Positions 1 to 64,000 of a DNA stretch of 64,000 nt are shown here, one piece after another. The translations under genes and the position numbers were made by a program. Position 1 is the stretch's first letter. Every line of letters begins with the position of its first letter. This DNA comes from an uncultured Armatimonadetes bacterium. GTDB lineage: Bacteria; Armatimonadota; UBA5829; DTJY01. Below the pieces are notes generated by a model. That model was not told the DNA's origin. It did no database searches and saw nothing but the letters and a program-made list of their open reading frames with translations. The stretch covers positions 4,416,001 through 4,480,000 of the forward strand of contig OY970325.1 in NCBI GenBank assembly GCA_963717145.1. The letters run 5' to 3'.

Positions 1-1
1 C

Positions 2-349
2 CGACCCTATGCCGGATGGAACGAACTGCTGATCGCCTGGTACGGTGACCGCGTAGCGAAGACGATGAGCGCTGACTTCTACATCAACCCCGATTGGTGG
101 GGTGCGACCGGCCCGATGCCGAACGCACGCTTGGACGCCGATAGCACCGGTACCAGGTACCGTAACATTGAGAGCTTCTCCGGGCTGTTCATGGGCAGCC
201 CCTCAACCTTCTCGACCAATGCCTGGGTTGATGACATTGTCTTCTCAGGCATACCCACAGCAATCCCTGAGCCGTCGAGCCTTCTGGCTCTCGGCACAGG
301 CGCGCTCGGCCTGATGGGCGTGATTCGTCGCAGGAAGCGTACTCGATAG
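2..349 (+). CDS. PEP-CTERM sorting-domain surface protein, 5'-truncated by window edge
   Basis: Frame is open from base 2 (RPYAGWNELLIAWYGD...) and colinear with the paralogue at 675-1619; ends IPEPSSLLALGTGALGLMGVIRRRKRTR (PEP + TM + basic tail). Confidence 0.9.
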   Translation, partial: RPYAGWNELLIAWYGDRVAKTMSADFYINPDWWGATGPMPNARLDADSTGTRYRNIESFSGLFMGSPSTFSTNAWVDDIVFSGIPTAIPEPSSLLALGTGALGLMGVIRRRKRTR

Positions 350-385
350 GCCTCCCACTGATTGAACAGAAACAGCAGCCGATGT

Positions 386-419
386 GAACCGCCGGGTTTT
401 CGAACCCGGCGGTTCTTTC
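386..419 (+). terminator. Intrinsic terminator after first PEP-CTERM gene
   Basis: GAACCGCCGGGTT-TTCG-AACCCGGCGGTTC followed by TTT; identical hairpin at 1657-1690. Confidence 0.8.
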
Positions 420-447
420 GTCTGCACCTGTCGCAAACCCCCTCGGC

Positions 448-524
448 CCAGAGGCGTCGAGAGACGCCGGAGGCCGTCCCGAGAGGGACGCAGAGGCCGG
501 TCCCCCTCCGCGTAAGGGGGACAT
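448..524. repeat. Cluster of short hairpin modules (GAGGC + GC stem-loop)
   Basis: GGCGTC-GAGA-GACGCC, GTCCC-GAGA-GGGAC and GTCCCCC..GGGGGAC; last module matches the 1719-1837 repeat. Confidence 0.6.
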
Positions 525-579
525 TCACCGTAGCGCTCATCGGGAACCTGGTATTTGTACCGGTCTTTCGCCATATGGA

Positions 580-608
580 TTGACAAGAAGCCGAACCGGG
601 TGTAGTAT
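580..608 (+). promoter_or_regulatory. Sigma70-type promoter of second PEP-CTERM gene
   Basis: TTGACA(580-585)-17 nt-TAGTAT(603-608). Confidence 0.65.
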
Positions 609-674
609 CAGAATGTAAGCGATCCACTTTATGCAAGTCTGATTGGACGACTCGAAACGGTTTGGGGTAGGAAG

Positions 675-1619
675 ATGAAGAAGCTGTTGGTTATGGCGGC
701 CGCAGCGGCCCTCGTCGTTGCGCTTGCGGTCCCGGCGTCCGCGCAGTACCTCGTTCCATGGTACCCCACATGGTCGGACAATTTCGATTGGGTTGTCCCT
801 GGCGGCAACATCGCCGGCAACAGAGGATGGGTCCAGTGTGGCGGTACCGTCAATGCCTCGCTGAGGGGCTCGTTGGCCCCGACTTCGGACGGCGTCTCAG
901 GGAACAAGGCAGCGCTTCAGCCTAGTGGCACACGTGCCGTCATGAAGAAGGATCTCAGGTATCTGAACTACAACAATAGCTCGTATTATTCTGGCATGGT
1001 GTCCGCTTGGATATATGATCCGTACCCCACAGATAGCAACGGCGTGTTGCTCACGAGCCAGGTAGACACCCGAGTCGGCGTGCTCTCCGACACTGGTGGT
1101 TGGGCTATCGCGGGTGATGGCGGATACATGACCTATGCCCTGGCCGCAGGTATCACGGATACCCGTGGTGCATACTGGACAACCTATGCCAGCAGCGGCT
1201 TCGTTGTGATGAACGGTGGAGGCACGGGCGGAATAAGCACCGTCACCGGTTACACGCTGACCACAGTAGGCCTTGATCCCGCTCCTCGCAGACCGTATGC
1301 GGGCTGGAACGAGATGTTGATCGCCTGGTACGGCGACCCCGTAGCAGGAACGATGAGCGCAGACATCTACATCAACATCGACTGGAACGACCCACGGCCG
1401 AACGCCAGGCTGGACGCCGGCTCCGGTGTGCCCAGGTACAACAACCTGAAGAGATTCGTCGGCCTGTACGTTGGCAGCGGCAATACCTTCGGGACCAACG
1501 CATGGGTTGATGATATTGCGTTCTACGCCCCATTTCCTGAGCCTTCGAGCATTGTGGCTCTCGGCACGGGCGTGCTCGGCCTGATGGGCTTGATTCTGCG
1601 CAGGAAGCATACCCGATAA
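675..1619 (+). CDS. PEP-CTERM sorting-domain surface protein
   Basis: Signal peptide MKKLLVMAAAAALVVALAVPASA; C-terminal FPEPSSIVALGTGVLGLMGLILRRKHTR. Confidence 0.92.
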   Translation: MKKLLVMAAAAALVVALAVPASAQYLVPWYPTWSDNFDWVVPGGNIAGNRGWVQCGGTVNASLRGSLAPTSDGVSGNKAALQPSGTRAVMKKDLRYLNYNNSSYYSGMVSAWIYDPYPTDSNGVLLTSQVDTRVGVLSDTGGWAIAGDGGYMTYALAAGITDTRGAYWTTYASSGFVVMNGGGTGGISTVTGYTLTTVGLDPAPRRPYAGWNEMLIAWYGDPVAGTMSADIYINIDWNDPRPNARLDAGSGVPRYNNLKRFVGLYVGSGNTFGTNAWVDDIAFYAPFPEPSSIVALGTGVLGLMGLILRRKHTR

Positions 1620-1656
1620 GTCGTCCCACCAAGGGAACAGAAACAGCAAGTACTGT

Positions 1657-1690
1657 GAACCGCCGGGTTTTCGAACCCGGCGGTTCTTTC
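1657..1690 (+). terminator. Intrinsic terminator after second PEP-CTERM gene
   Basis: Same 13-bp stem, TTCG loop and T tail as 386-419. Confidence 0.8.
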
Positions 1691-1718
1691 GTCTCGACCT
1701 CCCGGAAAACCCCCTCTG

Positions 1719-1837
1719 CCCAGAGGCCGGTCCCCCTTCGTAAGGGGGACATTATGGGAGCCCAGAGGCCGGATCCCCCTTCGTAAGGGGAACATCATGG
1801 ATGTCCAGAGGCCGGTCCCCCTTCGTAAGGGGGACAT
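1719..1837. repeat. Three tandem ~42-bp hairpin repeats
   Basis: CCAGAGGCCGG(A)TCCCCCTTCGTAAGGGG(G/A)ACAT three times. Confidence 0.85.
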
Positions 1838-1842
1838 CCAGG

Positions 1843-1868
1843 GTTTAGAGGTCTACGAGAACGGGAAT
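1843..1868 (+). promoter_or_regulatory. Putative SigB/SigF-type stress promoter
   Basis: GTTTAG-14 nt-GGGAAT upstream of KGG stress gene. Confidence 0.6.
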
Positions 1869-1902
1869 CGTAAACCGAGAACAGCATGAAGGAGGCGGTG
1901 CC

Positions 1903-2082
1903 ATGCGTAAGCGCGAGTCGAAGCCGATGACCGTCGGGGAGGCCGGCCGCAAGGGCGGAATGCGCACCTCTCGGACTCACGGACACGAATTCTATGAGCA
2001 GATCGGGCACAAGGGCGGGAAGAAGGGCGGTCCCAGGGTCAGAGATCTGATCGCTGCGGGCAAGAAGGCCCTCGATGAATGA
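1903..2082 (+). CDS. Small KGG-motif general stress protein (GsiB/Em-like), 59 aa, absent from ORF track
   Basis: AAGGAGG RBS; translates MRKRESKPMTVGEAGRKGGMRTSRTHGHEFYEQIGHKGGKKGGPRVRDLIAAGKKALDE; paralogue of 14355-16072 genes. Confidence 0.9.
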   Translation: MRKRESKPMTVGEAGRKGGMRTSRTHGHEFYEQIGHKGGKKGGPRVRDLIAAGKKALDE

Positions 2083-2092
2083 TGAGCAGCAA

Positions 2093-2210
2093 CCTTTGGA
2101 GTGCGATGGCTCGACATCGCTTTGACGAGCCGTGGCTCGACACGGCGGCTCCCCGGACGGCGTCAAGCCGCCGCAGAGCAAAGCGATGTCGAGCCATCGC
2201 ACTCCAAAGG
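2093..2210. repeat. REP-like palindrome, TTTGGAGTGCG family
   Basis: Perfect ~32-bp inverted arms CCTTTGGAGTGCGATGGCTCGACATCGCTTTG / CAAAGCGATGTCGAGCCATCGCACTCCAAAGG between convergent genes. Confidence 0.85.
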
Positions 2211-2218
2211 GGTTACGA

Positions 2219-3286
2219 TCATCCCACCACGCTTACCATCAGGTCATGCGCCCCGTCCGGGCGGGCCATCTCGTAGTAGTAGAAGATCCGTCCGTCCATC
2301 TGGACCGCATCCACATACCGAAGCGCTCCCGACGCGTGCGGTGACACGATCGCCGGACCGTCCGGAGTGATCCGGTCGAACGAGCGGAGGTCCGTGCTGA
2401 CCGCCAGCCCCGTCTTCTCCTCGTAGTTCCCCTCGACATTGGGCGTCCCATCGTAGAACGCGTTGAACACCGGCCCGGTGGCTGGGGAGGGAGTACAACT
2501 CCCTCCCCAACTACCCTCTTTCGTTGGGGAGGGAGTTGTACTCCCTCCCCAGCCACCGGTTGACAGGACAACCGCCGTGACGCGGCTCTCGTAGGCGTCC
2601 CAACCGGTCCCGACATCGAGCGCGCAGCCCTGCCACTGGAAGCTGAGGCCGTCGTTGCTCGTCGCAAGCCCGGTGTACGACTTCACGAGCCCGGTGTTGT
2701 AGGCGTCGGAGGTGCCATGCAGCTTCTCCGCGCCGGCCGAAGCTCCCTCCGGAGTGATCGCCGCGTATGAAATCAGCATGTGGTATGCGCGCCCGATCAG
2801 CACGACGTAGGGATCCTTGACCCCCTCCAGGCCGACCTCGCCTGCCGTGAGCACTGTCTGTCGGGTCGCCGGGTCGAAGCCACTTGGGGAGTCGGCCTCC
2901 ATCACGTCGATCCTCCAGCGGCTGTCGGCCGGATCGACATAGCTGACGTAGAGCCGCCAGATGCCCTCCGGCGACTTGAAGATGCTCGATCGCTCCATCG
3001 AAGTCGTCCCGAACTGGTCCTTCGTCGCCGACCAGATGTCGGTGAAGTGGATGCCGTCCTCGCTCTCCGCGATGCAGCACTTGAACCCGCGGTCGGGCTC
3101 GACGCCTCTCGGCTTCCGATAGCGGAAGTAGAGGTAGAACTTGCCCGTCGAATCGTCGTACGTCGCGCTGCACGCCCCGACCCAGTTGCCCGCGCCCGGC
3201 CCCGGAGCCTCCCTGACCACAACTCCGGTCGCCGGGTCAAAGATCGGCGCCGCCTTAGACCATTTTCTGCTCAATGAGTTATCCAT
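2219..3286 (-). CDS. Five-bladed beta-propeller glycoside hydrolase-like protein (GH43/32/130 clan) with in-frame palindrome insertion
   Basis: Repeated S.DG..F/W blade motifs, GVKDPYV motif; foreign segment GGWGGSTTPSPTKEGSWGGSCTPSPAT. Confidence 0.75.
   Translation of the reverse strand: MDNSLSRKWSKAAPIFDPATGVVVREAPGPGAGNWVGACSATYDDSTGKFYLYFRYRKPRGVEPDRGFKCCIAESEDGIHFTDIWSATKDQFGTTSMERSSIFKSPEGIWRLYVSYVDPADSRWRIDVMEADSPSGFDPATRQTVLTAGEVGLEGVKDPYVVLIGRAYHMLISYAAITPEGASAGAEKLHGTSDAYNTGLVKSYTGLATSNDGLSFQWQGCALDVGTGWDAYESRVTAVVLSTGGWGGSTTPSPTKEGSWGGSCTPSPATGPVFNAFYDGTPNVEGNYEEKTGLAVSTDLRSFDRITPDGPAIVSPHASGALRYVDAVQMDGRIFYYYEMARPDGAHDLMVSVVG
2475..2560. repeat. Palindromic element (GGGGAGGGAGT family) inserted in-frame in a CDS
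   Basis: 37-bp perfect arms 2475-2511 and 2523-2559; CCGGT direct repeat at 2475 and 2556, 81 bp apart. Confidence 0.9.
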
Positions 3287-3296
3287 CTCTTCTCCT

Positions 3297-5201
3297 CTAC
3301 TCCACTACCTTGAATGTCCGCGTCGCCGTCCGCGTGATGCCGTTCGACTTGGCGGTCACGACGATCTCCGGCGAATCCTTCGTGATGAAAACGAATCCGA
3401 CGAAGCAGCCGGTGCTCGTCATGTTCTCCGGGATGACGCGAGTTCCGTTGATCGTCACCTCCGCACCCGGAGTCGTCACTCCCCGCAGGTTGATGTGCGT
3501 CGGGCCCACTGGTGTGACCGAGCCGTCCGGCGGCGAAGTCTGCACGTAGAGCAGGGGTGACGCATCGAGCCCCTCGATCTCGTCCGCGATCGCCGCTCGC
3601 GTGTCGAAGAGCACCTGCGGATCGCGCGTGTGATCGTAGAACGACTGGACCACCCGGCGGCACAACTCGAGCGGACGTTGGCGCGGATCGAGCCAGCGCG
3701 CATCCTCGCCGATCCGGGTCTTCAGGTCACGCAGCCGGTTCTCGAGCGTCAGGAGGTACTCGTAGTCCTGCAGGCCGTCTCTCATCGCGCTCAGTCGAAT
3801 CGAGCCGAGGAATCCGGTGCGCCCCGGGTAGGCGACCTGCGAATCACCCGGCGGCAGGTTCCACTGGGTCGCTCCCTTCTCGGTATACGGGTCTTGGTCG
3901 GCCGCGAACCAGTTGAGCCCCCAGTGCAGGTAGCCGTCCAGCCCATACAGGTAGCTGATCCAGTGAAGCTCCCGCGCCTTGATCAGCGGCTGATCGAGGA
4001 ATCGGTTCGGATACCGCCCCTGAGGGTGGCAGCAGGTGTAGAACCAGACCTTCTCCCCCTGGCGCTTCAGCTCCTCGAAGTGCGGCCACCACAGGTTCAG
4101 ATGAGACAGCTTTGGGACGTAGATGTCGAGGTCGCCGAGGTCTTCGGTCTCGATCGCTTCGATCACCTCCACATCGGGAGCGACTTGACGCACACGCTCC
4201 AGGAGTTGGCGGTAAGACTTTTCGTGATAGATGAACGGCTCGTCGGCTAGGCTGGTCAGCACCCGTCCACGCCATCCGCGCTTCGCCACGACTTCCTGAA
4301 CCGCGGCCAGTCGTCCCATGTTGTCCTCGACCGCCTCGGTGCGGCTGTCAGGCTCGAGTTGACTCTTGGTGTGGCGACCGACGGCGGTGAACTGGACGGC
4401 CTGCAGCCCGGATTTGAAGACGACATCAGCGAACTTCTCGAAGAGCGATGTGTCCCACCGGTCCCCCTTACGCTCGATCAGCTCCCACCCGACGCGGACG
4501 TCGGTCTGGCGATGGCGTCGAACCAGTGCGCACATTCCCTCGAGGTGTTTCCAGTAGGCGTCTGTCCCCGGCTTCAGAGCCTCGAATCCGTGACCTGGGA
4601 AGTCCCACCACTGGATGACCCTCTGGTGGCGCTCCTCCGGCATGCGGAACGCACGCACGCGCACCGACATCGGCAGGCTGCACCGCCCGCCCGCGCCGGT
4701 GACCGTCAACTCGCCCCGGTACTCGCCCGGTTGAGCATCGGGGGGAATATCGACCTCGATCCACAGTGGCTGGGGGGAACCAGGCGCGACGGAGCGCTCC
4801 GAATCCTCCCAGAATGGATCCGGGATGCTGACCGGGGCGACCGCGACCAGTTCGTCTTTGGGGATCGTGGGTGAGTTGGCCGTAATCTCCATGTAACGCA
4901 CCCATTGGATCCGGACCGCGCGGGATGGAATGCTCGACTTGCCGTCCGAATGCCGGAGCGCCGAGACCCGCGCAGTCACTGTGTCAGGCGCATCAGCCGG
5001 AAGCAGGACGGCTTGCGCGCTGATCGTCTCGCCCGGCGCTCCATCCAGGCGCAATTCCTGACCGGCTGGAATCGCCGGCTGCGGGCTGAGTAGGACCTTC
5101 GCCAGTGGATGCGAGGGAATGAGTGTCATGGGTGCGCTCCAACAGGGTTGTATGAGGCCTACGGCGGCCATCAGCAGACAAATCCGAATCCTACATCTCA
5201 T
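3297..5201 (-). CDS. Secreted DUF4091-domain glycoside hydrolase (GH123-like)
   Basis: Signal peptide; DEP, WFYTCC.P, GYLHWG.N, PGD..VAYPG and SIRL..MRDGLQDYEYL motifs. Confidence 0.8.
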   Translation of the reverse strand: MRCRIRICLLMAAVGLIQPCWSAPMTLIPSHPLAKVLLSPQPAIPAGQELRLDGAPGETISAQAVLLPADAPDTVTARVSALRHSDGKSSIPSRAVRIQWVRYMEITANSPTIPKDELVAVAPVSIPDPFWEDSERSVAPGSPQPLWIEVDIPPDAQPGEYRGELTVTGAGGRCSLPMSVRVRAFRMPEERHQRVIQWWDFPGHGFEALKPGTDAYWKHLEGMCALVRRHRQTDVRVGWELIERKGDRWDTSLFEKFADVVFKSGLQAVQFTAVGRHTKSQLEPDSRTEAVEDNMGRLAAVQEVVAKRGWRGRVLTSLADEPFIYHEKSYRQLLERVRQVAPDVEVIEAIETEDLGDLDIYVPKLSHLNLWWPHFEELKRQGEKVWFYTCCHPQGRYPNRFLDQPLIKARELHWISYLYGLDGYLHWGLNWFAADQDPYTEKGATQWNLPPGDSQVAYPGRTGFLGSIRLSAMRDGLQDYEYLLTLENRLRDLKTRIGEDARWLDPRQRPLELCRRVVQSFYDHTRDPQVLFDTRAAIADEIEGLDASPLLYVQTSPPDGSVTPVGPTHINLRGVTTPGAEVTINGTRVIPENMTSTGCFVGFVFITKDSPEIVVTAKSNGITRTATRTFKVVE

Positions 5202-5318
5202 GTCCGTACCTCTGTGCTCTCAGCACAGCCGATTATACTCCGCCTGACGATGCGCGATCAACACCACATATCTGCGAGCAGGGCTGAGCGCCCTGGTTGG
5301 CGAAAGAAACAGAGGGAG

Positions 5319-6590
5319 ATGGAAATGCCTATCATCGCTGTTCTCATATTCCTTCTCGGGGGAACCGCCATGGCCCAGACGAATCCGCTCGACATGACGC
5401 CGGCGATGGCGGTCCGTGTCCAGCAGGACATCGACAAGTACCGCAAGGGCGAGGCCGTCGTCACCGTTCTCGACCGCAACGGCCGGCCGGTCGAAGGCGC
5501 GTCGATCGAGGCCCGGCAGGTCACCCACGACTTCCTCTTCGGCTGCAACATCTACATGTTCGACCATCTCGATTCGCCGGAGAAGAACGCCCGGTACAAG
5601 GAGCTGTTCAAGCGTGTAATGAACTACGCGACGCTCCCGTTCTACTGGCGGTGGACCGAGCCGGAGCAGGGGAAGCCGCAGTACGAGCGCAACCACACGA
5701 TCGCCCAGTGGTGCAGGGAGAACGGCATCACGACGAAGGGCCATCCGCTCGTCTGGGCGTGCCACGATGCGGGAGTCCCGCCCTGGCTTCCGAAGGACAA
5801 GCCGGAGGAGGTCTGGCGGCTCGTGGAGGAGCGCATCGGGGAGATCATCCCGCAGTTCAAGGGCGAGATCGGCATCTGGGACGTGGTGAACGAGTCGACC
5901 CACGGCGAGCGGTTCGGCGAGAAGTCGGTCGTCGACTTCACGGGCGAGCCGGTCAGATGGGCGAGGGAGGTCGGGTCGGATGCCTTTCTGATCGTGAACG
6001 AGTATGGCGTGATCGGCGACCGGAAGGGCCACGCGCCGTTCTACCGGCTTATCAAGCAGATGAAGGCGGATGGAGTGCCGCTCGATGCGATCGGCATCCA
6101 GACGCACATGCACGGCGGCCCGTGGTCGCTCGCGAGCATCATCGAGACGCTCGACTGGTATCAGCGGCTCGAACTCCCGATCCATCTCACCGAGGCGACT
6201 ATCCTCTCCGGCAAGGAGACCACGAATCCGGCGCAGGAGAAGCTCCAGGCGGCATACATCGAGCGGTTCTATCGGATATGTTTCAGCCATCGCGCGGTGA
6301 AGGCGATCACATGGTGGGACTTCTCGGATGCCGGCGCATGGCAGGGAGTCGCGGCGGGACTCGTGCGCAAGGATATGAGTCCGAAGCCGGCGTACCTGGT
6401 GCTCGACGATCTGATCAACAAGCAGTGGACGACCGTCTCGGAGGGCCGGACGAAGAGTGACGGCGTGTACGCATTCCGGGGCTTCGCGGGCGACTATGAC
6501 GTGACGGTGACCGCTCCCTCGGGCGAGACGTCCACCGTCCGCATCCACATCCCCGAGCGCGAGTCGGTGCAGTCGGAGATGAGGCTGTAG
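5319..6590 (+). CDS. Glycoside hydrolase family 10 (endo-1,4-beta-xylanase-like)
   Basis: KGHPLVW, WDVVNE (acid/base), DAIGIQ.H, IHLTE (nucleophile); signal peptide after ATG 5319/5325. Confidence 0.88.
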   Translation: MEMPIIAVLIFLLGGTAMAQTNPLDMTPAMAVRVQQDIDKYRKGEAVVTVLDRNGRPVEGASIEARQVTHDFLFGCNIYMFDHLDSPEKNARYKELFKRVMNYATLPFYWRWTEPEQGKPQYERNHTIAQWCRENGITTKGHPLVWACHDAGVPPWLPKDKPEEVWRLVEERIGEIIPQFKGEIGIWDVVNESTHGERFGEKSVVDFTGEPVRWAREVGSDAFLIVNEYGVIGDRKGHAPFYRLIKQMKADGVPLDAIGIQTHMHGGPWSLASIIETLDWYQRLELPIHLTEATILSGKETTNPAQEKLQAAYIERFYRICFSHRAVKAITWWDFSDAGAWQGVAAGLVRKDMSPKPAYLVLDDLINKQWTTVSEGRTKSDGVYAFRGFAGDYDVTVTAPSGETSTVRIHIPERESVQSEMRL

Positions 6591-6738
6591 GGGCGTGCCT
6601 TGTGCCGCCCGTAACCCGACCACCGTCAGTCCTGAGTGCGCCGGTGAATGACGGCGTGTAACGAAGGACGGCTCGGTGCATCAAGGCCGTCCTTCGTTAC
6701 ACGCCGTCATTCACCGGCGCACTCAGGACTGACGGTGG
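6587..6738. repeat. GTAG-REP half site followed by a 53-bp-arm perfect palindrome
   Basis: GTAGGGGCGTGCCTTGTGCCGCCC at 6587; arms 6620-6672 and 6686-6738 are exact reverse complements. Confidence 0.9.
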
Positions 6739-6773
6739 GGGCTCTGGTACTCCGGTCATGTTTCCCCGCGAAG

Positions 6774-6802
6774 TTGACACGGCTTCGGGAACCTGACATA
6801 AT
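6774..6802 (+). promoter_or_regulatory. Sigma70-type promoter of membrane-protein operon
   Basis: TTGACA-17 nt-CATAAT, 38 nt before ATG 6841. Confidence 0.7.
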
Positions 6803-6840
6803 ACCCGCACGTAATCGCTCTCGGGAGTTGCGACGTCCGT

Positions 6841-7314
6841 ATGCAGAAAGCGCATGAAATCCTCGAGGCCGGCTCGACGAAGAGTCATGCCGAACCGATC
6901 CTCACCTGGAAGGTGCATCTGCTCCGGGAGCAGCCCAGGAAGCTGCTTCTGGTGATACCCGTCGCCGCCATGAGCCTGGTCGCATCCCACGTCTTCTTCC
7001 ACACCTTCACCTTTGGCCTCATCGCCATGTTTCTCATCATGGCCTCGCTCGCCGAATACCTGTTTCCCATTCGGTTCGAGATCGACTCGCAGGGCGCATC
7101 GGCACGGACACTCACAGCGCGCACTCGGATCGAATGGAGCCGGGTGAAGAAGTATTACCTGGACGACCGAGGCATCAAGTTGAGCCCGCTCTCCAGACAG
7201 ACCCGCCTCGAAGCCTATCGAGGCGTCTACCTCATGTTCGGCGACCGCAGGGATGAGGTCATCGAGGCGGTGAAGGAGATCAGAGATGCTGTTCAGACGC
7301 GGCGCGCAGACTGA
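6841..7314 (+). CDS. Hypothetical membrane protein (2 TM + PH-like beta domain)
   Basis: Two hydrophobic helices then 'RIEWSRV..Y...RGIKLSP...RLEAYRGVYL'. Confidence 0.7.
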   Translation: MQKAHEILEAGSTKSHAEPILTWKVHLLREQPRKLLLVIPVAAMSLVASHVFFHTFTFGLIAMFLIMASLAEYLFPIRFEIDSQGASARTLTARTRIEWSRVKKYYLDDRGIKLSPLSRQTRLEAYRGVYLMFGDRRDEVIEAVKEIRDAVQTRRAD

Positions 7315-7600
7315 TCCGGAGGACTACGAGGACGACCAGCTCACTCGCGAGGAGCGCGATAAGTTGATAACCGAGCTTGCGCAGAAGGTCGTGGACAAAC
7401 GGATGGAGACGCCCGCGATCATGTTCCTCGAGATGCACAAGCCGGTGACGTTTCTCGCGAGCCAGTCAATGCTGGTGGCGAGCCCATTTCTCGTGCCGCT
7501 CTTCGGCGCGGAAGGCGTGCAGAAGTACTCCCGGCTGTTCGGATCGGTGGACAACGTGGAGCTTCTGATCGAGCGGATCGAGGAGCTTTCGGACAAGTAG
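7286..7600 (+). CDS. Conserved hypothetical protein
   Basis: AAGGAG RBS, overlaps previous gene; 'METPAIMFLEMHKP..FLASQ' motif. Confidence 0.75.
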   Translation: MLFRRGAQTDPEDYEDDQLTREERDKLITELAQKVVDKRMETPAIMFLEMHKPVTFLASQSMLVASPFLVPLFGAEGVQKYSRLFGSVDNVELLIERIEELSDK

Positions 7601-7610
7601 TGATGGAGGG

Positions 7611-7675
7611 CTGTAGGGGCGTGCCTTGTGCCGCCCGACATACGCTTGCCGGCGGCACAAGGCACGCCCCTACAG
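7611..7675. repeat. GTAG-type REP doublet
   Basis: CTGTAGGGGCGTGCCTTGTGCCGCC...GGCGGCACAAGGCACGCCCCTACAG. Confidence 0.9.
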
Positions 7676-7696
7676 CTCGTGACACTCGGGGGCACT

Positions 7697-8473
7697 GTGG
7701 AGCATGCGAACTGGCCCGTAGCGATCATGTTGGCGGTCTTCTGCTTCGTGATCCTGTACAAGATTCTGTCCGCCCGCCGGGGTAGGGACCTTTATATCCG
7801 CAAGATACCGGGGCTGAACGCCATCGACGAGGCGGTTGGCCGGGCCACCGAGATGGGCCGTCCGATCATGTTCACCCCGGGGTACGCGGTCTTGAGTCTG
7901 TCAACGCTGCAGGCGCTTTCGGTCCTGCGGCACGTGATGATCATTGCGGCGAAGTACCGGACGAGAGTGATCGTTCCAACCGCGGATTCGGTCGTCTACA
8001 CGATCGCCGAGGAGGTCAGCAAGGACGCCTGCGCCACGGCGGGCAGGCCGGAACAGCACCACCCGGAGGATATCAGGTTTCTCTCCGACGATCAGTTCGC
8101 ATATGCGGCGGGATGTGTGGGTATCCTGACCCGTGAGAAGATCGCGTCGAACTTCATGTTTGGCTCGTTCCAGGCGGAGGCGCTGATCCTGTCGGAGACA
8201 GGTCACAATGTCGGCGCGATGCAGGTCGCGAGTACGCCGGGTGTCATTCAGGTGCCGTTCTTCATCGCATCGTGCGATTACACGATGTTCGGCGATGAGT
8301 TCTATGCTGCGAGCGCATACCTGAGCCGGGAGCCGACGCTATTGGGGAGTCTCGTCGGCCAGGACTACGCGAAGTCGCTGCTGATGCTTATCATCATAGT
8401 TGGGATCATCACTGCTTCGGTGCTCGGCGCCGATCATCACGTGCTGAAATTGCTCGAGACAGGAATACCGTAG
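7697..8473 (+). CDS. DUF6754-like membrane protein, copy 1
   Basis: GTG start aligns with paralogue (VEHANW vs MEHANY); IPGLNAIDEAVGRATEMGRP and GDEFYAASAYLSREPTLLGSLVGQD motifs. Confidence 0.8.
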   Translation: MEHANWPVAIMLAVFCFVILYKILSARRGRDLYIRKIPGLNAIDEAVGRATEMGRPIMFTPGYAVLSLSTLQALSVLRHVMIIAAKYRTRVIVPTADSVVYTIAEEVSKDACATAGRPEQHHPEDIRFLSDDQFAYAAGCVGILTREKIASNFMFGSFQAEALILSETGHNVGAMQVASTPGVIQVPFFIASCDYTMFGDEFYAASAYLSREPTLLGSLVGQDYAKSLLMLIIIVGIITASVLGADHHVLKLLETGIP

Positions 8474-8561
8474 GGGCGGGCTTCTACGCCCGCCCGACAC
8501 TGTAGGGGCGATCCTTCCACGGTCGCCCGACAGGGGAGGCCGTTGAAGGCCTCCCCTACGG
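8468..8561. repeat. GTAG-type REP cluster (three units)
   Basis: GTAGGGGCGGGCTT..GCCCGCCC, GTAGGGGCGATCCTT..GGTCGCCC, GGGAGGCCGTTGAAGGCCTCCCCTAC. Confidence 0.85.
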
Positions 8562-8573
8562 ACTATAGTTGCC

Positions 8574-9353
8574 ATGGAACACGCGAACTACCCGATAGCA
8601 GTCCTGGAAGCCATCCTGGTCTTCCTCATACTGTACAAGATATTCTCCGCTCGGCGGGGCAGGCAGTTGTACATCCGCCGAATCCCGGGGCTCAACGCCA
8701 TCGACGAGGCCGTCGGTCGCGCGACCGAGATGGGCCGCCCGATCATGTTCTCTCCCGGGATCAACACCCTGAACCTGCCGACACTGCAGGCGCTCTCGAT
8801 CCTCCGGCACGTGACGGCGATTGCGGCCAAGTACCGGACGCGAGTCATCGTGCCGACCTGCGATTCGGTGGTCTACACGATCGCCGAGGAGATCAGCAAG
8901 GATGCCTACAACTCGGAGGGCAGGCCGGAGCAGTTCAATCCGGACGACATCAGGTACCTGTCGGATGACCAGTTCGCGTATGCCTCCGGGTGCGTAGGGA
9001 TACTGACCCGCGAGAAGGTCGCATCGAGCTTCATGTTCGGCGCATTCTTCGCCGAGGCGCTGATCCTTGCGGAGACCGGTCACAACGTCGGCGCGATGCA
9101 GGTTGCCGGCACGCCGAGTACGACGCAGATTCCGTTTTTCATCACATCGTGCGATTACACGATCATCGGCGATGAGTTCTACGCCGCGAGCGCCTACCTG
9201 AGCCGGGAGCCGACGCTTCTCGGAAGCCTCGTGGGCCAGGATTACGCAAAGGCGGTGTTGATCATCGTGGTCTTGCTGGGCATTGTGACCGCCTCGATTC
9301 CATGGGTGAGTCATCAGTTCCCGCATCTGCTTACGCTGTTCAGCGGATCTTGA
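8574..9353 (+). CDS. DUF6754-like membrane protein, copy 2
   Basis: Colinear, highly similar paralogue of 7697-8473. Confidence 0.82.
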   Translation: MEHANYPIAVLEAILVFLILYKIFSARRGRQLYIRRIPGLNAIDEAVGRATEMGRPIMFSPGINTLNLPTLQALSILRHVTAIAAKYRTRVIVPTCDSVVYTIAEEISKDAYNSEGRPEQFNPDDIRYLSDDQFAYASGCVGILTREKVASSFMFGAFFAEALILAETGHNVGAMQVAGTPSTTQIPFFITSCDYTIIGDEFYAASAYLSREPTLLGSLVGQDYAKAVLIIVVLLGIVTASIPWVSHQFPHLLTLFSGS

Positions 9354-9367
9354 CATGCGTGACTTCG

Positions 9368-9452
9368 TAACGACCTGTTGGGGATGGAGTTGGACTCCAT
9401 CCCCACTAGTCCCTGGGGGATGGAGTCCAACTCCATCCCCAACGGGTCGTTA
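9368..9452. repeat. Palindromic doublet, GGGGA(T/G)GGAGT family
   Basis: GTTGGGGATGGAGTTGGACTCCATCCCC...GGGGATGGAGTCCAACTCCATCCCCAAC. Confidence 0.85.
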
Positions 9453-9481
9453 GGATGCCGGGGGCGTTTTCGGAGGACTAG

Positions 9482-10297
9482 TTGTTTACACAATGGGTGG
9501 TGAAACCAGGCGCGCCCCAGTACTTGTGGCTGCTCGCCGTGCTGGGCGATTTCCTGATATTGGGCGGTGCGCTCTTCTTCCTGCTGAGGATGGTCCCGAG
9601 CAGGTTCAGGAAGACGCTCGTCGCCATAGTCACGTTCGCCGCGGGACTGATCTACTCCGTCGAGTTCTTCGTGCCGGTGCCTGCGGGCCGGGACGGCAAC
9701 TTCCTGACCAACTTCGCGCAGAAGACGGTCACGGACGTCGTGCTCGTGCTTTCGACATTCGCGCTCGGCCTCGGGATATACAGCCTGCTCCGATTCCACG
9801 GGCGCATTCTGGCTCGGCGGCGACCGGGATGGCACAACAGCTTCGCGCTGTACGTCGCCTTTTTCGCCATGCTGCTCACGGGCTTCTGGACTATGATGAG
9901 CAAGGCTCCTGCCGCCGAGAATACGTTCGATGCGCTCTTCCGCGGCATGGTCGCGGCCCCCGGCGCGACGATGTTCTCCATAATCGCATTCTATATCGTC
10001 TCTGCAGCCTACAGAGCCTTCCGCATCAGGTCCGCTGAGGCGACCCTCATGCTCGCGGCGGCGTTCGTAGTCATGCTCGGAAGCGTCCCGGTCGGCGAGT
10101 ATCTGACGAGCGGACTCCCGGCGACGGGCTTCTGGAGCAACCTCCGGATGGAGAACGTCAACCTCTGGATACTGAAGGAACCGAACATGGCGGCATGGCG
10201 CGGGATCTCCTTCGGCGTCGAGATCGGCGCGCTGGCGATGGCACTGCGCACCTGGTTGAGCCTCGAGCGGGGCAGTTTCTTCGAGAGAGAGTTGTAA
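9482..10297 (+). CDS. Multi-pass membrane protein of the DUF6754 cluster
   Basis: GGAGG RBS and TTG start; about 7 hydrophobic segments; 'ATMFSIIAFYIVSAAYRAFRIRS.EA' motif. Confidence 0.8.
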   Translation: MFTQWVVKPGAPQYLWLLAVLGDFLILGGALFFLLRMVPSRFRKTLVAIVTFAAGLIYSVEFFVPVPAGRDGNFLTNFAQKTVTDVVLVLSTFALGLGIYSLLRFHGRILARRRPGWHNSFALYVAFFAMLLTGFWTMMSKAPAAENTFDALFRGMVAAPGATMFSIIAFYIVSAAYRAFRIRSAEATLMLAAAFVVMLGSVPVGEYLTSGLPATGFWSNLRMENVNLWILKEPNMAAWRGISFGVEIGALAMALRTWLSLERGSFFEREL

Positions 10298-10298
10298 C

Positions 10299-11181
10299 GT
10301 GGAAAGACAGAACCGATCTACAACTGACCGCATCCTTACGGCCTTCGAGAGCCTCCAGCACATCGACCGGCGGATCATGTATGCCCTCCTGGCCATCGTT
10401 GTCGCTATTCCGCTGATTCCGGCACTAAACATAAGGCAGCCGCTCGTGGTCACATGGCCCGTCAAGGGCGCATACGACACGATCGAGAAGATGCCCGCCG
10501 ACAAGCTGGCGATCATCGACATACTCTGGGATTCCGGCACCATCGCCGAGAGCCGCCCGCAGACCGAGGCGATCATACGCCACCTCATGATCCGGAACAA
10601 GAAGTTCGCCATCGTCGCCTTCATGCCTCAGGGGAACAAACTCGCATACGACTCGGCCAAGAAGATCGGCAAGGAACTCGGCAAGGAGTACGGCAAGGAT
10701 TGGATCCACTGGGGATACAGGCCCGGCGGCGCGATGATCCAGTTCATGATGGGCATTGGACGAGACATCCCCGGCACAGTCAAGTCCGACATCGAGGGCA
10801 AGCCGGTCACGTCCTACCCGATCATGCAGGGCGTCAAGAGCATCAAGAACGGCGACGTAGGCGCGATAGTGGAGGTTACTCCTTCCGGCACTCTGGACTA
10901 CTGGATCGCGTTCGTCTACGGTCCGTATCGCACGCCGATCATCTACTGCCCGACCGCGGTGATGGCGCACGGAGGGGTACAACCCGCTCGACGCCGGTCA
11001 GATCACGGGCATGCTGACCGGCATGAAGGGTGCGGCCGAGTACGAGTCGCTACTCGGGCGCAGGGACTTCGCCACTCGGGCGACCGGCTCCTTGTCCACG
11101 TCTCATCTACTGATTATAGTCTTGATTATCATCGGCAACATCGGGTACATCAGTTCCCGACGCCGACGAAGCGAAGGTTAA
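10299..11181 (+). CDS. Membrane-anchored protein of the DUF6754 cluster (apparent +1 frameshift near 10969)
   Basis: After PTAVMA the +1 frame reads PEGYNPLDAGQITGMLTGMKGAAEYESLLG...SHLLIIVLIIIGNIGY...SEG* (TAA 11179-11181); the ORF track fuses it with the next gene. Confidence 0.78.
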
Positions 11182-11186
11182 CCAGT

Positions 11187-11870
11187 ATGCACACACTGAT
11201 GTCATGGCTGTCGAACAGCAGCATAACGGACGGCATAGCGCTCTGGCTCGCGGTGGGCGCGACGCTCGGGATCTACTCGATCCTGTATAAGGAGAACCCC
11301 GTCTACCGCCTCGTGGAGCATATCTACATCGGCGCGGCGGCCGGCTACTACTCCTACATCGGCTGGGCTCAGACGCTCAAGCCGCTGTGGTGGGATCGCA
11401 TCACGGCCGGACAGTGGCCCTGGATATTCGCCCTCATCGGCGGCTCGATGTTCTACTTCATCTACAGCCGGCGTCACGTATGGGTCAGCCGTATCATCTT
11501 CGGCGCGCTGCTCGGACTCGTTTCCGGCGCTGCCTTCAAGGGATTCGCGGGCCTGAACGTCGACCGGATCGAGGCGTCGTTCAAGCCGCTCTGGGGCTTG
11601 GGTGTGGAGTGGCCCCAAAGAATCAGCAACATCCTGGCGATGATCATCCTGTTGACCGTGATGATGTACTTCTTCTTCTCGTTCGAACACAAGACCCGCC
11701 TTCACCGAGCGCCGGCCAATCTGGGGCGCTGGTTCCTCATGTTCGCCTTCGGAGCGATGTTCGGCTCCACGGTCATGGCGCGCATGTCGCTTCTCATAGG
11801 CAGAGTCTTCTTTCTCATCTCCGAGTGGTACCCCGCCCTTCGTCACGTCTTCATGCGCATCGTGTACTAG
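11187..11870 (+). CDS. Multi-pass membrane protein of the DUF6754 cluster
   Basis: MHTLMSW...; YSILYKENPVYRLVEHIYIG and GRWFLMFAFGAMFGSTVMARMSLLIGR motifs. Confidence 0.8.
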   Translation: MHTLMSWLSNSSITDGIALWLAVGATLGIYSILYKENPVYRLVEHIYIGAAAGYYSYIGWAQTLKPLWWDRITAGQWPWIFALIGGSMFYFIYSRRHVWVSRIIFGALLGLVSGAAFKGFAGLNVDRIEASFKPLWGLGVEWPQRISNILAMIILLTVMMYFFFSFEHKTRLHRAPANLGRWFLMFAFGAMFGSTVMARMSLLIGRVFFLISEWYPALRHVFMRIVY

Positions 11871-11891
11871 ACGACATGGAGTGCGGAACGT

Positions 11892-11972
11892 GCCCTCACC
11901 CCCGACCCCTCTCCCAGAGGGCGAGGGGAGTGTCCCCCATCGCCCTCTGGGAGAGGGGTCGGGGGTGAGGGC
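11892..11972. repeat. CCCTCACCCC-type palindromic repeat
   Basis: GCCCTCACCCCCGACCCCTCTCCCAGAGGGCGA...TCGCCCTCTGGGAGAGGGGTCGGGGGTGAGGGC. Confidence 0.85.
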
Positions 11973-12010
11973 CGCGTTTCATCCCTCCTTCCGCGCATCC
12001 TCCCCGACAC

Positions 12011-12037
12011 GTTTGGCGGCGCCCGCCAACATGGTAC
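12011..12037 (+). promoter_or_regulatory. Putative SigB/SigF-type promoter
   Basis: GTTTGG-15 nt-TGGTAC. Confidence 0.4.
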
Positions 12038-12102
12038 ATAACTCCTGATTCTCAAGAACGGGGTCGGCTGCCGTGTGCGGCCACCCCAAGAAGGAGTTAC
12101 CG

Positions 12103-12456
12103 ATGACAACACAACAGATACCGAGAAACGAGTGGATAACCTACCTTACCACCTTTAGCGCCAACAACCAGACCAGGCCGGTGAACATCGATCTGGAGAG
12201 CAACGAACTCGGCCCGCAGCGGTTGGTGGAGGGCAAGCCTTTCATCGCGGCCGAGGCCGACACTGAGGGGAAAGAGAACGTGATCACGCTGATCGCGGGA
12301 GATCCCGAAGGCGGGGAGCCGGAAGCGCTGACACATGAGGTCGTCGATCCGAACGCGGTGTGGGTCAAGGCGGATGACGAGGGTCACGTCGAGGCCCTGG
12401 ACATCGAGAGCCCGGACGGCAGGACGATCATCCAGTTCATCAGCCGCGCGGCCTAG
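12103..12456 (+). CDS. DUF5335-like protein
   Basis: AAGGAG RBS; 'IPRNEW..YL..FS', 'LTHEV.DP..VWV', 'ALDIESPDG.TIIQF' pattern. Confidence 0.7.
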   Translation: MTTQQIPRNEWITYLTTFSANNQTRPVNIDLESNELGPQRLVEGKPFIAAEADTEGKENVITLIAGDPEGGEPEALTHEVVDPNAVWVKADDEGHVEALDIESPDGRTIIQFISRAA

Positions 12457-12467
12457 TCGCCCGGAAC

Positions 12468-12534
12468 CGTAGTGGCCGTGCCTCAGCGCCGGCCAGCGGC
12501 GACAGGAGGCCGGCACTGAGGCACGGCCACTACG
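12468..12534. repeat. GTAGTGGCCGTGCCTC REP doublet
   Basis: Inverted arms; further copies at 18389-18487 and 35875-35940. Confidence 0.9.
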
Positions 12535-12555
12535 CGCCGCACGAGGAACAAGACC

Positions 12556-12999
12556 ATGAGAAACCCTGAGGATCGTCTGCACAAGGACTATGACGTCGTC
12601 GAGAACCTCGGCGATCTGATCGCGGCCAGGGAGGAGCGCGATTCGGCCATCGCCGATGATGTCGATGCGATGGAGGACATCGACTTGGATCACCTGGAGA
12701 TCGATCCGGAGAAAGAGCTGACCTACCCTCACAAGCACGGGCCTTCTGAGGATCACAAGCTCGGACTCGATGTCGAACTGATGGATACACCCGATCAACG
12801 GGACATGGGGGTCGACTGGCAGGATTCGGCCGAGGCGATGCTCCTCACCGATCCCGACCCGAACGAAGGGATGGGCGACGAAACCGTCATCGAGAGCTAC
12901 TCGTTCGTGCTGCCTGACGACGTGCTCGATCTCGAGCCCGCCGAAGGGAGCGTCGGAACCAACACGACCGCCACTCCCCCGGATTACGAGGAAACCTAG
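12556..12999 (+). CDS. Highly acidic hypothetical protein
   Basis: GAGGA RBS; D/E-rich 147 aa, followed by terminator. Confidence 0.7.
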   Translation: MRNPEDRLHKDYDVVENLGDLIAAREERDSAIADDVDAMEDIDLDHLEIDPEKELTYPHKHGPSEDHKLGLDVELMDTPDQRDMGVDWQDSAEAMLLTDPDPNEGMGDETVIESYSFVLPDDVLDLEPAEGSVGTNTTATPPDYEET

Positions 13000-13038
13000 G
13001 TCGGCCTGAGTCGACATTTGGACGGACGTTTCTGACAC

Positions 13039-13066
13039 GGACGGCGGTATCCACCGCCGTCCTTTT
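13039..13066 (+). terminator. Intrinsic terminator
   Basis: GGACGGCGGT-ATCC-ACCGCCGTCC-TTTT. Confidence 0.75.
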
Positions 13067-13148
13067 CCATGCCCCTGTCACATTCCTCGCTACGCTCGCG
13101 ATCCAGTTGATGCGTCAGGGCATTTACGAGATCTTCAGGCCTTAGAGT

Positions 13149-13174
13149 GTTTCGGCTTGCTGTCCAAGGGGTAT
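13149..13174 (+). promoter_or_regulatory. Putative SigB/SigF-type promoter
   Basis: GTTTCG-14 nt-GGGTAT. Confidence 0.6.
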
Positions 13175-13278
13175 AGGGGTAACGGCCTACAACGTCTTCT
13201 GGACCACGCCAGGAGTGGCGTGAAATCCAGAGGAGGCAGTGGGTAGCACAGGCGCGCGGAAACCTGCACCTGTAATCC

Positions 13279-14234
13279 CAAATGTCGTTCCAGCACTAAT
13301 GGCGTCAATGCACAAAATCGGAATCGTTACGTCGAGCATCGATAGGGACTGGACCAGCCAGCAATTGCTGGGCGCCGCGCAGGAGTTATGCGCCGGTGGC
13401 GTCGTGGACCCAATGGGATTTGACCTCTCCGTTGACGGCCACTGCTCGATACGCATGCATGGCCAATCGCTGGATGACTATTCAGCCTACATCGTTCGCG
13501 GTCTCAACAGGCGTGGCGAGATCGACTACCAATACGAGATACTCGAGCTTCTGCTGAGCCAGGGGAAGCTCGTGATCAACACTCCGATGGGCCTTTCCAC
13601 CGCCGAGAGCAAGCCGCTCACTACGTATCGGCTCAGGGAGGCCGGCCTTCCCGTTCCCCGCACCGCCGTCACCCAGGATGTCGATGAGGCCAGGCGAATT
13701 GTCGCCGAGTTCGGGACCTGTGTTCTCAAACCGCTTTACGGCTCATATGGGATCGGGATCGAGCTTATCACTCCGGACACGCCCCCCGAGATACTCTTGG
13801 AGTTCATGCAGCACAACCGAGTCGCGTACATACAGGATTACGTTCCAAACGATGGGCAAGATATCCGCGCGTTTGTTGTGGGGGACGACGTGCCGGCCGC
13901 GATGCACAGGTTCGCCGCTGAAGGCGAGTGGAAGACCAACGTGCATCAGGGCGCCAGTTGCCGGCCGTGTGAACTGACGCCGGAGATGCACGAGATATGC
14001 CTGGAGGCAGCGCGTGTAGCGGGTCTGGACTACACGGGTGTCGATCTCATCGACGGCCCGGATGGGCCGACGATCATCGAGCTGAACGGGGCGCCTTCAT
14101 GGTATGGCCTGTCTGAGACTACGGATCGCAACATGGCTGCTGACATCGTAGGATATGTGCTGGATAAGCTCGCGAGCGGGCAGCCTGCGAGGCAGCCTGT
14201 CGCGTCTCAGTGTGCTGCTGCGTATGCCCTTTGA
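13279..14234 (+). CDS. RimK/LysX/CofF-family ATP-grasp amino-acid ligase (start uncertain, 13239-13288)
   Basis: VLKPLYGSYGIG, YIQDYV, DIRAFVVG, WKTNVHQG, GVDLI, ELNGAP motifs. Confidence 0.88.
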
Positions 14235-14303
14235 TGCCATCCGAGCTATGGCCGGGAAGGATAGAGGTGAGTTTCAAGAGGGGCAATATTATGCTGACAG
14301 GAT

Positions 14304-14329
14304 GTTTGGCAGGTTTGGCAAATGGTTAT
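14304..14329 (+). promoter_or_regulatory. Putative SigB/SigF-type promoter of the KGG array
   Basis: GTTTGG-14 nt-GGTTAT, 25 nt before ATG 14355. Confidence 0.55.
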
Positions 14330-14354
14330 AACGCGATTGAGGAGGTGAACCTCC

Positions 14355-14606
14355 ATGCGTGGGGAAGAAAAGGGCGAAATGACTGTCAGCGAGGCCGGGC
14401 GCAGAGGCGGCGAGAAGACCGCAGAGACCCATGGCCATGAGTTCTACGAGGAGATCGGTCACAAAGGTGGCGAGGCAGGTGGCCAGAAGGGTGGCGAGGC
14501 CACCAAAGAGAAGTATGGCCACGAGTTCTACGAGGAGATTGGTCACAAGGGTGGCCAGAAGGTTAGAGAGTTGATCAAACAGGGCAAGAAATCCAAGGGC
14601 GACTAA
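14355..14606 (+). CDS. KGG/GsiB-like general stress protein 1
   Basis: GGAGGTGA RBS; MTVSEAGRRGG + two GHEFYEEIGHKGG repeats. Confidence 0.9.
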   Translation: MRGEEKGEMTVSEAGRRGGEKTAETHGHEFYEEIGHKGGEAGGQKGGEATKEKYGHEFYEEIGHKGGQKVRELIKQGKKSKGD

Positions 14607-14702
14607 GATTGTGATCGGGTCGCTGCCCGAGTCAATATTGCATACCAAACGAACCTGCGGCCCAATCCGCGTTTGGGCCGAAATGACTAGGAGGTGAGAT
14701 GA

Positions 14703-14870
14703 ATGGTCAAGGAGAAGAAGGGCGGAATGACCGTAAGTGAAGCTGGGCGCAAGGGTGGTGAGACCACCAGCGAGAAGTACGGTCATGAGTTCTACGAAGA
14801 GATCGGCCACAAGGGCGGCCAGAAGGTCAAGAGGCTGATCGAAGAGGGCAAGAAGGCTGCTAAGAAGTAG
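14703..14870 (+). CDS. KGG/GsiB-like general stress protein 2 (55 aa, absent from ORF track)
   Basis: GGAGGTGA RBS; MVKEKKGGMTVSEAGRKGGETTSEKYGHEFYEEIGHKGGQKVKRLIEEGKKAAKK. Confidence 0.9.
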   Translation: MVKEKKGGMTVSEAGRKGGETTSEKYGHEFYEEIGHKGGQKVKRLIEEGKKAAKK

Positions 14871-14963
14871 TTTGACTGCGACCCTAAGAACATCAGGATG
14901 AGACAACACGCCCATCATGGGCAGTTCCATAGAGCCTTCCACATTACACAGGAGGTGAATGAG

Positions 14964-15194
14964 ATGGCCGAGGAAAACAAGGGTGGTATGACGGTAAGCG
15001 AGGCCGGGAGAAGGGGTGGAAAGCGCACCTCACAGACTCACGGTCATGACTTCTACGAAGCGATCGGTAAGAAGGGTGGGGAGACCACGAGTGAGAAATA
15101 TGGTACTCCCTTCTACGAGGAGATTGGCCACAAGGGTGGTCAGAAGGTCCGAGAGCTGATCGAAGAAGGCAAGAAGGCAACCGGCGAGAAATGA
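14964..15194 (+). CDS. KGG/GsiB-like general stress protein 3
   Basis: GGAGGTGA RBS; MAEENKGGMTVSEAGRRGG..., two repeats. Confidence 0.9.
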   Translation: MAEENKGGMTVSEAGRRGGKRTSQTHGHDFYEAIGKKGGETTSEKYGTPFYEEIGHKGGQKVRELIEEGKKATGEK

Positions 15195-15322
15195 CCGGAA
15201 GCTAGATGATCCCCCCTCCCCATCTCCCCCAACAAGGGATGGCGAGGGGGGATCGTTCGATCATGTGCTTGGTGGGCGACTTCTCAAGTGTCCGCACGGC
15301 GCGCTGTTGAAGGTGGACGAGG

Positions 15323-15562
15323 ATGGCAGGCCAACGCAAAGGCGATATGACTGTGAGCGAGGCGGGACGCAGAGGCGGCGCGAAGACCTCGGAAACCCAC
15401 AGCCATGAGTTTTGCGAAGAGATGGGCAAGATGGGTGGACATAAGGGTGGCGAGACCACATCAGAGCGCTATGGACAAGGATTCTACGAAGAAATCGGCC
15501 ACAAGGGCGGTCAGAGGGTTAAGCATTTGGTTGAAGAGGGTAAAAGAATAGAGAGAGAGTAG
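15323..15562 (+). CDS. KGG/GsiB-like general stress protein 4
   Basis: MTVSEAGRRGG..., two repeats (first degenerate). Confidence 0.88.
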   Translation: MAGQRKGDMTVSEAGRRGGAKTSETHSHEFCEEMGKMGGHKGGETTSERYGQGFYEEIGHKGGQRVKHLVEEGKRIERE

Positions 15563-15790
15563 CTTTCGGCAGGCAGTCGTCCGACCGAAGGAGTAAGGCG
15601 GCGGCACGAAAAAGCAGAGCCGCACGCGGAGATCATTGAGGAAGGTAACAGAGCCATAGATATCCGGCTCCGGAAGCCCCTCGAAAGTAGGACTTGCGGG
15701 TGATGGTATCTGAGGCTCATCACATAGAGGCTTCGGAAGGAATCCGAAGCATGGACATAAGTCGGTAATGAATGAAAGGAAGTGTTCCCG

Positions 15791-16072
15791 ATGGCCAAAG
15801 AGAAAAAAGGTGCAATGACCGTTAGCGAAGCAGGCAAGAGAGGTGGCGAGACCACCAGCGAGCGCTACGGCCATGGGTTCTATGAAGAGATAGGTAAGAA
15901 GGGTGGCAAGACCACTAGCCAGCGCTATGGCTCGCCCTTCTATGAAGAGATCGGCGCCAAGGGTGGCCAGACGACCAGTTCGAAGTATGGCCACGAGTTC
16001 TACGAAGAAATCGGCCACAAGGGTGGTCAGAAGGTCAAGGAACTCATCGAGAGAGGGAAGGCCGGAACCTAG
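15791..16072 (+). CDS. KGG/GsiB-like general stress protein 5
   Basis: AAGGA RBS; three FYEEIG.KGG repeats. Confidence 0.9.
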   Translation: MAKEKKGAMTVSEAGKRGGETTSERYGHGFYEEIGKKGGKTTSQRYGSPFYEEIGAKGGQTTSSKYGHEFYEEIGHKGGQKVKELIERGKAGT

Positions 16073-16095
16073 GCTTTCCGCTTGGCTCTAGCTCG

Positions 16096-16130
16096 AACGG
16101 CATCCCGGGTATCCGGGATGCCGTTTTGTT
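16096..16130 (+). terminator. Intrinsic terminator closing the KGG array
   Basis: AACGGCATCCCGG-GTAT-CCGGGATGCCGTT-TTGTT. Confidence 0.8.
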
Positions 16131-16144
16131 CTATACTCAGAACA

Positions 16145-16237
16145 CATCCAATCGCGTTGGGGAGGGAGTTGGACTCCCTCCCCGCCAACTGAGTTACCGG
16201 GGAGGGAGTCCAACTCCCTCCCCAACGCGATTGGATG
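16145..16237. repeat. GGGGAGGGAGT-family palindrome overlapping the 3' end of the next gene
   Basis: CATCCAATCGCGTTGGGGAGGGAGTTGGACTCCCTCCCC...GGGGAGGGAGTCCAACTCCCTCCCCAACGCGATTGGATG. Confidence 0.9.
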
Positions 16238-17297
16238 CGTTCCTTCGTATTTGCTCGATGTGCTCCTCGCTGACGGCCCTCTCGAAACTGCGGAAACCCG
16301 CGAGCTTGAACCCATGCTTATCGGCCAATGCGGAAATCTCGCGCACCTGCTCGACGCTCACATCCTTGCCGAGCGTGAAGCTCTCATAGCGGCCCTCCAG
16401 TGCGAGTATCATCGTCTCGGACATGCAGGCATAGGCGGTCTTGGGCGGAAATCCGAAGTTGAAGCCGAAATCCACGTCGCCCGGAACAGCGACCACGCCC
16501 CCTTCGATCACGAGCACATCATCGCGCTCCTTTGTCACCCGCCAGGAGACGTCCCGGGGGCGGGCGACATCACAAACGACCGCTCCTGACTTGATGTCGC
16601 TGGGATGGATGATCGCGTGTACAGCGCTCGTGACCGTGATCACGATATCGGCTTCCCGTATTCCTGTGGGAACGTCAGTGCAGACTTTCGGCGTCTTGTC
16701 GGTCTCGCCGGTGATCTCGGTGGCGACCTTGTTGATCGGCTCGAGACTTCTGTCGACGAGTGTCATCTCAGCGACCTGGGGAGCGAGTATCCGCGCGCAA
16801 GTTCGTCCGATCGATCCGCCCGCGCCCACGACCGCTGCTCTGGCCCGCGCCGGATCGATGCCCATCAGTTCCGCGGCCTTGATCGTCCCCTGGAGTGCGG
16901 TGGCGACCGTGTAGCTGTTCCCGGTGGTCACGGCGATTCCGAGGTTCTTGGCGATGGTGATTCCGCCGTCGCCGGCGACCGATGTGAACGCTCCGAGTCC
17001 GACGATCTTCGCCCCGTGCTCCTCTGCGAGACGCCCGGCCGCGATGATCTTTTCATACACCTGATCGACCGGCAGACCGACCAACTGCCTCGATGTAAGC
17101 GGGCAGCCGACGAACCAGCCCTCGGCCTCCGGCCCCGCGATCGATCTTACGCCCGTGATGTGTGAGATATCCATCGGGCCCTTGTGCTTGAGTCCCCATT
17201 CGACCCACCGCTCCGGGAGGTATTTGACAAACGGATACTTCCGAGCGACATCAGCCTTGGCCTGCAGGGGGTGTATTATGAAACCAAACTTTTCCAA
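16194..17297 (-). CDS. COG5322-type Rossmann oxidoreductase (shikimate-dehydrogenase/acyl-ACP-reductase-like)
   Basis: FGFIIHPL, IVGLGAFTS, TTGNSYT, VVGAGGSIG, DVARPRDV, AYACMSET motifs. Confidence 0.8.
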   Translation of the reverse strand: MEKFGFIIHPLQAKADVARKYPFVKYLPERWVEWGLKHKGPMDISHITGVRSIAGPEAEGWFVGCPLTSRQLVGLPVDQVYEKIIAAGRLAEEHGAKIVGLGAFTSVAGDGGITIAKNLGIAVTTGNSYTVATALQGTIKAAELMGIDPARARAAVVGAGGSIGRTCARILAPQVAEMTLVDRSLEPINKVATEITGETDKTPKVCTDVPTGIREADIVITVTSAVHAIIHPSDIKSGAVVCDVARPRDVSWRVTKERDDVLVIEGGVVAVPGDVDFGFNFGFPPKTAYACMSETMILALEGRYESFTLGKDVSVEQVREISALADKHGFKLAGFRSFERAVSEEHIEQIRRNASNRVGEGVGLPPR

Positions 17298-17345
17298 TGT
17301 GTGTTGTCCTGCGCTGTATCTCCGTCGGGCGGCACGTGGATGCCG

Positions 17346-17405
17346 CCGTAGGGGAGGCCTTCAACGGCCTCCCGTCGGGCGGGCATGGAAGCGCCGCCCC
17401 TACGG
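17346..17405. repeat. GTAG-type REP doublet providing the dusB stop codon
   Basis: CCGTAGGGGAGGCCTTCAACGGCCTCCC...GCCCCTACGG. Confidence 0.85.
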
Positions 17406-18383
17406 TATACTGTCTAGTTCACCGAGCGCCGCCTCCATTTCCTCCAATGATGCCGCTTCGGTGAGCTTTCGCCTGAGCACATGTGCGCCCGGCATGCCCT
17501 TGATGTACCATGGAAGCTGTCCACGTGCCTCACGAGCGCCGATCTCCGCCCCCAACAACTCGACCATCCCGGCCAGGTGCTCCCGGGCGACCTCGATCCG
17601 CTCGTGGAGCGTCGGCATCGGGAGCAGTTCGTCGGATGCGAGGTAATGGGCCGTTCGCCGGAAGATCCACGGATTCCCAAGGCACGCCCTCCCGATCATG
17701 ACGGCGTCGCAACCGGTCTCATCGATCATGCGCCTGGCATCTTCGGGAGATTTCACGTCGCCGTTGCCGATGATCGGGATACCGACGGCCTCCTTTGCCT
17801 CGCGGATCACCGTCCAATCGGCGGCGACTGAGTATGATTGTGCCGCGGTCCGCCCGTGGATCGCCACCGCGGAGATACCCACGCCCTCCGCCATCCGGGC
17901 GAGTTCGACCGCCGTGACCGTTGTGCTGTCCGGGCCGGTGCGGGTCTTGATTGTGACCGGCAAATCCACGGCGCGGACGACGGCTGCCATGATCCTGCCC
18001 GCAGTCTCCAGGTCGCGCATCAGGGCGGCTCCTGCTCCGGTCTTAGTCACCTTGGGGACCGGGCAGCCGATGTTGAGATCGATGACATCTGCGCCGGCAT
18101 CGGCGATCGCCCTGGCGGCTGTTGCCATCTTGTCCGGATCCGCGCCGAAGAGCTGGACCGCCACCGGGCGCTCGGGCGGCGTCCAGTCGAACATGTGGAG
18201 CGTCCTGGGGTTGTGGTAGTGCAGGGCATAGCTGCTGATCATCTCGGTGTAGACCATACCTGCGCCGAGCCGTCGGCAGATCGTGCGGAATGCGTGGTTG
18301 GTCGTACCCGCCATCGGCGCGAGCACGATCGGGGGGTCAACGGTGATGTTTCCTATTCGGAGGCTTTTGTACTTGATCTGCAC
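17400..18383 (-). CDS. dusB: tRNA-dihydrouridine synthase DusB
   Basis: LAPMAG, DLNIGCP, HGRT, GNGD, VMIGRACLGNPWIF. Confidence 0.93.
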   Translation of the reverse strand: MQIKYKSLRIGNITVDPPIVLAPMAGTTNHAFRTICRRLGAGMVYTEMISSYALHYHNPRTLHMFDWTPPERPVAVQLFGADPDKMATAARAIADAGADVIDLNIGCPVPKVTKTGAGAALMRDLETAGRIMAAVVRAVDLPVTIKTRTGPDSTTVTAVELARMAEGVGISAVAIHGRTAAQSYSVAADWTVIREAKEAVGIPIIGNGDVKSPEDARRMIDETGCDAVMIGRACLGNPWIFRRTAHYLASDELLPMPTLHERIEVAREHLAGMVELLGAEIGAREARGQLPWYIKGMPGAHVLRRKLTEAASLEEMEAALGELDSIP

Positions 18384-18388
18384 ACTCT

Positions 18389-18487
18389 TGTAGTGGCCGT
18401 GCCTCTGTGCCGGCCAGTGGCACCTAAGGCCGGCACAGAGGCACGGCCAGTGGCATCTAAGGCCGGCACAGAGGCACGGCCACTACA
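18389..18487. repeat. GTAGTGGCCGTGCCTC REP with duplicated right arm
   Basis: One forward arm, two tandem GGCCGGCACAGAGGCACGGCCA arms. Confidence 0.85.
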
Positions 18488-18490
18488 TGC

Positions 18491-19255
18491 CTAGCCCCTC
18501 ACCCTTCCAAACAGCAGCCTCAGGCCCTCGAGGGTGAGCAGCGGGTTCACGATCTCGATGGACTTACTCACATCCGCGATGAGTTCTGCCAGGCCGCCGG
18601 TCGCGATCACCTTTGACTCGCAGCCGAGTTCCGCCTTGAAGCGGGCGACCATCGCGTCCACCTGGCCCGCAAACCCGAATACCGCGGACTGCATGCTCCT
18701 CTCGGTAGTCGTTCCGATCACCGTCGGCGGACGAACCAGATCGATTCTGGGAAGCCGCGCCGCCGATCGGAAGAGCGCCTCCATCGAGATGCCGATTCCG
18801 GGAAGAATTGCGCCGCCGAGGTACTCCCCAGTTCGGGAGATGGCATCGTAGGTCGTGGCTGTGCCGAAATCGACGACCACAGCCGGGCCGCCGTAGAGCG
18901 CATGAGTGGCGATCGCATTCACGATCCTGTCAGCGCCCACATCGGATTTGGGCGTGTATCGGACTTCTATCCCCAGGTCAGCCGAGGGATCGACCACGAA
19001 CGGCTCGACTTCGAGGTACTTTCGGCACGCACTGTGGACCTCCGCCATCGTGGGCGGAACGACGTTCGAGATGGCGACACCGGTTATGTCGTGGAGGTGG
19101 AGACCGGAGTACTCGAACAGCTCGCGAAGGAGCATTCCGTACTCATCAGCCGTGCGCCCGAGCTGCGTTCGGATCCGCCAGTCGGCGACGAGCGAGTCGC
19201 CCCGGTACACGCCGACCGTCATATTCGTATTCCCGACGTCTATGGCAAGAAGCAT
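18491..19255 (-). CDS. coaX: Type III pantothenate kinase
   Basis: DVGNT, VGADR, VVDFGTATT, GGAILPG, IATGG, LTLEGL. Confidence 0.95.
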   Translation of the reverse strand: MLLAIDVGNTNMTVGVYRGDSLVADWRIRTQLGRTADEYGMLLRELFEYSGLHLHDITGVAISNVVPPTMAEVHSACRKYLEVEPFVVDPSADLGIEVRYTPKSDVGADRIVNAIATHALYGGPAVVVDFGTATTYDAISRTGEYLGGAILPGIGISMEALFRSAARLPRIDLVRPPTVIGTTTERSMQSAVFGFAGQVDAMVARFKAELGCESKVIATGGLAELIADVSKSIEIVNPLLTLEGLRLLFGRVRG

Positions 19256-19308
19256 GGGTCGATATTAGCACACGATTCCGGTCCCGGTCAATCGACCGGG
19301 CGAACTCG

Positions 19309-19409
19309 GTAGGAGGGATTTGCCGGGATGATTGTGCCCGGTAATCCCGAACGCAACGCGCCGACCTTCGGGATTACCGGGCACAATCATCCCGGCAAAT
19401 CCCTCCTAC
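19309..19409. repeat. Long GTAG...CTAC palindrome (43-bp arms)
   Basis: GTAGGAGGGATTTGCCGGGATGATTGTGCCCGGTAATCCCGAA and exact reverse complement; degenerate copy at 32829-32878. Confidence 0.9.
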
Positions 19410-20065
19410 AGGAACAGCTCTTTGAGGATGAATGGAATCAGGAAAAGCAGGTTGTAGGCTTCGGCGGCTACCGACGCCTTGAGATGCTCCGTGACGAAGG
19501 CAGGCTTGTACCCCTTAGGCCACTTGGGAAGCCATCTGGGGATCTCCTTCATATACTCCACATACGGCTCGCCGTATCGCGCCAGCAGATACAGCTCCTC
19601 AAACCGCACGACGAACGTGAACGTCAGCATGCATACAAGTAGCATGACGGGCACGAGCCACAGCAGACCTGAGGCAACGACCAGCCCGATGCAGATCAGC
19701 GTGTTGCCGATGTATATGGGATTGCGCATCAGCGCATACGGGCCTGTGCTCGTCAGGCTCATCCCGACTTTGAGCCGAAAGTGAAGATGCTGCTGGGCCC
19801 AGATTCTTATCCACAGACCCACCGCGAATATGAGTGATCCTGCGACCCATGCGGCCAACTCGTTCCGGTATTCGCCGCCTCGCCAGAAGATGGCGAAGAT
19901 CACCGGCAGGCCGACGAGCAGGCCGCGATTCCTGTAAGCCAATTTGAGAAACGGCGGCACCGGTTCCTTGCGTTCGGTGCGCTTGATTGTCGAGTTGTCG
20001 CTGGTCATATTCGCTGGTGGTCGCTTTCTGGTAACATTCGAGGCGATCATCGCCTGGGAAACCAT
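19406..20065 (-). CDS. Isoprenylcysteine carboxylmethyltransferase/PEMT-family membrane methyltransferase
   Basis: L.STGPYALMRNPIYIG, EE..L..RYG..Y..Y....PRW. Confidence 0.85.
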   Translation of the reverse strand: MVSQAMIASNVTRKRPPANMTSDNSTIKRTERKEPVPPFLKLAYRNRGLLVGLPVIFAIFWRGGEYRNELAAWVAGSLIFAVGLWIRIWAQQHLHFRLKVGMSLTSTGPYALMRNPIYIGNTLICIGLVVASGLLWLVPVMLLVCMLTFTFVVRFEELYLLARYGEPYVEYMKEIPRWLPKWPKGYKPAFVTEHLKASVAAEAYNLLFLIPFILKELFL

Positions 20066-20157
20066 TCGTCAAGCCGTGGTGTGAATCCTCTGTGCTTCCT
20101 TGAGAATCCCGGTTCGAGCGGGTCACAAATCTGCCCGAACCAGCTCTTTCGACAGCA

Positions 20158-20191
20158 AAAAGCCCGCTCCGAAATCTCGGAGCGGGCTTTC
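20158..20191 (-). terminator. Terminator downstream of clpC
   Basis: AAAAGCCCGCTCCGA-AATC-TCGGAGCGGGCTTT. Confidence 0.75.
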
Positions 20192-20250
20192 GTTGTTCAC
20201 TATTCGATCCGGTGTGTGGTCTGCATTCCGCATTCCACATTCCGCATTCG

Positions 20251-22701
<2,451 letters not shown>

Positions 22702-22747
22702 TCCGCCGTCCCTCCTTTTCGCTGGAATGGTATTGCACTATCGGAAC

Positions 22748-22850
22748 CCGTAGGGGAGGCCTTCAACGGCCTCCTGCGTGTCGGGCGGGCGTTGAAGCCC
22801 GCCCCTACGGCCATATCGTTCCGGGCGGGCGTTGAAGCCCGCCCCTACGG
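22748..22850. repeat. GTAG-type REP cluster (three units)
   Basis: GTAGGGGAGGCCTTCAACGGCCTCC + two GGGCGGGCGTTGAAGCCCGCCCCTACGG. Confidence 0.88.
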
Positions 22851-22893
22851 GTTATGCTCTATCTGTATGACGTTCGGAATGCAAGACTGGTTC

Positions 22894-23967
22894 TCAGTTT
22901 TCTTCCGGGAGCGTCAGTTGACCGGCTTCCTCTTTTTCACTTAGTTTCGCGCGGATCAACTTCGCGCGCCTTGTGTCATCGCTGACACTACTCGTCGCTC
23001 CCAAGTGCGTGGAGACGAGCAGCTCGTTGAAATCTTTCAAAGACAGATCGTCGGAGAGCCCGAGCGCCGATGCCAGACGCAGGATCGACAAGCACATCGC
23101 GGCGTCCCGACTGCTCAGGCTTCGGGACTCCATTACCTTGTCCCGGGCCTTCTGCACGGCGTACAGCAACTCGCCGTCCCGTGCCAGGCCGCGCCTCACG
23201 CTTCTCTCCCTGGCTATGAGGTGATCGGCGGCCGCGCGTACCCTCGATGCTATCTCCTTCTCGGAGTAGCCGATCGTCGTCACGTTCGAAACCTGATACA
23301 AATATCCGATCGCGTCGGTTCCCTCGCCGAACAGCCCGCGAACGGACGTCTTCAACTCGGCGGCCGCTGTCAGAGTATCGGTCGCCTCACGGGTGAACCC
23401 CAGCCCGGCAAGGTGCATCAGCACCGAAAGCCGCAGACCGGTTCCGATGTTCCCCAGTGAACTTGTCAGGTATCCATAATTATCGGCACGCGCGTACCTG
23501 ATCTTTCCGCTTAAGAATGCATCAAACTCTCTGGCCATGTGCAGGGCGGTCATCGGTTGCAGCCCCGGCAGGATGCACTGGACCCTCAAATGGTCCTCTT
23601 CGTTCACCATAAGGCTGAGAGTGCCCGACTCGTTGACCACCACCAGGCGGTGGTTTCCGCTGCTGACGTGCTGCCTGCTCGCGACATGCGCATCCACGAG
23701 GGTCGCGCGTTCGAATCCCGACATACGCTCGGGATGGATGGTTCTCAACTTACCGAATCGTCCTTCGGAACCATGGACTGCGTGCGAGACAATCTCTGAC
23801 ACGCGCCTGAGATCGGCGTCCTTCATCCGGGAAGGGAACGGTATACCCTCCACATTTCGGGCCAGACGCGCACGAGTGGACAGTACGACGTCTTCCGCGG
23901 GTCCCTCATTGCTGACCCACGCGGGGAACGGTGTACTACTATGTACCCTCTGCGCCTGCATTTTCAC
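22894..23967 (-). CDS. mcsB: Protein arginine kinase McsB-like (divergent)
   Basis: STRARLARN, VNEEDHLR, RGLFGEG, YQVSN; directly upstream of clpC; CPTN motif replaced by SLGN. Confidence 0.85.
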   Translation of the reverse strand: MKMQAQRVHSSTPFPAWVSNEGPAEDVVLSTRARLARNVEGIPFPSRMKDADLRRVSEIVSHAVHGSEGRFGKLRTIHPERMSGFERATLVDAHVASRQHVSSGNHRLVVVNESGTLSLMVNEEDHLRVQCILPGLQPMTALHMAREFDAFLSGKIRYARADNYGYLTSSLGNIGTGLRLSVLMHLAGLGFTREATDTLTAAAELKTSVRGLFGEGTDAIGYLYQVSNVTTIGYSEKEIASRVRAAADHLIARERSVRRGLARDGELLYAVQKARDKVMESRSLSSRDAAMCLSILRLASALGLSDDLSLKDFNELLVSTHLGATSSVSDDTRRAKLIRAKLSEKEEAGQLTLPEEN

Positions 23968-24335
23968 CCTGGTTTCCCATGGCCGGGAACGTACCCGTGC
24001 AACTCAGCTATCAGCTCATCGACCTGATCCCTGAACGCGATGTAGCACATGCAGCATCCCAGCGTACCCGTCGTCCGCGCTTCCTCTATAGTATTGCCGC
24101 AACCGGGGCAAACCTTTGTTCGGCTTGATTGGTCATCGGAGAAGGAATCCTCCGCCAGCGTGGACTGCACCAGATCGGTCAAAGTCAGCCCCTTGTCGCC
24201 GAACCGGACCCTCTCGCGGTTTTCGGTGCAAGAAGCGCACAGACGGTGCTCCTGTCGGGTCTGTCCACCGACTACCCTGCTGACCGTGAACTCCGCAGGG
24301 TTGCTGCGGCACGACTCGCAGAGCCTTGCACGCAT
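23964..24335 (-). CDS. mcsA: McsA-like zinc-binding protein, short (no UVR domain)
   Basis: Four CxxC pairs ending HG...GHGKPG; ATG overlaps the ilvE stop. Confidence 0.8.
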   Translation of the reverse strand: MRARLCESCRSNPAEFTVSRVVGGQTRQEHRLCASCTENRERVRFGDKGLTLTDLVQSTLAEDSFSDDQSSRTKVCPGCGNTIEEARTTGTLGCCMCYIAFRDQVDELIAELHGYVPGHGKPG

Positions 24336-25207
24336 CAGATCGGTACGCCTTCTGTCTTTGTCAAGGTACGGAACGCCGCTATCAGCCGGTTGGTCATCTC
24401 GCCGGGTCGGCCGTCGCCGATCGTTCGTCCATCCACCTTCACCGCCGGGATCACCTCGGCGGCGGTGCCTGTCAGGAAGCATTCGTCACAGGTGTAGACG
24501 TCGAACAGCGTGAAAAGCTTTTCTTTCACTTTGATGCCCATGTCGCGGGCTATCTGCATCACTGTGTTCCGAGTGATGCCTTCCAGGATGCCGGCATACG
24601 ACGGCGGCGTGGCGATCTTCCCGTCCTTGATGATGAAGATGTTGTCGCCGGTCGCCTCCGCCACGTAGCCCTGGATGTTCAGCATCAGGCCCTCGCCGGC
24701 GCCGACTCGGTTGGCCTCCAGCTTGGCCTGAATGTTCGCGACGTACTTGCCCAGCGACTTGATCCTCGGTTCGAGCGACTGAGCGGGGCATACGCGTGTT
24801 GACACGGTCACCACATGCAGGCCCACGTGGTACATCTCTTCGGGGTACAGGGAGAGCTTGTCGGTCATGATGATGACCGTCGCTTCCCCGCATACGCGAG
24901 GATCGAGCCCGAGACCTACGCCTCTGGTGATCGTGATGCGGATGTAACCATCTGTTATCCCATTCTTGCGCAGGGTTGAGAGAACGGCCTCGATCATCTC
25001 CTCGTGAGTGATCGGCAGGTCGATCATCAGTGCGTGCGCGGAATGATACAGACGGTCGATGTGCTCGTGGAGCTTCCACACCTTGCCGGAGTAGACCCTG
25101 ATACCCTCGAAGGCACCGTCACCGTACAGCAGTCCGTGATCGTATACGGTAATCTTGGCATCCTCGATCGGGACGTGTTTTCCATTGATATAGACTACCG
25201 GGCTCAT
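24335..25207 (-). CDS. ilvE: Branched-chain amino acid aminotransferase (class IV PLP)
   Basis: DHGLLYGDGAFEGIR, EATGDNIF, LEGITR, FLTGTAAEV; GGGGA RBS before MSPVVYING. Confidence 0.92.
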   Translation of the reverse strand: MSPVVYINGKHVPIEDAKITVYDHGLLYGDGAFEGIRVYSGKVWKLHEHIDRLYHSAHALMIDLPITHEEMIEAVLSTLRKNGITDGYIRITITRGVGLGLDPRVCGEATVIIMTDKLSLYPEEMYHVGLHVVTVSTRVCPAQSLEPRIKSLGKYVANIQAKLEANRVGAGEGLMLNIQGYVAEATGDNIFIIKDGKIATPPSYAGILEGITRNTVMQIARDMGIKVKEKLFTLFDVYTCDECFLTGTAAEVIPAVKVDGRTIGDGRPGEMTNRLIAAFRTLTKTEGVPI

Positions 25208-25291
25208 CTCTTCCCCCCTGGAATCCAGTATGAAAAGTATATCATAGCACCCGCCCCGACCGCAACTCGCAATGATGCCGGTTCGCGGCGG

Positions 25292-25447
25292 AATGGCTGA
25301 TGGTGGATGGTTAATGGCGGATGGCAGAACGGCAGAGGGGAATGGCTCTTGTGGGAGCAGCTTCCTAGCTGCGAACAGTGGCATCGCAGCTAGGAAGCTG
25401 CTCCTACAAGAGCCATCCCCCATGAACCATCAACCATTCCCCATCCG
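25292..25447. repeat. Heptamer-repeat arms enclosing a GTGG/GTAG REP palindrome
   Basis: (ATGG..)n left, (CCAT..)n right; inner perfect-like IR ATGGCTCTTGTGGGAGCAGCTTCCTAGCTGCGA...TCGCAGCTAGGAAGCTGCTCCTACAAGAGCCAT. Confidence 0.8.
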
Positions 25448-25449
25448 CC

Positions 25450-26418
25450 CTACGCCCAGAACGCCTCGCCGGGCTTCTGGGTGATGACCTGATGCTTTAG
25501 GAACGAGACCGCTTTCTCGAAGCCTTCCTTCTGCGACATCAGGCTGTCCTCGTGCTCGATCGAGAGAACCCAGTCGTAGCCGACCATCCGCAGGGCGCTG
25601 ATCATATCCTTCCAGACGTCCGGACCGTGGCCGTAGCCGATCGTGCGGAAGATCCACGAGCGGTTGATCTCGTCGGTGTAGTTCTTCGTGTCGAGCACGC
25701 CGTTGACCTTGGTATTGATGTCGTCGATCTTGCAGTCCTTGGCATGGAAGTGGTAGATCGCGTCGCCGAGCTTCCGGATCGCGTTCACCGGGTCGATCCC
25801 CTGCCAGAAGAGATGGCTCGGATCGAAGTTCGCGCCGAGCGCATCACCGCAGGCGTTGCGGAGCTTGAGGAGCGTCTCAGGGTTGTAGACGACGAACCCC
25901 GGATGCATCTCGAAGCAGACCTTGACGCCGTGCTCCTTCGCGAACTTGGCCTCTTTCCGCCAGTAGGGGATGACCTTGCGCTTCCACTGCCAGTCGAGGA
26001 TCTCCGAGAAGTCGGTCGGCCACGGGCAGGTGACCCAGTTCGGGGATTTCGCGTGCGGCGAATCGCCGGGGCAGCCGGAGAAGTTGACGACCCGCTCGAT
26101 CCCCAGCTTCTGGGCCAGCTCGACCGTCTGGCGGTGGATGTCGTGATTCTCCTCCGCGTATTGCCTGTTCGGATGCAGCGGGTTGCCGTGACACGACAGG
26201 GCGCTGATCACCAGGCCGCGAGACTCGATCGTTTTGAGGAACTTCTTGCGTTCCGCCTCACTGCCGAGGAGCTTCTCCATGTTGCAGTGCGCGTTGCCGG
26301 GATAGTTGCCGGTCCCGATCTCGACTGCCTCGACTCCGACCGAGGCGACGTAGTCGAGGGTCTCCTCCAGCTTCATGTCGCTGAATGCTACCGTAAAAAC
26401 GCCGATTTTCACTTTCAT
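25450..26418 (-). CDS. Sugar phosphate isomerase/epimerase (xylose isomerase-like TIM barrel)
   Basis: AAGGAGG RBS; LSCHGNPLHP, EMHPG, NFDPSH, HFHAKD, SIEHED. Confidence 0.9.
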   Translation of the reverse strand: MKVKIGVFTVAFSDMKLEETLDYVASVGVEAVEIGTGNYPGNAHCNMEKLLGSEAERKKFLKTIESRGLVISALSCHGNPLHPNRQYAEENHDIHRQTVELAQKLGIERVVNFSGCPGDSPHAKSPNWVTCPWPTDFSEILDWQWKRKVIPYWRKEAKFAKEHGVKVCFEMHPGFVVYNPETLLKLRNACGDALGANFDPSHLFWQGIDPVNAIRKLGDAIYHFHAKDCKIDDINTKVNGVLDTKNYTDEINRSWIFRTIGYGHGPDVWKDMISALRMVGYDWVLSIEHEDSLMSQKEGFEKAVSFLKHQVITQKPGEAFWA

Positions 26419-26429
26419 ACCTCCTTCTT

Positions 26430-26636
26430 GAACACAGATCACACAGATGGCAGAGGATGACACAGAAAGAATTCATCAGGAAGCCAGGAAGGCAGGAAGG
26501 GAATGGGAGAATCGGAGACTCCGGATCCCCTATTCTCCCTTTCCCCCATTCTCCTGTTCCTGGCTTCCTTACTTCCTGGTTTCCTGATAACGAACTCATC
26601 CGTGAAATCTGTGTTTCATCTGTGCTATCTGTGTTC
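26430..26636. repeat. Three nested layers of inverted 8-9-mer simple repeats
   Basis: CACAGAT/ATCTGTG outer, CAGGAAG/TTCCTG middle, GGAGAAT/ATTCTCC inner. Confidence 0.75.
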
Positions 26637-27700
26637 TACTTGAGCCTTACTTCCTTGCCGGTCTCGGCGGACTTGTAGATCGCGTTCAGGATGCGCACTA
26701 CCTCGAGGCCGTGCTCGCCGGTCGAGATCGGTGTCTTGCCGTTCACCAGGCAGTCTATCCAGTGGCGAATCTCCATCTCGTGGCCCGAGACATTGGGGAA
26801 GCCCGGGGTGATGTCCGCGATCGCGCCGTGCATATCCTTGTAGACGCGGAACGGCTCTACGTCCGCGCCACCCTTGGTGCCGATCAGGTTGGTGAAGATG
26901 AGATCCTTCTCGATGTGGGAAGCCCAACTCGCCTCGAGCATGAGCGACGCACCGGTATCGAGCTTGATGAACCCACACGCCAGGTCCTCGACATCGCATG
27001 TGCCCCCCGACTCGGAGGTACCCCAGTCGCCCATTCCCTCACCCTTGCAGCCGAACTCAGAGTAGGTCGAGCCGGTGACCGACACGGCCTTCGGGTTGCC
27101 CATCAGCCACAGAGCCAGGTCGAGTACATGGACGCCGATGTCGATCAGCGGGCCGCCGCCTGACTTGGCCTTCTGGGTGAACCAGCTCCCCATGCCGGGG
27201 ATTCCCTTGCGGCGGATCCATCCGGTCTTGCCGAAGTAGATATCGCCGAGTTCACCGTCCTCGATGAACTTCTTGAGGATCTGGGTGTCGCCGCGGAATC
27301 TGTTGTTGAAGGCGGTCATGAACAGCTTCTTCGCCTTCTTGGAGGCCTCGACCATCGCCTCGCCGTCTTTGGGATTGATGCAGAGTGGCTTCTCGCAGAT
27401 GACGTGCTTGCCGGCCTCGAACGCGGCGATTGCCATCTGCGCATGGAGGTAGTTCGGCACGCAGATGCTGACCGCGTCGATCTCGGCCAGCTGCAGCATC
27501 TTCCTGTAGTCCTTGAAGGTGTGCGGGACTGCGTACTGGGACGCCGCCCACTGCACGCGCTCATCGATGAGGTCACAGGCCGCTACGACCTTTACCTCGG
27601 GGCACTTCGCGTAGGCCCCGAGATGGACGCGCGCGATGCTTCCGACTCCGATGATGCCGACGTTCACTTTCTCGAGCTTGCTCTTCGACTTCGCTGCCAA
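26636..27700 (-). CDS. Gfo/Idh/MocA family oxidoreductase
   Basis: GIIGVGSIA, HVICEKP, GGGPLIDIGVH. Confidence 0.92.
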   Translation of the reverse strand: MAAKSKSKLEKVNVGIIGVGSIARVHLGAYAKCPEVKVVAACDLIDERVQWAASQYAVPHTFKDYRKMLQLAEIDAVSICVPNYLHAQMAIAAFEAGKHVICEKPLCINPKDGEAMVEASKKAKKLFMTAFNNRFRGDTQILKKFIEDGELGDIYFGKTGWIRRKGIPGMGSWFTQKAKSGGGPLIDIGVHVLDLALWLMGNPKAVSVTGSTYSEFGCKGEGMGDWGTSESGGTCDVEDLACGFIKLDTGASLMLEASWASHIEKDLIFTNLIGTKGGADVEPFRVYKDMHGAIADITPGFPNVSGHEMEIRHWIDCLVNGKTPISTGEHGLEVVRILNAIYKSAETGKEVRLK

Positions 27701-27742
27701 CTTCGATCTCCTTGTCCGCTGCCTGCCATGAAGATATCACAT

Positions 27743-27793
27743 GTAGCCTAGCCCCTTGTGGGCGTACAAGACGGGGACAAGCCCCTAGGCTAC
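27743..27793. repeat. GTAGCCTAG REP-like element
   Basis: GTAGCCTAG..CTTGT...ACAAG..CTAGGCTAC. Confidence 0.55.
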
Positions 27794-27919
27794 CATGCTA
27801 ACCCGCCGGCAGGCGCTTGAAATACAAATAAAAGGCCTTTCAGCCATCGAATCCGGGGGCATTTTAGCACAACACAATGGCGGTGTCCAGACGGAGTGGA
27901 TGGCGAAACAGGCGGGAAC

Positions 27920-28012
27920 GGGAGGGCGAGGCTCCGTCCGAGCCGTATGCTTCGGTAGCGCCACCTCGTTCTGCTGCCGAAGCATACGGCTCGGACGAAG
28001 CCTCGCCCTCCC
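27920..28012. repeat. GGAGGGCGAGGCTCC palindrome with a nested RAYT-type REP
   Basis: Outer arms match 30310-30370; inner ATGCTTCGGTAGC...GCTGCCGAAGCAT matches the repeats at 62864-63846. Confidence 0.85.
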
Positions 28013-28052
28013 AGTCGGCGGAGGCCGACTTCGTGCCTTCGTTGCCGCGATT

Positions 28053-28487
28053 TCAATCGCCTGGCAGAAACCGGTGGATCAGCGCAGAGGCCGCGAGGGA
28101 AATGAGAATGACTCCGGCGAGGATGCCTGTCGGGATCTCGAGTCCGCCGATGAGCGAGGCTGAGGTCACGAGGACGGCTGCCTGTGCGATCAGAACCAGG
28201 CACGCCGCTGCGACCCACGCGCTGTCGAAAACAGCGAGGCCTGTGATCGCAGACAACGCTCGCGATGCCCTGGTTCGGTGATCCGCTGCAAAGACGATTG
28301 AGCCGAGCATCAGGAATGCGGCCAGGCAGTAGACAGGTGGCAGAGCGGTCCGCTGCGTTATCCAGCCGCATACGATTCCGCCTGCGAGTGGAACCGCCAG
28401 CGCTCGAAGGAGCCGCGCCCGACTGCGTGCCAGCAGCCGCACCTCACGAGTTGTCAGCGCACATACTCTCTCCGCCGTGGACAGCAT
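28053..28487 (-). CDS. Short membrane protein, probable ABC-2 permease-like partner
   Basis: Four hydrophobic helices, 'ALTTREVRLLARSR' N-terminus, coupled to ABC ATPase; short for the family. Confidence 0.5.
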   Translation of the reverse strand: MLSTAERVCALTTREVRLLARSRARLLRALAVPLAGGIVCGWITQRTALPPVYCLAAFLMLGSIVFAADHRTRASRALSAITGLAVFDSAWVAAACLVLIAQAAVLVTSASLIGGLEIPTGILAGVILISLAASALIHRFLPGD

Positions 28488-29396
28488 CACTCAGCCCTCC
28501 CGGGTTCCGACTGGGCGATCAGTTCCTCGAGCACCACGTCCAATCCTTTGGGGCGCAGGCGCACGGCGGCGGCGCTGGCCGGATATCTCGCGCACGAGTT
28601 CAGCCGGCCTCGAATCAGGGCTCATCTCGACTACCAGCGATCCGTCCTGCTCGCCCATTGTGATCGCTCGCTTCTCGGCCCATGCGCCTCTCCCGCCGGG
28701 CCTCTTGAGCCCGATCGGCTTGATGACCACCGCCTCCGGTCCGACCATGCTCCGAAGCTTGCTGATCGTGCCGTCCGCGAGCGTTCGGCCCCTGTTCAGG
28801 ATGGTGATCCGGTCGCACAGTTCGGCGTCGTCCGGACGCGAGGTGGCGATGACGATCGTCTTGTGCTCGATCGACTTCAACATGAGCAGGTGGTTCCAGA
28901 CGCGCTCCCGGACGATGTTGTCGAGGCCGGACATCGGCTCGTCGAGGAGCAGGACAGCGGACGGGGAGAGAAGGACTCGGGCCAGCTCGACCTGCTTGCG
29001 CAATCCCGATGGCAGTGTGGAGGCCTGGGAGTCCCGTGCTGAATCGAGATCGAGCAAAGCGAGCGTCTCCCTCACGAGGCCTCGGCGCTTCGGCCTCGGG
29101 ATGCCATAAAGTATGGCGTGAAGGTTGAGTATCTCCAGCGGGGTGAACGACTCGTCCAGGGCCGGGTCAGCGAACGATATGGCAGCCTTTCCGTCGGTGC
29201 AGGAGATCGTACCGGAGTCCGGCGTCTCGATCCCCGCGACCATTCGAAGGAGTGTGCTCTTCCCAGAGCCGGTGGGCCCGAAGACGCCGCAGACTTCCCC
29301 TCGCAGGGCCGTGATAGACACCTTATCGAGCGCGGCGACGTGGCCGTACCGCTTGCTCAGGTTCTCAGCTCTGACTCGCTCTTGCATGAGGAACAC
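28487..29396 (-). CDS. ABC transporter ATP-binding protein (apparent frameshift near 28580)
   Basis: GPTGSGKST, LLLDEP; alternate frame ends AVRLRPKGLDVVLEELIAQSEPGRAE* overlapping the next ATG; signature LPSG and H-loop (ATS) are degenerate. Confidence 0.8.
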
Positions 29397-29398
29397 CC

Positions 29399-29470
29399 AT
29401 GGGGGCGAAGCATTGGCTGCTGATATCGCACAGAACGCTGATCATCGATGGGCCAATGCTTCGCCCCTAC
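29399..29470. repeat. GGGGCGAAGCATTGG REP doublet
   Basis: GGGGCGAAGCATTGGC...GCCAATGCTTCGCCCCTAC. Confidence 0.8.
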
Positions 29471-29573
29471 TCTGTTGTGCGTACCATACCGACAGATTAT
29501 ATCACGGCTTCGGATGGACCGGCAATCGCTTCGGGTGCAAGAAAGAGTTCACGATCGTTGATACTGCAACCCA

Positions 29574-29652
29574 CCGGCTGTCATTCTGAGCGTAGTGAAG
29601 AATCTGTCTGCGCACGGCCAGATTCTTCACTACGCTCAGAATGACAGCCGGT
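29574..29652. repeat. TGTCATTCTGAGCG-type palindrome
   Basis: ACCGGCTGTCATTCTGAGCGTAGTGAAGAATCTG...CAGATTCTTCACTACGCTCAGAATGACAGCCGGT. Confidence 0.9.
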
Positions 29653-29728
29653 AACCCTGATCGTGAATTCTTACGGGAGCAAGAAGAAAGCCCGGGGCCA
29701 TTCGACCCCGGGCACGGTGCTGCGAAAT

Positions 29729-30172
29729 CTAAAGTCTCACATCTATGATGGCGCTCACACCGACGCCGGACACGCGCTTCAGGTCCTTAACTACGTCCTT
29801 CGACTCGACCGGGACCAGCACCTTGACGCGGAACATCTTGCCGTTCACGTTGGTCTCGAGCTGTGCGACGGCTTTGACCTTGTCCACCAGGTGAGCCGGG
29901 CCGCTGATCTGCGCCGCGCCCGCATATCCGCCCTGTCCGACGCTGATGATCGGCACGACCGCCGTCCTGTCCTCCACGCCGACGCCCTTGTTGGCGGTCA
30001 GCTTGTTGATGGCCTTGTTGATATCGTCGCCGAACCTATCTACGAGCAGGACGATTCCCGCTCCCTTCAGGATGTCGCCGATGCCGGCCCGTACCGGGGC
30101 GACGGTCGCGAGTGACGCGGCCATCAAGACTACGGCAAGCACCAGTGTGATCTTTCTTCGTCTGTTCTTCAT
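29729..30172 (-). CDS. Exported conserved hypothetical protein
   Basis: AGGAGG RBS; signal peptide; 'VVPIISVGQGGYAGAAQISGP' and 'RVSGVGVSAIIDVRL'. Confidence 0.8.
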   Translation of the reverse strand: MKNRRRKITLVLAVVLMAASLATVAPVRAGIGDILKGAGIVLLVDRFGDDINKAINKLTANKGVGVEDRTAVVPIISVGQGGYAGAAQISGPAHLVDKVKAVAQLETNVNGKMFRVKVLVPVESKDVVKDLKRVSGVGVSAIIDVRL

Positions 30173-30296
30173 GTTAGCTTCCTCCTGATCTCGACTCGAC
30201 ATGGTTATTATCGGTATCCGGCGCCGATCCTGGAATGGCCCGGGTAGACTCATCTGTACGTCAGTGTATACGATGGAGGGAAGCCTGGGGTTTCGT

Positions 30297-30383
30297 TTTG
30301 GAGTGCGGAAGGGAGGGCGAGGCTCCGTCCGAGCCTGGTTGGGTGGCTCGGACGGAGCCTCGCCCTCCCTTCCGCACTCCAAA
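30297..30383. repeat. TTTGGAGTGCG arms enclosing a GGAGGGCGAGGCTCC palindrome
   Basis: Outer ends match 2093-2210 family, inner arms match 27920-28012 family. Confidence 0.85.
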
Positions 30384-30384
30384 G

Positions 30385-30420
30385 AAAAAACCCCGCCTCG
30401 AGAAGCTCGAGGCGGGGTTT
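30385..30420 (-). terminator. Terminator of SLH-porin gene
   Basis: AAAAAACCCCGCCTCGAG-AAG-CTCGAGGCGGGGTTT. Confidence 0.85.
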
Positions 30421-30447
30421 GTAGCAACTTCAGGTTCGCGTCAGGTC

Positions 30448-32310
30448 CTAGAACTTGACGGCGAACTGTGCAGTAGCAACTCCACCGTGGAAGTTGTTGC
30501 TTACTCCGTACGGAGTCAGTGTTCCATCCTCGTACTCAACAATCTGGTAGAGGAGTTTCATGCTCGCGTTCGGGTTGAACGTGTGGCCGAGACCGAGGGA
30601 GATGTATCTCTCCTCAGTGTCGGTTGTTCCGGCCCCCGTCGGCTCCCATGTTACCTGCTCGAAACCAAGATCAACCGTGTTGGAGCTGGTCAGTCCGTAC
30701 TTCAGACCGGCCTTCCAGTAGGTGATCTTGTCCAGGGCGTTGGCAGCAACGCCGACGGTTCTGCCCTGCGTGGTCGCAGTGCGGCCGTCAACGCTGAGTC
30801 CGGCTGTGTCGTCGTTGGGATCGAGCCACTGGCCCTCAGCCGACAGCGAGATGTTGTCGGTCAGCGCATAGGTCAGATTTGCCATCGGACCCTTGACGTT
30901 GACCAGGTTCGCCGCTGCGCCGAGTCTTGACCAGTTACCAGGAGCGTCGTAGTTCTGCTCGATGTCGGAGTATCCGCCCTTGATGCCGAGGCTGCCGGCC
31001 TGGAATGCCAAACTCGCGTTCCATGCCGTGTTGTCGTTATCCAGATCGGCCGCAAACAGGCCGTTGAGCGTATCATCCGGACTCGTCTGAGCCCACTCGC
31101 CCATCAGCCCGATGCTGCCGAACATGAGGTTGATATCAGCTCCCATGACGTCGGTCGTGGCATTGACACCACCGACGCCAACGCCCGCCTGGTACCAGGT
31201 CAGGCCCAAGCCACCATCGGCCGTGATGCCGATGACCGCACGAGCGCCACCGATCTGGCTGACGTCGACGCCACCGGCGCCGCCGAGCAGCAGATCCGGG
31301 GTGATCAGGTCAGCAATGACGTTGTCGCCGACCTTCGCCGCGAACGCGGTGAGCGAGATCTTGCTCCAGTTGAACATGATGTTGCCACCGTCTAGCACGA
31401 AGTTGCCGTCGTCCAGCTTGCTCACGTAGGTGTAGCTGTCCGTATCGACGAGCTTCAGTGTCAGAGGTGTCAACTGGAACGGGAACCGACCAACAGTCAC
31501 CTCGCCCTGGCCCAGAGGTCCGAGCTTCATAGCTGTGTTCAGCGTGAGCTTCCACAGTGTGAAGTCATCGACTCCCGGAAGAGCGAAGTCCTGCAGGTAG
31601 TTACCTGCCGCGATCTGCGCATCCACGGATGTGTTCTCAGCGACCTTCCCAACGATTCCGAGCTGGAAGTCGTTGAAGAAGGAGGAGTTGGAGAGCGGAT
31701 TGTCCCGCTCATTGGGATTGCCGTTGTTGCCGATGAGTCTGGCATCTTTGTCGAAAGTGGGCCGGACGGGTCCGTTGGCCACTTCGCCGCGGACGATCAA
31801 GCTCGTGTCGGCATTGATCTTGACACGGGCCTGTTCCTCTTCGATGATACCGACTCTCTCGGTCAGCGCATTCAGGTCTCTGCGAACGCTTTCGACCTGA
31901 ACGCCCAGGGAGGCTAGCTCATCCTGGAACTCATCCATCATCTTCTGGATGGATGCAAGCTGCTCTGCACCGACTCCGGGCTCGCCCTTGTCACCCTTGA
32001 CTCCGGGTGCTCCAGCGTCGCCCTTGTCGCCCTTCATTCCCTGACTAGTGCTATCACTCGGCATCATGTCGATGATGACCGGGATGGCCTTGGCGAGGGC
32101 CTCAGCGAACTCGTATCGGGTCATTGCGCGCTTGCCGCCGAACGTACCGTCAGGGTATCCCTGAATGATCCCCTGATCAACCAGTTCCTGTACTGCGTCA
32201 TATGCCCAGTGATCAGGCGGGACATCGGGGAATTCCTGCGCGAACGCGACGGTGCCCAGTCCGAGCAGAAGTGCAGCGATCATAACGAACGCTACTTTGT
32301 TCATGTTCAT
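30448..32310 (-). CDS. SLH-domain outer-membrane protein (OmpM/SlpA-like: SLH, collagen-like segment, coiled coil, beta-barrel)
   Basis: FPDVPPDHWAYDAV..GIIQGYPDGTF..TRYEFA; G-X-Y triplets; coiled coil; amphipathic strands; terminal Phe. Confidence 0.9.
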   Translation of the reverse strand: MNMNKVAFVMIAALLLGLGTVAFAQEFPDVPPDHWAYDAVQELVDQGIIQGYPDGTFGGKRAMTRYEFAEALAKAIPVIIDMMPSDSTSQGMKGDKGDAGAPGVKGDKGEPGVGAEQLASIQKMMDEFQDELASLGVQVESVRRDLNALTERVGIIEEEQARVKINADTSLIVRGEVANGPVRPTFDKDARLIGNNGNPNERDNPLSNSSFFNDFQLGIVGKVAENTSVDAQIAAGNYLQDFALPGVDDFTLWKLTLNTAMKLGPLGQGEVTVGRFPFQLTPLTLKLVDTDSYTYVSKLDDGNFVLDGGNIMFNWSKISLTAFAAKVGDNVIADLITPDLLLGGAGGVDVSQIGGARAVIGITADGGLGLTWYQAGVGVGGVNATTDVMGADINLMFGSIGLMGEWAQTSPDDTLNGLFAADLDNDNTAWNASLAFQAGSLGIKGGYSDIEQNYDAPGNWSRLGAAANLVNVKGPMANLTYALTDNISLSAEGQWLDPNDDTAGLSVDGRTATTQGRTVGVAANALDKITYWKAGLKYGLTSSNTVDLGFEQVTWEPTGAGTTDTEERYISLGLGHTFNPNASMKLLYQIVEYEDGTLTPYGVSNNFHGGVATAQFAVKF

Positions 32311-32534
32311 CCTCCTTGAATGTAACTAACGTCACTTCTGGCCGGAGGCGTCTCTGCTTCTCTCGTCTGTGGCATCTGCGCGAGTATCCATGTTTCCTCT
32401 GCATCAACCACGTTCAGATCGAAGCGTCTTCCCTCCAGCCTATGCTATCACCGCGCAAGATCACAGGCCATTCAAGGTGTTTGTCACCTCCTTTCAACCT
32501 TGTGCCGCGCGATGTGATAGTCCGATTGCCAGGC

Positions 32535-32563
32535 ATCCTAGCAAATATACCAGGTATTGTCAA
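32535..32563 (-). promoter_or_regulatory. Sigma70-type promoter of SLH-porin gene (~220-nt leader)
   Basis: Minus strand TTGACA-17 nt-TAGGAT. Confidence 0.65.
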
Positions 32564-32905
32564 GTTCCTGGATGAGAAAGTTTCTCTAGAATCTTTGTAC
32601 AACCCTGCTTCCTGTTTTTCCTCCTTGAAGTTTGCAGGACTGCGTACAAGCTCATGCTAAGCCGCTGAGGTCTTATACGCCCACCACTTCCGGAAGGTTA
32701 CAGAAATTCTGCAACGCGAAAAACCATCATCGCCCGCATGTCCGACAGTCATTACCCATGCATCTGGAAAGGAAAACGCGGCGAGTAAGCAGTGGTTGGG
32801 TGCTATTCAGGGCGAACGCCACGAGGTTCCGTAGGAGGGATTTGCCGGGATGGCTTGTGTCCGTAATCCCTCTTACGGAACCTAGTGGCGTTCGCCCTGG
32901 GGGTG

Positions 32906-33298
32906 CTATTTCCTGAGGTATTCTTCGGCGAGGATGACCGCAGCGAGGTCATCGATCGGCCTGTTCGGGGTGAGCAGACCTCGCGGGACGAGGCGAAGGA
33001 GTCCCCTCGGCGGGTTCTCCTCGAAGAAGCGGGCGCGGGCCTTGAGGGTGGAGTTCGTTTCGTCTACGAATTCGATCGGCAGCGAGCCGGAACACTCGCG
33101 CAATCTGTCGGCGAACCCTTGCACCCGGGTCCCATTCCCTACGATGATCGTGTTGGGGGAGTAGCGAGCTATCAACTCGGCGAGAAGCTCGAGCAATCGG
33201 TCGGGCGTCAGGATCGCTCTGTGCAGCGAGTTCTCGCCGTCCATGACCGCCACACCGCACTTCTCACGGCCCGGGTCTATCGAAATGAGTACACTCAT
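32906..33298 (-). CDS. YqgF/RuvX-like RNase H-fold nuclease
   Basis: IDPGREKCG, IVGNGT, VDETNST, IDDLAA; ATGA overlap with previous gene. Confidence 0.85.
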   Translation of the reverse strand: MSVLISIDPGREKCGVAVMDGENSLHRAILTPDRLLELLAELIARYSPNTIIVGNGTRVQGFADRLRECSGSLPIEFVDETNSTLKARARFFEENPPRGLLRLVPRGLLTPNRPIDDLAAVILAEEYLRK

Positions 33299-34563
33299 CA
33301 GAGGTCCTCGACACGGAAATCGAGATCCAGCGGTCCGGCGGACCATGTATCCTGGCGTGCGATGGCTTTGAGGGTCACCGGCTTCCCGCGGCTCTTCACC
33401 TGGTTCACCATGTCGAGGAGTTGGTCCGGAGAGATCGCTCCGACGGCCGGCTGATCCTGTTCTTCATCGAAGTAGGGGATCACGCCCCGGGCTACCGCCG
33501 CCTTGCGTACATCGGAACGCAGGAAACTGATCACCTGGCCGAGGATTTGTCCTTGAGAAGTGCGGCCGTCCATGGGAGTCTTCGCGACGTCCTGGCCCTT
33601 CCAGTAGATGAGGCGGTTGTAGTTGGGCACAAACTCCACGAGTGCCTGCTCGCCCTCGACCGTGTTCCCGATCGAGACGACGCGCAGGACGACGCTGCCC
33701 GATCCGGTGGACAACTGGTCTACGAGCGCATCTATACTCGTTGCTTCGGTGACTGTCTGCTCCTTCGAACCCTCGGTCCCCGTGATCTTCTTTGTGATTA
33801 TCTCGACCGCCCTGCCGTTGTCGCCGATCCGAGCGCCCTTCTCCCGTGCGGACTTGTCCGCTTCCTCGAGCACTCTGAGCACCTCCGCGCGGACCTTCGC
33901 CCTGGGTTGGGTGCAGTCGATCGCCGCTCGGGAAAGCTCCTGGTTGGACTGGAAGATGATGGTCCGCTGGCGAAGTGCGATGTACCGCTGGTACTTCGAG
34001 ACCGCCTCACCCATCTCAGCCGCGACTATTCCTATCCCGCTGGTGAGGTTGGCTCGCTGCTCCTCCAAGACTGCGATGGCCCGGCGCTGTCTCGCAATAT
34101 CCTTCTTACGCGCCGCTATGTCCGTGGACGCAGACGCGAGAGCCGCCTCGCTGCGAACGAGCTTGAGGCGCGACTGCTGGAGGTTCGTCGAAATGCGAGT
34201 CACCTCGCCGATGAGACTGTCGCGCTGTTTGATGGCCTGCTTCGCGTCGGCGCTCGCCTTATCGGCGGTCCGGCGGGCGGCTTCGTACTTCTGCATCACC
34301 GTGTCGCGCTCGCGGAGGATATCCTCGCCTTCGAGCATGAGGAGTCGGACCCTCTGACTGATAGCTGCCATGAACCCGATGGTGAAGATGGCGATCAACA
34401 TCCCGGTGATCGTCGTGAAAACGATAGCGGTATGTCTGGGACGCAAGCCGAAAAGGCTGAGCCGTCGCTTGCCCAAGCGCCTGCCCAGCAGATCACCCCA
34501 GTACGCTATGAAGCCGCACATGCCGATGAAGACGGCGGCTGCCAGAATCGTTCGCCAAGTCAT
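33298..34563 (-). CDS. DUF3084 domain protein
   Basis: IAYWGD.LGRRLGKRRLSLFGLRPRHTA, TM pair, long coiled coil. Confidence 0.88.
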   Translation of the reverse strand: MTWRTILAAAVFIGMCGFIAYWGDLLGRRLGKRRLSLFGLRPRHTAIVFTTITGMLIAIFTIGFMAAISQRVRLLMLEGEDILRERDTVMQKYEAARRTADKASADAKQAIKQRDSLIGEVTRISTNLQQSRLKLVRSEAALASASTDIAARKKDIARQRRAIAVLEEQRANLTSGIGIVAAEMGEAVSKYQRYIALRQRTIIFQSNQELSRAAIDCTQPRAKVRAEVLRVLEEADKSAREKGARIGDNGRAVEIITKKITGTEGSKEQTVTEATSIDALVDQLSTGSGSVVLRVVSIGNTVEGEQALVEFVPNYNRLIYWKGQDVAKTPMDGRTSQGQILGQVISFLRSDVRKAAVARGVIPYFDEEQDQPAVGAISPDQLLDMVNQVKSRGKPVTLKAIARQDTWSAGPLDLDFRVEDL

Positions 34564-34597
34564 GGTCAATAAACGGTGAGCAGTGCACCACAGCCGG

Positions 34598-34694
34598 TCC
34601 GTAGGGGCGATCCTTCAACGGTCGCCCGGTCTACGAGTAATGGTTGAGTAGTCATCCGCAGACCGGGCGACCGTTGAAGGATCGCCCCTACGGA
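34598..34694. repeat. GTAGGGGCGATCCTT REP doublet
   Basis: CCGTAGGGGCGATCCTTCAACGGTCGCCCGGTCT...AGACCGGGCGACCGTTGAAGGATCGCCCCTACGG. Confidence 0.9.
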
Positions 34695-34706
34695 CCGGCT
34701 GTGATC

Positions 34707-35798
34707 TCACTTAGCCGCCCTCATGATAAGAAATGCGCCTACGACCGCGCAGGCGGCTGTCGGTGCGAAACTTGCGAGAACCGGCGAGACCGCTCCGTTT
34801 CGCCCCAGGATGGTCATGTAGTGCATGAGTATCCAGTACGCGAAGATGATCACGATCGAGAGCCCGAGGCCCGTCGCCGAGCTGCTTCGATGCGGTCGAA
34901 GGCCGAGCGGCGCGCCGATCAGCGCGAAGACGAGAGTAGTGAGCGGCATCGCGATCTTCTGGTAGAGGCTGACCTCGAACGCCGCCACGTCGGTTCCCTG
35001 CTGGGTGAGCATGTTGATGTAGCTCCTGAGTTGTCGGAAGCTCATCTCGTTGTCCCTTTTCTGGAAGAGCGCGATCTGCTCGGGCGTCTTGTCGATCCGA
35101 GTCTGGCGGGCCTGAGTGCCTCGGAACTCGGTCACCCAGGTCGGCTTGGTGCCCAGCGTCTTGATGTACCCGTCCCTGAACTCCCAATTATTCGTGCCGA
35201 GCCATTTCGCCTGCTCACCATAGATAAAAGCCGTCGGTTTGTTGCCAACATACTGAGTCAGCGCGACCCTCCGAAGCGTGCCGGTGGATAGATCGAATCC
35301 TCCCTGCACGAAGAAAACGCTGTTCGTCACGCCATTGTCCGCATCTATCACGAAGAACGGCTTGTCGCTCGACAACGGCTCATTCTTGATCTCCTGTAGG
35401 ATCTGCTGGTGCCGGTGCGTTGCAGAAGGCGCTACATACTCGTTCAGCACGAAGCTCGCGGCCGTGACCACGACTGCCATCACGATCACCGGCAGCACGA
35501 TCCGGTACATGCTGACTCCGCCTGCGAAGAGCGCAACCGTCTCACTGTCGCTGGAGAGCCTGCCGAACCCGAGCAGGGTCGCCAGCAGCATCGACATCGG
35601 CAGAGTGACCACCACGAGCGCCGGGAGGTTCAACGCGACCAGTTCGCCCGCTCGCCAGACCGATGCGTGGTATTCGGCGAGAAGCTCGGTTATCTGGAAC
35701 AGCTCCTTGCCGGCGAACATCAGGCTGGTGAACGCGGCAACGCCGAATACGAACGGGCCGACCAACTCGGTAAGGATGTGGCGGTCGAGTATCTTCAT
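34707..35798 (-). CDS. LptF/LptG family LPS export permease
   Basis: MKILDRHI, GRLSSDSE..AL..GGVS, KIAMP...LVFALIGAPLG. Confidence 0.9.
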   Translation of the reverse strand: MKILDRHILTELVGPFVFGVAAFTSLMFAGKELFQITELLAEYHASVWRAGELVALNLPALVVVTLPMSMLLATLLGFGRLSSDSETVALFAGGVSMYRIVLPVIVMAVVVTAASFVLNEYVAPSATHRHQQILQEIKNEPLSSDKPFFVIDADNGVTNSVFFVQGGFDLSTGTLRRVALTQYVGNKPTAFIYGEQAKWLGTNNWEFRDGYIKTLGTKPTWVTEFRGTQARQTRIDKTPEQIALFQKRDNEMSFRQLRSYINMLTQQGTDVAAFEVSLYQKIAMPLTTLVFALIGAPLGLRPHRSSSATGLGLSIVIIFAYWILMHYMTILGRNGAVSPVLASFAPTAACAVVGAFLIMRAAK

Positions 35799-35830
35799 GT
35801 CTGCTTACTGCTGGGCCATCCCCCCACGAT

Positions 35831-35940
35831 GTTGGGGAGGGAGTTGGACTCCCTCCCCCTGCACTCACCGGGGCGTAGTGGCCGTGCCTCAGTGCCGGCC
35901 AGATGGTGTAGCAGGCCGGCACTGAGGCACGGCCACTACG
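35831..35940. repeat. Adjacent REPs of two families
   Basis: GTTGGGGAGGGAGTTGGACTCCCTCCCC plus CGTAGTGGCCGTGCCTCAG...CTGAGGCACGGCCACTACG. Confidence 0.85.
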
Positions 35941-35944
35941 TGAC

Positions 35945-36676
35945 TCATACCTCGAATCGGTCGCCGAGGTAATACTTGCGGGCTATCGGATCGTTCGGAA
36001 GCTCCGAGGACACGCCGGAGGTCCTCACCTTACCGTCCGAAATGATGTACGCCCGGTCGGTGATCGCAAGGGTCTCGCGAACGTTGTGATCCGTGATGAG
36101 GATGCCGATGTTCTTCGCCTTCAACTCCCCGATGATGTCCTGGATGTCGTTGATGGCGATCGGGTCGACCCCTGTGAACGGCTCGTCGAGGAGCATGAAC
36201 GCCGGGGACATCGCGAGAGTGCGCGCGATCTCCGCCCGGCGGCGCTCTCCGCCGGAAAGCATGTACCCCTTGTGATCCTTGACGTGTCGGATACGCAGTT
36301 CGTCGAGCAGCTCATCGAGTCGCGCCCAGCGCTCCTTCTTCGGCATTCCGGCGAGTTCGAGCACCAGCAGGATGTTCTCCGACACGGTCAACTTGCGGAA
36401 TACAGATGCCTCCTGCGCGAGATAGCCGATTCCGTGACGCGCGCGCTGATACATCGGCATGCCGGTGATCTCACGGCCATCGAGGAACACCTTGCCGGAC
36501 TCCGGGCGAACGAGGCCGACGATCATATAGAAGGTCGTCGTCTTGCCCGCGCCGTTAGGTCCGAGCAGGCCGACGATCTCACCGCGCTTGATGTCGAGCG
36601 ATACATCGTCGACTACGCGCCGACCCTTGTAGGTCTTGACGAGGCTCTCGGTGGTGATCTGCGTCTCGGGTCCTAT
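35945..36676 (-). CDS. lptB: LPS export ABC transporter ATP-binding protein LptB (probable ATA start)
   Basis: Frame open upstream of ORF-track start with [11 protein letters not shown] and [40 protein letters not shown]. Confidence 0.92.
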
Positions 36677-37254
36677 TTTGTGGCCCCCTCTTTGGGTTTG
36701 ACCGAGAAGTCACCCTTCTTGACGCTAATCTTGGTCTTATTGAGGTAGATGGTGACGCTGCTGCCGGTGAGTGTCGCAGGCTGCTCCAGTTCCGGATCGA
36801 CCAGCTTGACGACCGCGTTCCCGGTGAGCACTATGTTCTCATCGTCCCCACTGGCCGCCGGAGTGAACACCGCTTTGTCCGCGGTCGCGTGGATGAACCT
36901 GGTGGTCTTCTTGGCCTTATCGACCTGCCTGGCATGGATCAGGACATCGGTGGTCGCGGTTGCCTTCGCGATGACGAGCTTCTTCTCGACCTTCTTCAGG
37001 TCCGCTGAGATCGTCTTGGCGGTAATGAGCGCATCCTGGATCGTCTTGCCGCAGATCTCGCATTTCCACGGCTCCCCGGTGAGTTCCAGAGTCGCGCCGT
37101 TTGTCAGATCGATCTTCTCGTCACTGATCTCCATGTCGCCCGCAAGTCGGATTCCGCCGACCGCCATGCTTGCCGCCGAGGTGAACCCGACGTAGACGAA
37201 GAGCGCGCCGATGATAGCGGCGAGAGCGAGTGTCTTCTTCAAATCTTTCCTCAC
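36673..37254 (-). CDS. LptA/OstA-like periplasmic protein
   Basis: Signal peptide, beta-jellyroll pattern ([23 protein letters not shown]), between lptC and lptB. Confidence 0.7.
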
Positions 37255-37826
37255 AGGATCGCCTCCGCGTCGCTGAGCTTTGCTTTCGTAAGCGCCGTGT
37301 CAGTCGTGATGCTCTGCGCCCGGATATGAATGCTTCCCTTGTCCATGCGCACCCCGCCCGTCCCGACGATCTTGTCCTCGCGGGGCATCCAGATCATCTG
37401 ATCGGCGCTGGCGGTGGAGCCATCCGCGAGCGAAGTCACCTTCACGCCGCCGAAAGCCCGGACTTCCTTCTTGGCGCTGTCCGCCACGACCTTCGGCGCG
37501 ACCATCCGGCTCGCGACCTTTCCGTCTTTATACAGACTGGCCGTGACATCGGTGAGTTCCACCCGCGCGGATCCCCCGGCCTCGTCGGCCGTAGCCGATT
37601 TGAAGCCGGCTTCCCAGAGCCGCTTGCCCTGGTCGTCGTCCCACGTGACCTTGGCGCCTTCGAACTTGGCCTCGGTCCTCGTTCGGTCGGGCGACGGCTT
37701 CTCTGTGAGCGTCCGAGCAGGGCTCTGCTTCGGAGGCGGCTTATGCCCACATCCGGCGGGAAGAATCGCTATGCAAACTGCTATGTGAATAAGCCGGGAG
37801 ATCGTCCCGGCCCGTCGAATAGGCAT
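37251..37826 (-). CDS. lptC: LptC-like LPS export protein
   Basis: Lipoprotein-like N-terminus, G.RLWE, ADQMIW, G.GGV motifs; operon position. Confidence 0.7.
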   Translation of the reverse strand: MPIRRAGTISRLIHIAVCIAILPAGCGHKPPPKQSPARTLTEKPSPDRTRTEAKFEGAKVTWDDDQGKRLWEAGFKSATADEAGGSARVELTDVTASLYKDGKVASRMVAPKVVADSAKKEVRAFGGVKVTSLADGSTASADQMIWMPREDKIVGTGGVRMDKGSIHIRAQSITTDTALTKAKLSDAEAIL

Positions 37827-37891
37827 CGTTTAGCCTCAGCTTGAGTTTACCATAGTCAATACCCGTTTGCAACCGACGCGCCCATGATGCC

Positions 37892-37941
37892 TTTACAACA
37901 CAGGTGGTAACTGCTACAATCAGCGCAGGAACAAATGTGCG
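37892..37941 (+). promoter_or_regulatory. Promoter of ruv operon with possible LexA-like box
   Basis: TTTACA-17 nt-TACAAT then GAAC-AAAT-GTGC. Confidence 0.5.
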
Positions 37942-37962
37942 ATTTGTAGCTCGGTGACCAGG

Positions 37963-38472
37963 ATGGCCGTAGAGCGAGATAACAAGCTTCGGATTCTCGG
38001 AGTCGATCCGGGCCTCATCACGACCGGCTACGGCATGATCGAGGCTGTCGGCGACGATGCCCGCCTGCTCGAAGGCGGAGTCATCCGCGCCTCCACGAAG
38101 CTTCCGATCGAGCAGCGGCTCTCCACCATCTTCCACGGCATCCAGGAGCTGATCAAGGAGTTCCAGCCGGACGCGCTCTCGCTCGAAGAGGTCTACACTC
38201 ACTACGAGCGGCCCAGAGTCGCGGTGTTGATGGGCCACGCGCGAGGGGTGATCTGTCTGGCCGGCGCGGTCAACCAGGTCCCGGTCTTCAGTTATGCGCC
38301 AACGCACATCAAGAGCTGCCTTACGGGGAACGGACGTGCGAGCAAGGAGCAGGTCGGCCGCATGGTGGGGCTGCGCCTCGGATTGAAGACCGTCCCTGAG
38401 CCTCTGGATGTGACCGACGCGCTGGCAATCGCCCTTTGTCATCTCGTGCGCCGAGGAAAACAGCAAACATGA
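37963..38472 (+). CDS. ruvC: Crossover junction endodeoxyribonuclease RuvC
   Basis: ILGVDPG..TGYG, GHARGV, TGNGRASKEQV, D.TDALAIA. Confidence 0.95.
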   Translation: MAVERDNKLRILGVDPGLITTGYGMIEAVGDDARLLEGGVIRASTKLPIEQRLSTIFHGIQELIKEFQPDALSLEEVYTHYERPRVAVLMGHARGVICLAGAVNQVPVFSYAPTHIKSCLTGNGRASKEQVGRMVGLRLGLKTVPEPLDVTDALAIALCHLVRRGKQQT

Positions 38473-39101
38473 TCTCATACATCAGAGGAAGCACAGTCTT
38501 GCGAGGGGAGAGCGAAGTCATCATCTGGTCGGGCGGCATCGGGTACGAGGTCATGGCGCCGGCGACCGTGATGAAGACGCTGCTCAAGAAGACCGACGAG
38601 GAACGCCGCGATGTCATCCTGGTGACGTATCACTATTACGAAAACAACCAGTCGAGGATGGTCCCTCGGCTGGTCGGCTTCACCAACGACGTCGAGCGCG
38701 AGTTCTTCGAGATGTTCATCACCGTCGCGAACATGGGCCCGAAGACCGCTGTCCGGGCGCTGTCGAAGTCGTTCCACTCGATCGCGGAGTCGATCGAGGA
38801 CGGCGACTACAAGGCGCTCTCGACGCTCCCCGGCATCGGTGAGAAGAAGGCCCGTCAGATCATAGCCACGCTCCAGGGCAAGGCGGGCAAGTTCGCCCTC
38901 ATCCAGGACGAGGCGATCGCATCCGAGCCGCTGCCGAAGGAGGACATCGAGATCGACGCCGTCGATGTGCTCCTCCAACTCGGATACAAGCGCGTCGAGG
39001 CCCAGTCGATGGTCAAGCGCGCGTTCGAATCGGCCTCCCCGAAGCCGAAGAGTTCCGAGGAACTGATCCAGAAGATCTACGAACTCAAGCTGATGAAGTA
39101 G
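38469..39101 (+). CDS. ruvA: Holliday junction branch migration protein RuvA
   Basis: MISYIRG, GGIGYEV, HhH motifs (MGPKTA, PGIGEKKA), LLQLGY. Confidence 0.92.
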   Translation: MISYIRGSTVLRGESEVIIWSGGIGYEVMAPATVMKTLLKKTDEERRDVILVTYHYYENNQSRMVPRLVGFTNDVEREFFEMFITVANMGPKTAVRALSKSFHSIAESIEDGDYKALSTLPGIGEKKARQIIATLQGKAGKFALIQDEAIASEPLPKEDIEIDAVDVLLQLGYKRVEAQSMVKRAFESASPKPKSSEELIQKIYELKLMK

Positions 39102-39112
39102 GCGGGCATGTT

Positions 39113-40935
39113 GTGGGCAGATACATCATATTTGCAGCGATGGCGATACTGATGACAACGCCGGTTCTCGGACAAACGCAGACGAGCTACGACGTAGTAA
39201 TCGTCGGGGGGACACCTGGCGGAATCATGTCCGCCATCGCCGCCGCCCGAAACGGCTGTTCGGCGGTGATCCTGGAGCGACGCGCCCACATCGGCGGGCT
39301 TCCGGCCAACGGCCTCGGCGCGACTGATATCGCGACGCGCGGAGCGACCGGCGGCCTGTTTGCCGATTTCGTGGGCCGAGTCCGGAAGCACTACGTCGAC
39401 ACCTATGGCGCGGACTCCAAGCAGGTGGTCGACTGTAGCGACGGATACCGGTTCGAGCCGCATGTGGGCGAGCAGGTTTTCGAAGACGATGCTGGAGGAG
39501 CACAAAGACCGCATCACCGTTCTGCGCCAACGTCAGTTCGATGCCGAGCCCGCGAACGTCGCTCTTGTGGACGGTGGCCTGACTCAGATCACCATCACGA
39601 ACCTTGAGACGAAGCAGCCGGAGTCGTACAGCGGCAAGGTTTTCATCGACGCCACGTACGAGGGCGACCTGGCCAGCCGCCGCCGGCGCCGATTTCCGAA
39701 TCGGGCGGGAGGGGCAGAGCGAGTTCGATGAGCCGATGGCCGGCAAGCTCTACAAGCAGTGGGCCGGACCGATCGGTCCGGGCTCGACGGGTCTCGGCGA
39801 CAATGCCGTGCAGGCGTACAATTATCGCCTGTGCCTCACCCGAGACCCGGAGAAGCGCGCTGCGATCACGAAACCGGCGACGTACAATCGGGACGAGTAC
39901 GTTTCGCTGATAGACGATGTAAAGCTCAACCGATTTCCCGCTCCAGCCGATTCCAACAGGGTTGCGATGGCGTGGGACGGCATCGGCCGGGTGACCAACA
40001 TGGTCCTGCTGCCCAATGGGAAGACTGACGGCAACAATCAACACGCCGCTTTCATCTCGACCGACCTGCCCGAGGAGAACTGGCCCTGGCCGACCGCCGG
40101 TTGGGATTGGCGCGACCGATTCGCCGGGCGTCTGAGGGACTACATCCTCGGCCTGCTCTGGTTCGCGCAGAACGATCACGGTCTGCCCGAGGACTACCGC
40201 TCGCGATGTCGGGAGTGGGGTCTGGCGAACGACGAGTATGTCGATAACGGCAACTTCCCCCGCCAGGCATACGTCCGCGAGGGCAGGCGGATCGTCGGAG
40301 AGCACCTGTTCACGGCGCACGATGCGCTTCCGGTCGAACAGGGCGCTCGACCGCCGGTGTATGCCGACAGCATCACCGCGAGCCACTACGCGCTCGATTC
40401 GCATGCGGTCCTGAAGCGCGAGCCGGGCAGGGCGCATCTCGACGGGTTCTTCAGCAAAGCGAGCGCGCCGTACACCGTGCCCTACGGGGTGATGATGCCG
40501 AAGAAGGTCGAGAACCTCTTGACGCCGGTGCCGGTGTCGGGGACGCATATCGGATTCAGCACCCTGCGCATGGAGCCGTGCTGGATGGCGCTCGGGGAGG
40601 CCGCCGGTACTGCGGCCGCAATCAGCGTAAGGGATTCCGTGACGCCGAGGAAGGTAGAGATCCGCAAGCTCCAGGAGAACCTGCTCGATCACGGCGCGGT
40701 GCTCATCTACTTCCGTGACGCATCGCCCGGCGATAAGCATTACAAGTCCCTGCAGATGCTTGCGCTCCGGGGCTTGTTTTCGGGCGAATGGAATGCTAAG
40801 CTGGGCGAGAAGATCGACGAGCAGACCGCCAACCGGTGGATCGAGAAGGCCGCAGCCGGTGCTCCAGAGGCGTACAAGTCGGGAGTCACCACCCGAGGCG
40901 AACTGCTCGAAATGATCCGCGGCGAAGACTACTAG
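39113..40935 (+). CDS. Secreted FAD-dependent oxidoreductase (two apparent +1 frameshifts near 39485 and 39675)
   Basis: Three ORF pieces join: VIVGGTPGG...FEPHV / FIDATYEGDL / GREG...QAYNYRLCL...YVREGRR...LRMEP. Confidence 0.85.
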
Positions 40936-40978
40936 TTCTTGCCGTGTCCTGGAAATGAACAGGAGATCGGAGGGTCTC

Positions 40979-41182
40979 ATGAAGACGATCCAAGTGGAGA
41001 TAACTGACAAACTGGCCGAGGAGCTGGACGCCATGCTGCGGGAAGGGTGGTTTCAGAACCAAGGGGAGGCCGTCCGTTTTGCCATTCTGCAGCTCGTGGA
41101 AACGCAGAAGCTCGCACTCCAGGAACGGTTTCAGCGAGAGGACATCACCTGGGCACTCGGCCAGAAGAACGTAGCCACATGA
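40979..41182 (+). CDS. Ribbon-helix-helix (CopG-type) small DNA-binding protein
   Basis: [29 protein letters not shown]; stop overlaps ruvB ATG. Confidence 0.75.
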
Positions 41183-42246
41183 GAGAGAAGATCATCACAG
41201 GAGAAGACCCGGAAGAGACACAACAGAGTGCGGTCTGCGCCAATGCCTTGGAGGACGAGGACCGGCAGTCGTGGAACCTGCGGCCGCGGACGCTCGATGA
41301 ATACATCGGCCAGATCGGTGTCGTCGACAGCATGCAGATCGCCATCACCGCCGCCCGCAACCGAAACGAGCCGCTCGATCACGTCCTACTCCACGGCTCG
41401 CCGGGCCTCGGGAAGACGACGCTCGCCCACATCATCGCCAGTGAGATGGGCGCGAGCATCATGGCGACATCCGGCCCCGCGATGGAGAAGCCCAAGGACG
41501 TCATGGGCATCCTCTCGAACCTCGAGGTCGGCGATGTCCTGTTCATAGACGAGATTCATCGGCTCTCTCGCGTTGTCGAGGAGTTCCTCTACTCGGCGAT
41601 GGAGGACTTCCAGGTCGATTTCGTGCTCGATCGGGGCGCATATGCCAAGACGGTCAAGATCCCGCTCAAGCGGTTCACTCTCGTGGGGGCGACCACCCGC
41701 GCCGGGATGCTCTCCGCCCCGATGCGCGACCGGTTCGGCATCTTCGCGCACATGGACTACTACTCGACTGAGGAGCTGACCCGCGTCGTCGTGCGGTCGG
41801 CGGGGATTCTGAGCGTGAAGGTCGATCCGAAGGGCGCGGTCGAGATTGCCCGTCGCTCAAGAGGCACACCCAGGATCGCCAACCGCCTGCTTCGACGCGT
41901 GAGGGACTACGCCGAGGTCGAGGCCGATGGAGTCATCACCCGGGAGATCGCCGACATCGCCCTCAAGCGCGAGATGGTCGATGAGATGGGGCTCGACAAG
42001 CTCGATCGGGCGTTCCTGCGGACGATCATCGAGTTCTACAGCGGGGGACCGGTGGGGATCGAGGCGCTTTCCGCGACCTTGAACGAGGAGACCGACACGC
42101 TCGTGGACATGGTCGAGCCGTACCTGCTCAAGATCGGCTTCCTCAACCGCACCCCGAGCGGCCGGAAAGCCACCCGCACCGCCTACGAGCATCTCGGCGC
42201 GACATTCACGGACACACCGACCCCCGGCCAGGGGAAGTTGTTGTAG
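41179..42246 (+). CDS. ruvB: Holliday junction branch migration helicase RuvB
   Basis: [46 protein letters not shown]. Confidence 0.97.
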
Positions 42247-42260
42247 GAGACTTCCGGACT

Positions 42261-42458
42261 ATGCGACACTTTGACTACGAATCGACTGCGCGTGAGGCTG
42301 GATTGTCGGATGATGACATACAGACGATAGTGGAAGCCATTGGCAAGGAGTTTCCTGGGGACGAGATGATGCAGGAGCTGCATGTGCTTCGAGCCTGTGT
42401 CGCCATAACAGACGGACGGGCCAAGGTGAGCGATGTAGTCAAGAGAGAAGCAGAATAG
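42261..42458 (+). CDS. Small hypothetical protein
   Basis: AGGAG RBS; 65 aa; 'EFPGDEMMQELHVLRAC'. Confidence 0.65.
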   Translation: MRHFDYESTAREAGLSDDDIQTIVEAIGKEFPGDEMMQELHVLRACVAITDGRAKVSDVVKREAE

Positions 42459-42523
42459 AGTTCACCCTCAGCCGGTCTGTCCAGCATGTATGTGCTTAGG
42501 ATCGGTTTCCTGACCCCTGGTTC

Positions 42524-43108
42524 CTAGGGCTTCTGTTTGAGTTTCAATGTAAGTAAGTACGATCGCAGCCCCGGATATTCCTTCGAATTCTCGATAATGT
42601 CCTCAAGATTCCCGCCGGCCATCCCATAGCTTGATGGGGCATCTCCAATCAGATAGGCCTGCTGCCAGAACTCGTCCTCGATACCCGAGGCATCACTTAA
42701 CTCGCATTGGGTACTTAGACCTGCACGGCGGGAATCGTCTGGAATGACAACCTCTCGTCTAGTACTCTCACTGCCTTGGGACTTCAGATCAAACGTGAGA
42801 TCGATGCCTTTATCCCAGGTACAGACGGCAAGAGACCCTTTCTGCGATATCTCCTCGAACGTGTAGCTCTGAATCTTGTCTACTTTGCCGTTCTGGACCA
42901 CCTTCAAGGCGAACTCGCAACTCGGCTTCCCCTTGGGGATGATACTGAAAACCTGAACCTTCTGTGTCTTGAATTCATACTCAGCCCCGGCTTCTACGGT
43001 CAAAGAGGGTGGGGTAGAATAGTGGGTGTTGGTCCGAGTCCCCTTTGAGCACGATGCGACCGTAAGCAATCCGAGAAGAAGCATCAAACCTATGGACCTG
43101 TTGATCAC
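42524..43108 (-). CDS. Putative lipoprotein, lower GC than neighbours
   Basis: GGAGG RBS; hydrophobic core followed by VASC lipobox. Confidence 0.65.
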   Translation of the reverse strand: MINRSIGLMLLLGLLTVASCSKGTRTNTHYSTPPSLTVEAGAEYEFKTQKVQVFSIIPKGKPSCEFALKVVQNGKVDKIQSYTFEEISQKGSLAVCTWDKGIDLTFDLKSQGSESTRREVVIPDDSRRAGLSTQCELSDASGIEDEFWQQAYLIGDAPSSYGMAGGNLEDIIENSKEYPGLRSYLLTLKLKQKP

Positions 43109-43217
43109 GCAAAGCCTCCGATAGCCAGCTTGACATCACAAAGCTTGCTACCGAATAATACCAACTCGTAATCAGCCTGTCAATCATCTGATCATCTTGC
43201 CCCATTCATAATCCGCT

Positions 43218-45188
43218 CTACGCCCGGTCTGCTTTGCGCTTGGAAAGCTCTTCGACCTTCGCCTGGTACGCCATCACCGTCGTCACGAAGGCCGCGTGGC
43301 TCCACGTCAGGGGCATCACCGCGAGCGGATGACCGGTGAACGGGTGCACCTGCTCCGGAAGCAGCCCCGCCTCCGACGCATGACGCGTCGCCCAACGGAT
43401 CAGGTCCATCGCCGGCTCGAGGTCGCGGTAGCTCCGGGCCACCGCGATGTACCACTCCGCCATCCAGAGCGTCGAGATGAACCAGGGGTTTCCCGGCACG
43501 CGCTTTACGTCGTTGCTCGCCTGGAAGTAGTGGTCGTCCTCGTACCTGGCGATTCCTCCGACCGGGGAGCGGACCCACAGCCGGTCGTAGATCGCCTCCA
43601 TCGTGAACGCCACCCGCGGATCGTCCGGCGGGAGAAGCTCGAACAGGAAGAGCGCCGTCATGCTCGCGTCGATCGTCGGATCCTGGGCCAGGTCGGGGTC
43701 GATCAGACTGCGGACGAACCGGCCGTGCTCGGAGTCGAAGAACCGCTGGATGATCGACGCCTTGAGCCGATCTCTCGCCTCGGAGTACTTCTCCGCATTC
43801 TCCTTGTCGAAGATCCGCGCGAGCCGCGCCGCCCCGGAGAACGCCGCATAGACGGCGCAGCACGTGAACATATGGACGCCGCGCGTCTGCTCCCACAGGT
43901 CATAGCTCGGACGAGGGAGACCTGTCCGCTCGTCGATGCCGCCGATCATGTAGTCCACCGCCGGGACGACCAGGTCGCCGTAGATCGATTCCGTGAACTG
44001 TTTGTCCCGCCAGCGGTCGTAGTGCTTCCGTACCGCCCACAGCACGAGCGCGGTGCTGTCCTGCTGACACGGAACCTCCATGCTGTCGTCCGTGATCCAC
44101 GGATGCCACGTGGCCCCGACGTTCCCATCGGGCGAGTACTTCTGCAGGAAGTACGGACGGTGACGTGGCAGAATCCCGGCGCAGAATGAGAAGAACCGCC
44201 GCGCGGGCTCGGCGCATCCCGCGAGATCGAGCGCGCGAGCGGCAAATGCCCCGTCGCGCGGCCACACATAGCTGTAATGCGCCCGCGCGGTCTGCATGAT
44301 GTCCGTGTCGTTCGCGGCCAGTATCCCGCCCGATCGGTCCGCTTGCGTCATCAGCACGAGGAGGCTGCGCTCGTGCAATTCGGCTACCGACGCGGGCACG
44401 GGCGCATCGAGGGCCGTCCGTTTGCTCAGCCACGTCTTCCAGTGGTTCGCCGATTCCCCGAGCAGCGTCTCAAGCGGCGTCCCGACCGCCACTGTGTTCA
44501 GGTCCTCGACCTCCTCCAGTGTGCGGCCGACCGCGATCCAGTAGTCGAGAGTCGCGGTGCCGTCGCCAGGGACCGCCAGTCGGAAGCTCACTGTGCTGTC
44601 CACGGATCCCTGCTCGATCGGATGCATGCTGAGCGATCCGTCCTCGGCATCACGCCACGTTCCCTCCGCGCCGCCGAATTCCTTGACCCCGGCGGCATAC
44701 TCGAAGATGCCTCCGGTGGCGGTCCGGCCGTTGATCATGAGGTAGCAGTCGCGCTTGAAGTGTACCATCGAGCCGGTGAACGGGTGGAAGAAGGTGGTGT
44801 CGCCGATATCGGATTCCCCGATGCGGAAGTCATGGCCGAAGAAGAGCCTGATCTCGCGCTCATCGTGATGGAGGTTCTCGACGGTGACCCGTCGGACGAA
44901 GATGTTCATCTCGGGATGGACGGTATCGTTGAACCTGAGACCTATTCCGAGCCGGCCGTTCGACGCGTGGACGTCGGTCGTCAGCGTCCCGGGGAGGTAT
45001 CCCAGGCGGATCGACCACGTGTCCTCGAGCCACGCGAACTGCCCGCCGACCCAGACTCCGACCCTGTTCCGGTGTCCGCCGACGTGGTTGAACAGGCCGA
45101 CGTGCGGATAGTACAGGTCGCGTATGTTCAGGTTGCGGTCGATGTTGATCAGGAGCGATCCGTTCCCGACGACCAGATCCCTGGGCAT
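43218..45188 (-). CDS. Glycoside hydrolase family 15 (glucoamylase-like)
   Basis: YSYVWPRDG, YDLWE, GGIARYE.D.Y, LLPEQV, PLTWSHA. Confidence 0.92.
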   Translation of the reverse strand: MPRDLVVGNGSLLINIDRNLNIRDLYYPHVGLFNHVGGHRNRVGVWVGGQFAWLEDTWSIRLGYLPGTLTTDVHASNGRLGIGLRFNDTVHPEMNIFVRRVTVENLHHDEREIRLFFGHDFRIGESDIGDTTFFHPFTGSMVHFKRDCYLMINGRTATGGIFEYAAGVKEFGGAEGTWRDAEDGSLSMHPIEQGSVDSTVSFRLAVPGDGTATLDYWIAVGRTLEEVEDLNTVAVGTPLETLLGESANHWKTWLSKRTALDAPVPASVAELHERSLLVLMTQADRSGGILAANDTDIMQTARAHYSYVWPRDGAFAARALDLAGCAEPARRFFSFCAGILPRHRPYFLQKYSPDGNVGATWHPWITDDSMEVPCQQDSTALVLWAVRKHYDRWRDKQFTESIYGDLVVPAVDYMIGGIDERTGLPRPSYDLWEQTRGVHMFTCCAVYAAFSGAARLARIFDKENAEKYSEARDRLKASIIQRFFDSEHGRFVRSLIDPDLAQDPTIDASMTALFLFELLPPDDPRVAFTMEAIYDRLWVRSPVGGIARYEDDHYFQASNDVKRVPGNPWFISTLWMAEWYIAVARSYRDLEPAMDLIRWATRHASEAGLLPEQVHPFTGHPLAVMPLTWSHAAFVTTVMAYQAKVEELSKRKADRA

Positions 45189-45258
45189 TGTTCGTCCTCC
45201 CCTAATCATACTTCGGTGGATTGGCCGAGCACGGTTACTGTGAACAATACCGGGAGTC

Positions 45259-45680
45259 GGGAAACACGAATCTCACGAATGGACGAATATTAGGGGGAAA
45301 TCCGGATCGTAGTGGTCCAGCACGTGTGAACGTCTGGTGAGAGGTCATGCTTCTTCGATGCCGGCACACGAATGCAGAGGGAAACACGAATGGCACGAAT
45401 GGACGAATGTGGGGGAATCCCGGAGAGGACCAACCTGGTGGATATCAGTGTCACGCCATACGTCATGCTGCTTCGATGCCCGCACACGAATGCATACCGG
45501 ATTCCGGTCTTGGCGTCCCCCGGCGTCATGGCGGTTTACCATCCGGTATCGGGCATCCCGCATCCCATTCGTGCTCAGGTACGGCAGCAGAATAACCTAT
45601 CTCCGTCACCGATATCTACCGGACTGGTACTATCCAGCATTCCCCCCGCATTCGTCCATTCGTGTGATTCGTGTTTCCCC
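45259..45680. repeat. CACGAAT nonamer-repeat element: two ~120-bp direct units and one inverted end
   Basis: GGAAACACGAAT..CACGAATGGACGAAT at 45260 and 45380, inverse at 45650-45677; shared GTCATGCT.CTTCGATGCC.GCACACGAATGCA. Confidence 0.75.
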
Positions 45681-45683
45681 CGC

Positions 45684-45710
45684 GTTTAGCCGAGCGACTT
45701 GCGAGGGTAC
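45684..45710 (+). promoter_or_regulatory. Putative SigB/SigF-type promoter
   Basis: GTTTAG-15 nt-GGGTAC, 29 nt before ATG. Confidence 0.6.
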
Positions 45711-45739
45711 TAGCTCATCAAAAGCCAAGGAGGAGCACG

Positions 45740-46264
45740 ATGTCAATCAAGATTGGGCAGCCCGCGCCGGATTTCACCATGGAAGGCGTCATGGGCAAGG
45801 AGTTCACCAAGGTCAGCCTCTCCGACTACAAGGGCAAGTGGGTGGTCTTCTACTTCTGGCCGCTCGACTTCACGTTCATATGCCCCACGGAGATCACCGC
45901 GTTCACGAAGCACATCAAGGAGATCGAGCATCTCGGCGCGCAGGTGCTCGGGGCCAGCACGGACAGCAAATTCAGCCACCTCGCCTGGGTCGATGACATC
46001 GGCGAGCAGGCATATCCGCTGCTGAGCGACATCACGAAGGAAGTCAGCCGCCGGTATGGCGTCCTGATCGAGGAGGATGGGATCGCCCTCCGCGGCCTGT
46101 TCATTATCGACCCCGAGGGGATCGTCCGCTACTCGGTCATACACGACCTCAGCGTCGGCCGGAGTATAGAGGAGACGATCCGCGTGCTGAGCGCCCTCCA
46201 GACCGGCGAGCTGTGCCCGGTCGAATGGGAGCCCGGCGAGGAGACCCTCGGCAAAGCGGCATAG
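45740..46264 (+). CDS. ahpC: 2-Cys peroxiredoxin (AhpC/TSA family)
   Basis: FWPLDFTFICPTE, GRSIEE, GELCP..W. Confidence 0.9.
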   Translation: MSIKIGQPAPDFTMEGVMGKEFTKVSLSDYKGKWVVFYFWPLDFTFICPTEITAFTKHIKEIEHLGAQVLGASTDSKFSHLAWVDDIGEQAYPLLSDITKEVSRRYGVLIEEDGIALRGLFIIDPEGIVRYSVIHDLSVGRSIEETIRVLSALQTGELCPVEWEPGEETLGKAA

Positions 46265-46280
46265 GTCATAGGCACAGACA

Positions 46281-46316
46281 CAGGAGGGAGCCGGTGACCG
46301 GCTCCCTCCTGTTGTT
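46281..46316 (+). terminator. Intrinsic terminator
   Basis: CAGGAGGGAGCCG-GTGAC-CGGCTCCCTCCTG-TTGTT. Confidence 0.75.
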
Positions 46317-46370
46317 CTTGCGAAAGAGGTGCTATTCGTTGCGATATGATCGCCTTCCGCTATCCATCCG

Positions 46371-47294
46371 TCATTTAGCCATCTTATTAGCGAGCAGCTT
46401 CAGGTGGAATTCCCGTTCCCAGGTATCAGGCAGCCTCTCGTACGCTGCACGAGCTTCAGCGTACTTCCCATCGTTAGCGAACGCATGGCCTAAAGATACG
46501 ATGGCCAGGCGGTAGTAGTGCGGCTCGTTCTTGTATTTCTCCGCATACTCGCGAAGTGTCTTGATGTATCCGGCCTTGTCGCCGGCCAGGCCTACGGCCT
46601 TCGCCTCCCGGTAGCCGGCATCGGATGCAAAGACACCACCCCGCGCAGAGTCTGATAACCCGTGCATGATGATAGCAGCTTTATGGAGATCAGGCTTCTC
46701 TCCATGGATGTAGGTTTGGCCCTGTCTGTACAGATCAAACGCCGCCTTCTCAGCATCATTGCGTGGGGCCACTATCTCGAATGAGAGGTCAGCGACGCTT
46801 ATCTTCCCCTTCCACTCGATTCGCTTGTTACCGACGGCATCCGGTTCAGAATAGTACTCTGCCCTCAGGATATATCGCCCCACCGGAAGCTTCCCGCTGT
46901 AGGGCGAGTTGACGTCCGATTGAGTAGACTGTGATTCGCCGGGACGGAATGCCCGACCAAAGTCTTTGGGCATAGACGGTACCAGGTACGTTATCATGCC
47001 CGGCATCGGTTTGTCGCCGGATACCTGGATCACTTCAAGTCGCCAGGTCCACGACTCAGACAATTCACCCACTACTAGCGTATTTGCGCCTACGTTCGTC
47101 AAGGCCAGAGTCACGATGATCGGTTCGCTCTCTACATAGGCGGTCTTCTCGAGAGATACCTTGAACCGGATCTCTCGCTGAGTTACCTCGGCAGAGATAG
47201 GCTCACTTCTCGGCTCAGCACCTTGGCCTGCTATGGCAAGGACGAGCAGGGTTAGCATCGGGACTATATTACGAATAAAACTGTGCCGCTTCAT
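46371..47294 (-). CDS. Exported hypothetical protein (Ig-like N-domain + helical TPR-like C-domain)
   Basis: Signal peptide; 'Y...EPI.V...LTNVG', 'LPVGRY.L.AEY'; lower GC. Confidence 0.7.
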   Translation of the reverse strand: MKRHSFIRNIVPMLTLLVLAIAGQGAEPRSEPISAEVTQREIRFKVSLEKTAYVESEPIIVTLALTNVGANTLVVGELSESWTWRLEVIQVSGDKPMPGMITYLVPSMPKDFGRAFRPGESQSTQSDVNSPYSGKLPVGRYILRAEYYSEPDAVGNKRIEWKGKISVADLSFEIVAPRNDAEKAAFDLYRQGQTYIHGEKPDLHKAAIIMHGLSDSARGGVFASDAGYREAKAVGLAGDKAGYIKTLREYAEKYKNEPHYYRLAIVSLGHAFANDGKYAEARAAYERLPDTWEREFHLKLLANKMAK

Positions 47295-47712
47295 AATTTT
47301 AACTCCGTTCTTTGGAAAATGGGGACAGGCACAGTATTTACAATCCCGTCAAGATTCTGACTCGGCATCATTACATCTACACTCCGGGCAGTTGTGCGAC
47401 TACGCTCGTCCGTCCTTATCCCACGCGGTCCGGCGACAGCGAAAACCTGAGAGTCCTATTCAGCATGTTTGACGCGCGGTAGCCCGACTCCTGTTCCCGA
47501 GAGGTGCCCCACCGCCAGACAGCCACTCCGCCCTATACGTGCTGATTGCGCTCTGGTGTGCGTGCGCGAGCGTGCCGATATTATGTATAGGAAAGAATTC
47601 CCGTTGAATGCTGCGATTTGTCGAACCTTTAGGCGGTCAAAGGCGTCTTACAACTAGGCTATATCAGTATTTTATCAACGGGGCCGAAGCGAAAACCGGT
47701 GGTTTTGCCGGG

Positions 47713-47741
47713 TTGACAAAGCACTCTTTCTGTAGTATCAT
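47713..47741 (+). promoter_or_regulatory. Sigma70-type promoter of giant protease gene
   Basis: TTGACA-17 nt-TATCAT. Confidence 0.7.
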
Positions 47742-47900
47742 CAGTCTGTTATCATATACAAGGCTCGCTTCGCGTCTTTCCGTGCAGGTATCGGTTTTCC
47801 AGACGATGGGTCGGGAATGTGGTAGCAGTTGACCCCGATCCGAGGAACGCCTCACCGGAGTGAGGCGGATCTGCGCGCGGCTCGAAGAAGAGGTGTGTCC

Positions 47901-50900
47901 GTGGATGGACAACGCACGCTCGCGAGACTATTTCCCGCAATCATACTGGCGTTCATAGTTGCGGCACTTCCTGTCCTGGCGGGACCGGAGCCGGAATCCC
48001 GACAAAGGATGCACCGCCCGATTATGCGACCGACCACATAATCGTGAAGTTCGCATCCACTCCGGCCGTCGCCCAGGGTCTGAATGGCAACGTGACGACC
48101 AGAATCGCACCGGTGGACAAGCTCAACGTCAGGTTCGGCGTGAAGAGCATGAAGCCGGTGTTTCGTCGCGCCTCCCACGGGAAAGCCCTCCCGAACGGCC
48201 ACGCGAAGAAGTTCGACCGGATCTACACGGTCTCGTTCTCCAAGAAAGCCGATCCCCGCGTCGTCGCCGGTGAGTATTCCAAGCTGCCCGAGGTCGAATA
48301 CGCCGAGCCCGACTATATTCGCCACACGTTCCGAACCGACCCGAACGACCCGTACTGGCTTTCCAACAACTCCTGGGCACAGAACTACCGCGACCAGTGG
48401 GACATGGAGATCATGAAGTGCCCGGAGGCGTGGGACCTCACGACGGGCGCCCGAGCGTCATCATCGCGGTAATCGACACCGGCATAGACTACGACCACGC
48501 CGATATCGCCGCTAATATGTGGGCCAACCCCACCGAGATCCCGGGCAACGGACTCGACGACGACAGCAACGGCCGGATCGACGATGTCCGCGGCTACGAT
48601 TTCGCCTACAAAGACGGCAACCCGATGGATGGCAACGGTCACGGCACACACGTGGCGGGTACCATCGGCGCTGTAGGGAATAACGGCATCGGCATCGCGG
48701 GTGTGAACTGGAACTGCAAGCTGATGGCCGTGAAGGCACTCGACGATTCCGGAAGCGGTTACGACTCCGACCTCGCCGATGCGATCACGTATGCAGCGGA
48801 TGAGGGCGCCCAGATCATCAACATGAGCTGGGGCGGCCCCGGATTCTCCCAGACGGTTCATGCCGCCCTCGAGTATGCCCACGGTCTGGGAGTGATCCTC
48901 TGCGCCGCCGCCGGAAACTCATCGAGCGACATTGCGAGTTTCCATCCCGCGAGCGACAATAACGTCATAACGGTCACCGCCAGCGATACGACCGACGGGG
49001 CATGCTCGTTTACCAACTGGGGCATCAAAGCCGCGGTCTCCGCCCCGGGCGGGAACGGATCGACCGCACCTCCGCCATGCGCCGTGCACAACTGCCTGTC
49101 GCTCCGTGCAGGGACGACCGATGCACTCGCGGGTGACTGCGGGGCGGGCGTCGGAGTGGTTGGCGGCAACTACTACAGGCTCGCCGGCACATCGATGGCT
49201 TGTCCGCACGTGGCAGGACTCGCGGGCCTGGTGAAAGCCGCCCATCCCTCGTGGACGAACGAACAGGTCAGGCAAGCGATCCAGATGCGCGCCGATGACA
49301 TCCTCGCGCCCGGCTTCGACAAGTACGCCGGCTTTGGGCGCATCAATGCCAAGACCACGCTCACCTCGGCCGAACCGATGACGGCCTTCATAGAATCGCC
49401 GAACAGCGGGGCGGAAGTCTCCGGTGTCGCAGCTATTCGGGGCACTGCGGCCGGGAACAACCTTTCGCAGTGGACTCTCGATTTCGGTTTCGGGCATGAG
49501 CCGACCACATGGACCACCATCGGCACCGGACTATCGTCGGTCGTGAACGGCACACTTGCCAACTGGGACGTCACCGGCATTCCCGGCGGGCTGTACACGC
49601 TGCGTCTGAGGGTCACCGGTATCGGCATGCAGAATGCCGAGTACCGCATGTCGATCACCCCGAAGTCCACGGAGGGCTCCGGCCATTTCACGGAGCTGTT
49701 CGACAGCGCTCCGTTCGATCTGGCCTACAAGTCGCTCGAGTTCATCCCGGACGGCTCGGACGAATTCTACTCCATGTGCGTCAGACCGATAGCGCAACTG
49801 CCAACGAGTCCCAGCGGCGGCTCGACTCTGGCGCTCCTCGACGATGATTCCGTCCTGGTATCGCTCGCATCCGGAGCACAGGTGTCGCTCTATGGGAACG
49901 TCCGGAGTCAGTTCTACGTCGGCAGCAACGGTTACATCACCTTCGATTCGGGCGACAACAGCTACTCCGAGACCCTCAGTAACCAGTTCAGCATGAAGCG
50001 CATCTCCGCCCTGTTCGACGACCTCATACGCGGAGCCGGCAGCGTGACCTGGAGACAACTGGCTGACCATGCGGCCGTGACCTTTGTGAGCGTGTCGGAA
50101 TATGGCGCCACCACGCAGAACACGTTCCAGATCGAGCTGTTCTTTGACGGGCGAATAGTTCTGTCGTACCTGAACATCGCCGCCTCCGATGGACTTGTCG
50201 GGCTGTCTGCGGGACTGGGCGTACCGTCGGGTTTCGTCGAGAGCGATCTGTCTGGCTATCCGCAGTGCGTGATAGCCGGCCGAGCCTTGTCGCTCGTCAA
50301 GCCGAACGGTGGTGAATGCTACGAGCCGGGAAGCACAGCACGGATCCTGTGGGCCCCCACCGGGAGCAGTTGGTCGCCCAGCGATATGGTTCGAATCGAG
50401 TGTTCACCCGATTCAGGATCCTCATGGTCGCCTGTCCCAGGCGCCGGAAGTCTGGCATACAACGCGGGGTACTTCGACTGGCTGACCTCGGGATGCCCTC
50501 AGTCCACGCACTACCGGATCAGGATCACCTTCAACGGCGATGACGCTGTCAGAGACGCTTCCAATGGTGACTTCACGGTTGGCCCGGACACGATCCCCCC
50601 TGTCATCTCGCACACACCGCTGGTCGACACGTCGCGCGCCACCGGATCGTACGACGTTTACGCCGATGTCACGGATAACCTTGGAGTTGCATCGGCGACT
50701 CTGTATTGGAACAAGAACGATGGGTCGTTCACTGCAGTCGTGATGAATCCGTCGGGCGGGACAGGGCGATATGTAGGCAGCATCCCCGGCCCCAGCGTCG
50801 TCGGCGACAGGTACTGCTACTACATCGAGGCCACGGATTCGTCGCTGGCCCACAATGTCGGCAGGCTACCCACGCAACTGGGCCAGACGTTCTGTTTCTC

Positions 50901-53900
50901 GATCATCCAGCAGGTAGACTACTATGCCCAGGCGTTCATAAGCGAGCCGTTCGATCTGCAGAACACGAGCATAGAGTTCATCCCTGACGGCTCGAACAGC
51001 TTCTATGCGGCTTGCGCTCATCCGATATCGCAACTGCCGACGGATCCCGCCGCCGGCGCGCTCGTACCGCTCGGCGACGACAACTTCATCCAGATCAACC
51101 TGATGTACGGCGAGACGGTGTCGCTCTATGGGGAAGCATACAGCGGGTTCTATGTCGGCAGCAATGGATTTGTCACCTTTGAACAGGGTGACCCCGGCTG
51201 GAACGGCGCGCTCTTCGAACACTTTGCCTTCAAACGGATTTCCGCTCTGTTTACCGACTTGTATCCCAGCGACAACGTCACCAGTGCCCAAATGCCGGAT
51301 CGCATTGCGGTTACCTTTGACGGAGTTCGCCAGTACGGCGTGGCCAATGTCAACACGTTCCAGATCGAGATGTTCTTCGACGGCAGGATAACGCTGTCAT
51401 ACCTCACAGTCGAGTCGGATGCAGGGGTGGTCGGCCTGTCCGCCGGGCTCGGCATGCCGGAAGACTACGTCGGGAGCGATCTGTCCGCTTACCCGTGTGG
51501 TCCCAGGCTGACCGTAGTGAGACCGGACGGCGGTGAGTTCTATGAGCCTGGAGATATAGCCACGATAGCCTGGACGGCGGTAGGGAGCGACTGGCAGGGG
51601 GATGATACGGTCAGATTGGAAGCCTCTGCGGATAGTGGCGCCAACTGGATACAGATACCTGGAGCGGAGAGCTTGGCCTATGATGGCGGCTCGTTTGGCT
51701 GGAATACGTCAGGTTGGGCTATGTCGTCACGCTACAGGATCATGGTCATCGCAAACAGGGATTCCGCCATCAACGACGCGTCCGATGGCGACTTCTCGAT
51801 CGCGGTAGATAATGCTCCACCGGTGATCACCCATACGCCGCTCTCCGACACCAATGATGCGGAAGGCCCGTACAGAATCGGCGCCACAGTCACAGACAAC
51901 CTTGGGGTCGCATCAGTGATCCTTTACTGGAGCAGGAACGGCGGGTCCTTTACCCCGTCTGCCATGGTCCCGGCGGGGGTTAACGACGAGTACTGGGGCG
52001 ACATACCGGGTCCGAGCGCGAACTGCACCGACGGCTACTGCTACTACATGGTGGCGACAGACGCTGCCGGCATTCCTAACGCAACCCGGAGCCCAGCGTC
52101 AGGCGAGTACTGCTTCAACGTCGCAGGCCCTACCCTCGACGTGTCAACGAGTTCGATGATGTTCGGACTGCCGCCGAATGGTACCGGCAGTGAGGATATC
52201 ACTCTTACCAACAATGGCTGTGTGCCTCTCGAGTGGCAGATCATGGAGAGGGCCGCTTCCTCCTCAGTCCTATTCGAGCCGTATGCGGGTCAGACCGCCG
52301 AGCAGCGCCCGCCGGTAAACTGGTCTGCGCCACACGTCCCTGGTCGTCTGATTGTCGGCATCAAGCCCGAAGTGCAGGCCGCGGAACGTGCCGCTGTTCA
52401 CGCTCAGGCCGGGGCCAAAGCCATCCAGCGATTCGAGTTCATATCGGCGGATGTCGTGAAGGTGGATCTTGGCGACGATCTCAAGACCGTGGCCGCGAGG
52501 TATGCCGCCATGCCGGGGGTGATATATGTCGAGCCGGATTACATGGTGTCGGCCAGCGGGGTACCGAACGACCCGCTGTTCACCGATCAGTGGGGACTGC
52601 TCAACACTGGTCAGGCGGTCGGCACGCCTGATGCGGACATCGATGCTACGGATGCCTGGGACATAACCACCGACAGCCCGAGTGTCGTGGTCGCAGTTAT
52701 CGACAGTGGCGTCTGTTACACTCACCCGGACCTCGCTGCCAACATGTGGACGAACCCGGGCGAGATCCCCGGCAATGGCGTGGATGACGACGGAAACGGC
52801 CTGGTGGACGATGTCTACGGCTATGACTACGCAAACAGTGATGGCAACCCTATGGATGATTATGGGCACGGCACTCATGTGGCCGGAATCATCGGCGCCG
52901 TGGGCGATAACGGGATAGGCGTCGCCGGCCTGAGCTGGAACGTAAAGATAATGGCCCTCAAGTTCCTCGAATCAGATGGGCAGGGCGCAACGTCGAAAGC
53001 GATAAGCTGCATCCAGTACGCAATCAGCAAGGATGTTACCCTTTCCTGCAACTCCTGGGGCGGCAGTGAATACTCGACGGCGCTCTACAATGCCATCGAA
53101 GCGGCGCGGACCGCCGGACAGCTATTCGTCGCGGCCGCGGGTAACGCAGGCGTGAATAATGATGCGTCAGCGAACTACCCCAGCAGCTACAGCCATCCGA
53201 ATATCATCTCCGTCGCAGCCACTGATCGCAATGACAATCTGGCAGTATGGTCCACCGGCGGCGGGTCGAACTGGGGACTGAATACCGTCGATATCGCTGC
53301 TCCGGGCTTGGACATTATGAGCACGGTGCCGGTGGCCAACTATGAGAGCTGGAGCGGCACTTCGATGTCCGCTCCTTATGTGGCAGGAGCGTGCGCCCTG
53401 TGCATCGCTGCGAATCCCGATGCGACTCATGAGCAGATCAAGCACTGGATATTGACCGGAGCGGAACCGAAGCCTGCACTCGCAGGGAAGATGGTCACGG
53501 GCGGACGACTCAACGTGCACAACTCGGTGGTTCTTGCAGGGATCTCATGGCTCGACGAGACTCCTAAGCGTGGGGAGATACCTCCAGGAGAGAGCAGGGT
53601 CGTCACCGTGTCCGCCGATGCCGCAGGACTTGACGACGGCTTCATGGAGACAGCCAGGATTGCGATCGCGAGCAACGATTTCGCGCATCCCACGACCTTG
53701 ATATCCGTCACCTTGAACGTCGTGCGGGCAGGACGCTTCATTCGACTGGATTCCCCGAACGGTGGCGAATGGTACGAGCCGGGGACGGTTGTCAGTGTCA
53801 ACTGGACGCCGATAGGGACCGACTGGCAATACTCGGATCCGGTGAGGATCGATTGGTCCGCGGACAGCGGCCTGACCTGGTCACTGGTTCCCGGATCAGA

Positions 53901-56900
53901 GTATATGTACTGTCTCGACGGCACATTCGCTTGGAATACGACCGGTTTCCCGCCGTCTTCGAAGTATCGGCTACGGGTCGTGTTTCCGAACGACGAGGGC
54001 ATATACGATGGCTCCGATGCCGATTTCTCCGTTGCCGCGGACACGACCCCGCCCCTGATCACTCATTCGCCGCTGCCTGATAGCGGCGACATGTCCGGCC
54101 CATATACTGTGTACGCGGGCGTTACGGATAACTACGCTGTCGGCAACGTGACGCTCTTCTGGAGTAGAAACGGAGGCTCCTTTGCGGCGGTTCCAATGGT
54201 TGCCACTGAGACCCCCGGCCAATTCTCGGGTCAGATTCCCGGCCCGAGCACTGATGGTGATCGGTACTGCTACTACATCAGGGCTGTTGATGCTTCGACG
54301 GCACTCAACGCGGCCACGGATCCGGCCGGCGCCCCGGCTCAGACCTACTGCTTCATCACCCGCACTGTCATCAACTTGCCGGTCAACTTGACGGATGGTG
54401 GTGGCTTCCGGTGGGATATCCAGCAGAACGGCAGCATTCTGGACGGAAGCAGCGACGCATTCGATAGCGGATTCGTTCTCTCCGGCTTCCCGAATGTCTC
54501 GACTGGTGGCTTGGAGGATGGAGGTAGAGAGGTTCTGATCAGCAATGGAGCCACCACGGGCATCCAGGTCAGTCGCAAGATCTACGTTCCGACCGGCAAT
54601 GCATACTGCCGGTTCCTCGAGATCGTCCGGAACCTCGGCGAGACGGCGTCAACACATACTGTGCGCTTGGACACGAATCTCGGATCGGATGCCGCAACCG
54701 TGGTTGCCGGGACTTCCGATGGCGATAGCACATTTGAGACGACCGATCAGTGGATCGTAACGGATGACACCCTCGAAGGCTCGGGTGACCCCGTCGTTAC
54801 GCATGTGATCGGGGGCGCCGGAGCCGTTCAGTCTCCGAGCCAGGTTTCCTTCACACCCGGATTCGTCGGGTATATCTACGATCTGGTGCTGGAGCCGCAG
54901 GAGACCAAGATCATAATGCACTTCGGTGTGCAGGGACAGAGCAGGACTGCCGCTCTCGGCAAAGCCGATCAGATTGCCGGCCTCGCCACTGCGCAGGAGT
55001 GTCTGATGGGAATGACCGTAGATGAGCGCGCGCATGTCGTGAACTTCACGATAATAGGTCGTTCACTGCGCATACTCAGCCCGAACGGTGGCGAGTGGTA
55101 TGAGCCGGGCAGTCCTCTGGCGATCACCTGGGCTACTGCCGGAAGTGACTGGCAGACCGGCGACACGGTGAAACTCGAATCGTCGTCGGACGGTGGCGCG
55201 ACGTGGGCTCCGATCCCGGGTGCGAGCGCGCTGGCGTACAATACCGGCTCGTTCGGTTGGAACACTACCGGCGTCATCTCGTCGGATCGCTACCGAGTCA
55301 GGGTCACGTGGAACGGCGGCAGTGAGATTACCGATGCCTCCGACAGCAACTTCGTGGTATCACAGGACAATCTCTCGCCGTTGATCACTCACACGCCGCT
55401 TGTCGATAACAACAATCTCCCCGGCCCGTATCGGGTCTGCGCCGTTGTCACCGATAAGCTCGGAGTAGCCGGTGTGACACTATACTGGAGTAAGAACGGC
55501 GGCGGGTTTGCCTCCACGCCCATGACCCCTTCAGGTCAGTCGAATGAGTACTGCGCCGATATCCCCGGCCCGAGCGTCGATGGCGATCGGTACTGCTACT
55601 ACATACGCGCCATCGATGGCTCCGTGGCAGGGAACGTATCCGTCAGTCCGAACGGCGCTCCGGCTCAGACACACTGCTTCACCGTATGCCACGTAGTCAG
55701 CCTGCCGATCAACCTGAACGATAGCGAGAGCTTCCTGTGGGATATCCAACAGAATGGAAGCATCCTCATCGGCTCGAACGACGCATTTGATGGTGCATTC
55801 GTCCTGAATGGCTTTGCCAACCAGCCGACCGGTCGCGCGGAGGATGGTGACCGCGAGATAACCATCAACGACGGCGCGAGTTCCGGCATACAGATCACTC
55901 GCAAGGTCTACGTGCCTTCCGATCGGGCCTACGCTCGTTTCCTCGAGATTGTAACCAATGACAGCAGCACTCCCGCTGTGCGCACGGTGAGGATAGACAC
56001 GAATCTGGGATCAGATACCGAGACGGTCGTCGTCGGTACCTCGGACGGGGATACGACCCTCGAGACGACCGACCAGTGGATCGTGACTGACGACGCCGAC
56101 GGCACGGGTGATCCGACGATCACGCATGTCATCGCCGGCATGGCGGCTCCTCAGTCGCCGAGTACGGTGAACCGCAGCGGTGACACCATGCGCTATGAAT
56201 ACGTCCTGAACCTCGCTCCCAATGAGACGAAGATCGTGATGCACTTCGGCGTACAGAGCCCGAATCGGGCATCAGCCCTGGCAAAGGCGTCCCAGTTGGC
56301 GCTTGTGGATGCGTCTCAGAATTCACTGTTTGGCATGACGACCGCAGAGCGCTCGCAGGTGGTGAACTTCGTCACCAGCGGAATGTACCTGCGAGTGAAC
56401 CAGCCGAACGGTGGGGAGAGCTACATCATTGGCGACATTGTGCCCATTCGGTGGGATGCCGTCGGACTGGATTGGAAGTCGGGTGATACAGTGCGGATCG
56501 ACTCCTCGCCGGACAACGGCACGACCTGGATCCCGATCGCCGGAGCCGGAAGCCTGGCATACAATACCGGTTTGTTCAACTGGAATACCACCAGCGTCAC
56601 TCCGTCGAACTCCTATCGGGTCAGGGTCGTCCGGAATGGCGATGCGACCGTGAACGACTCGTCGGACGCCGGGTTCAGGATTGCCGCCGTCCGGGGAACG
56701 CGTGACTGCAAGCTGTATCCCGACGGAGTCCCGGTGGTGTTGAACGCGAAACGCACCAGCGCAGTGTTCGCAGACGGCCTCTACATTCAGGAGGAGGATC
56801 GGTCGTCCGGCATCGGAGTCCTGTATGACGGCCCGACGCCGGCGCTGGGCGATCTTGCGACTGTGAGGGGCCTGATGGTCACGATGGACGGAGAGCGCAT

Positions 56901-57303
56901 GATAGCCGCCGACACGGTGACGTGGACCGATCCCGATGCTCTCGTGCCGATCCCGATCGGTATGAACAATCGAGAGGTCGGTGGCTCCGCGCTTGACTAT
57001 CAGCTCGGTCCACCACCGACCGGGCAGAAAGGCCTCCTCGGTAAGGCCGGCCTGAACAACATCGGCCTGCTGGTCAAGACCTGGGGCAGGGTGACCTCCG
57101 TGGACGGCGCGCCGACGTTCATCACAATCACGGATGGCTCCGGCGAGTTGATGGTCGATCTGGTGGCCGGAGCGACCGTCCCCGCTGTCGATGACAAGGT
57201 GAGCGTGATCGGTATCAGTTCGTGCTATGCGGTTGGCGGAGACCTGTATTCGAAGATCAGGCTTCGGGATGTCGCCGGCCTGGTCATCCAGACCGGGCCG
57301 TAG
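47901..57303 (+). CDS. Giant secreted double S8 (subtilase) protease with repeated accessory domains, ~3,100 aa (frameshifts near 48005 and 48450)
   Basis: Signal peptide (47901 frame), prodomain (48044 frame), then two full triads VIDTG/HGTHVAG/GTSMA and VIDSG/HGTHVAG/GTSMS; PNGGE Ig-like repeats; two NIDO-like domains; C-terminal GLNNIGLLVKTWG module. Confidence 0.9.
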
Positions 57304-57306
57304 GTC

Positions 57307-57338
57307 GGTGAACGGTGATCGGTGAACGGTGAACAGTG
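57307..57338. repeat. Heptamer tandem repeat (GGTGAAC)n
   Basis: GGTGAAC GGTGATC GGTGAAC GGTGAAC AGTG. Confidence 0.7.
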
Positions 57339-57446
57339 CAGGACCGTCCTTGCACTGTGTTGGATATCCCACCACAAGGAAATGCCCGGCTGCCCGTTGA
57401 AGAAGTAGGGGGCACACGACCGAGTCCGCAGTCTCCCGAGGTTTCA

Positions 57447-58889
57447 ATGCGCGCACTGGAGCAGTTCTCATTCCTCTTCTCCCAGGACGGCGGGTATCTG
57501 CGCATCCCTATCTGGGGGCATATCCCGCTCAGCCATTCCGCACGCCGGATCATAGGGCACCCCGACTTCGTCAGGCTTCAGAGGATCCGGCAGCTCGGCT
57601 TTGTGAATGATGTCTTCCCCGGGGCGTCACACACTCGCTTCGAGCATTCGATCGGGACATATCATCTGTCGGTCCTGATTCTTCAGAGGCTCGTGTTGAA
57701 CCCGTCCAACTGGCGAAACGAAAGCGATCCCTGCATCAGCCCGGAGGACGCGCGACTGTTCCTGGCGGCGGCACTGCTCCACGACATCGGGCACTATCCG
57801 TTCGCGCATCTGGTGGATACTCTTCCGAGTACGAGTATGAGTATGAGTATGAGTAGGAGTAGGAGTGAGAGCAAGGCGTTCGCGTCGCACGAGGACCGGG
57901 CGACGGAGTACATCGGTGGCGATCGGTCGGCGGGCAGCATATACTCGATCCTCAGAGATGAATGGGGGATCGGCGACCCGGCGCAGGTGGCGCGGATCAT
58001 CGCCGAGCCGGAGGACTCGGGCCTTCCCGGCCGGATGCTGAGCGGGATCCTCGACCCGGACAAGATGGACTACCTGATGCGCGACGCGTGGGCGTGCGGC
58101 GTCCCATACGGCAACATAGACACCGACCGGCTGATCGAATCCCTCGTTCTCGACCTCGATGGACCGAATCAACGTCTCGGGATCACCGAGAAAGGCATCG
58201 CGCCGCTCGAAAGCCTTGTGTTCGCCAAGTACATGATGTTCCGCCACATCTACTGGCACCACGCCGTCCGGATCGCCGTCGCCATGTTCACTCGCTTCGT
58301 CCAGGACGCGCTCGATGCAGGGGAGGTAGACCCCTCGCGATTCTATGAGCTGTCCGATGACGCCCTGATCGAGGAACTGGCGTCCACAGCGGATCGGGTG
58401 ATCTCCGGCGATCTGCTCATCAGGGTCAGGACCCGCGACCTGTACAAGCGCGGGTTCACGCTCTACCCCGAGCATCCCGCCGGCGAGGAGGAGTTCGCCC
58501 TCTCGCAGGACGAGATGGAGCGCGTGAAGGAGCTGTACCGGCATCCGGAGCAGCGCCGGGAGCGGGAGATCGCCGTCTGCCGCCTGCTCAGCGAGCGAGA
58601 GGGGCTCGATCTGGCCGGGTTCGAGGTCCTGCTCGACATCCCGCGGCTCGCAAGTGTGTTCGACGTGGATGATTTCCGCGACTTGCGCGTCCTCGTGACA
58701 CCCCAGACCGGCGGCGAAGGGCGGTTCGTGCCATTCAACTCGTTCGGGTTCACGCTCCTGACCGCCGACTTCGCCCAGGAGTTCGAGCGCTACAGCCGCC
58801 GCCTGCAGGTGATCTGTCGACCGGACCTCCGCGATGCTCTCCGCCGTCACTGGCGCGAGGTGAAGGCAGCGGTCGTGGGGAATGGTTGA
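57447..58889 (+). CDS. HD-domain phosphohydrolase (SAMHD1/dNTPase-like)
   Basis: RLQRIRQLG, HTRFEHSIG, LLHDIGH, LDPDKMDYL.RD, IYWHH. Confidence 0.9.
   Translation: MRALEQFSFLFSQDGGYLRIPIWGHIPLSHSARRIIGHPDFVRLQRIRQLGFVNDVFPGASHTRFEHSIGTYHLSVLILQRLVLNPSNWRNESDPCISPEDARLFLAAALLHDIGHYPFAHLVDTLPSTSMSMSMSRSRSESKAFASHEDRATEYIGGDRSAGSIYSILRDEWGIGDPAQVARIIAEPEDSGLPGRMLSGILDPDKMDYLMRDAWACGVPYGNIDTDRLIESLVLDLDGPNQRLGITEKGIAPLESLVFAKYMMFRHIYWHHAVRIAVAMFTRFVQDALDAGEVDPSRFYELSDDALIEELASTADRVISGDLLIRVRTRDLYKRGFTLYPEHPAGEEEFALSQDEMERVKELYRHPEQRREREIAVCRLLSEREGLDLAGFEVLLDIPRLASVFDVDDFRDLRVLVTPQTGGEGRFVPFNSFGFTLLTADFAQEFERYSRRLQVICRPDLRDALRRHWREVKAAVVGNG
57826..57868 (+). repeat. In-frame hexamer repeat (GAGTAN)7 within HD gene
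   Basis: Encodes STSMSMSMSRSRS. Confidence 0.85.
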
Positions 58890-58899
58890 TGGAGGTCTT

Positions 58900-59000
58900 G
58901 GGTTGTAGGTTGTAGGTTATGGGTTACGGGTTACGGGTTACGGGTTACGGGGATACCCAGAACCTACAACCCCAAAACCCATAACCTGGAACCCACAACG
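58900..59000. repeat. Inverted heptamer arrays between convergent genes
   Basis: (GGGTTAC/AGGTTGT)n facing (..AACC.)n. Confidence 0.8.
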
Positions 59001-59006
59001 TGACAC

Positions 59007-60914
59007 CTAAGGAACGATCTTCCGCACATCCTCCGGCCTGCGGGTGAGGATGCGGCGTGCCGTCCCGGAAGGCGTCCAGAGGCAGGAACTGATGCCGGTG
59101 ACCTCGACCTTCTCGCCGCTGGAGTACCCCGCCGGGTCGCAGATCACCCGCACCCCGAGGTTCTCCGTCTCGCCGGTCGAAGTCCCATCCCTCAGCCTCG
59201 ACCCGTCGTCGATGTACAGATATCCCTCTCCTACCTGGGTCACCGATCCCCACGTGCGGACGAACAGTCCGATGTTGTTGAGCCCCAATGCGCCGAAGAT
59301 GCCTGCCTGTCCCCCGCCCGTGCCCGGATCAAAGGGCACTCCACCTATAGTCCGGTTGTTCAGTCCCACGGGCCTCAGAGGCAGGCTGTCTATGCGTCTG
59401 ACGTTCGACGCATTGATATAGCGCTCGCCGTTGTCATCTGTGGCCAGAGTCCCGTCAACGTGATACCGGTCACCCTCGGTGACCGGGTTGCCCCACAGGA
59501 CCTTGATGCCGGTGGATCTATCCGCATCCTCTGCGTAGAAAAGGCCGGGCAGCGCGCAGGTGGCCGTATTGCCTGAGAGGGTTGCCCCAATCCCGTCCGA
59601 CAGGGCCTTCGTGCGGGCCAGGCCCCACCTGTCGCGCACGAAGACGCCCCATGCCCCGTTCGTGTCGCCGGGAACCAGGTAGGAGGCGTCGGATTCGAAC
59701 GCCACGTACCGCCCGTCCGCGCTGATGGCGGGTACTCTGCTGTCCCCGTTCCCCTGCGTCCCGCCGCTCGACACGGAGACCCTCTCGGTGACGCCGGTCT
59801 GCCGGTGGCGCACGAAGATGTCGGATGTCCCGTTCGTGTCGCCGGGGACCAGGTTGGAGGCATAGGACGAGAGCGCCACGTACCGCCCGTCCCCGCTGAT
59901 CGAGGGCGCGTAGCTGATCGAGTTCCCCTGCGTCCCATCGCTCGATACGGAGACTCTCTCGGTAACGCCGGTCTGCTGGTCGCGCACGAAGACGTCGTAT
60001 GTCCCGTTCGTGTCGCCGGGGACCAGGTTGGAGGCATAGGACATGAACGCCACGTACCGCCCGTCCGCGCTGATGGCGGGGTGCTGGCTGTTGTTCTTCC
60101 CCTGCGTCCCGCCGCTCGACACGGAGACCCTCTCGGTGACGCCGGTCTGCCGGTCATGCACAAACACGTCATATGATATGTTGGTGTCGCCGGGGACCAG
60201 GTTGGTGGCCCGGGACTCGAACGCCACGTACCGCCCGTCCGCGCTGATGAAGGGATAGTAGCTGTACTGGTTCCCCTGCGCACCGTCACTGGACACGGAG
60301 ACCCTCTCTGTGACACCGGTCTGTCGGTCGTGGACGAAGATGTCATTACTGCCGTTCGTGTCGCCGGGGACCAGGTTGGTGGCATCTGACTCGAACGCCA
60401 CATACCGCCCGTCCGCGCTGATGGAGGGCTCATAGCTCCTGCCGTTCCCGTGCGCGCCGTCGCTCGACACGGACACCACCTCGATGGCGCCGGTCTGCCG
60501 GTCGCGCACGAAGATGTCCCTCCGTTCGTGCCGCCGGGAACGAGGTTCGTAATAAAGGAGAGGAACGCCACGAACCGCCCGTCCGCGCTGATGGCGGGCT
60601 CATAGCTGGTGTTGTTCCCCTGCGCGCCATCGCTCGGGCACCGATACCCTCTCGGTAACGCCGGTCTGTCGGTCGCATACGAAGACATCTGATAGGTTGT
60701 TGTTGTCCCCGGGGGCCAGGTTGGGGGCATCGCTGTGGAACGCCACGAACCGCCCGTCCGCGCTGATGCGAGAGTGGCAGCCAATGATGTTCGCCTGCGG
60801 GCCGTCGTCTATCACGGAGACACAGGTAGTGACGCCGGCGTGGGCATGAGAGAAGGCGAGCGCGAGAATGCACACGCATACTAGGATGGGAAAGAACCTG
60901 CCGCTCGAACGCAT
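59007..60914 (-). CDS. Secreted TolB/PD40-like beta-propeller repeat protein with shared C-terminal module (frameshifts near 60635 and 60518)
   Basis: Seven ISADGRYVAF.S.A.NLVPGDTN repeats across three frames; signal peptide; GLNNIGLFVRTWG module. Confidence 0.85.
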
Positions 60915-60994
60915 GTTATTACTCCTTGCCTGGCCGCACATGGCAGTGCGGTCGGAGATAAGTCATGCCGGGTCGGAGGTGCTGACCCAACACC

Positions 60995-61023
60995 AGTTTA
61001 CTACTGCTCACGGCATCTGTCAA
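60995..61023 (-). promoter_or_regulatory. Sigma70-type promoter
   Basis: Minus strand TTGACA-17 nt-TAAACT. Confidence 0.65.
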
Positions 61024-61060
61024 CAAATGGCGCGAAAAACTGGTAAGAATACCGGGGGGA

Positions 61061-61102
61061 GGGAGTATGGGAGTGTGGGGGTGTGGGAGTATGGGAGTGC
61101 GG
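61061..61102. repeat. Octamer repeat (GGGAGTRT)n
   Basis: GGGAGTAT GGGAGTGT GGGGGTGT GGGAGTAT GGGAGTGC. Confidence 0.7.
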
Positions 61103-61155
61103 ATGGGAGGACGGGGGCGCTTCGTTGGCGAAGATTGCAGCGGAGGTATCGGACA

Positions 61156-62850
61156 TTGCGCTATTCAAGACTATTTGCGCCGACGCTGAGAGAAGTGCCG
61201 GCTGATGTAGAGATGAGGAGCCATGCGCTCCTGCTGCGGGCGGGGTTCATACGCCAACTCGCGGCGGGGGTGTACGAGTTTCTGCCGTTGGGATGGCGGG
61301 TGCTCAACAAGGTCTCGGACATCATCCGCGATGAGATGGACAAGGCCGGCGCTCAGGAGCTTCTGCTCTCGACGCTCACTCCGCAGGAACTCTGGGCGGA
61401 GAGCGGTCGGGAAGCGACGATGAGCGATGTGCTACTCGGCCTCGAGGACCGCAAGGGCACGAAGTACTACCTCGGGCCGACGCATGAGGAGGTCATCACT
61501 GACATCGTTCGGCGGGGCGTCCAGTCGTACCGCGATCTGCCGCTCCATCTCTACCAGATCCAGATGAAGTTTCGCGACGAGCCGAGACCGAGGGGTGGAT
61601 TGGTCCGCGCGCGGGAGTTCCTGATGAAGGATGGCTACTCCTTCGACCGCGATGAGGCCGGGCTCGACGCCGAGTACAACAAGATGTTCGATACCTACAC
61701 AAACATCTTCAAGCGATGCGGGCTGCCGGTGATCGCGGTCGATGCGAGCGGCGGCGCGATCGGTGGCAAGGAGACGAAGGAGTTCATGCTCCTCACCGAC
61801 GCCGGCGAGGATTCGATCCTGCTCTGCCCGCAGTGCGGTTATGCGGCAAACCAGGAGATCGCCGACTTCCGGCTCGTCGTCGCTGAGCCTTCTGAAGCGC
61901 TCAAACCAATGGAGAAGGTGAGTACACCCGGCGCGCATACCGTCGATGAGGTCTGCGAGTTCCTGCACACCCACGCTGAGCGGCTCGTCAAGACGCTGAT
62001 CTGCATCGCTGACGGGAAGCCGGTCGCGGCGCTCGTGAGGGGCGATCGTGACCTGAATGAGGGCCGGTTCCGCGTGCTCCTCGGCGCGTCGAAGCTCGAG
62101 ATGGCGACTCCCGAGCAGATCCTCGAGGCGACCGGCGGCCCGGTCGGATTCAGCGGCCCGGTCGGCCTGAAGATCCCCACGTATGGCGATGAGGAACTCA
62201 AGGGCATGGTCAACTTCATCACCGGCGCGAACGAGGCCGATGCGCACCTGATCAACGTCAACTGGACCGATGTGGATGGGCACATCACCTGGTCACGGCT
62301 GAGGTTCGCGGTCGCCGGCGACGTCTGCGAGTGCTGCGGGACGGGTTTCGACGAGAAGCGCGGGATGGAGATGGGCCACATCTTCAAGCTCCGATACGCG
62401 ATCTCCGAGCCGCTGAATGCGACGTTCACCGATGAGGACGGCACGGACAAGCTGATGATCATGGGGTGCTACGGCATCGGGGTCAGCCGGATGCTTTCGG
62501 CGATCGCGGAGGTCAGCAACGACGACAACGGGCTGATCTGGCCGGTCAGCATTGCGCCGTATCAGGTTCACCTGATCTGCGCCAACGTGACCGACGAGAC
62601 CCAGCGCGCGCTCGCGGAGAAGGTCTACGCCGACCTGACCACTGCTGGCATCGAGGTGCTCTACGACGACCGCGACGAGCGTGCGGGGGTGAAGTTCAAG
62701 GACGCGGACCTCATCGGCATCCCGATCCAGATCGTCGCCGGCAAGCTCGCCTCCGAGGGCAAGGTCGAGGTCCGCGACCGCACGACCAAGGCCTCCGAGC
62801 CGGTCGCCGCGAGCGAGGTCGTCGGCAACGTCAAAGGTCGCATTGTATGA
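61156..62850 (+). CDS. proS: Proline--tRNA ligase
   Basis: GGAGG RBS and TTG start; LGPTHEE, KFRDEPRPR, REFLMKD, MGCYGIG, GVKFKDADLIGIP. Confidence 0.97.
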   Translation: MRYSRLFAPTLREVPADVEMRSHALLLRAGFIRQLAAGVYEFLPLGWRVLNKVSDIIRDEMDKAGAQELLLSTLTPQELWAESGREATMSDVLLGLEDRKGTKYYLGPTHEEVITDIVRRGVQSYRDLPLHLYQIQMKFRDEPRPRGGLVRAREFLMKDGYSFDRDEAGLDAEYNKMFDTYTNIFKRCGLPVIAVDASGGAIGGKETKEFMLLTDAGEDSILLCPQCGYAANQEIADFRLVVAEPSEALKPMEKVSTPGAHTVDEVCEFLHTHAERLVKTLICIADGKPVAALVRGDRDLNEGRFRVLLGASKLEMATPEQILEATGGPVGFSGPVGLKIPTYGDEELKGMVNFITGANEADAHLINVNWTDVDGHITWSRLRFAVAGDVCECCGTGFDEKRGMEMGHIFKLRYAISEPLNATFTDEDGTDKLMIMGCYGIGVSRMLSAIAEVSNDDNGLIWPVSIAPYQVHLICANVTDETQRALAEKVYADLTTAGIEVLYDDRDERAGVKFKDADLIGIPIQIVAGKLASEGKVEVRDRTTKASEPVAASEVVGNVKGRIV

Positions 62851-62863
62851 CAACCAGCCACGC

Positions 62864-62959
62864 GATGCTTCGGTAGCAGAGGCCTGGCGGCGCTGCCGAT
62901 GCATGTCACGGCACCACGGTGCATCGGCAGCGCCGCCAGGCCTCTGCTACCGAAGCATC
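62864..62959. repeat. Inverted REP pair upstream of RAYT
   Basis: GATGCTTCGGTAGCAGAGGCCTGGCGGCGCTGCCGATGCA and its reverse complement. Confidence 0.9.
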
Positions 62960-62975
62960 TGGAGGGGCGGTACAT

Positions 62976-63455
62976 ATGAGCAGATGGCACAACAACTATG
63001 TAGACGGGTATGCTCACTTCTGCACGTTCACGGTGCGGGCCTGGAAGCCACTGCTCGTTGGCAAGGCCGTAGATACGCTCTACGATGAGTGGACGAAGGC
63101 AAGCGCCAGGTTCTCCGTGAGCATACTTGCCTACGTGATCATGCCTGAGCATGTGCATGTGCTCTTGTGGTCGCCCCTGGGGAGAAACATAACCGTGTTC
63201 CTTCAGCGCACATTGGGAGAGATGTCCAAGCGGCTCTGTCCTGGTGAAGGCGGAATGTGGAAAGAGAGGCCGAGGGTCTTCCCCGTCTACTCCGAGTCGG
63301 TGATCAAGGAGAAAGTGGAGTACATCCATCGCAACCCTGTGAGACGAGGGCTTGTAGATGATGCGAGCGCGTGGCCACACTCGAGCTTACGGCAGTTGGC
63401 AACAGGGGACACAGAGGTACCATTTCTCTGCGATGCATTCCCTTCGCCCAAATGA
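62976..63455 (+). mobile_element. REP-associated tyrosine transposase (RAYT, Y1 HUH family)
   Basis: HFCTF, YVIMPEHVHVLL (HUH), YIHRNPVRRGLV, WPHSS; REPs on both sides. Confidence 0.92.
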
Positions 63456-63465
63456 TCCGTGAGGC

Positions 63466-63846
63466 GATGCTTCGGTAGCAGAGGCTTGGCGGCGCTGCCG
63501 AAGGCTACCGTCACAAGGCCGATGCTTCGGCAGCGCCGCCAAGCCTCTGCTACCGAAGCATCTAGAAAACACACCGATCGAGTGCGCGACCGATGCATCG
63601 GCAGCGCCGCCGAGCCTCTGCTACCGAAGCATCTAGAAAACACGCCGATCTACTGCGCGACCGATGCATCGGCAGCGCCGCCAAGCCTCTGCTACCGAAG
63701 CATCTAGAAAACACACAGATCGAGTGCGCGACCGATGGATCGGCAGCGCCGCCAGGCCTCTGCTACCGAAGCATCTAGAAAACACACCGATCGACTGCGC
63801 GACCGATGCATCGGCAGCGCCGCCAAGCCTCTGCTACCGAAGCATC
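63466..63846. repeat. REP array: one inverted copy + five tandem copies at exact 71-bp period
   Basis: 42-bp unit starts at 63521, 63592, 63663, 63734, 63805; near-identical 29-bp linkers. Confidence 0.95.
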
Positions 63847-63931
63847 GGGTGGTCCCTGGGCTTTGTGAGAGGATAAGCCTCCATAACATGGAACAATACA
63901 TCGGGCGCACCTGCCCAGGGAGGATTTGCTC

Positions 63932-64000
63932 ATGTTCATCATCTTCGGAACTAGGTACCGGGTAAAGCAACTCGGGCAGGATATGCAGGCTTGCCTTCGC
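63932..64000 (+). CDS. Probable zinc-ribbon protein, 3'-truncated by window edge
   Basis: GGAGG RBS; MFIIFGTRYRVKQLGQDMQACLR. Confidence 0.55.
   Translation, partial: MFIIFGTRYRVKQLGQDMQACLR

Follow-up and report, generated by a model that had tools for sequence, protein, structure and literature searches.

A conserved DUF6754 gene cluster from Armatimonadota encodes the membrane part of an uncharacterized eight-family system with a GlmL-family ATPase

Introduction

The ATP-driven envelope machines FtsEX, LolCDE, MacAB, and LptB2FGC transmit force to periplasmic domains. A different ATPase architecture, the ASKHA fold, is that of actin, Hsp70, and the sugar kinases. GlmL-type proteins have been known as maintenance chaperones rather than motors, and the alpha subunit of the diol dehydratase reactivase consists of an ASKHA domain and a swivel domain. 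The Na+-NQR and Rnf complexes, which have no ASKHA ATPase, combine a peripheral cytoplasmic subunit with polytopic subunits and a subunit bearing a periplasmic domain. GlmL is described as a chaperone that reactivates glutamate mutase (PMC4682846).

Here we analyze a gene cluster within a 64,000-nucleotide stretch of DNA (the window). Its seven genes supply the membrane part of a strongly conserved eight-family system, and the two further parts, both cytoplasmic, are a GlmL-family ASKHA ATPase of ≈616 residues and a 372-residue partner protein. The system is present in several little-studied bacterial phyla and is uncharacterized: no solved structure or curated family accounting for it was matched, a literature search by family names found no description, and no described system matches the eight-part set.

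Results

Organization of the locus

Positions 6774–11870 of the window hold seven co-directional genes that encode six protein families: g1, g2, DUF6754 (in two copies), g5, g6, and g7 (Table 1). The first-pass annotation had placed them behind a single promoter, and the site at their head is strongly promoter-like by its consensus match; two promoter-like sites occur in the interval 6400–12300, against a mean of 1.6 in shuffled sequence at a laxer threshold. The lack of Fe-S and haem motifs that it had noted is confirmed as well, as a motif scan of the seven products found no CxxC, CxxCH, or Walker A (G....GK[ST]) sequence, and g1, g2, g5, and g7 contain no cysteine. No ATPase was detected in the window operon itself by Pfam, NCBIfam, or the motif scan, and scanning the operons with Pfam likewise gave no ABC domain.

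Table 1. Features of the DUF6754 locus and the remote ATPase gene
Feature	Position	Strand	Description and basis
Candidate promoter, TTGACA-17 nt-CATAAT, TG extension	6774..6802	+	sigma-70-like consensus match, 11/12
g1, two adjacent hydrophobic segments then soluble domain	6841-7314	+	ORF, hydropathy
g2, 104 aa, acidic N-terminal part	7286-7600	+	ORF
REP-like inverted repeat, two 24-mers 13 nt apart	7613..7673	none	between g2 and g3, inside operon
g3, DUF6754 paralogue 1	7697-8473	+	PF20539 321 bits, model positions 8-248 of 257
g4, DUF6754 paralogue 2	8574-9353	+	PF20539 342.1 bits, model positions 11-250 of 257
g5, polytopic membrane protein	9482-10297	+	six strong and one weaker hydrophobic segments, no Cys
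g6, TM-soluble alpha/beta domain-TM	10299-11181	+	interrupted by 1-base insertion at ~10969
g7, polytopic membrane protein	11187-11870	+	5-6 hydrophobic segments, no Cys
Remote ATPase	L116:4122-5972		PF13941 426.9 bits (cut-off 27), model positions 1-450 of 450

Hydropathy (threshold for a membrane segment, 1.6) agrees with the topologies that the annotation had assigned. In this assembly g6 is not a single open gene because of an extra base near 10969. The DUF6754 proteins g3 and g4 each have one N-terminal and one C-terminal hydrophobic segment, as does g6, and the segments of g5 and g7 contain many conserved charged residues. Only one stretch of g2, residues 54–72, is moderately hydrophobic, with a peak of 1.53 and none at or above 1.6. 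The soluble domain of g1 has a weak likeness to the bacterial PH family bPH_6 (PF10756; E 0.041, 14.3 bits, below the cutoff of 22). Otherwise g1, g2, g5, g6, and g7 matched no Pfam or NCBIfam family, the Atlas clusters nearest to g5 are unnamed, and a PDB sequence search with g5 and g7 gave no match. When Pfam was run on members of the families, the best-shared entry appeared in at most 15 of 74 (g5) and at most 8 of 81 (g7), all with weak E-values, and g5, g6, and g7 (74, 83, and 81 members) showed no likeness to any carrier family. The g6 family comprises 5406 cluster representatives at E ≤ 0.001, and one database protein, P0463 (591 residues), is a fusion of g6 with g7.

Conservation of the membrane genes

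PF20539 (DUF6754) was found in every one of the 41 genomes sampled from the class and in none of 14 control genomes; across the class, the system occurs universally and as a single copy. Among the loci of relatives, the four-gene core DUF6754-g5-g6-g7 is present in 19 of 20 and all six families in 17 of 20. A wider neighborhood survey of DUF6754, which the first-pass annotation had suggested, covered 80 loci from several phyla and found the genes co-conserved: 71 loci contain the core, 70 of them in the same order, and seven of the nine without it end early, whereas L065 and L112, where room is present, have DUF6754 without g5–g7. The annotation's view of an uncharacterized, co-conserved multi-subunit membrane system is therefore upheld. 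Its statement that the core recurs in bacteria and archaea holds for the bacteria, and the 80 loci fetched include no archaeon. The g1 and g2 genes are co-conserved too, usually in the order g1-g2 upstream of DUF6754, and their orthologs lie directly upstream of it in 47 of the 69 loci having room. Sequence identity between phyla is 50–58%. Genes for outer-membrane proteins follow g7 in a few loci, TonB-dependent receptor-like in L077 and L099 and Wzi-like in L078 and L095 (with an intervening 191-residue ORF in L095); each kind is restricted to a single lineage.

The two DUF6754 proteins

Both g3 and g4 score well above the PF20539 gathering cutoff of 27 bits, and the picture of two similar paralogues with local differences proved accurate: they are 74% identical, and the variable patches quoted in the annotation fall at residues 61–68, 155–161, and 179–185. 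The start of g3 is likely the GTG at 7697 rather than the mechanical ORF start at 7628, because the alignment fixes it. At five positions g3 deviates from near-invariant family residues (Y112C, F121H, S138A, I198F, and F159Q, in g4 numbering). Judged by its sequence, the upstream copy g3 is derived and g4 is canonical. The duplication is specific to one lineage. DUF6754 alone is duplicated in the window's own genome, G001, and G006, beside single copies of the other genes. Elsewhere, in L130 and L131, the whole four-gene core is duplicated, again beside single copies of the rest. The second DUF6754 copy may provide an alternative form of the machine proposed below.

An AlphaFold2 model of g4 is mediocre (mean pLDDT 65.2), placing a beta-alpha domain at residues 40–166 and leaving the most conserved stretch, residues 167–222, unmodeled. 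Its fold matches are generic Rossmann (best, VIA: Z 9.5, rmsd 3.1, 127 aligned), with alcohol dehydrogenase and USP domains topping the list for a model of pLDDT only 65. Neither a cobalamin-binding nor a flavodoxin domain is prominent among them, and the DxHxxG cobalamin motif was not seen in an 87-sequence DUF6754 consensus read by eye. The paralogue differences map to the loops that follow strands 1 and 4, on the C-terminal edge of the sheet in the model.

In other phyla, the termini of DUF6754 proteins carry FN3, PKD, beta-propeller, or OmpA-like domains. Of the 120 longer homologs listed, 8 have PKD, 6 FN3, 21 PQQ-type propeller, and 1 OmpA domains; by our reading of the sequences, some N-termini consist of a signal peptide and an FN3-like region, and the protein in L127 has a long coiled-coil-like extension. 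The first membrane segment of g4 is followed by six Lys/Arg residues and preceded by none. Because of this charge bias and the ectodomain fusions, we infer that the variable, Rossmann-like domain is cytoplasmic and flanked by a membrane helix on either side, so that the protein has its two ends outside. For g6 the predicted arrangement is an N-in membrane helix, a periplasmic soluble domain, and a C-in helix.

A GlmL-family ATPase and its partner

Outside Armatimonadota, the system takes the form of an eight-gene operon in the order g1-g2-ATPase-partner-DUF6754-g5-g6-g7. The neighbors of the ATPase gene in other phyla are g2 and the partner, and in Planctomycetota, Fermentibacteria-like, and Zixibacteria-like genomes the pair is part of the operon or adjoins it. 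A PF13941 gene and the partner adjoin the core in L069, L077, L096, L099, and L105, and the ASKHA ATPase is within the operon in L077, L099, L126, L129, and L130; the full eight-gene order is present in L126 and L130, and from g2 onward in L129, which has no g1 match. The pair adjoins the membrane genes in at least four phylum-level groups, where the gene order is the same, and in one genome (L138) a 942-residue ATPase–partner fusion directly follows g7.

In most Armatimonadota, the ATPase and partner genes are unlinked to the membrane genes. The window's own genome encodes a single intact ATPase and a single intact partner at C1:588.1–592.0 kb, ≈3.8 Mb away, in the company of GH2-like, F5/8-type-C, HTH, PIN, and methyltransferase genes. 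In G030, the partner sits beside a second, divergent core cluster. The partner is present in 40 of 41 relatives, including all 36 good-quality genomes, and in five of five DUF6754 genomes of other phyla. Among 151 Planctomycetota genomes, which as relatives within one phylum are not independent, the counts are 42 for DUF6754, 40 for the partner, and 43 for the ATPase. DUF6754 coincides with the partner in 39 (DUF6754 alone in 3, partner alone in 1) and with the ATPase in 40 (DUF6754 alone in 2, ATPase alone in 3). The partner lies no more than 2 kb upstream of DUF6754 in at least 20 of the Planctomycetota genomes. A paralogous ATPase–partner pair stands away from any DUF6754 gene in L133–L137, so the pair can function in other contexts. 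Since the ATPase is linked to the membrane genes elsewhere, co-occurs with them genome by genome, and is present in the window's own genome, the system is not ATPase-free. The first-pass statement that there is no ATPase thus stands for the locus but fails for the system, and its proposal of a secondary transporter is unsupported.

The GlmL and ornithine Or-4 models can be aligned with the remote ATPase from end to end, but it scores below the NCBIfam cutoffs for GlmL (228.5 against 475), Or-4 (210.2 against 600), and TIGR01319 (176.2 against 204.05). It also has a C-terminal extension of ≈110 residues, and there are no GlmS/GlmE glutamate mutase genes beside it in its own genome or in the loci of other phyla. 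By these sequence measures it is a separate branch and no GlmL equivalog.

The partner is modeled (pLDDT 86.3) as a barrel-sandwich hybrid, a swivelling beta/beta/alpha domain, and a KOW-like barrel. Its fold matches are middling (Z 7.7–8.8), a level that the tool itself calls common: the barrel-sandwich domain resembles NqrA (4u9o_A; Z 7.7, rmsd 2.0, 64 aligned) and RnfC (8ahx_C; Z 7.7), the swivel domain PTS enzyme I (2wqd_A; Z 8.8, rmsd 3.1, 110 aligned), RraA (3c8o_A; Z 8.3), and rifampin phosphotransferase (5hv1_A; Z 8.1), and the C-terminal domain KOW domains (Z about 8, rmsd 1.2–1.5). Foldseek matched the swivel domain to 5fbt with probability 0.99, and RnfC_N in Pfam gave a sub-threshold match to the partner (E 0.0029). 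Despite the likeness to PEP-utilizing enzymes and PTS enzyme I, no His or Cys is invariant among 60 partner sequences, and the His position of the motif AITG(H/Q/E)E varies; a phosphoryl relay like that of PEP-utilizing enzymes is therefore unlikely. RraA and the small subunit of aconitase X, which are not phosphocarriers, match the swivel domain equally well.

Discussion

A proposed ATP-driven machine and its alternatives

Our best reading, put forward tentatively, is an ATP-driven inner-membrane machine that links the cytoplasmic ATPase module with domains outside the cytoplasm. Together with its swivel-domain partner, the ATPase would cycle with nucleotide on the cytoplasmic DUF6754 domain, and the helix bundle of g5 and g7 would relay the movement to the extracytoplasmic domains of g6 and DUF6754, which would move or remodel an envelope substrate. 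Such a machine would be powered by ATP and would not be a secondary transporter. By analogy, it would share with FtsEX, LolCDE, MacAB, and LptB2FGC a cytoplasmic ATPase module, membrane subunits, and envelope-acting periplasmic domains. It differs from them in having an ATPase of the ASKHA fold and no P-loop/ABC ATPase, and we found no sequence or fold relation to the membrane domains of ABC transporters. A barrel-sandwich hybrid protein is shared with MacAB-type pumps, but here it is cytoplasmic.

The same parts could instead build an energy-converting, ion-translocating complex or an enzyme assembly in the membrane, comparable to Nqr/Rnf, the Mtr methyltransferase, or the Na+-decarboxylases, with the Rossmann-like DUF6754 domain carrying a cofactor that the ATPase and partner only load or exchange, as GlmL and the diol dehydratase reactivase act for cobalamin enzymes. 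We consider this unlikely, although several likenesses speak for it. The ATPase's match to the GlmL and Or-4 models is one, and the likely client, DUF6754, is Rossmann-like, as are cobalamin-binding domains. An ASKHA ATPase together with a swivel domain may recall the make-up of the alpha subunit in the diol/glycerol dehydratase reactivases DdrAB/GdrAB, but here the swivel domain has its own gene except for the fusion in L138. GlmL is called a glutamate mutase-reactivating chaperone (PMC4682846); in this system, however, the genomic partners are six membrane proteins, no cobalamin motif was seen in the DUF6754 consensus, and the ATPase falls short of the GlmL and Or-4 cutoffs. The subunit pattern also recalls Nqr/Rnf, with one peripheral protein in the cytoplasm, one 6-TM protein, and one TM protein that has a periplasmic domain, and the partner's first domain can be superposed on the N-terminal domain of NqrA and on that of RnfC (Z 7.5–7.7, rmsd 2.0–2.5), but over 64 residues only. 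Against such a complex, we saw no flavin, Fe-S, or Cys-cluster motifs, no prominent cobalamin-binding or flavodoxin fold, and no match of whole alignments to Nqr, Rnf, Mtr, or decarboxylase Pfam families, including any link of g5, g6, and g7 (74, 83, and 81 members) to NqrB/D/E or RnfD/A/E.

An envelope scaffold or morphogenetic complex, positioning peptidoglycan, outer membrane, or surface proteins through the DUF6754 and g6 ectodomains, would use the ASKHA protein as a regulatory or polymerizing element like FtsA, MreB, or PilM. The ectodomains fused to DUF6754 (FN3, PKD, beta-propellers, and a single OmpA-like domain that binds peptidoglycan) are of kinds used for binding or scaffolding, the extension in L127 is coiled-coil-like, outer-membrane genes lie 3′ of g7 in four loci, and the system is universal in the class, single-copy there, and very highly conserved in sequence. 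We nonetheless think this decidedly unlikely: the ATPase belongs to the hydantoinase/GlmL branch, outside the FtsA, MreB, and PilM families, the conserved charges in the g5 and g7 hydrophobic segments better suit transport or ion coupling, and the outer-membrane neighbors are lineage-restricted. Even less probable is an ATPase-independent secondary transporter or receptor with DUF6754 paralogues as exchangeable specificity subunits, the idea raised by the first-pass annotation. The ATPase-free window operon, the unlinked ATPase and partner of most Armatimonadota, and the duplication of DUF6754 or the core beside single other genes, with type-specific differences in two loops, all fit it. Yet elsewhere the ATPase and partner lie within the operon or, in one genome, are fused directly after g7, they occur almost one-to-one with DUF6754, no carrier-family similarity was found in the Pfam runs on the g5, g6, and g7 families, and a cytoplasmic variable domain would be on the wrong side to recognize an external substrate. 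That the membrane cluster and the ATPase–partner pair are separate systems, sharing neighborhood and phyletic pattern through common descent, seems to us highly improbable. Co-occurrence was measured inside one phylum of gene-sharing relatives, the paralogous pair stands alone in L133–L137, and the gene sets are unlinked in Armatimonadota; set against this are same-order adjacency in at least four phylum-level groups, the position of the pair between g2 and DUF6754, the fused form after g7, and the partner beside the divergent core cluster in G030.

An extra base in g6 and a repeat in the operon

The g6 reading frame is 0 up to ≈10967 and +1 from ≈10972 to the stop at 11181. The extra base shifts the frame, so that a mechanical ORF of 523 residues (10299–11870) joins g6 to g7, comprising the N-terminal part of g6, 70 out-of-frame residues, and then g7. 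All 19 orthologs extracted are single ORFs of 276–305 residues, the insertion is absent from all relatives, and metagenome contigs from four of four runs have one base fewer, at 10969 or 10971. An assembly error or a very recent mutation probably accounts for the frameshift. The REP-like repeat upstream of g3 has three copies in the window, against none in shuffled sequences, and its 23-mer occurs 159 times in the genome, against zero for a reversed control.

A conserved membrane core and a recurring ATPase-partner pair

The DUF6754 family (PF20539), represented in the window by the paralogs g3 and g4 of a seven-gene cluster (g1 to g7), is present in all 41 sampled genomes of the class and all 28 genera, the host genome G000 included, and in 0 of 14 control genomes. 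The only two copies in G000 both lie in the window. G000 consists of one contig of 5,366,867 bases, on which the window spans C1:4416001-4480000, and its named relatives belong to Armatimonadota. Among 20 loci of relatives, the core DUF6754-g5-g6-g7 is found in 19, and g1-g2 as well in 17. In a wider survey that used one genome per species and took the best 80 of 608 relatives, a sample leaning to Armatimonadota, 71 loci hold all four core genes, with order and strand identical in 70, bearing out the statement in the first-pass annotation that a four-gene core recurs. Seven of the nine remaining loci stop at a contig edge; two (L065 and L112) have room, yet profiles detect no g5 to g7 there. 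Genes g1-g2 lie directly upstream of the core in 47 of the 69 loci with room. Among the hosts of the 80 loci are MAGs with the names WOR-3, Fermentibacteria, Zixibacteria, Latescibacterota, and Planctomycetota, as well as single Bacillota and Actinomycetota bins, and DUF6754 identity to the window across those groups is 50 to 58%, a level between phyla that is typical of core machinery. A g6 profile search of 1.84 billion representatives (best 150 matches listed) placed 5406 cluster representatives in the family at E ≤ 0.001. Cultured hosts are among the loci (Chthonomonas calidirosea; Fimbriimonas, Armatimonas, and Capsulimonadaceae relatives), so knock-down, pull-down, and cryo-EM experiments are feasible.

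In L077 and L099 (the latter from Fermentibacteria), both loci of non-Armatimonadota MAGs, two genes lie between g2 and DUF6754. The first product (≈625 aa), hereafter the ATPase, matches Pfam 'MutL' (PF13941), which is the glutamate-mutase GlmL family and not mismatch-repair MutL; the second (≈375 aa), hereafter the partner, belongs to no family. The pair adjoins the core also in L069, L096, and L105. The Planctomycetota order g1-g2-ATPase-partner-DUF6754-g5-g6-g7 is complete in L126 and L130 and runs from g2 onward in L129, and G045 encodes a 942-aa ATPase-partner fusion protein immediately after g7. Clustering of the flanking genes of the 80 loci gave, beyond this pair, just lineage-specific neighbors. 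In other phyla the two genes lie side by side or overlap. G000 has one intact copy of each, and HTH_17 antitoxin-like and PIN-domain genes split its ATPase from its partner.

Of 41 relatives, 40 carry the partner (36/36 among good genomes), nearly always distant from the membrane cluster; beyond Planctomycetota and Armatimonadota it is found in all 5 of the DUF6754-bearing genomes on which co-occurrence there is based. Across 151 evenly sampled Planctomycetota genomes, 42 carry DUF6754, 40 the partner, and 43 the ATPase. Because these genomes are MAGs and mutually related, the joint counts are no statistical test: DUF6754 and partner, both in 39, DUF6754 only in 3, partner only in 1, neither in 108; DUF6754 and ATPase, both in 40, DUF6754 only in 2, ATPase only in 3, neither in 106. 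At least 20 of the 39 Planctomycetota genomes holding both have the partner no more than 2 kb upstream of DUF6754, and this adjacency adds independent weight, beyond co-occurrence, to the link between them.

A second, divergent pair of ATPase-like and partner-like genes occurs in L133 to L137 (G041:C95, G071:C4, G122:C19, G147:C18, and G044:C4), with profile E values of ≈1e-180 to 1e-204 and 1e-46 to 1e-57, remote from any DUF6754 gene. These stand-alone pairs have no shared neighbors, being surrounded variously by M1 peptidase, radical SAM, GT2, and acyl-CoA dehydrogenase genes. Several Planctomycetota ATPase matches (e.g., G095:C12, G106:C5, G076:C1, and G147:C20) are interrupted by one to three in-frame stops (TAA or TGA) in alignments that are otherwise full-length and very high-scoring; the stops may be assembly errors, pseudogenes, or recoding.

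Predicted folds and topology

AF2 gives a mediocre model of g4 (pLDDT 65.2), with a confident beta-alpha-beta domain at residues 40 to 166, and the best-conserved stretch, residues 167 to 222, is absent from it. Fold searches with DUF6754 returned generic Rossmann-like matches only (best Foldseek E 5.3e-3; best VIA match Z 9.5, rmsd 3.1, 127 aligned). Since the positive charges come after TM1 (0 before, 5-6 after), we place the DUF6754 domain in the cytoplasm. DUF6754 proteins of other phyla have, in our reading, a signal peptide plus an FN3-like domain at the N terminus, and the 120 longer homologs listed include proteins with PQQ-type propeller (21), PKD (8), FN3 (6), OmpA (1), RHS (1), and WD40 (1) domains; all of these features suit extracytoplasmic termini. 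Three Planctomycetota homologs have N-terminal extensions of 650 to 1100 aa in which a Pfam scan found no domain; that in L127 is Lys/Glu/Ala-rich and coiled-coil-like in appearance.

The orientation of g6, N-in and C-in, is the opposite of that of DUF6754, and its soluble domain is therefore assigned to the periplasm. Homologs accept large insertions in this domain, and one is fused to g7. Large insertions (one CARDB-like) or a tandem domain repeat are seen in P0436, P0395, P0434, P0458, and P0469, and suggest that g6 has a variable surface at two fixed insertion points, near profile positions 113 and 238. Comparison of DUF6754 with g6 by hhalign gave co-linear alignments that were not significant (probabilities 4.1% and 3.3%; E 0.01 and 0.013), and profile comparison found no relation between g5 and g7.

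The partner yields a good model (pLDDT 86.3) with three domains, whose matches have Z values in the range the tool calls common and therefore supply fold names, not functions: a barrel-sandwich hybrid domain (NqrA 4u9o_A, Z 7.7, rmsd 2.0, 64 aligned; RnfC 8ahx_C, Z 7.7), a swivelling beta/beta/alpha domain (PTS enzyme I 2wqd_A, Z 8.8, rmsd 3.1, 110 aligned; RraA 3c8o_A, Z 8.3; rifampin phosphotransferase 5hv1_A, Z 8.1), and a KOW-like barrel (Z ≈8, rmsd 1.2-1.5). No His or Cys is invariant among 60 partner sequences. The ATPase aligns end to end with the models for GlmL and for Or-4, its ornithine-degradation relative, at scores below both cut-offs, and is a separate branch.

PDB profile searches with DUF6754, g5, g6, g7, the partner, and the ATPase gave nothing significant (best RraA, E 0.068, for the partner), and Pfam scans covering all sequences in the g5, g6, and g7 alignments (E ≤ 1) gave no consistent family. 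Atlas clusters for two sequences were unnamed or weakly named only, with no structural model for either, and a literature search by family name (DUF6754, PF20539, PF13941, GlmL with ASKHA) found no paper. Complex prediction for DUF6754, g5, g6, and g7, trimmed to 996 residues and using the g6 ortholog of the related genome G001 because the window copy is frameshifted, scored 0.59, 0.55, and 0.60, against 0.00 and 0.00 with DUF6754 replaced and 0.54 with g6 replaced; we use these scores neither for nor against binding.

Duplication of DUF6754

The paralogs g3 and g4 share 74% identity, and each has orthologs at 79 to 85%, in the same order, in G001 and G006, which represent two further genera of the family; the duplication therefore predates those genera and is restricted to that subclade. 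Fifteen positions are type-specific; at these, g4 largely follows the family consensus, whereas g3 deviates even at near-invariant sites. DUF6754 is duplicated independently in another lineage (L023), and in two Planctomycetota genomes (L130 and L131) the whole four-gene core stands in tandem duplicate, in L130 alongside one copy each of g1, g2, ATPase, and partner. These duplications fit alternative membrane modules with one common cytoplasmic module, and do not thereby demonstrate specificity.

Gene layout and the disrupted g6 frame

Among the seven window products, those other than g3 and g4 have no Pfam or NCBIfam match; g1 gives a sub-threshold match to a bacterial PH domain (E 0.041). 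Hydropathy agrees with the membrane sketch of the first-pass annotation, with a helical hairpin in g1, one segment at each end of g3, g4, and g6, ≈7 segments in g5, and 5-6 in g7. The description of g2 as a small soluble protein is matched by zero segments above threshold, and that of a cluster with no obvious catalytic motif by the absence of CxxC, CxxCH, and Walker A from all seven products. Cysteine is missing altogether from g1, g2, g5, and g7.

Features in the window and in related loci
Feature	Sequence	Position	Strand	Remark
Promoter-like site, TTGACA-17-CATAAT with TG extension	window	6774-6802	+	11/12 consensus match
g1	window	6841-7314	+	ORF
g2	window	7286-7600	+	ORF
g3 (DUF6754)	window	7697-8473	+	GTG start from family alignment; Pfam 321 bits
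g4 (DUF6754)	window	8574-9353	+	Pfam 342 bits
g5	window	9482-10297	+	ORF
Mechanical ORF, 523 aa	window	10299-11870	+	g6 and g7 region read as one frame
56-aa ORF, other frame	window	11011-11181	+	overlaps mechanical ORF
GH123 (- strand) and GH10 genes	window	3297-6590		upstream; GH10 with CarboxypepD_reg domain
DUF5335, acidic 147-aa, RimK-like ATP-grasp, KGG-repeat stress protein genes	window	12073-14606		downstream
REP-like repeat	window	6587-6610
REP-like repeat	window	7613-7636	+
REP-like repeat	window	7650-7673	-
ATPase	G000:C1	588205-589626		intact
Partner	G000:C1	590900-591988		intact
HTH_17 and PIN-domain genes	L116	6056-6900		G000:C1 ≈590.05-590.9 kb
DUF6754 with N-terminal extension	L125	2728-6792
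DUF6754 with N-terminal extension	L126	7397-11245	-
DUF6754 with N-terminal extension	L127	5887-8625
Tandem core duplicate	L130	4224-11581
Tandem core duplicate	L131	4603-11115
Outer-membrane protein gene	L077	9126-11885
Outer-membrane protein gene	L099	9232-11925
Outer-membrane protein gene	L078	8955-10553
Outer-membrane protein gene	L095	9476-10999

The 523-aa ORF is not one gene. Seven co-directional genes had been described; seven are indeed there, but DNA alignment against three relatives places one surplus base in a proline codon of g6 at ≈10969, which breaks its frame. In relatives PTAVMAPEGYNPLDAGQ is continuous in a single frame, whereas in the window frame 0 gives PTAVMAHGG and frame +1 gives GYNPLDAGQ. 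All 19 orthologs from relatives are single ORFs of 276 to 305 aa, and contigs from 4 of 4 public runs (two samples, 90-99% alike, with no run reaching 99%) omit one base at 10969 or 10971; the public runs listed for this stretch include none of RNA. As all four runs are from other strains, the extra base may equally well stem from an assembly error or from a mutation of very recent date. Past the insertion, frame 0 stays open by chance as far as the g7 stop; if the extra base is real, the product would join the first two thirds of g6 to g7 through 70 unrelated residues.

Possible mode of action

We tentatively favor reading the whole system as an ATP-driven inner-membrane machine. The ATPase and its swivel partner would act in a nucleotide-dependent manner on the cytoplasmic DUF6754 domain, clamped between two helices, and the resulting change could travel via g5 and g7 to the g6 domain in the periplasm and the ectodomains of DUF6754. 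The main rival takes the GlmL role literally and has the ATPase, as a chaperone, load the cofactor of a membrane enzyme that converts energy. PMC4682846 describes GlmL as a chaperone in glutamate mutase reactivation, which speaks for such a function, but the system has no cofactor motif of any kind and we consider this reading unlikely. We regard a scaffold role as quite unlikely. The first-pass annotation had proposed an ATPase-free secondary transporter or receptor with exchangeable DUF6754 specificity subunits; set beside the ATPase-partner pair, a carrier of that kind appears improbable. That the genes are merely co-inherited, given partner genes so often next to DUF6754, seems highly improbable.

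GlmL-type chaperones, NqrA/RnfC, and enzyme I each have a single fold in common with this system, and ABC-type envelope machines share its general logic, but a defining feature of every one of them is missing here; for that reason we rate the system as new in category, with the caution that structures of g5 and g7 might still link it to a known class. Seven of the eight families lack both a function and a curated family; the remaining one, the ATPase, is only a sub-threshold GlmL relative. It is conceivable, if rather doubtful, that the eight constitute an undescribed class of envelope machine, an inner-membrane complex driven by an ASKHA (actin/Hsp70-fold) GlmL-type ATPase via a swivel-domain adaptor and not by a P-loop ATPase or ion gradient. 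Such a machine would perform a housekeeping envelope task in Armatimonadota, common to many Planctomycetota, WOR-3, Fermentibacteria, Zixibacteria, Latescibacteria, Cloacimonadota, and Eremiobacterota, with duplicated DUF6754 genes or whole membrane cores as alternative versions served by one ATPase module. Once the DUF6754 cluster is tied to a GlmL-type ATPase and a swivel-domain protein, what had been a list of hypothetical membrane proteins becomes a defined assembly of eight parts that is open to testing, and GlmL-like proteins gain a context beyond cobalamin enzymes. The suggested energy source is ATP via the ASKHA fold, which to our knowledge is not established as a driver of membrane complexes.

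Genomic surroundings

Outer-membrane protein genes, TonB-dependent-receptor-like with CarboxypepD_reg or Wzi-like, lie downstream of g7 in four non-Armatimonadota loci, in direct succession in L077, L099, and L078 and separated from g7 by a 191-aa ORF in L095; they may hint at an envelope role or be there by chance. In several genomes of the window's family, g7 is followed by DUF5335 and the acidic gene (L018, L026, L028, and L029) or by DUF5335 without the acidic gene (L030).

A GC-rich repeat of 23/24 bases, beginning GTAGGGGCG, occurs three times near the start of the cluster and has 159 copies across G000 (78 forward, 81 reverse; reversed control 0), mostly as inverted pairs with 13 to 40 nt between them, and so resembles a REP-like element family. 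One copy abuts a long palindrome (≈6614-6740) 3' of the GH10 gene, and a REP-like hairpin lies within the operon, in the gap between g2 and g3.

Follow-up and report, generated by a model that had tools for sequence, protein, structure and literature searches.

A predicted tandem OB-fold module on diverse Armatimonadota exoproteins and its putative role in extracellular retention

Why should two secreted proteins with unrelated passenger regions end in the same domain? In the window, by which we mean the whole 64-kb stretch of DNA analysed here, a giant double-subtilase and a PD40-repeat propeller protein share their final ~200 residues, and a first-pass annotation had taken this tail for a candidate lineage-specific sorting or anchoring domain. 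The homology of the two tails is established by BLASTP (70/184 identities, 38%; 87.4 bits, E 6e-26), and every motif that had been listed for them is present in the alignment: K..DG, Y..E/D.DRS.GI.V, GER, NNR..GG, GLNNIGL.V.TWG.VT, DGS and KV.V.GISSC. No further copies were found in the window with tblastn, in which each tail recovers its own locus and that of its partner (E about 1e-22), while the next-best match to either has an E of 0.27. The genes had been described as convergent; they do face each other, but they are not adjacent, because a + strand HD-domain gene lies between them. The features concerned are as follows.

47895..57303, + strand: gene for a giant secreted double-subtilase of about 3,135 aa on read-through (ORF 48397..57303 plus upstream frames)
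47895..47984, + strand: signal-peptide-like N-terminus of the protease (stop-to-stop frame 47826..48041, compared with the N-terminus of the orthologue in locus L001)
56695..57300, + strand: module copy 1, 202 aa (BLASTP against copy 2; AF2; Foldseek)
about 56716-56934, + strand: copy 1, predicted OB barrel 1
about 56935-57054, + strand: copy 1, conserved Gly/Asn-rich linker
about 57055-57294, + strand: copy 1, predicted OB barrel 2
57301-57303, + strand: protease stop codon
57336-58889, + strand: HD-domain gene between the protease and propeller genes (Pfam HD and HD_assoc_2)
59007..60941, - strand: gene for a secreted PD40-repeat beta-propeller of about 640 aa on read-through (ORFs 60600..60941, 59390..60784 and 59007..60509)
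60834..60914, - strand: signal-peptide-like N-terminus of the propeller protein, from the second ATG of ORF 60600..60941, called by eye
59010..59621, - strand: module copy 2, 204 aa (BLASTP against copy 1; AF2; Foldseek)
about 59385-59591, - strand: copy 2, predicted OB barrel 1
about 59265-59384, - strand: copy 2, linker
about 59019-59264, - strand: copy 2, predicted OB barrel 2
59007-59009, - strand: propeller stop codon

The protease begins with a signal peptide, a propeptide and a first S8 domain, followed by long internal repeats that lead to a Fervidolysin-type prodomain (Fervidolysin_NPro-like Pfam match, residues 1305-1381) and a second S8 domain, after which come further repeats and the C-terminal module; Pfam Peptidase_S8 matches two stretches (E 9.6e-114). 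In the propeller protein PD40 matches five stretches (Pfam, E 4.7e-22). Each gene carries two frame breaks in its 5' part, at about 47985-48010 and about 48447-48455 in the protease, and in a C run at about 60636-60638 and a G run at about 60518-60520 in the propeller gene. Because short C or G runs can accommodate three of these four breaks, and because the protease orthologue in locus L001 is a single intact ORF (3,181 aa, about 70% identical), the breaks look like assembly indels, although they may instead reflect recent pseudogenisation; since both genes carry them, full-length expression of the two proteins is an assumption. The signal peptides that had been reported are present in both genes, but in reading frames other than the main ORFs. 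That of the protease, called by eye from its hydrophobic core, starts at a GTG that aligns with the Met of the L001 orthologue.

Both tails yield confident AF2 models (copy 1: pLDDT 91.7, pTM 0.88; copy 2: pLDDT 95.3, pTM 0.91) in which the module is predicted to form two OB barrels joined by the conserved linker, with two blocks of 5-6 strands each, in agreement with the earlier suggestion of tandem OB-like folds. The predicted structures place the module in the OB-fold superfamily, Foldseek returning OB proteins at probabilities of 0.94-1.0. The halves of the module align with each other in hhalign (probability 95.4%, E 1.8e-8), and at the level of sequence the two barrels are an internal duplication. 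The top PDB matches of both models are the tandem-OB proteins HIN-200 and Deinococcus/Thermus SSB (E 8e-5 to 1e-3); whole-module TM-scores against such structures are low (0.25-0.42, at about 10-17% identity), so that only the fold class is supported. When 40 family members were searched with hmmscan, the sub-threshold Pfam matches were to OB families only (BOF, RMI2 and tRNA_anti-codon). All structural neighbours found by Foldseek in the PDB are either nucleic-acid binders or proteins without a known ligand, and none is a glycan binder.

BOF (PF04076), also an exported OB fold, comes closest to OB barrel 1 both in sequence and among single-domain structures; it is represented by the single periplasmic OB protein YgiW of E. 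coli (1nnx). The module profile finds YgiW among PDB sequences at E 0.026-0.036, and Foldseek superposes it on copy 2 with a TMt of 0.63 and an rmsd of 2.8 over 81 columns (27% identity). Membership in BOF is nevertheless rejected: the tails have no match, and 3/40 members match below the gathering threshold (best E 0.021). BOF is a single small stand-alone protein whereas the module is a duplicated appendage on enzymes, and to our knowledge the ligand of BOF is not known either. HIN-200 proteins (p202, AIM2, IFI16) and Deinococcus/Thermus SSB resemble the module in carrying two OB barrels per roughly 200-aa unit, but they are cytosolic DNA binders with basic surfaces, whereas the module is secreted and net acidic by composition; with HIN-200 it shares a fold class at TM 0.30-0.42 and no sequence match.

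How widely is this module distributed? A profile search recovers 5,240 clusters at 50% identity, and the domain is accordingly not rare. No Pfam or NCBIfam family covers the window tails, nor does any Pfam family cover the 40 members searched; NCBIfam gives no match to the tails at E<=1, and we found no description of the module in the literature searched. We regard the family as new and worth naming, with a putative function. Among 29 assemblies with the module, 19 are named Armatimonadota and none carries another phylum name, so that lineage specificity stands for every named genome match. One MAG holds at least 17 module-bearing ORFs, counted from 8 loci only, and in 26/79 loci a stretch of about 20 kb contains 2-7 modules. 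Of the carriers, 128/163 have signal-peptide-like N-termini in a crude hydropathy test. The passengers include S8, C1, M4 and reprolysin-like peptidases as well as beta-helix lyases, GH20, BNR/PQQ/RCC1 propellers, lectin, amidase_3 and FGE-sulfatase domains.

The C-terminal bias expected of such a tail is borne out at 74-85%, and the finding withstands the refutations that the first-pass annotation had set for it. No more than 30 aa separate the last module from the C-terminus in 182/214 proteins, and more than that in 32/214; in genomic stop-to-stop ORFs the distance is at most 30 aa in 89/121, whereas more than 30 aa follow the module in 32/121 and more than 100 aa in 16/121. The module is also found N-terminally, internally, in tandem (two copies in 20/220 proteins and three in 3/220) and in small secreted proteins that are little more than the module, preceded by a signal peptide and 60-100 aa and with no other Pfam domain. 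In one protein it directly follows the signal peptide and precedes an FGE-sulfatase domain, and in others it lies upstream of PQQ-propeller, RHS-repeat or CarboxypepD_reg domains; the regions downstream of it are other domains, not degenerate module copies.

These arrangements are difficult to reconcile with an export or sorting tag in the strict sense, and that part of the first-pass annotation is not supported in the form given. A position-independent binding or retention module fits the pattern better than a strictly terminal sorting signal, and the other half of the earlier idea, surface attachment or anchoring, is the best remaining reading that we infer. We propose, tentatively and at slightly less than even probability, that the module is a ligand-binding tether that holds exoproteins on a common extracellular polymer. 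On this view the tandem-OB domain folds autonomously, has no catalytic role and is attached by Armatimonadota to many Sec-exported proteins, as a rule C-terminally. Once outside the cell, it would keep its carriers, among them proteases, glycosidases, lyases and propellers, on a single shared polymer, and tandem copies would raise the avidity. Because the passengers are not of one enzyme class, the target is presumably shared by them all and not a substrate. The likeliest candidate ligand would be a glycan that belongs to the producer's envelope or matrix, with extracellular DNA as the main alternative; any binding, like the identity of the ligand and the retention that would result, is here proposed from the predicted fold, the positional freedom, the tandem and near stand-alone forms, the diverse passengers, the numerous and often clustered paralogues, and the precomputed Pfam lists of 65 homologues, in which no SLH, dockerin or Por_Secre_tail anchor appears.

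The C-terminal bias is nonetheless stronger than would be expected of an ordinary carbohydrate-binding module, and the domain may therefore act as a terminal signal in most members. Also against the tether, none of the structural neighbours binds glycan, and the loci yielded no conserved partner gene next to the module. It is conceivable, though we hold it to be rather doubtful, that an undescribed, Armatimonadota-specific surface-display pathway recognises its cargo by the module; in it a dedicated envelope receptor or polymer would capture every carrier, possibly by way of a dedicated outer-membrane route. In function such a pathway would correspond to SLH/SCWP, cohesin-dockerin or T9SS-CTD, with another fold as its basis. 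By functional analogy, SLH domains, dockerins and T9SS C-terminal domains are likewise single lineage-restricted, mostly terminal units on dozens of exoproteins per genome, but their folds and sizes are entirely different from those of a ~200-aa tandem OB. The T9SS C-terminal domain is, moreover, strictly C-terminal, whereas the module is not. Membership in these families was rejected in each case: the tails match neither SLH (PF00395) nor dockerin (PF00404), Por_Secre_tail has no Pfam or NCBIfam match, and the precomputed Pfam lists of 65 homologues contain none of the three.

A more literal version, in which the module is a C-terminal sorting or secretion domain that is read by a lineage-specific outer-membrane translocon or attachment enzyme and then removed or covalently linked, appears unlikely. 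In its favour are the strong terminal bias, with proteins that carry the module C-terminally stopping 0-8 residues past it, the dozens of paralogues per genome on unrelated passengers, the restriction of named matches to one phylum, and the cell envelope of the producer: the organism is a diderm with Lpt genes, so that large exoproteins must cross the outer membrane. Against it stand a real N-terminal and internal minority, several members of which precede catalytic domains, and the tandem copies in 23/220 proteins. There is no conserved terminal motif, Pro being the last residue in only 52/182, and the sorting signals known to us are much smaller than ~200 aa. No conserved neighbouring partner gene, whether translocon or sortase-like, was found in 79 loci from 29 assemblies; a prepilin-type N_methyl/DUF1559-like family recurs most often nearby (14/79 loci, 10/29 assemblies, as raw counts uncorrected for genomic background). 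In PEP-CTERM and LPXTG-type signals a short C-terminal motif precedes a hydrophobic helix, which a basic tail follows; as had been noted for PEP-CTERM, neither window protein has such a tail, both stopping 2-4 residues past the module without any hydrophobic stretch.

Binding to extracellular nucleic acid, by which the tandem OB would tether exoenzymes to matrix DNA in the manner of extracellular-nuclease OBs or DdbD, we consider equally improbable. DNA binders head the PDB fold matches, the p202 HIN structure 4jbm among them, and both tails lie near ESM Atlas clusters in which 22% of members have DUF5689 or 10% the tRNA_anti-codon OB (score 0.94). The AlphaFold model of DdbD, a DUF5689 protein of Bacteroides DNA-utilisation loci, is reported to resemble this same structure, 4JBM (preprint 10.1101/2025.03.18.642099), a DUF5689 protein is needed for natural transformation in Riemerella (PMC8459023), and an OB fold has been described in the extracellular nuclease Xds (PMC6746945). 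However, since the tandem-OB structures of the PDB are mostly those of DNA binders, such fold matches are expected whatever the ligand, and the module itself is acidic (235 instances: median pI 5.0, mean net charge -4.8, 81% net negative), with a Gly/Asn-rich linker that has no conserved basic residues. Membership in DUF5689 (PF18942) was rejected as well, hmmscan finding it in 0/40 members even at E<=10; the sole link is the ESM Atlas feature lead, which the Atlas itself flags as weak. Although DUF5689 proteins such as DdbD and the nuclease OBs (Xds, ExeM) are extracellular OB-type domains like the module, they occur with a TonB-transporter partner or a nuclease, whereas the module is a general appendage on many enzyme classes.

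A substrate-targeting carbohydrate-binding module, which would bring enzymes to environmental polysaccharide and not to the producer's own surface, is a reading of still lower probability. Some OB folds bind oligosaccharides, glycoside hydrolases and beta-helix lyases are numerous among the passengers, and positional freedom with tandem copies is typical of such modules; but the peptidase, PD40/PQQ/RCC1 propeller, FGE-sulfatase-like, RHS and amidase carriers share no substrate, and the GH123, GH10 and GH15 genes of the window lack the module. Least probable is a cleaved C-terminal pro-domain or folding aid, comparable to the PPC domains on secreted proteases, that would assist folding or passage before its removal: the mostly C-terminal position and the several large peptidases among the passengers would suit it, but peptidases are a minority, tandem, N-terminal and near stand-alone forms exist, and Pfam gives no PPC match.

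Armatimonadota are common in soils, digesters and groundwater, and experimentally they have barely been studied. A large share of the hydrolases that they secrete carries this one unnamed domain, and naming the family would improve the annotation of thousands of 'hypothetical' C-termini and provide a simple marker for the Armatimonadota exoproteome. The module also bears on the question of what retains very large enzymes on the surface or within the matrix of a diderm that lacks T9SS. If its ligand is a lineage-specific envelope polymer, the module would be a ready-made affinity handle for uncultured cells.

The protease and the PD40 propeller protein end in the same module. Their last ~200 residues align with 38% identity over 184 positions (E 6e-26), all of the motifs that the first-pass annotation had picked out are present, and tblastn with each tail matches only these two copies in the window (next match, E 0.27). 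The genes concerned, with the one between them, are:

48397..57303, + strand: main ORF of the protease, 2,968 aa, with two Peptidase_S8 stretches (E 9.6e-114) and an internal Fervidolysin-type prodomain; module copy 1 at 56695-57300
57336..58889, + strand: HD/HD_assoc_2 gene (Pfam)
59007..60941, - strand: PD40-repeat propeller gene (PD40 E 4.7e-22, 5 stretches), in three frames, with a signal-peptide-like start; module copy 2 at 59010-59621

The two module genes do face each other, as first described, but they are not neighbours, the HD/HD_assoc_2 gene sitting between them. Signal peptides had been assigned to both products; signal-peptide-like N-termini, as assessed by hydropathy only, are indeed present, but that of the protease lies in another frame than the main ORF, and the propeller gene is split. 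The true protease start is upstream of the main ORF: a signal-peptide-like N-terminus starts at GTG 47895, a propeptide is encoded in a different frame, and both align to the N-terminal end of the orthologue in L001, the genomic locus of the closest relative seen, where the gene is intact at 3,181 aa. Single-base frame breaks fall in the 5' parts of the module genes (47985-48010 and 48447-48455 in the protease, 60636-60638 and 60518-60520 in the propeller), and a FAD_oxidored gene is likewise split (39113-39604 / 39604-40932). Because short C or G runs can accommodate three of the four breaks, the long ORFs downstream are uninterrupted and L001 has the protease orthologue in one piece, they look like assembly indel errors rather than decay. 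The pairing of protease and HD gene is conserved in L001, where the orthologue (~70% identical) is followed by an HD gene (83%). Neither the propeller nor ProS is found within 10 kb there, so the two module genes are not kept close together in the nearest relative seen.

Several other features of the window deserve mention in their own right. The protease passenger (48397-56694, +) is unusual in carrying a pair of complete S8 catalytic domains, of which the second has a prodomain to itself, and in the several long internal repeats, about 95, 190 and 300 aa in length, that lie between and after these domains. Three glycoside hydrolase genes, GH123 (3300-5201, -), GH10 with a CarboxypepD_reg fragment (5109-6587, +) and GH15 (43221-45209, -), are all without the module. 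An array of palindromic repeats with ~40-nt units (62858-63873) flanks an ORF at 62919-63452; it comprises five units at 71-nt spacing (63519-63873) as well as inverted pairs (62864-62959, 63466-63562). With E 3.5e-4 and 21.1 bits, the match of the ORF to IS200-like Y1_Tnp stays below the cut-off of 23, and the layout is reminiscent of a REP element accompanied by a RAYT-type transposase.

The module is predicted to consist of tandem OB-like folds, as the first-pass annotation had supposed. Models of copy 1 (pLDDT 91.7, pTM 0.88, from a 20-row alignment) and copy 2 (pLDDT 95.3, pTM 0.91, 40 rows) both contain two blocks of strands, five to six in each, with ~40 less regular residues between them. 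Foldseek searches of the PDB with either model place tandem-OB proteins at the top, namely HIN-200 proteins including p202 (4jbm) and the Deinococcus/Thermus SSB (E 8e-5 to 1e-3), with TM-scores over the whole module that are low (0.25-0.42). The first barrel alone matches E. coli YgiW (1nnx), a single OB, with TMt 0.63 and rmsd 2.8 across 81 columns; YgiW also comes first when the module profile is searched against PDB sequences (E 0.026-0.036), a search that returned an RPA14-type OB as well and in which all matches are marginal. Viral models (BFVD) yielded only generic OB proteins (SSB, LEF-3) with TM below 0.4 and were uninformative. An origin by duplication of one OB is indicated by hhalign: in an alignment of 235 instances, the columns of the first barrel match those of the second with probability 95.4% (E 1.8e-8, 48 columns). 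Exchange between copies may also have occurred: barrel 2 of copy 2 (59019-59264, -) is 85% identical (73/86) to P0068, a 191-aa homologue outside the window, and barrel 1 with the linker merely 40% (41/102), a mosaic pattern suggesting that paralogous tails have recombined or undergone conversion. P0068 represents a third module copy, probably in the same genome.

No Pfam-A or NCBIfam family reaches threshold for the two tails or for 20, then 40 members scanned singly, and the sub-threshold Pfam matches are to OB families only (BOF 3/40, RMI2 3/40, tRNA_anti-codon 2/40). Nor did we find a description of such a domain in the full-text literature, a search whose coverage lies outside subscription journals and supplements, and within that coverage the module is undescribed, as first proposed. 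It is abundant. A word-indexed search recovered 65 longer homologues among 6,009 candidates, 24 homologues of similar length were found among 413 candidates, and a profile search of 1.84 billion representatives returned 5,240 proteins at E<=1e-3, 4,101 at <=1e-10 and 1,723 at <=1e-30; the profile took in ~60 flanking positions, and the weakest of these matches may partly reflect the flanks, while the 150 listed match module positions. Across the 235 instances, invariant or nearly invariant positions are the Tyr and Arg/Gly of the 'Y..E.DRS.GI.V' hairpin, the Glu of 'GER' (100%), the linker 'GG' and 'NN', the Gly of 'TWG', the 'DG' of 'DDGS' and the 'G.S' of 'GISSC'. Because the cysteine of 'GISSC' occurs in only 80% of instances it is not essential, and we rejected a catalytic or covalent role for it.

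A scan of genomes with one peptide pattern gave 355 stretches, 339 of them confirmed, and the best 80 of the 339 represent 79 loci in 29 assemblies. Among these best 80, 19 of the 29 assemblies are named Armatimonadota or Armatimonadetes and none bears another phylum name, the remaining 10 being labelled 'uncultured bacterium' or 'bacterium'. The source names of the 65 longer homologues are all Armatimonadota as well; as far as named matches go, the suspected link to a lineage holds. RuvB places the window itself in Armatimonadota: all of its named matches at 79-88% identity bear that name, and other names (Dehalococcoidia, Dormibacteraeota, Eremiobacteraeota) come in only from 71% identity downwards. 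Modules are often clustered, with 2-7 within ~20 kb in 26 of the 79 loci, and a single MAG (prefix JAXGLP) accounts for at least 17 ORFs with the module, in only 8 loci.

The fold neighbours (HIN-200 proteins including p202, and SSB) raise extracellular DNA as a ligand, and a weak ESM Atlas lead connects the module to clusters with DUF5689. DdbD is assigned to the DUF5689 family and its AlphaFold model is reported to resemble the p202 HIN domain (10.1101/2025.03.18.642099); DUF5689 is also the family of a Riemerella natural-transformation protein (PMC8459023). However, hmmscan gave no DUF5689 match among 40 members, the module is acidic (median pI 5.0, with 81% of the 235 instances net negative) and its linker is without conserved basic residues. 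We consider a DNA ligand unlikely.

The first-pass annotation had proposed an export or surface-attachment tag, and the module does have a terminal bias. It is present in all 220 fetched homologues, over at least 60% of its length in 214, and in 182 of these 214 the last copy lies within 30 aa of the C-terminus (farther in 32). Because many fetched homologues are metagenome fragments, we counted again, this time on ORFs taken from stop to stop in the genome loci: the module is within 30 aa of the end in 89 of 121 and not so in 32, and more than 100 aa follow it in 16. The bias thus stands, but N-terminal, internal, tandem and near stand-alone forms also occur. One copy is found in 191 of the 220 homologues, two in 20 and three in 3, and in small proteins of 262-302 aa only a signal peptide and a short segment accompany the module, Pfam showing no further domain. 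Pfam identified domains after the module in 5 of 12 scanned proteins of the non-terminal kind: FGE-sulfatase (the module coming right after the signal peptide), PQQ propeller, RHS repeats and CarboxypepD_reg. The regions of ~200 aa that follow non-terminal modules are not degenerate copies of it; they form families of their own, the sole exception being a truncated second copy in one homologue (P0172). No conserved signal was seen at the extreme C-terminus beyond the last strand, Pro being the last residue in 52 of 182. A strictly terminal sorting signal does not fit these varied forms, and we consider a sorting domain unlikely.

The passengers are diverse. Among the Pfam domains listed for the 65 longer homologues are peptidases (S8, C1, M4, reprolysin-like), propellers (BNR/sortilin, PQQ, RCC1, SMP-30-type), beta-helix proteins, GH20, legume lectin, amidase_3, CBM_4_9, RHS and FGE-sulfatase; SLH, dockerin and Por_Secre_tail do not occur in these lists. 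By a crude hydropathy test, 128 of 163 proteins with a Met start and more than 150 aa before the module have a signal-peptide-like N-terminus; the other 35 may be fragments. The sole cytoplasmic-looking passenger, P0084 (247 aa), joins a radical-SAM N-terminus directly to the second OB barrel only; it is represented by one sequence, on a contig of 1,617 bp, and is probably a chimera assembled across a conserved repeat. The passengers share no substrate, so a common target is likelier than substrate targeting, and we regard a substrate-targeting CBM as unlikely. That the module is a cleaved pro-domain is very unlikely.

Clustering of 913 selected ORFs from the 79 loci revealed no dedicated partner gene near module genes. 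The only neighbour family in at least 10 assemblies is a prepilin-type N_methyl/DUF1559-like one (15 genes, 14/79 loci, 10/29 assemblies; for example 6477-7496 in locus L067). We did not count this recurrence as an association, and it may reflect no more than the size of that family. The window itself encodes several envelope functions:

30451-32310, - strand: protein with an N-terminal SLH domain
34710-35798, - strand: LptF/G
35948-36526, - strand: ABC ATPase (LptB-like)
37254-37826, - strand: LptC-like protein

Taken together, these genes indicate a diderm envelope that exports LPS.

Neither the OB fold nor the notion that exoproteins can share an accessory module is new; a duplicated-OB appendage across the exoproteome of a phylum is, as far as the literature searched shows, unnamed. 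We tentatively favour, at somewhat short of even odds, a binding module that tolerates different positions in its protein, with a logic like that of SLH domains, dockerins or CBMs. The target of such a module would be common to all of its passengers, namely the producer's own envelope or matrix.
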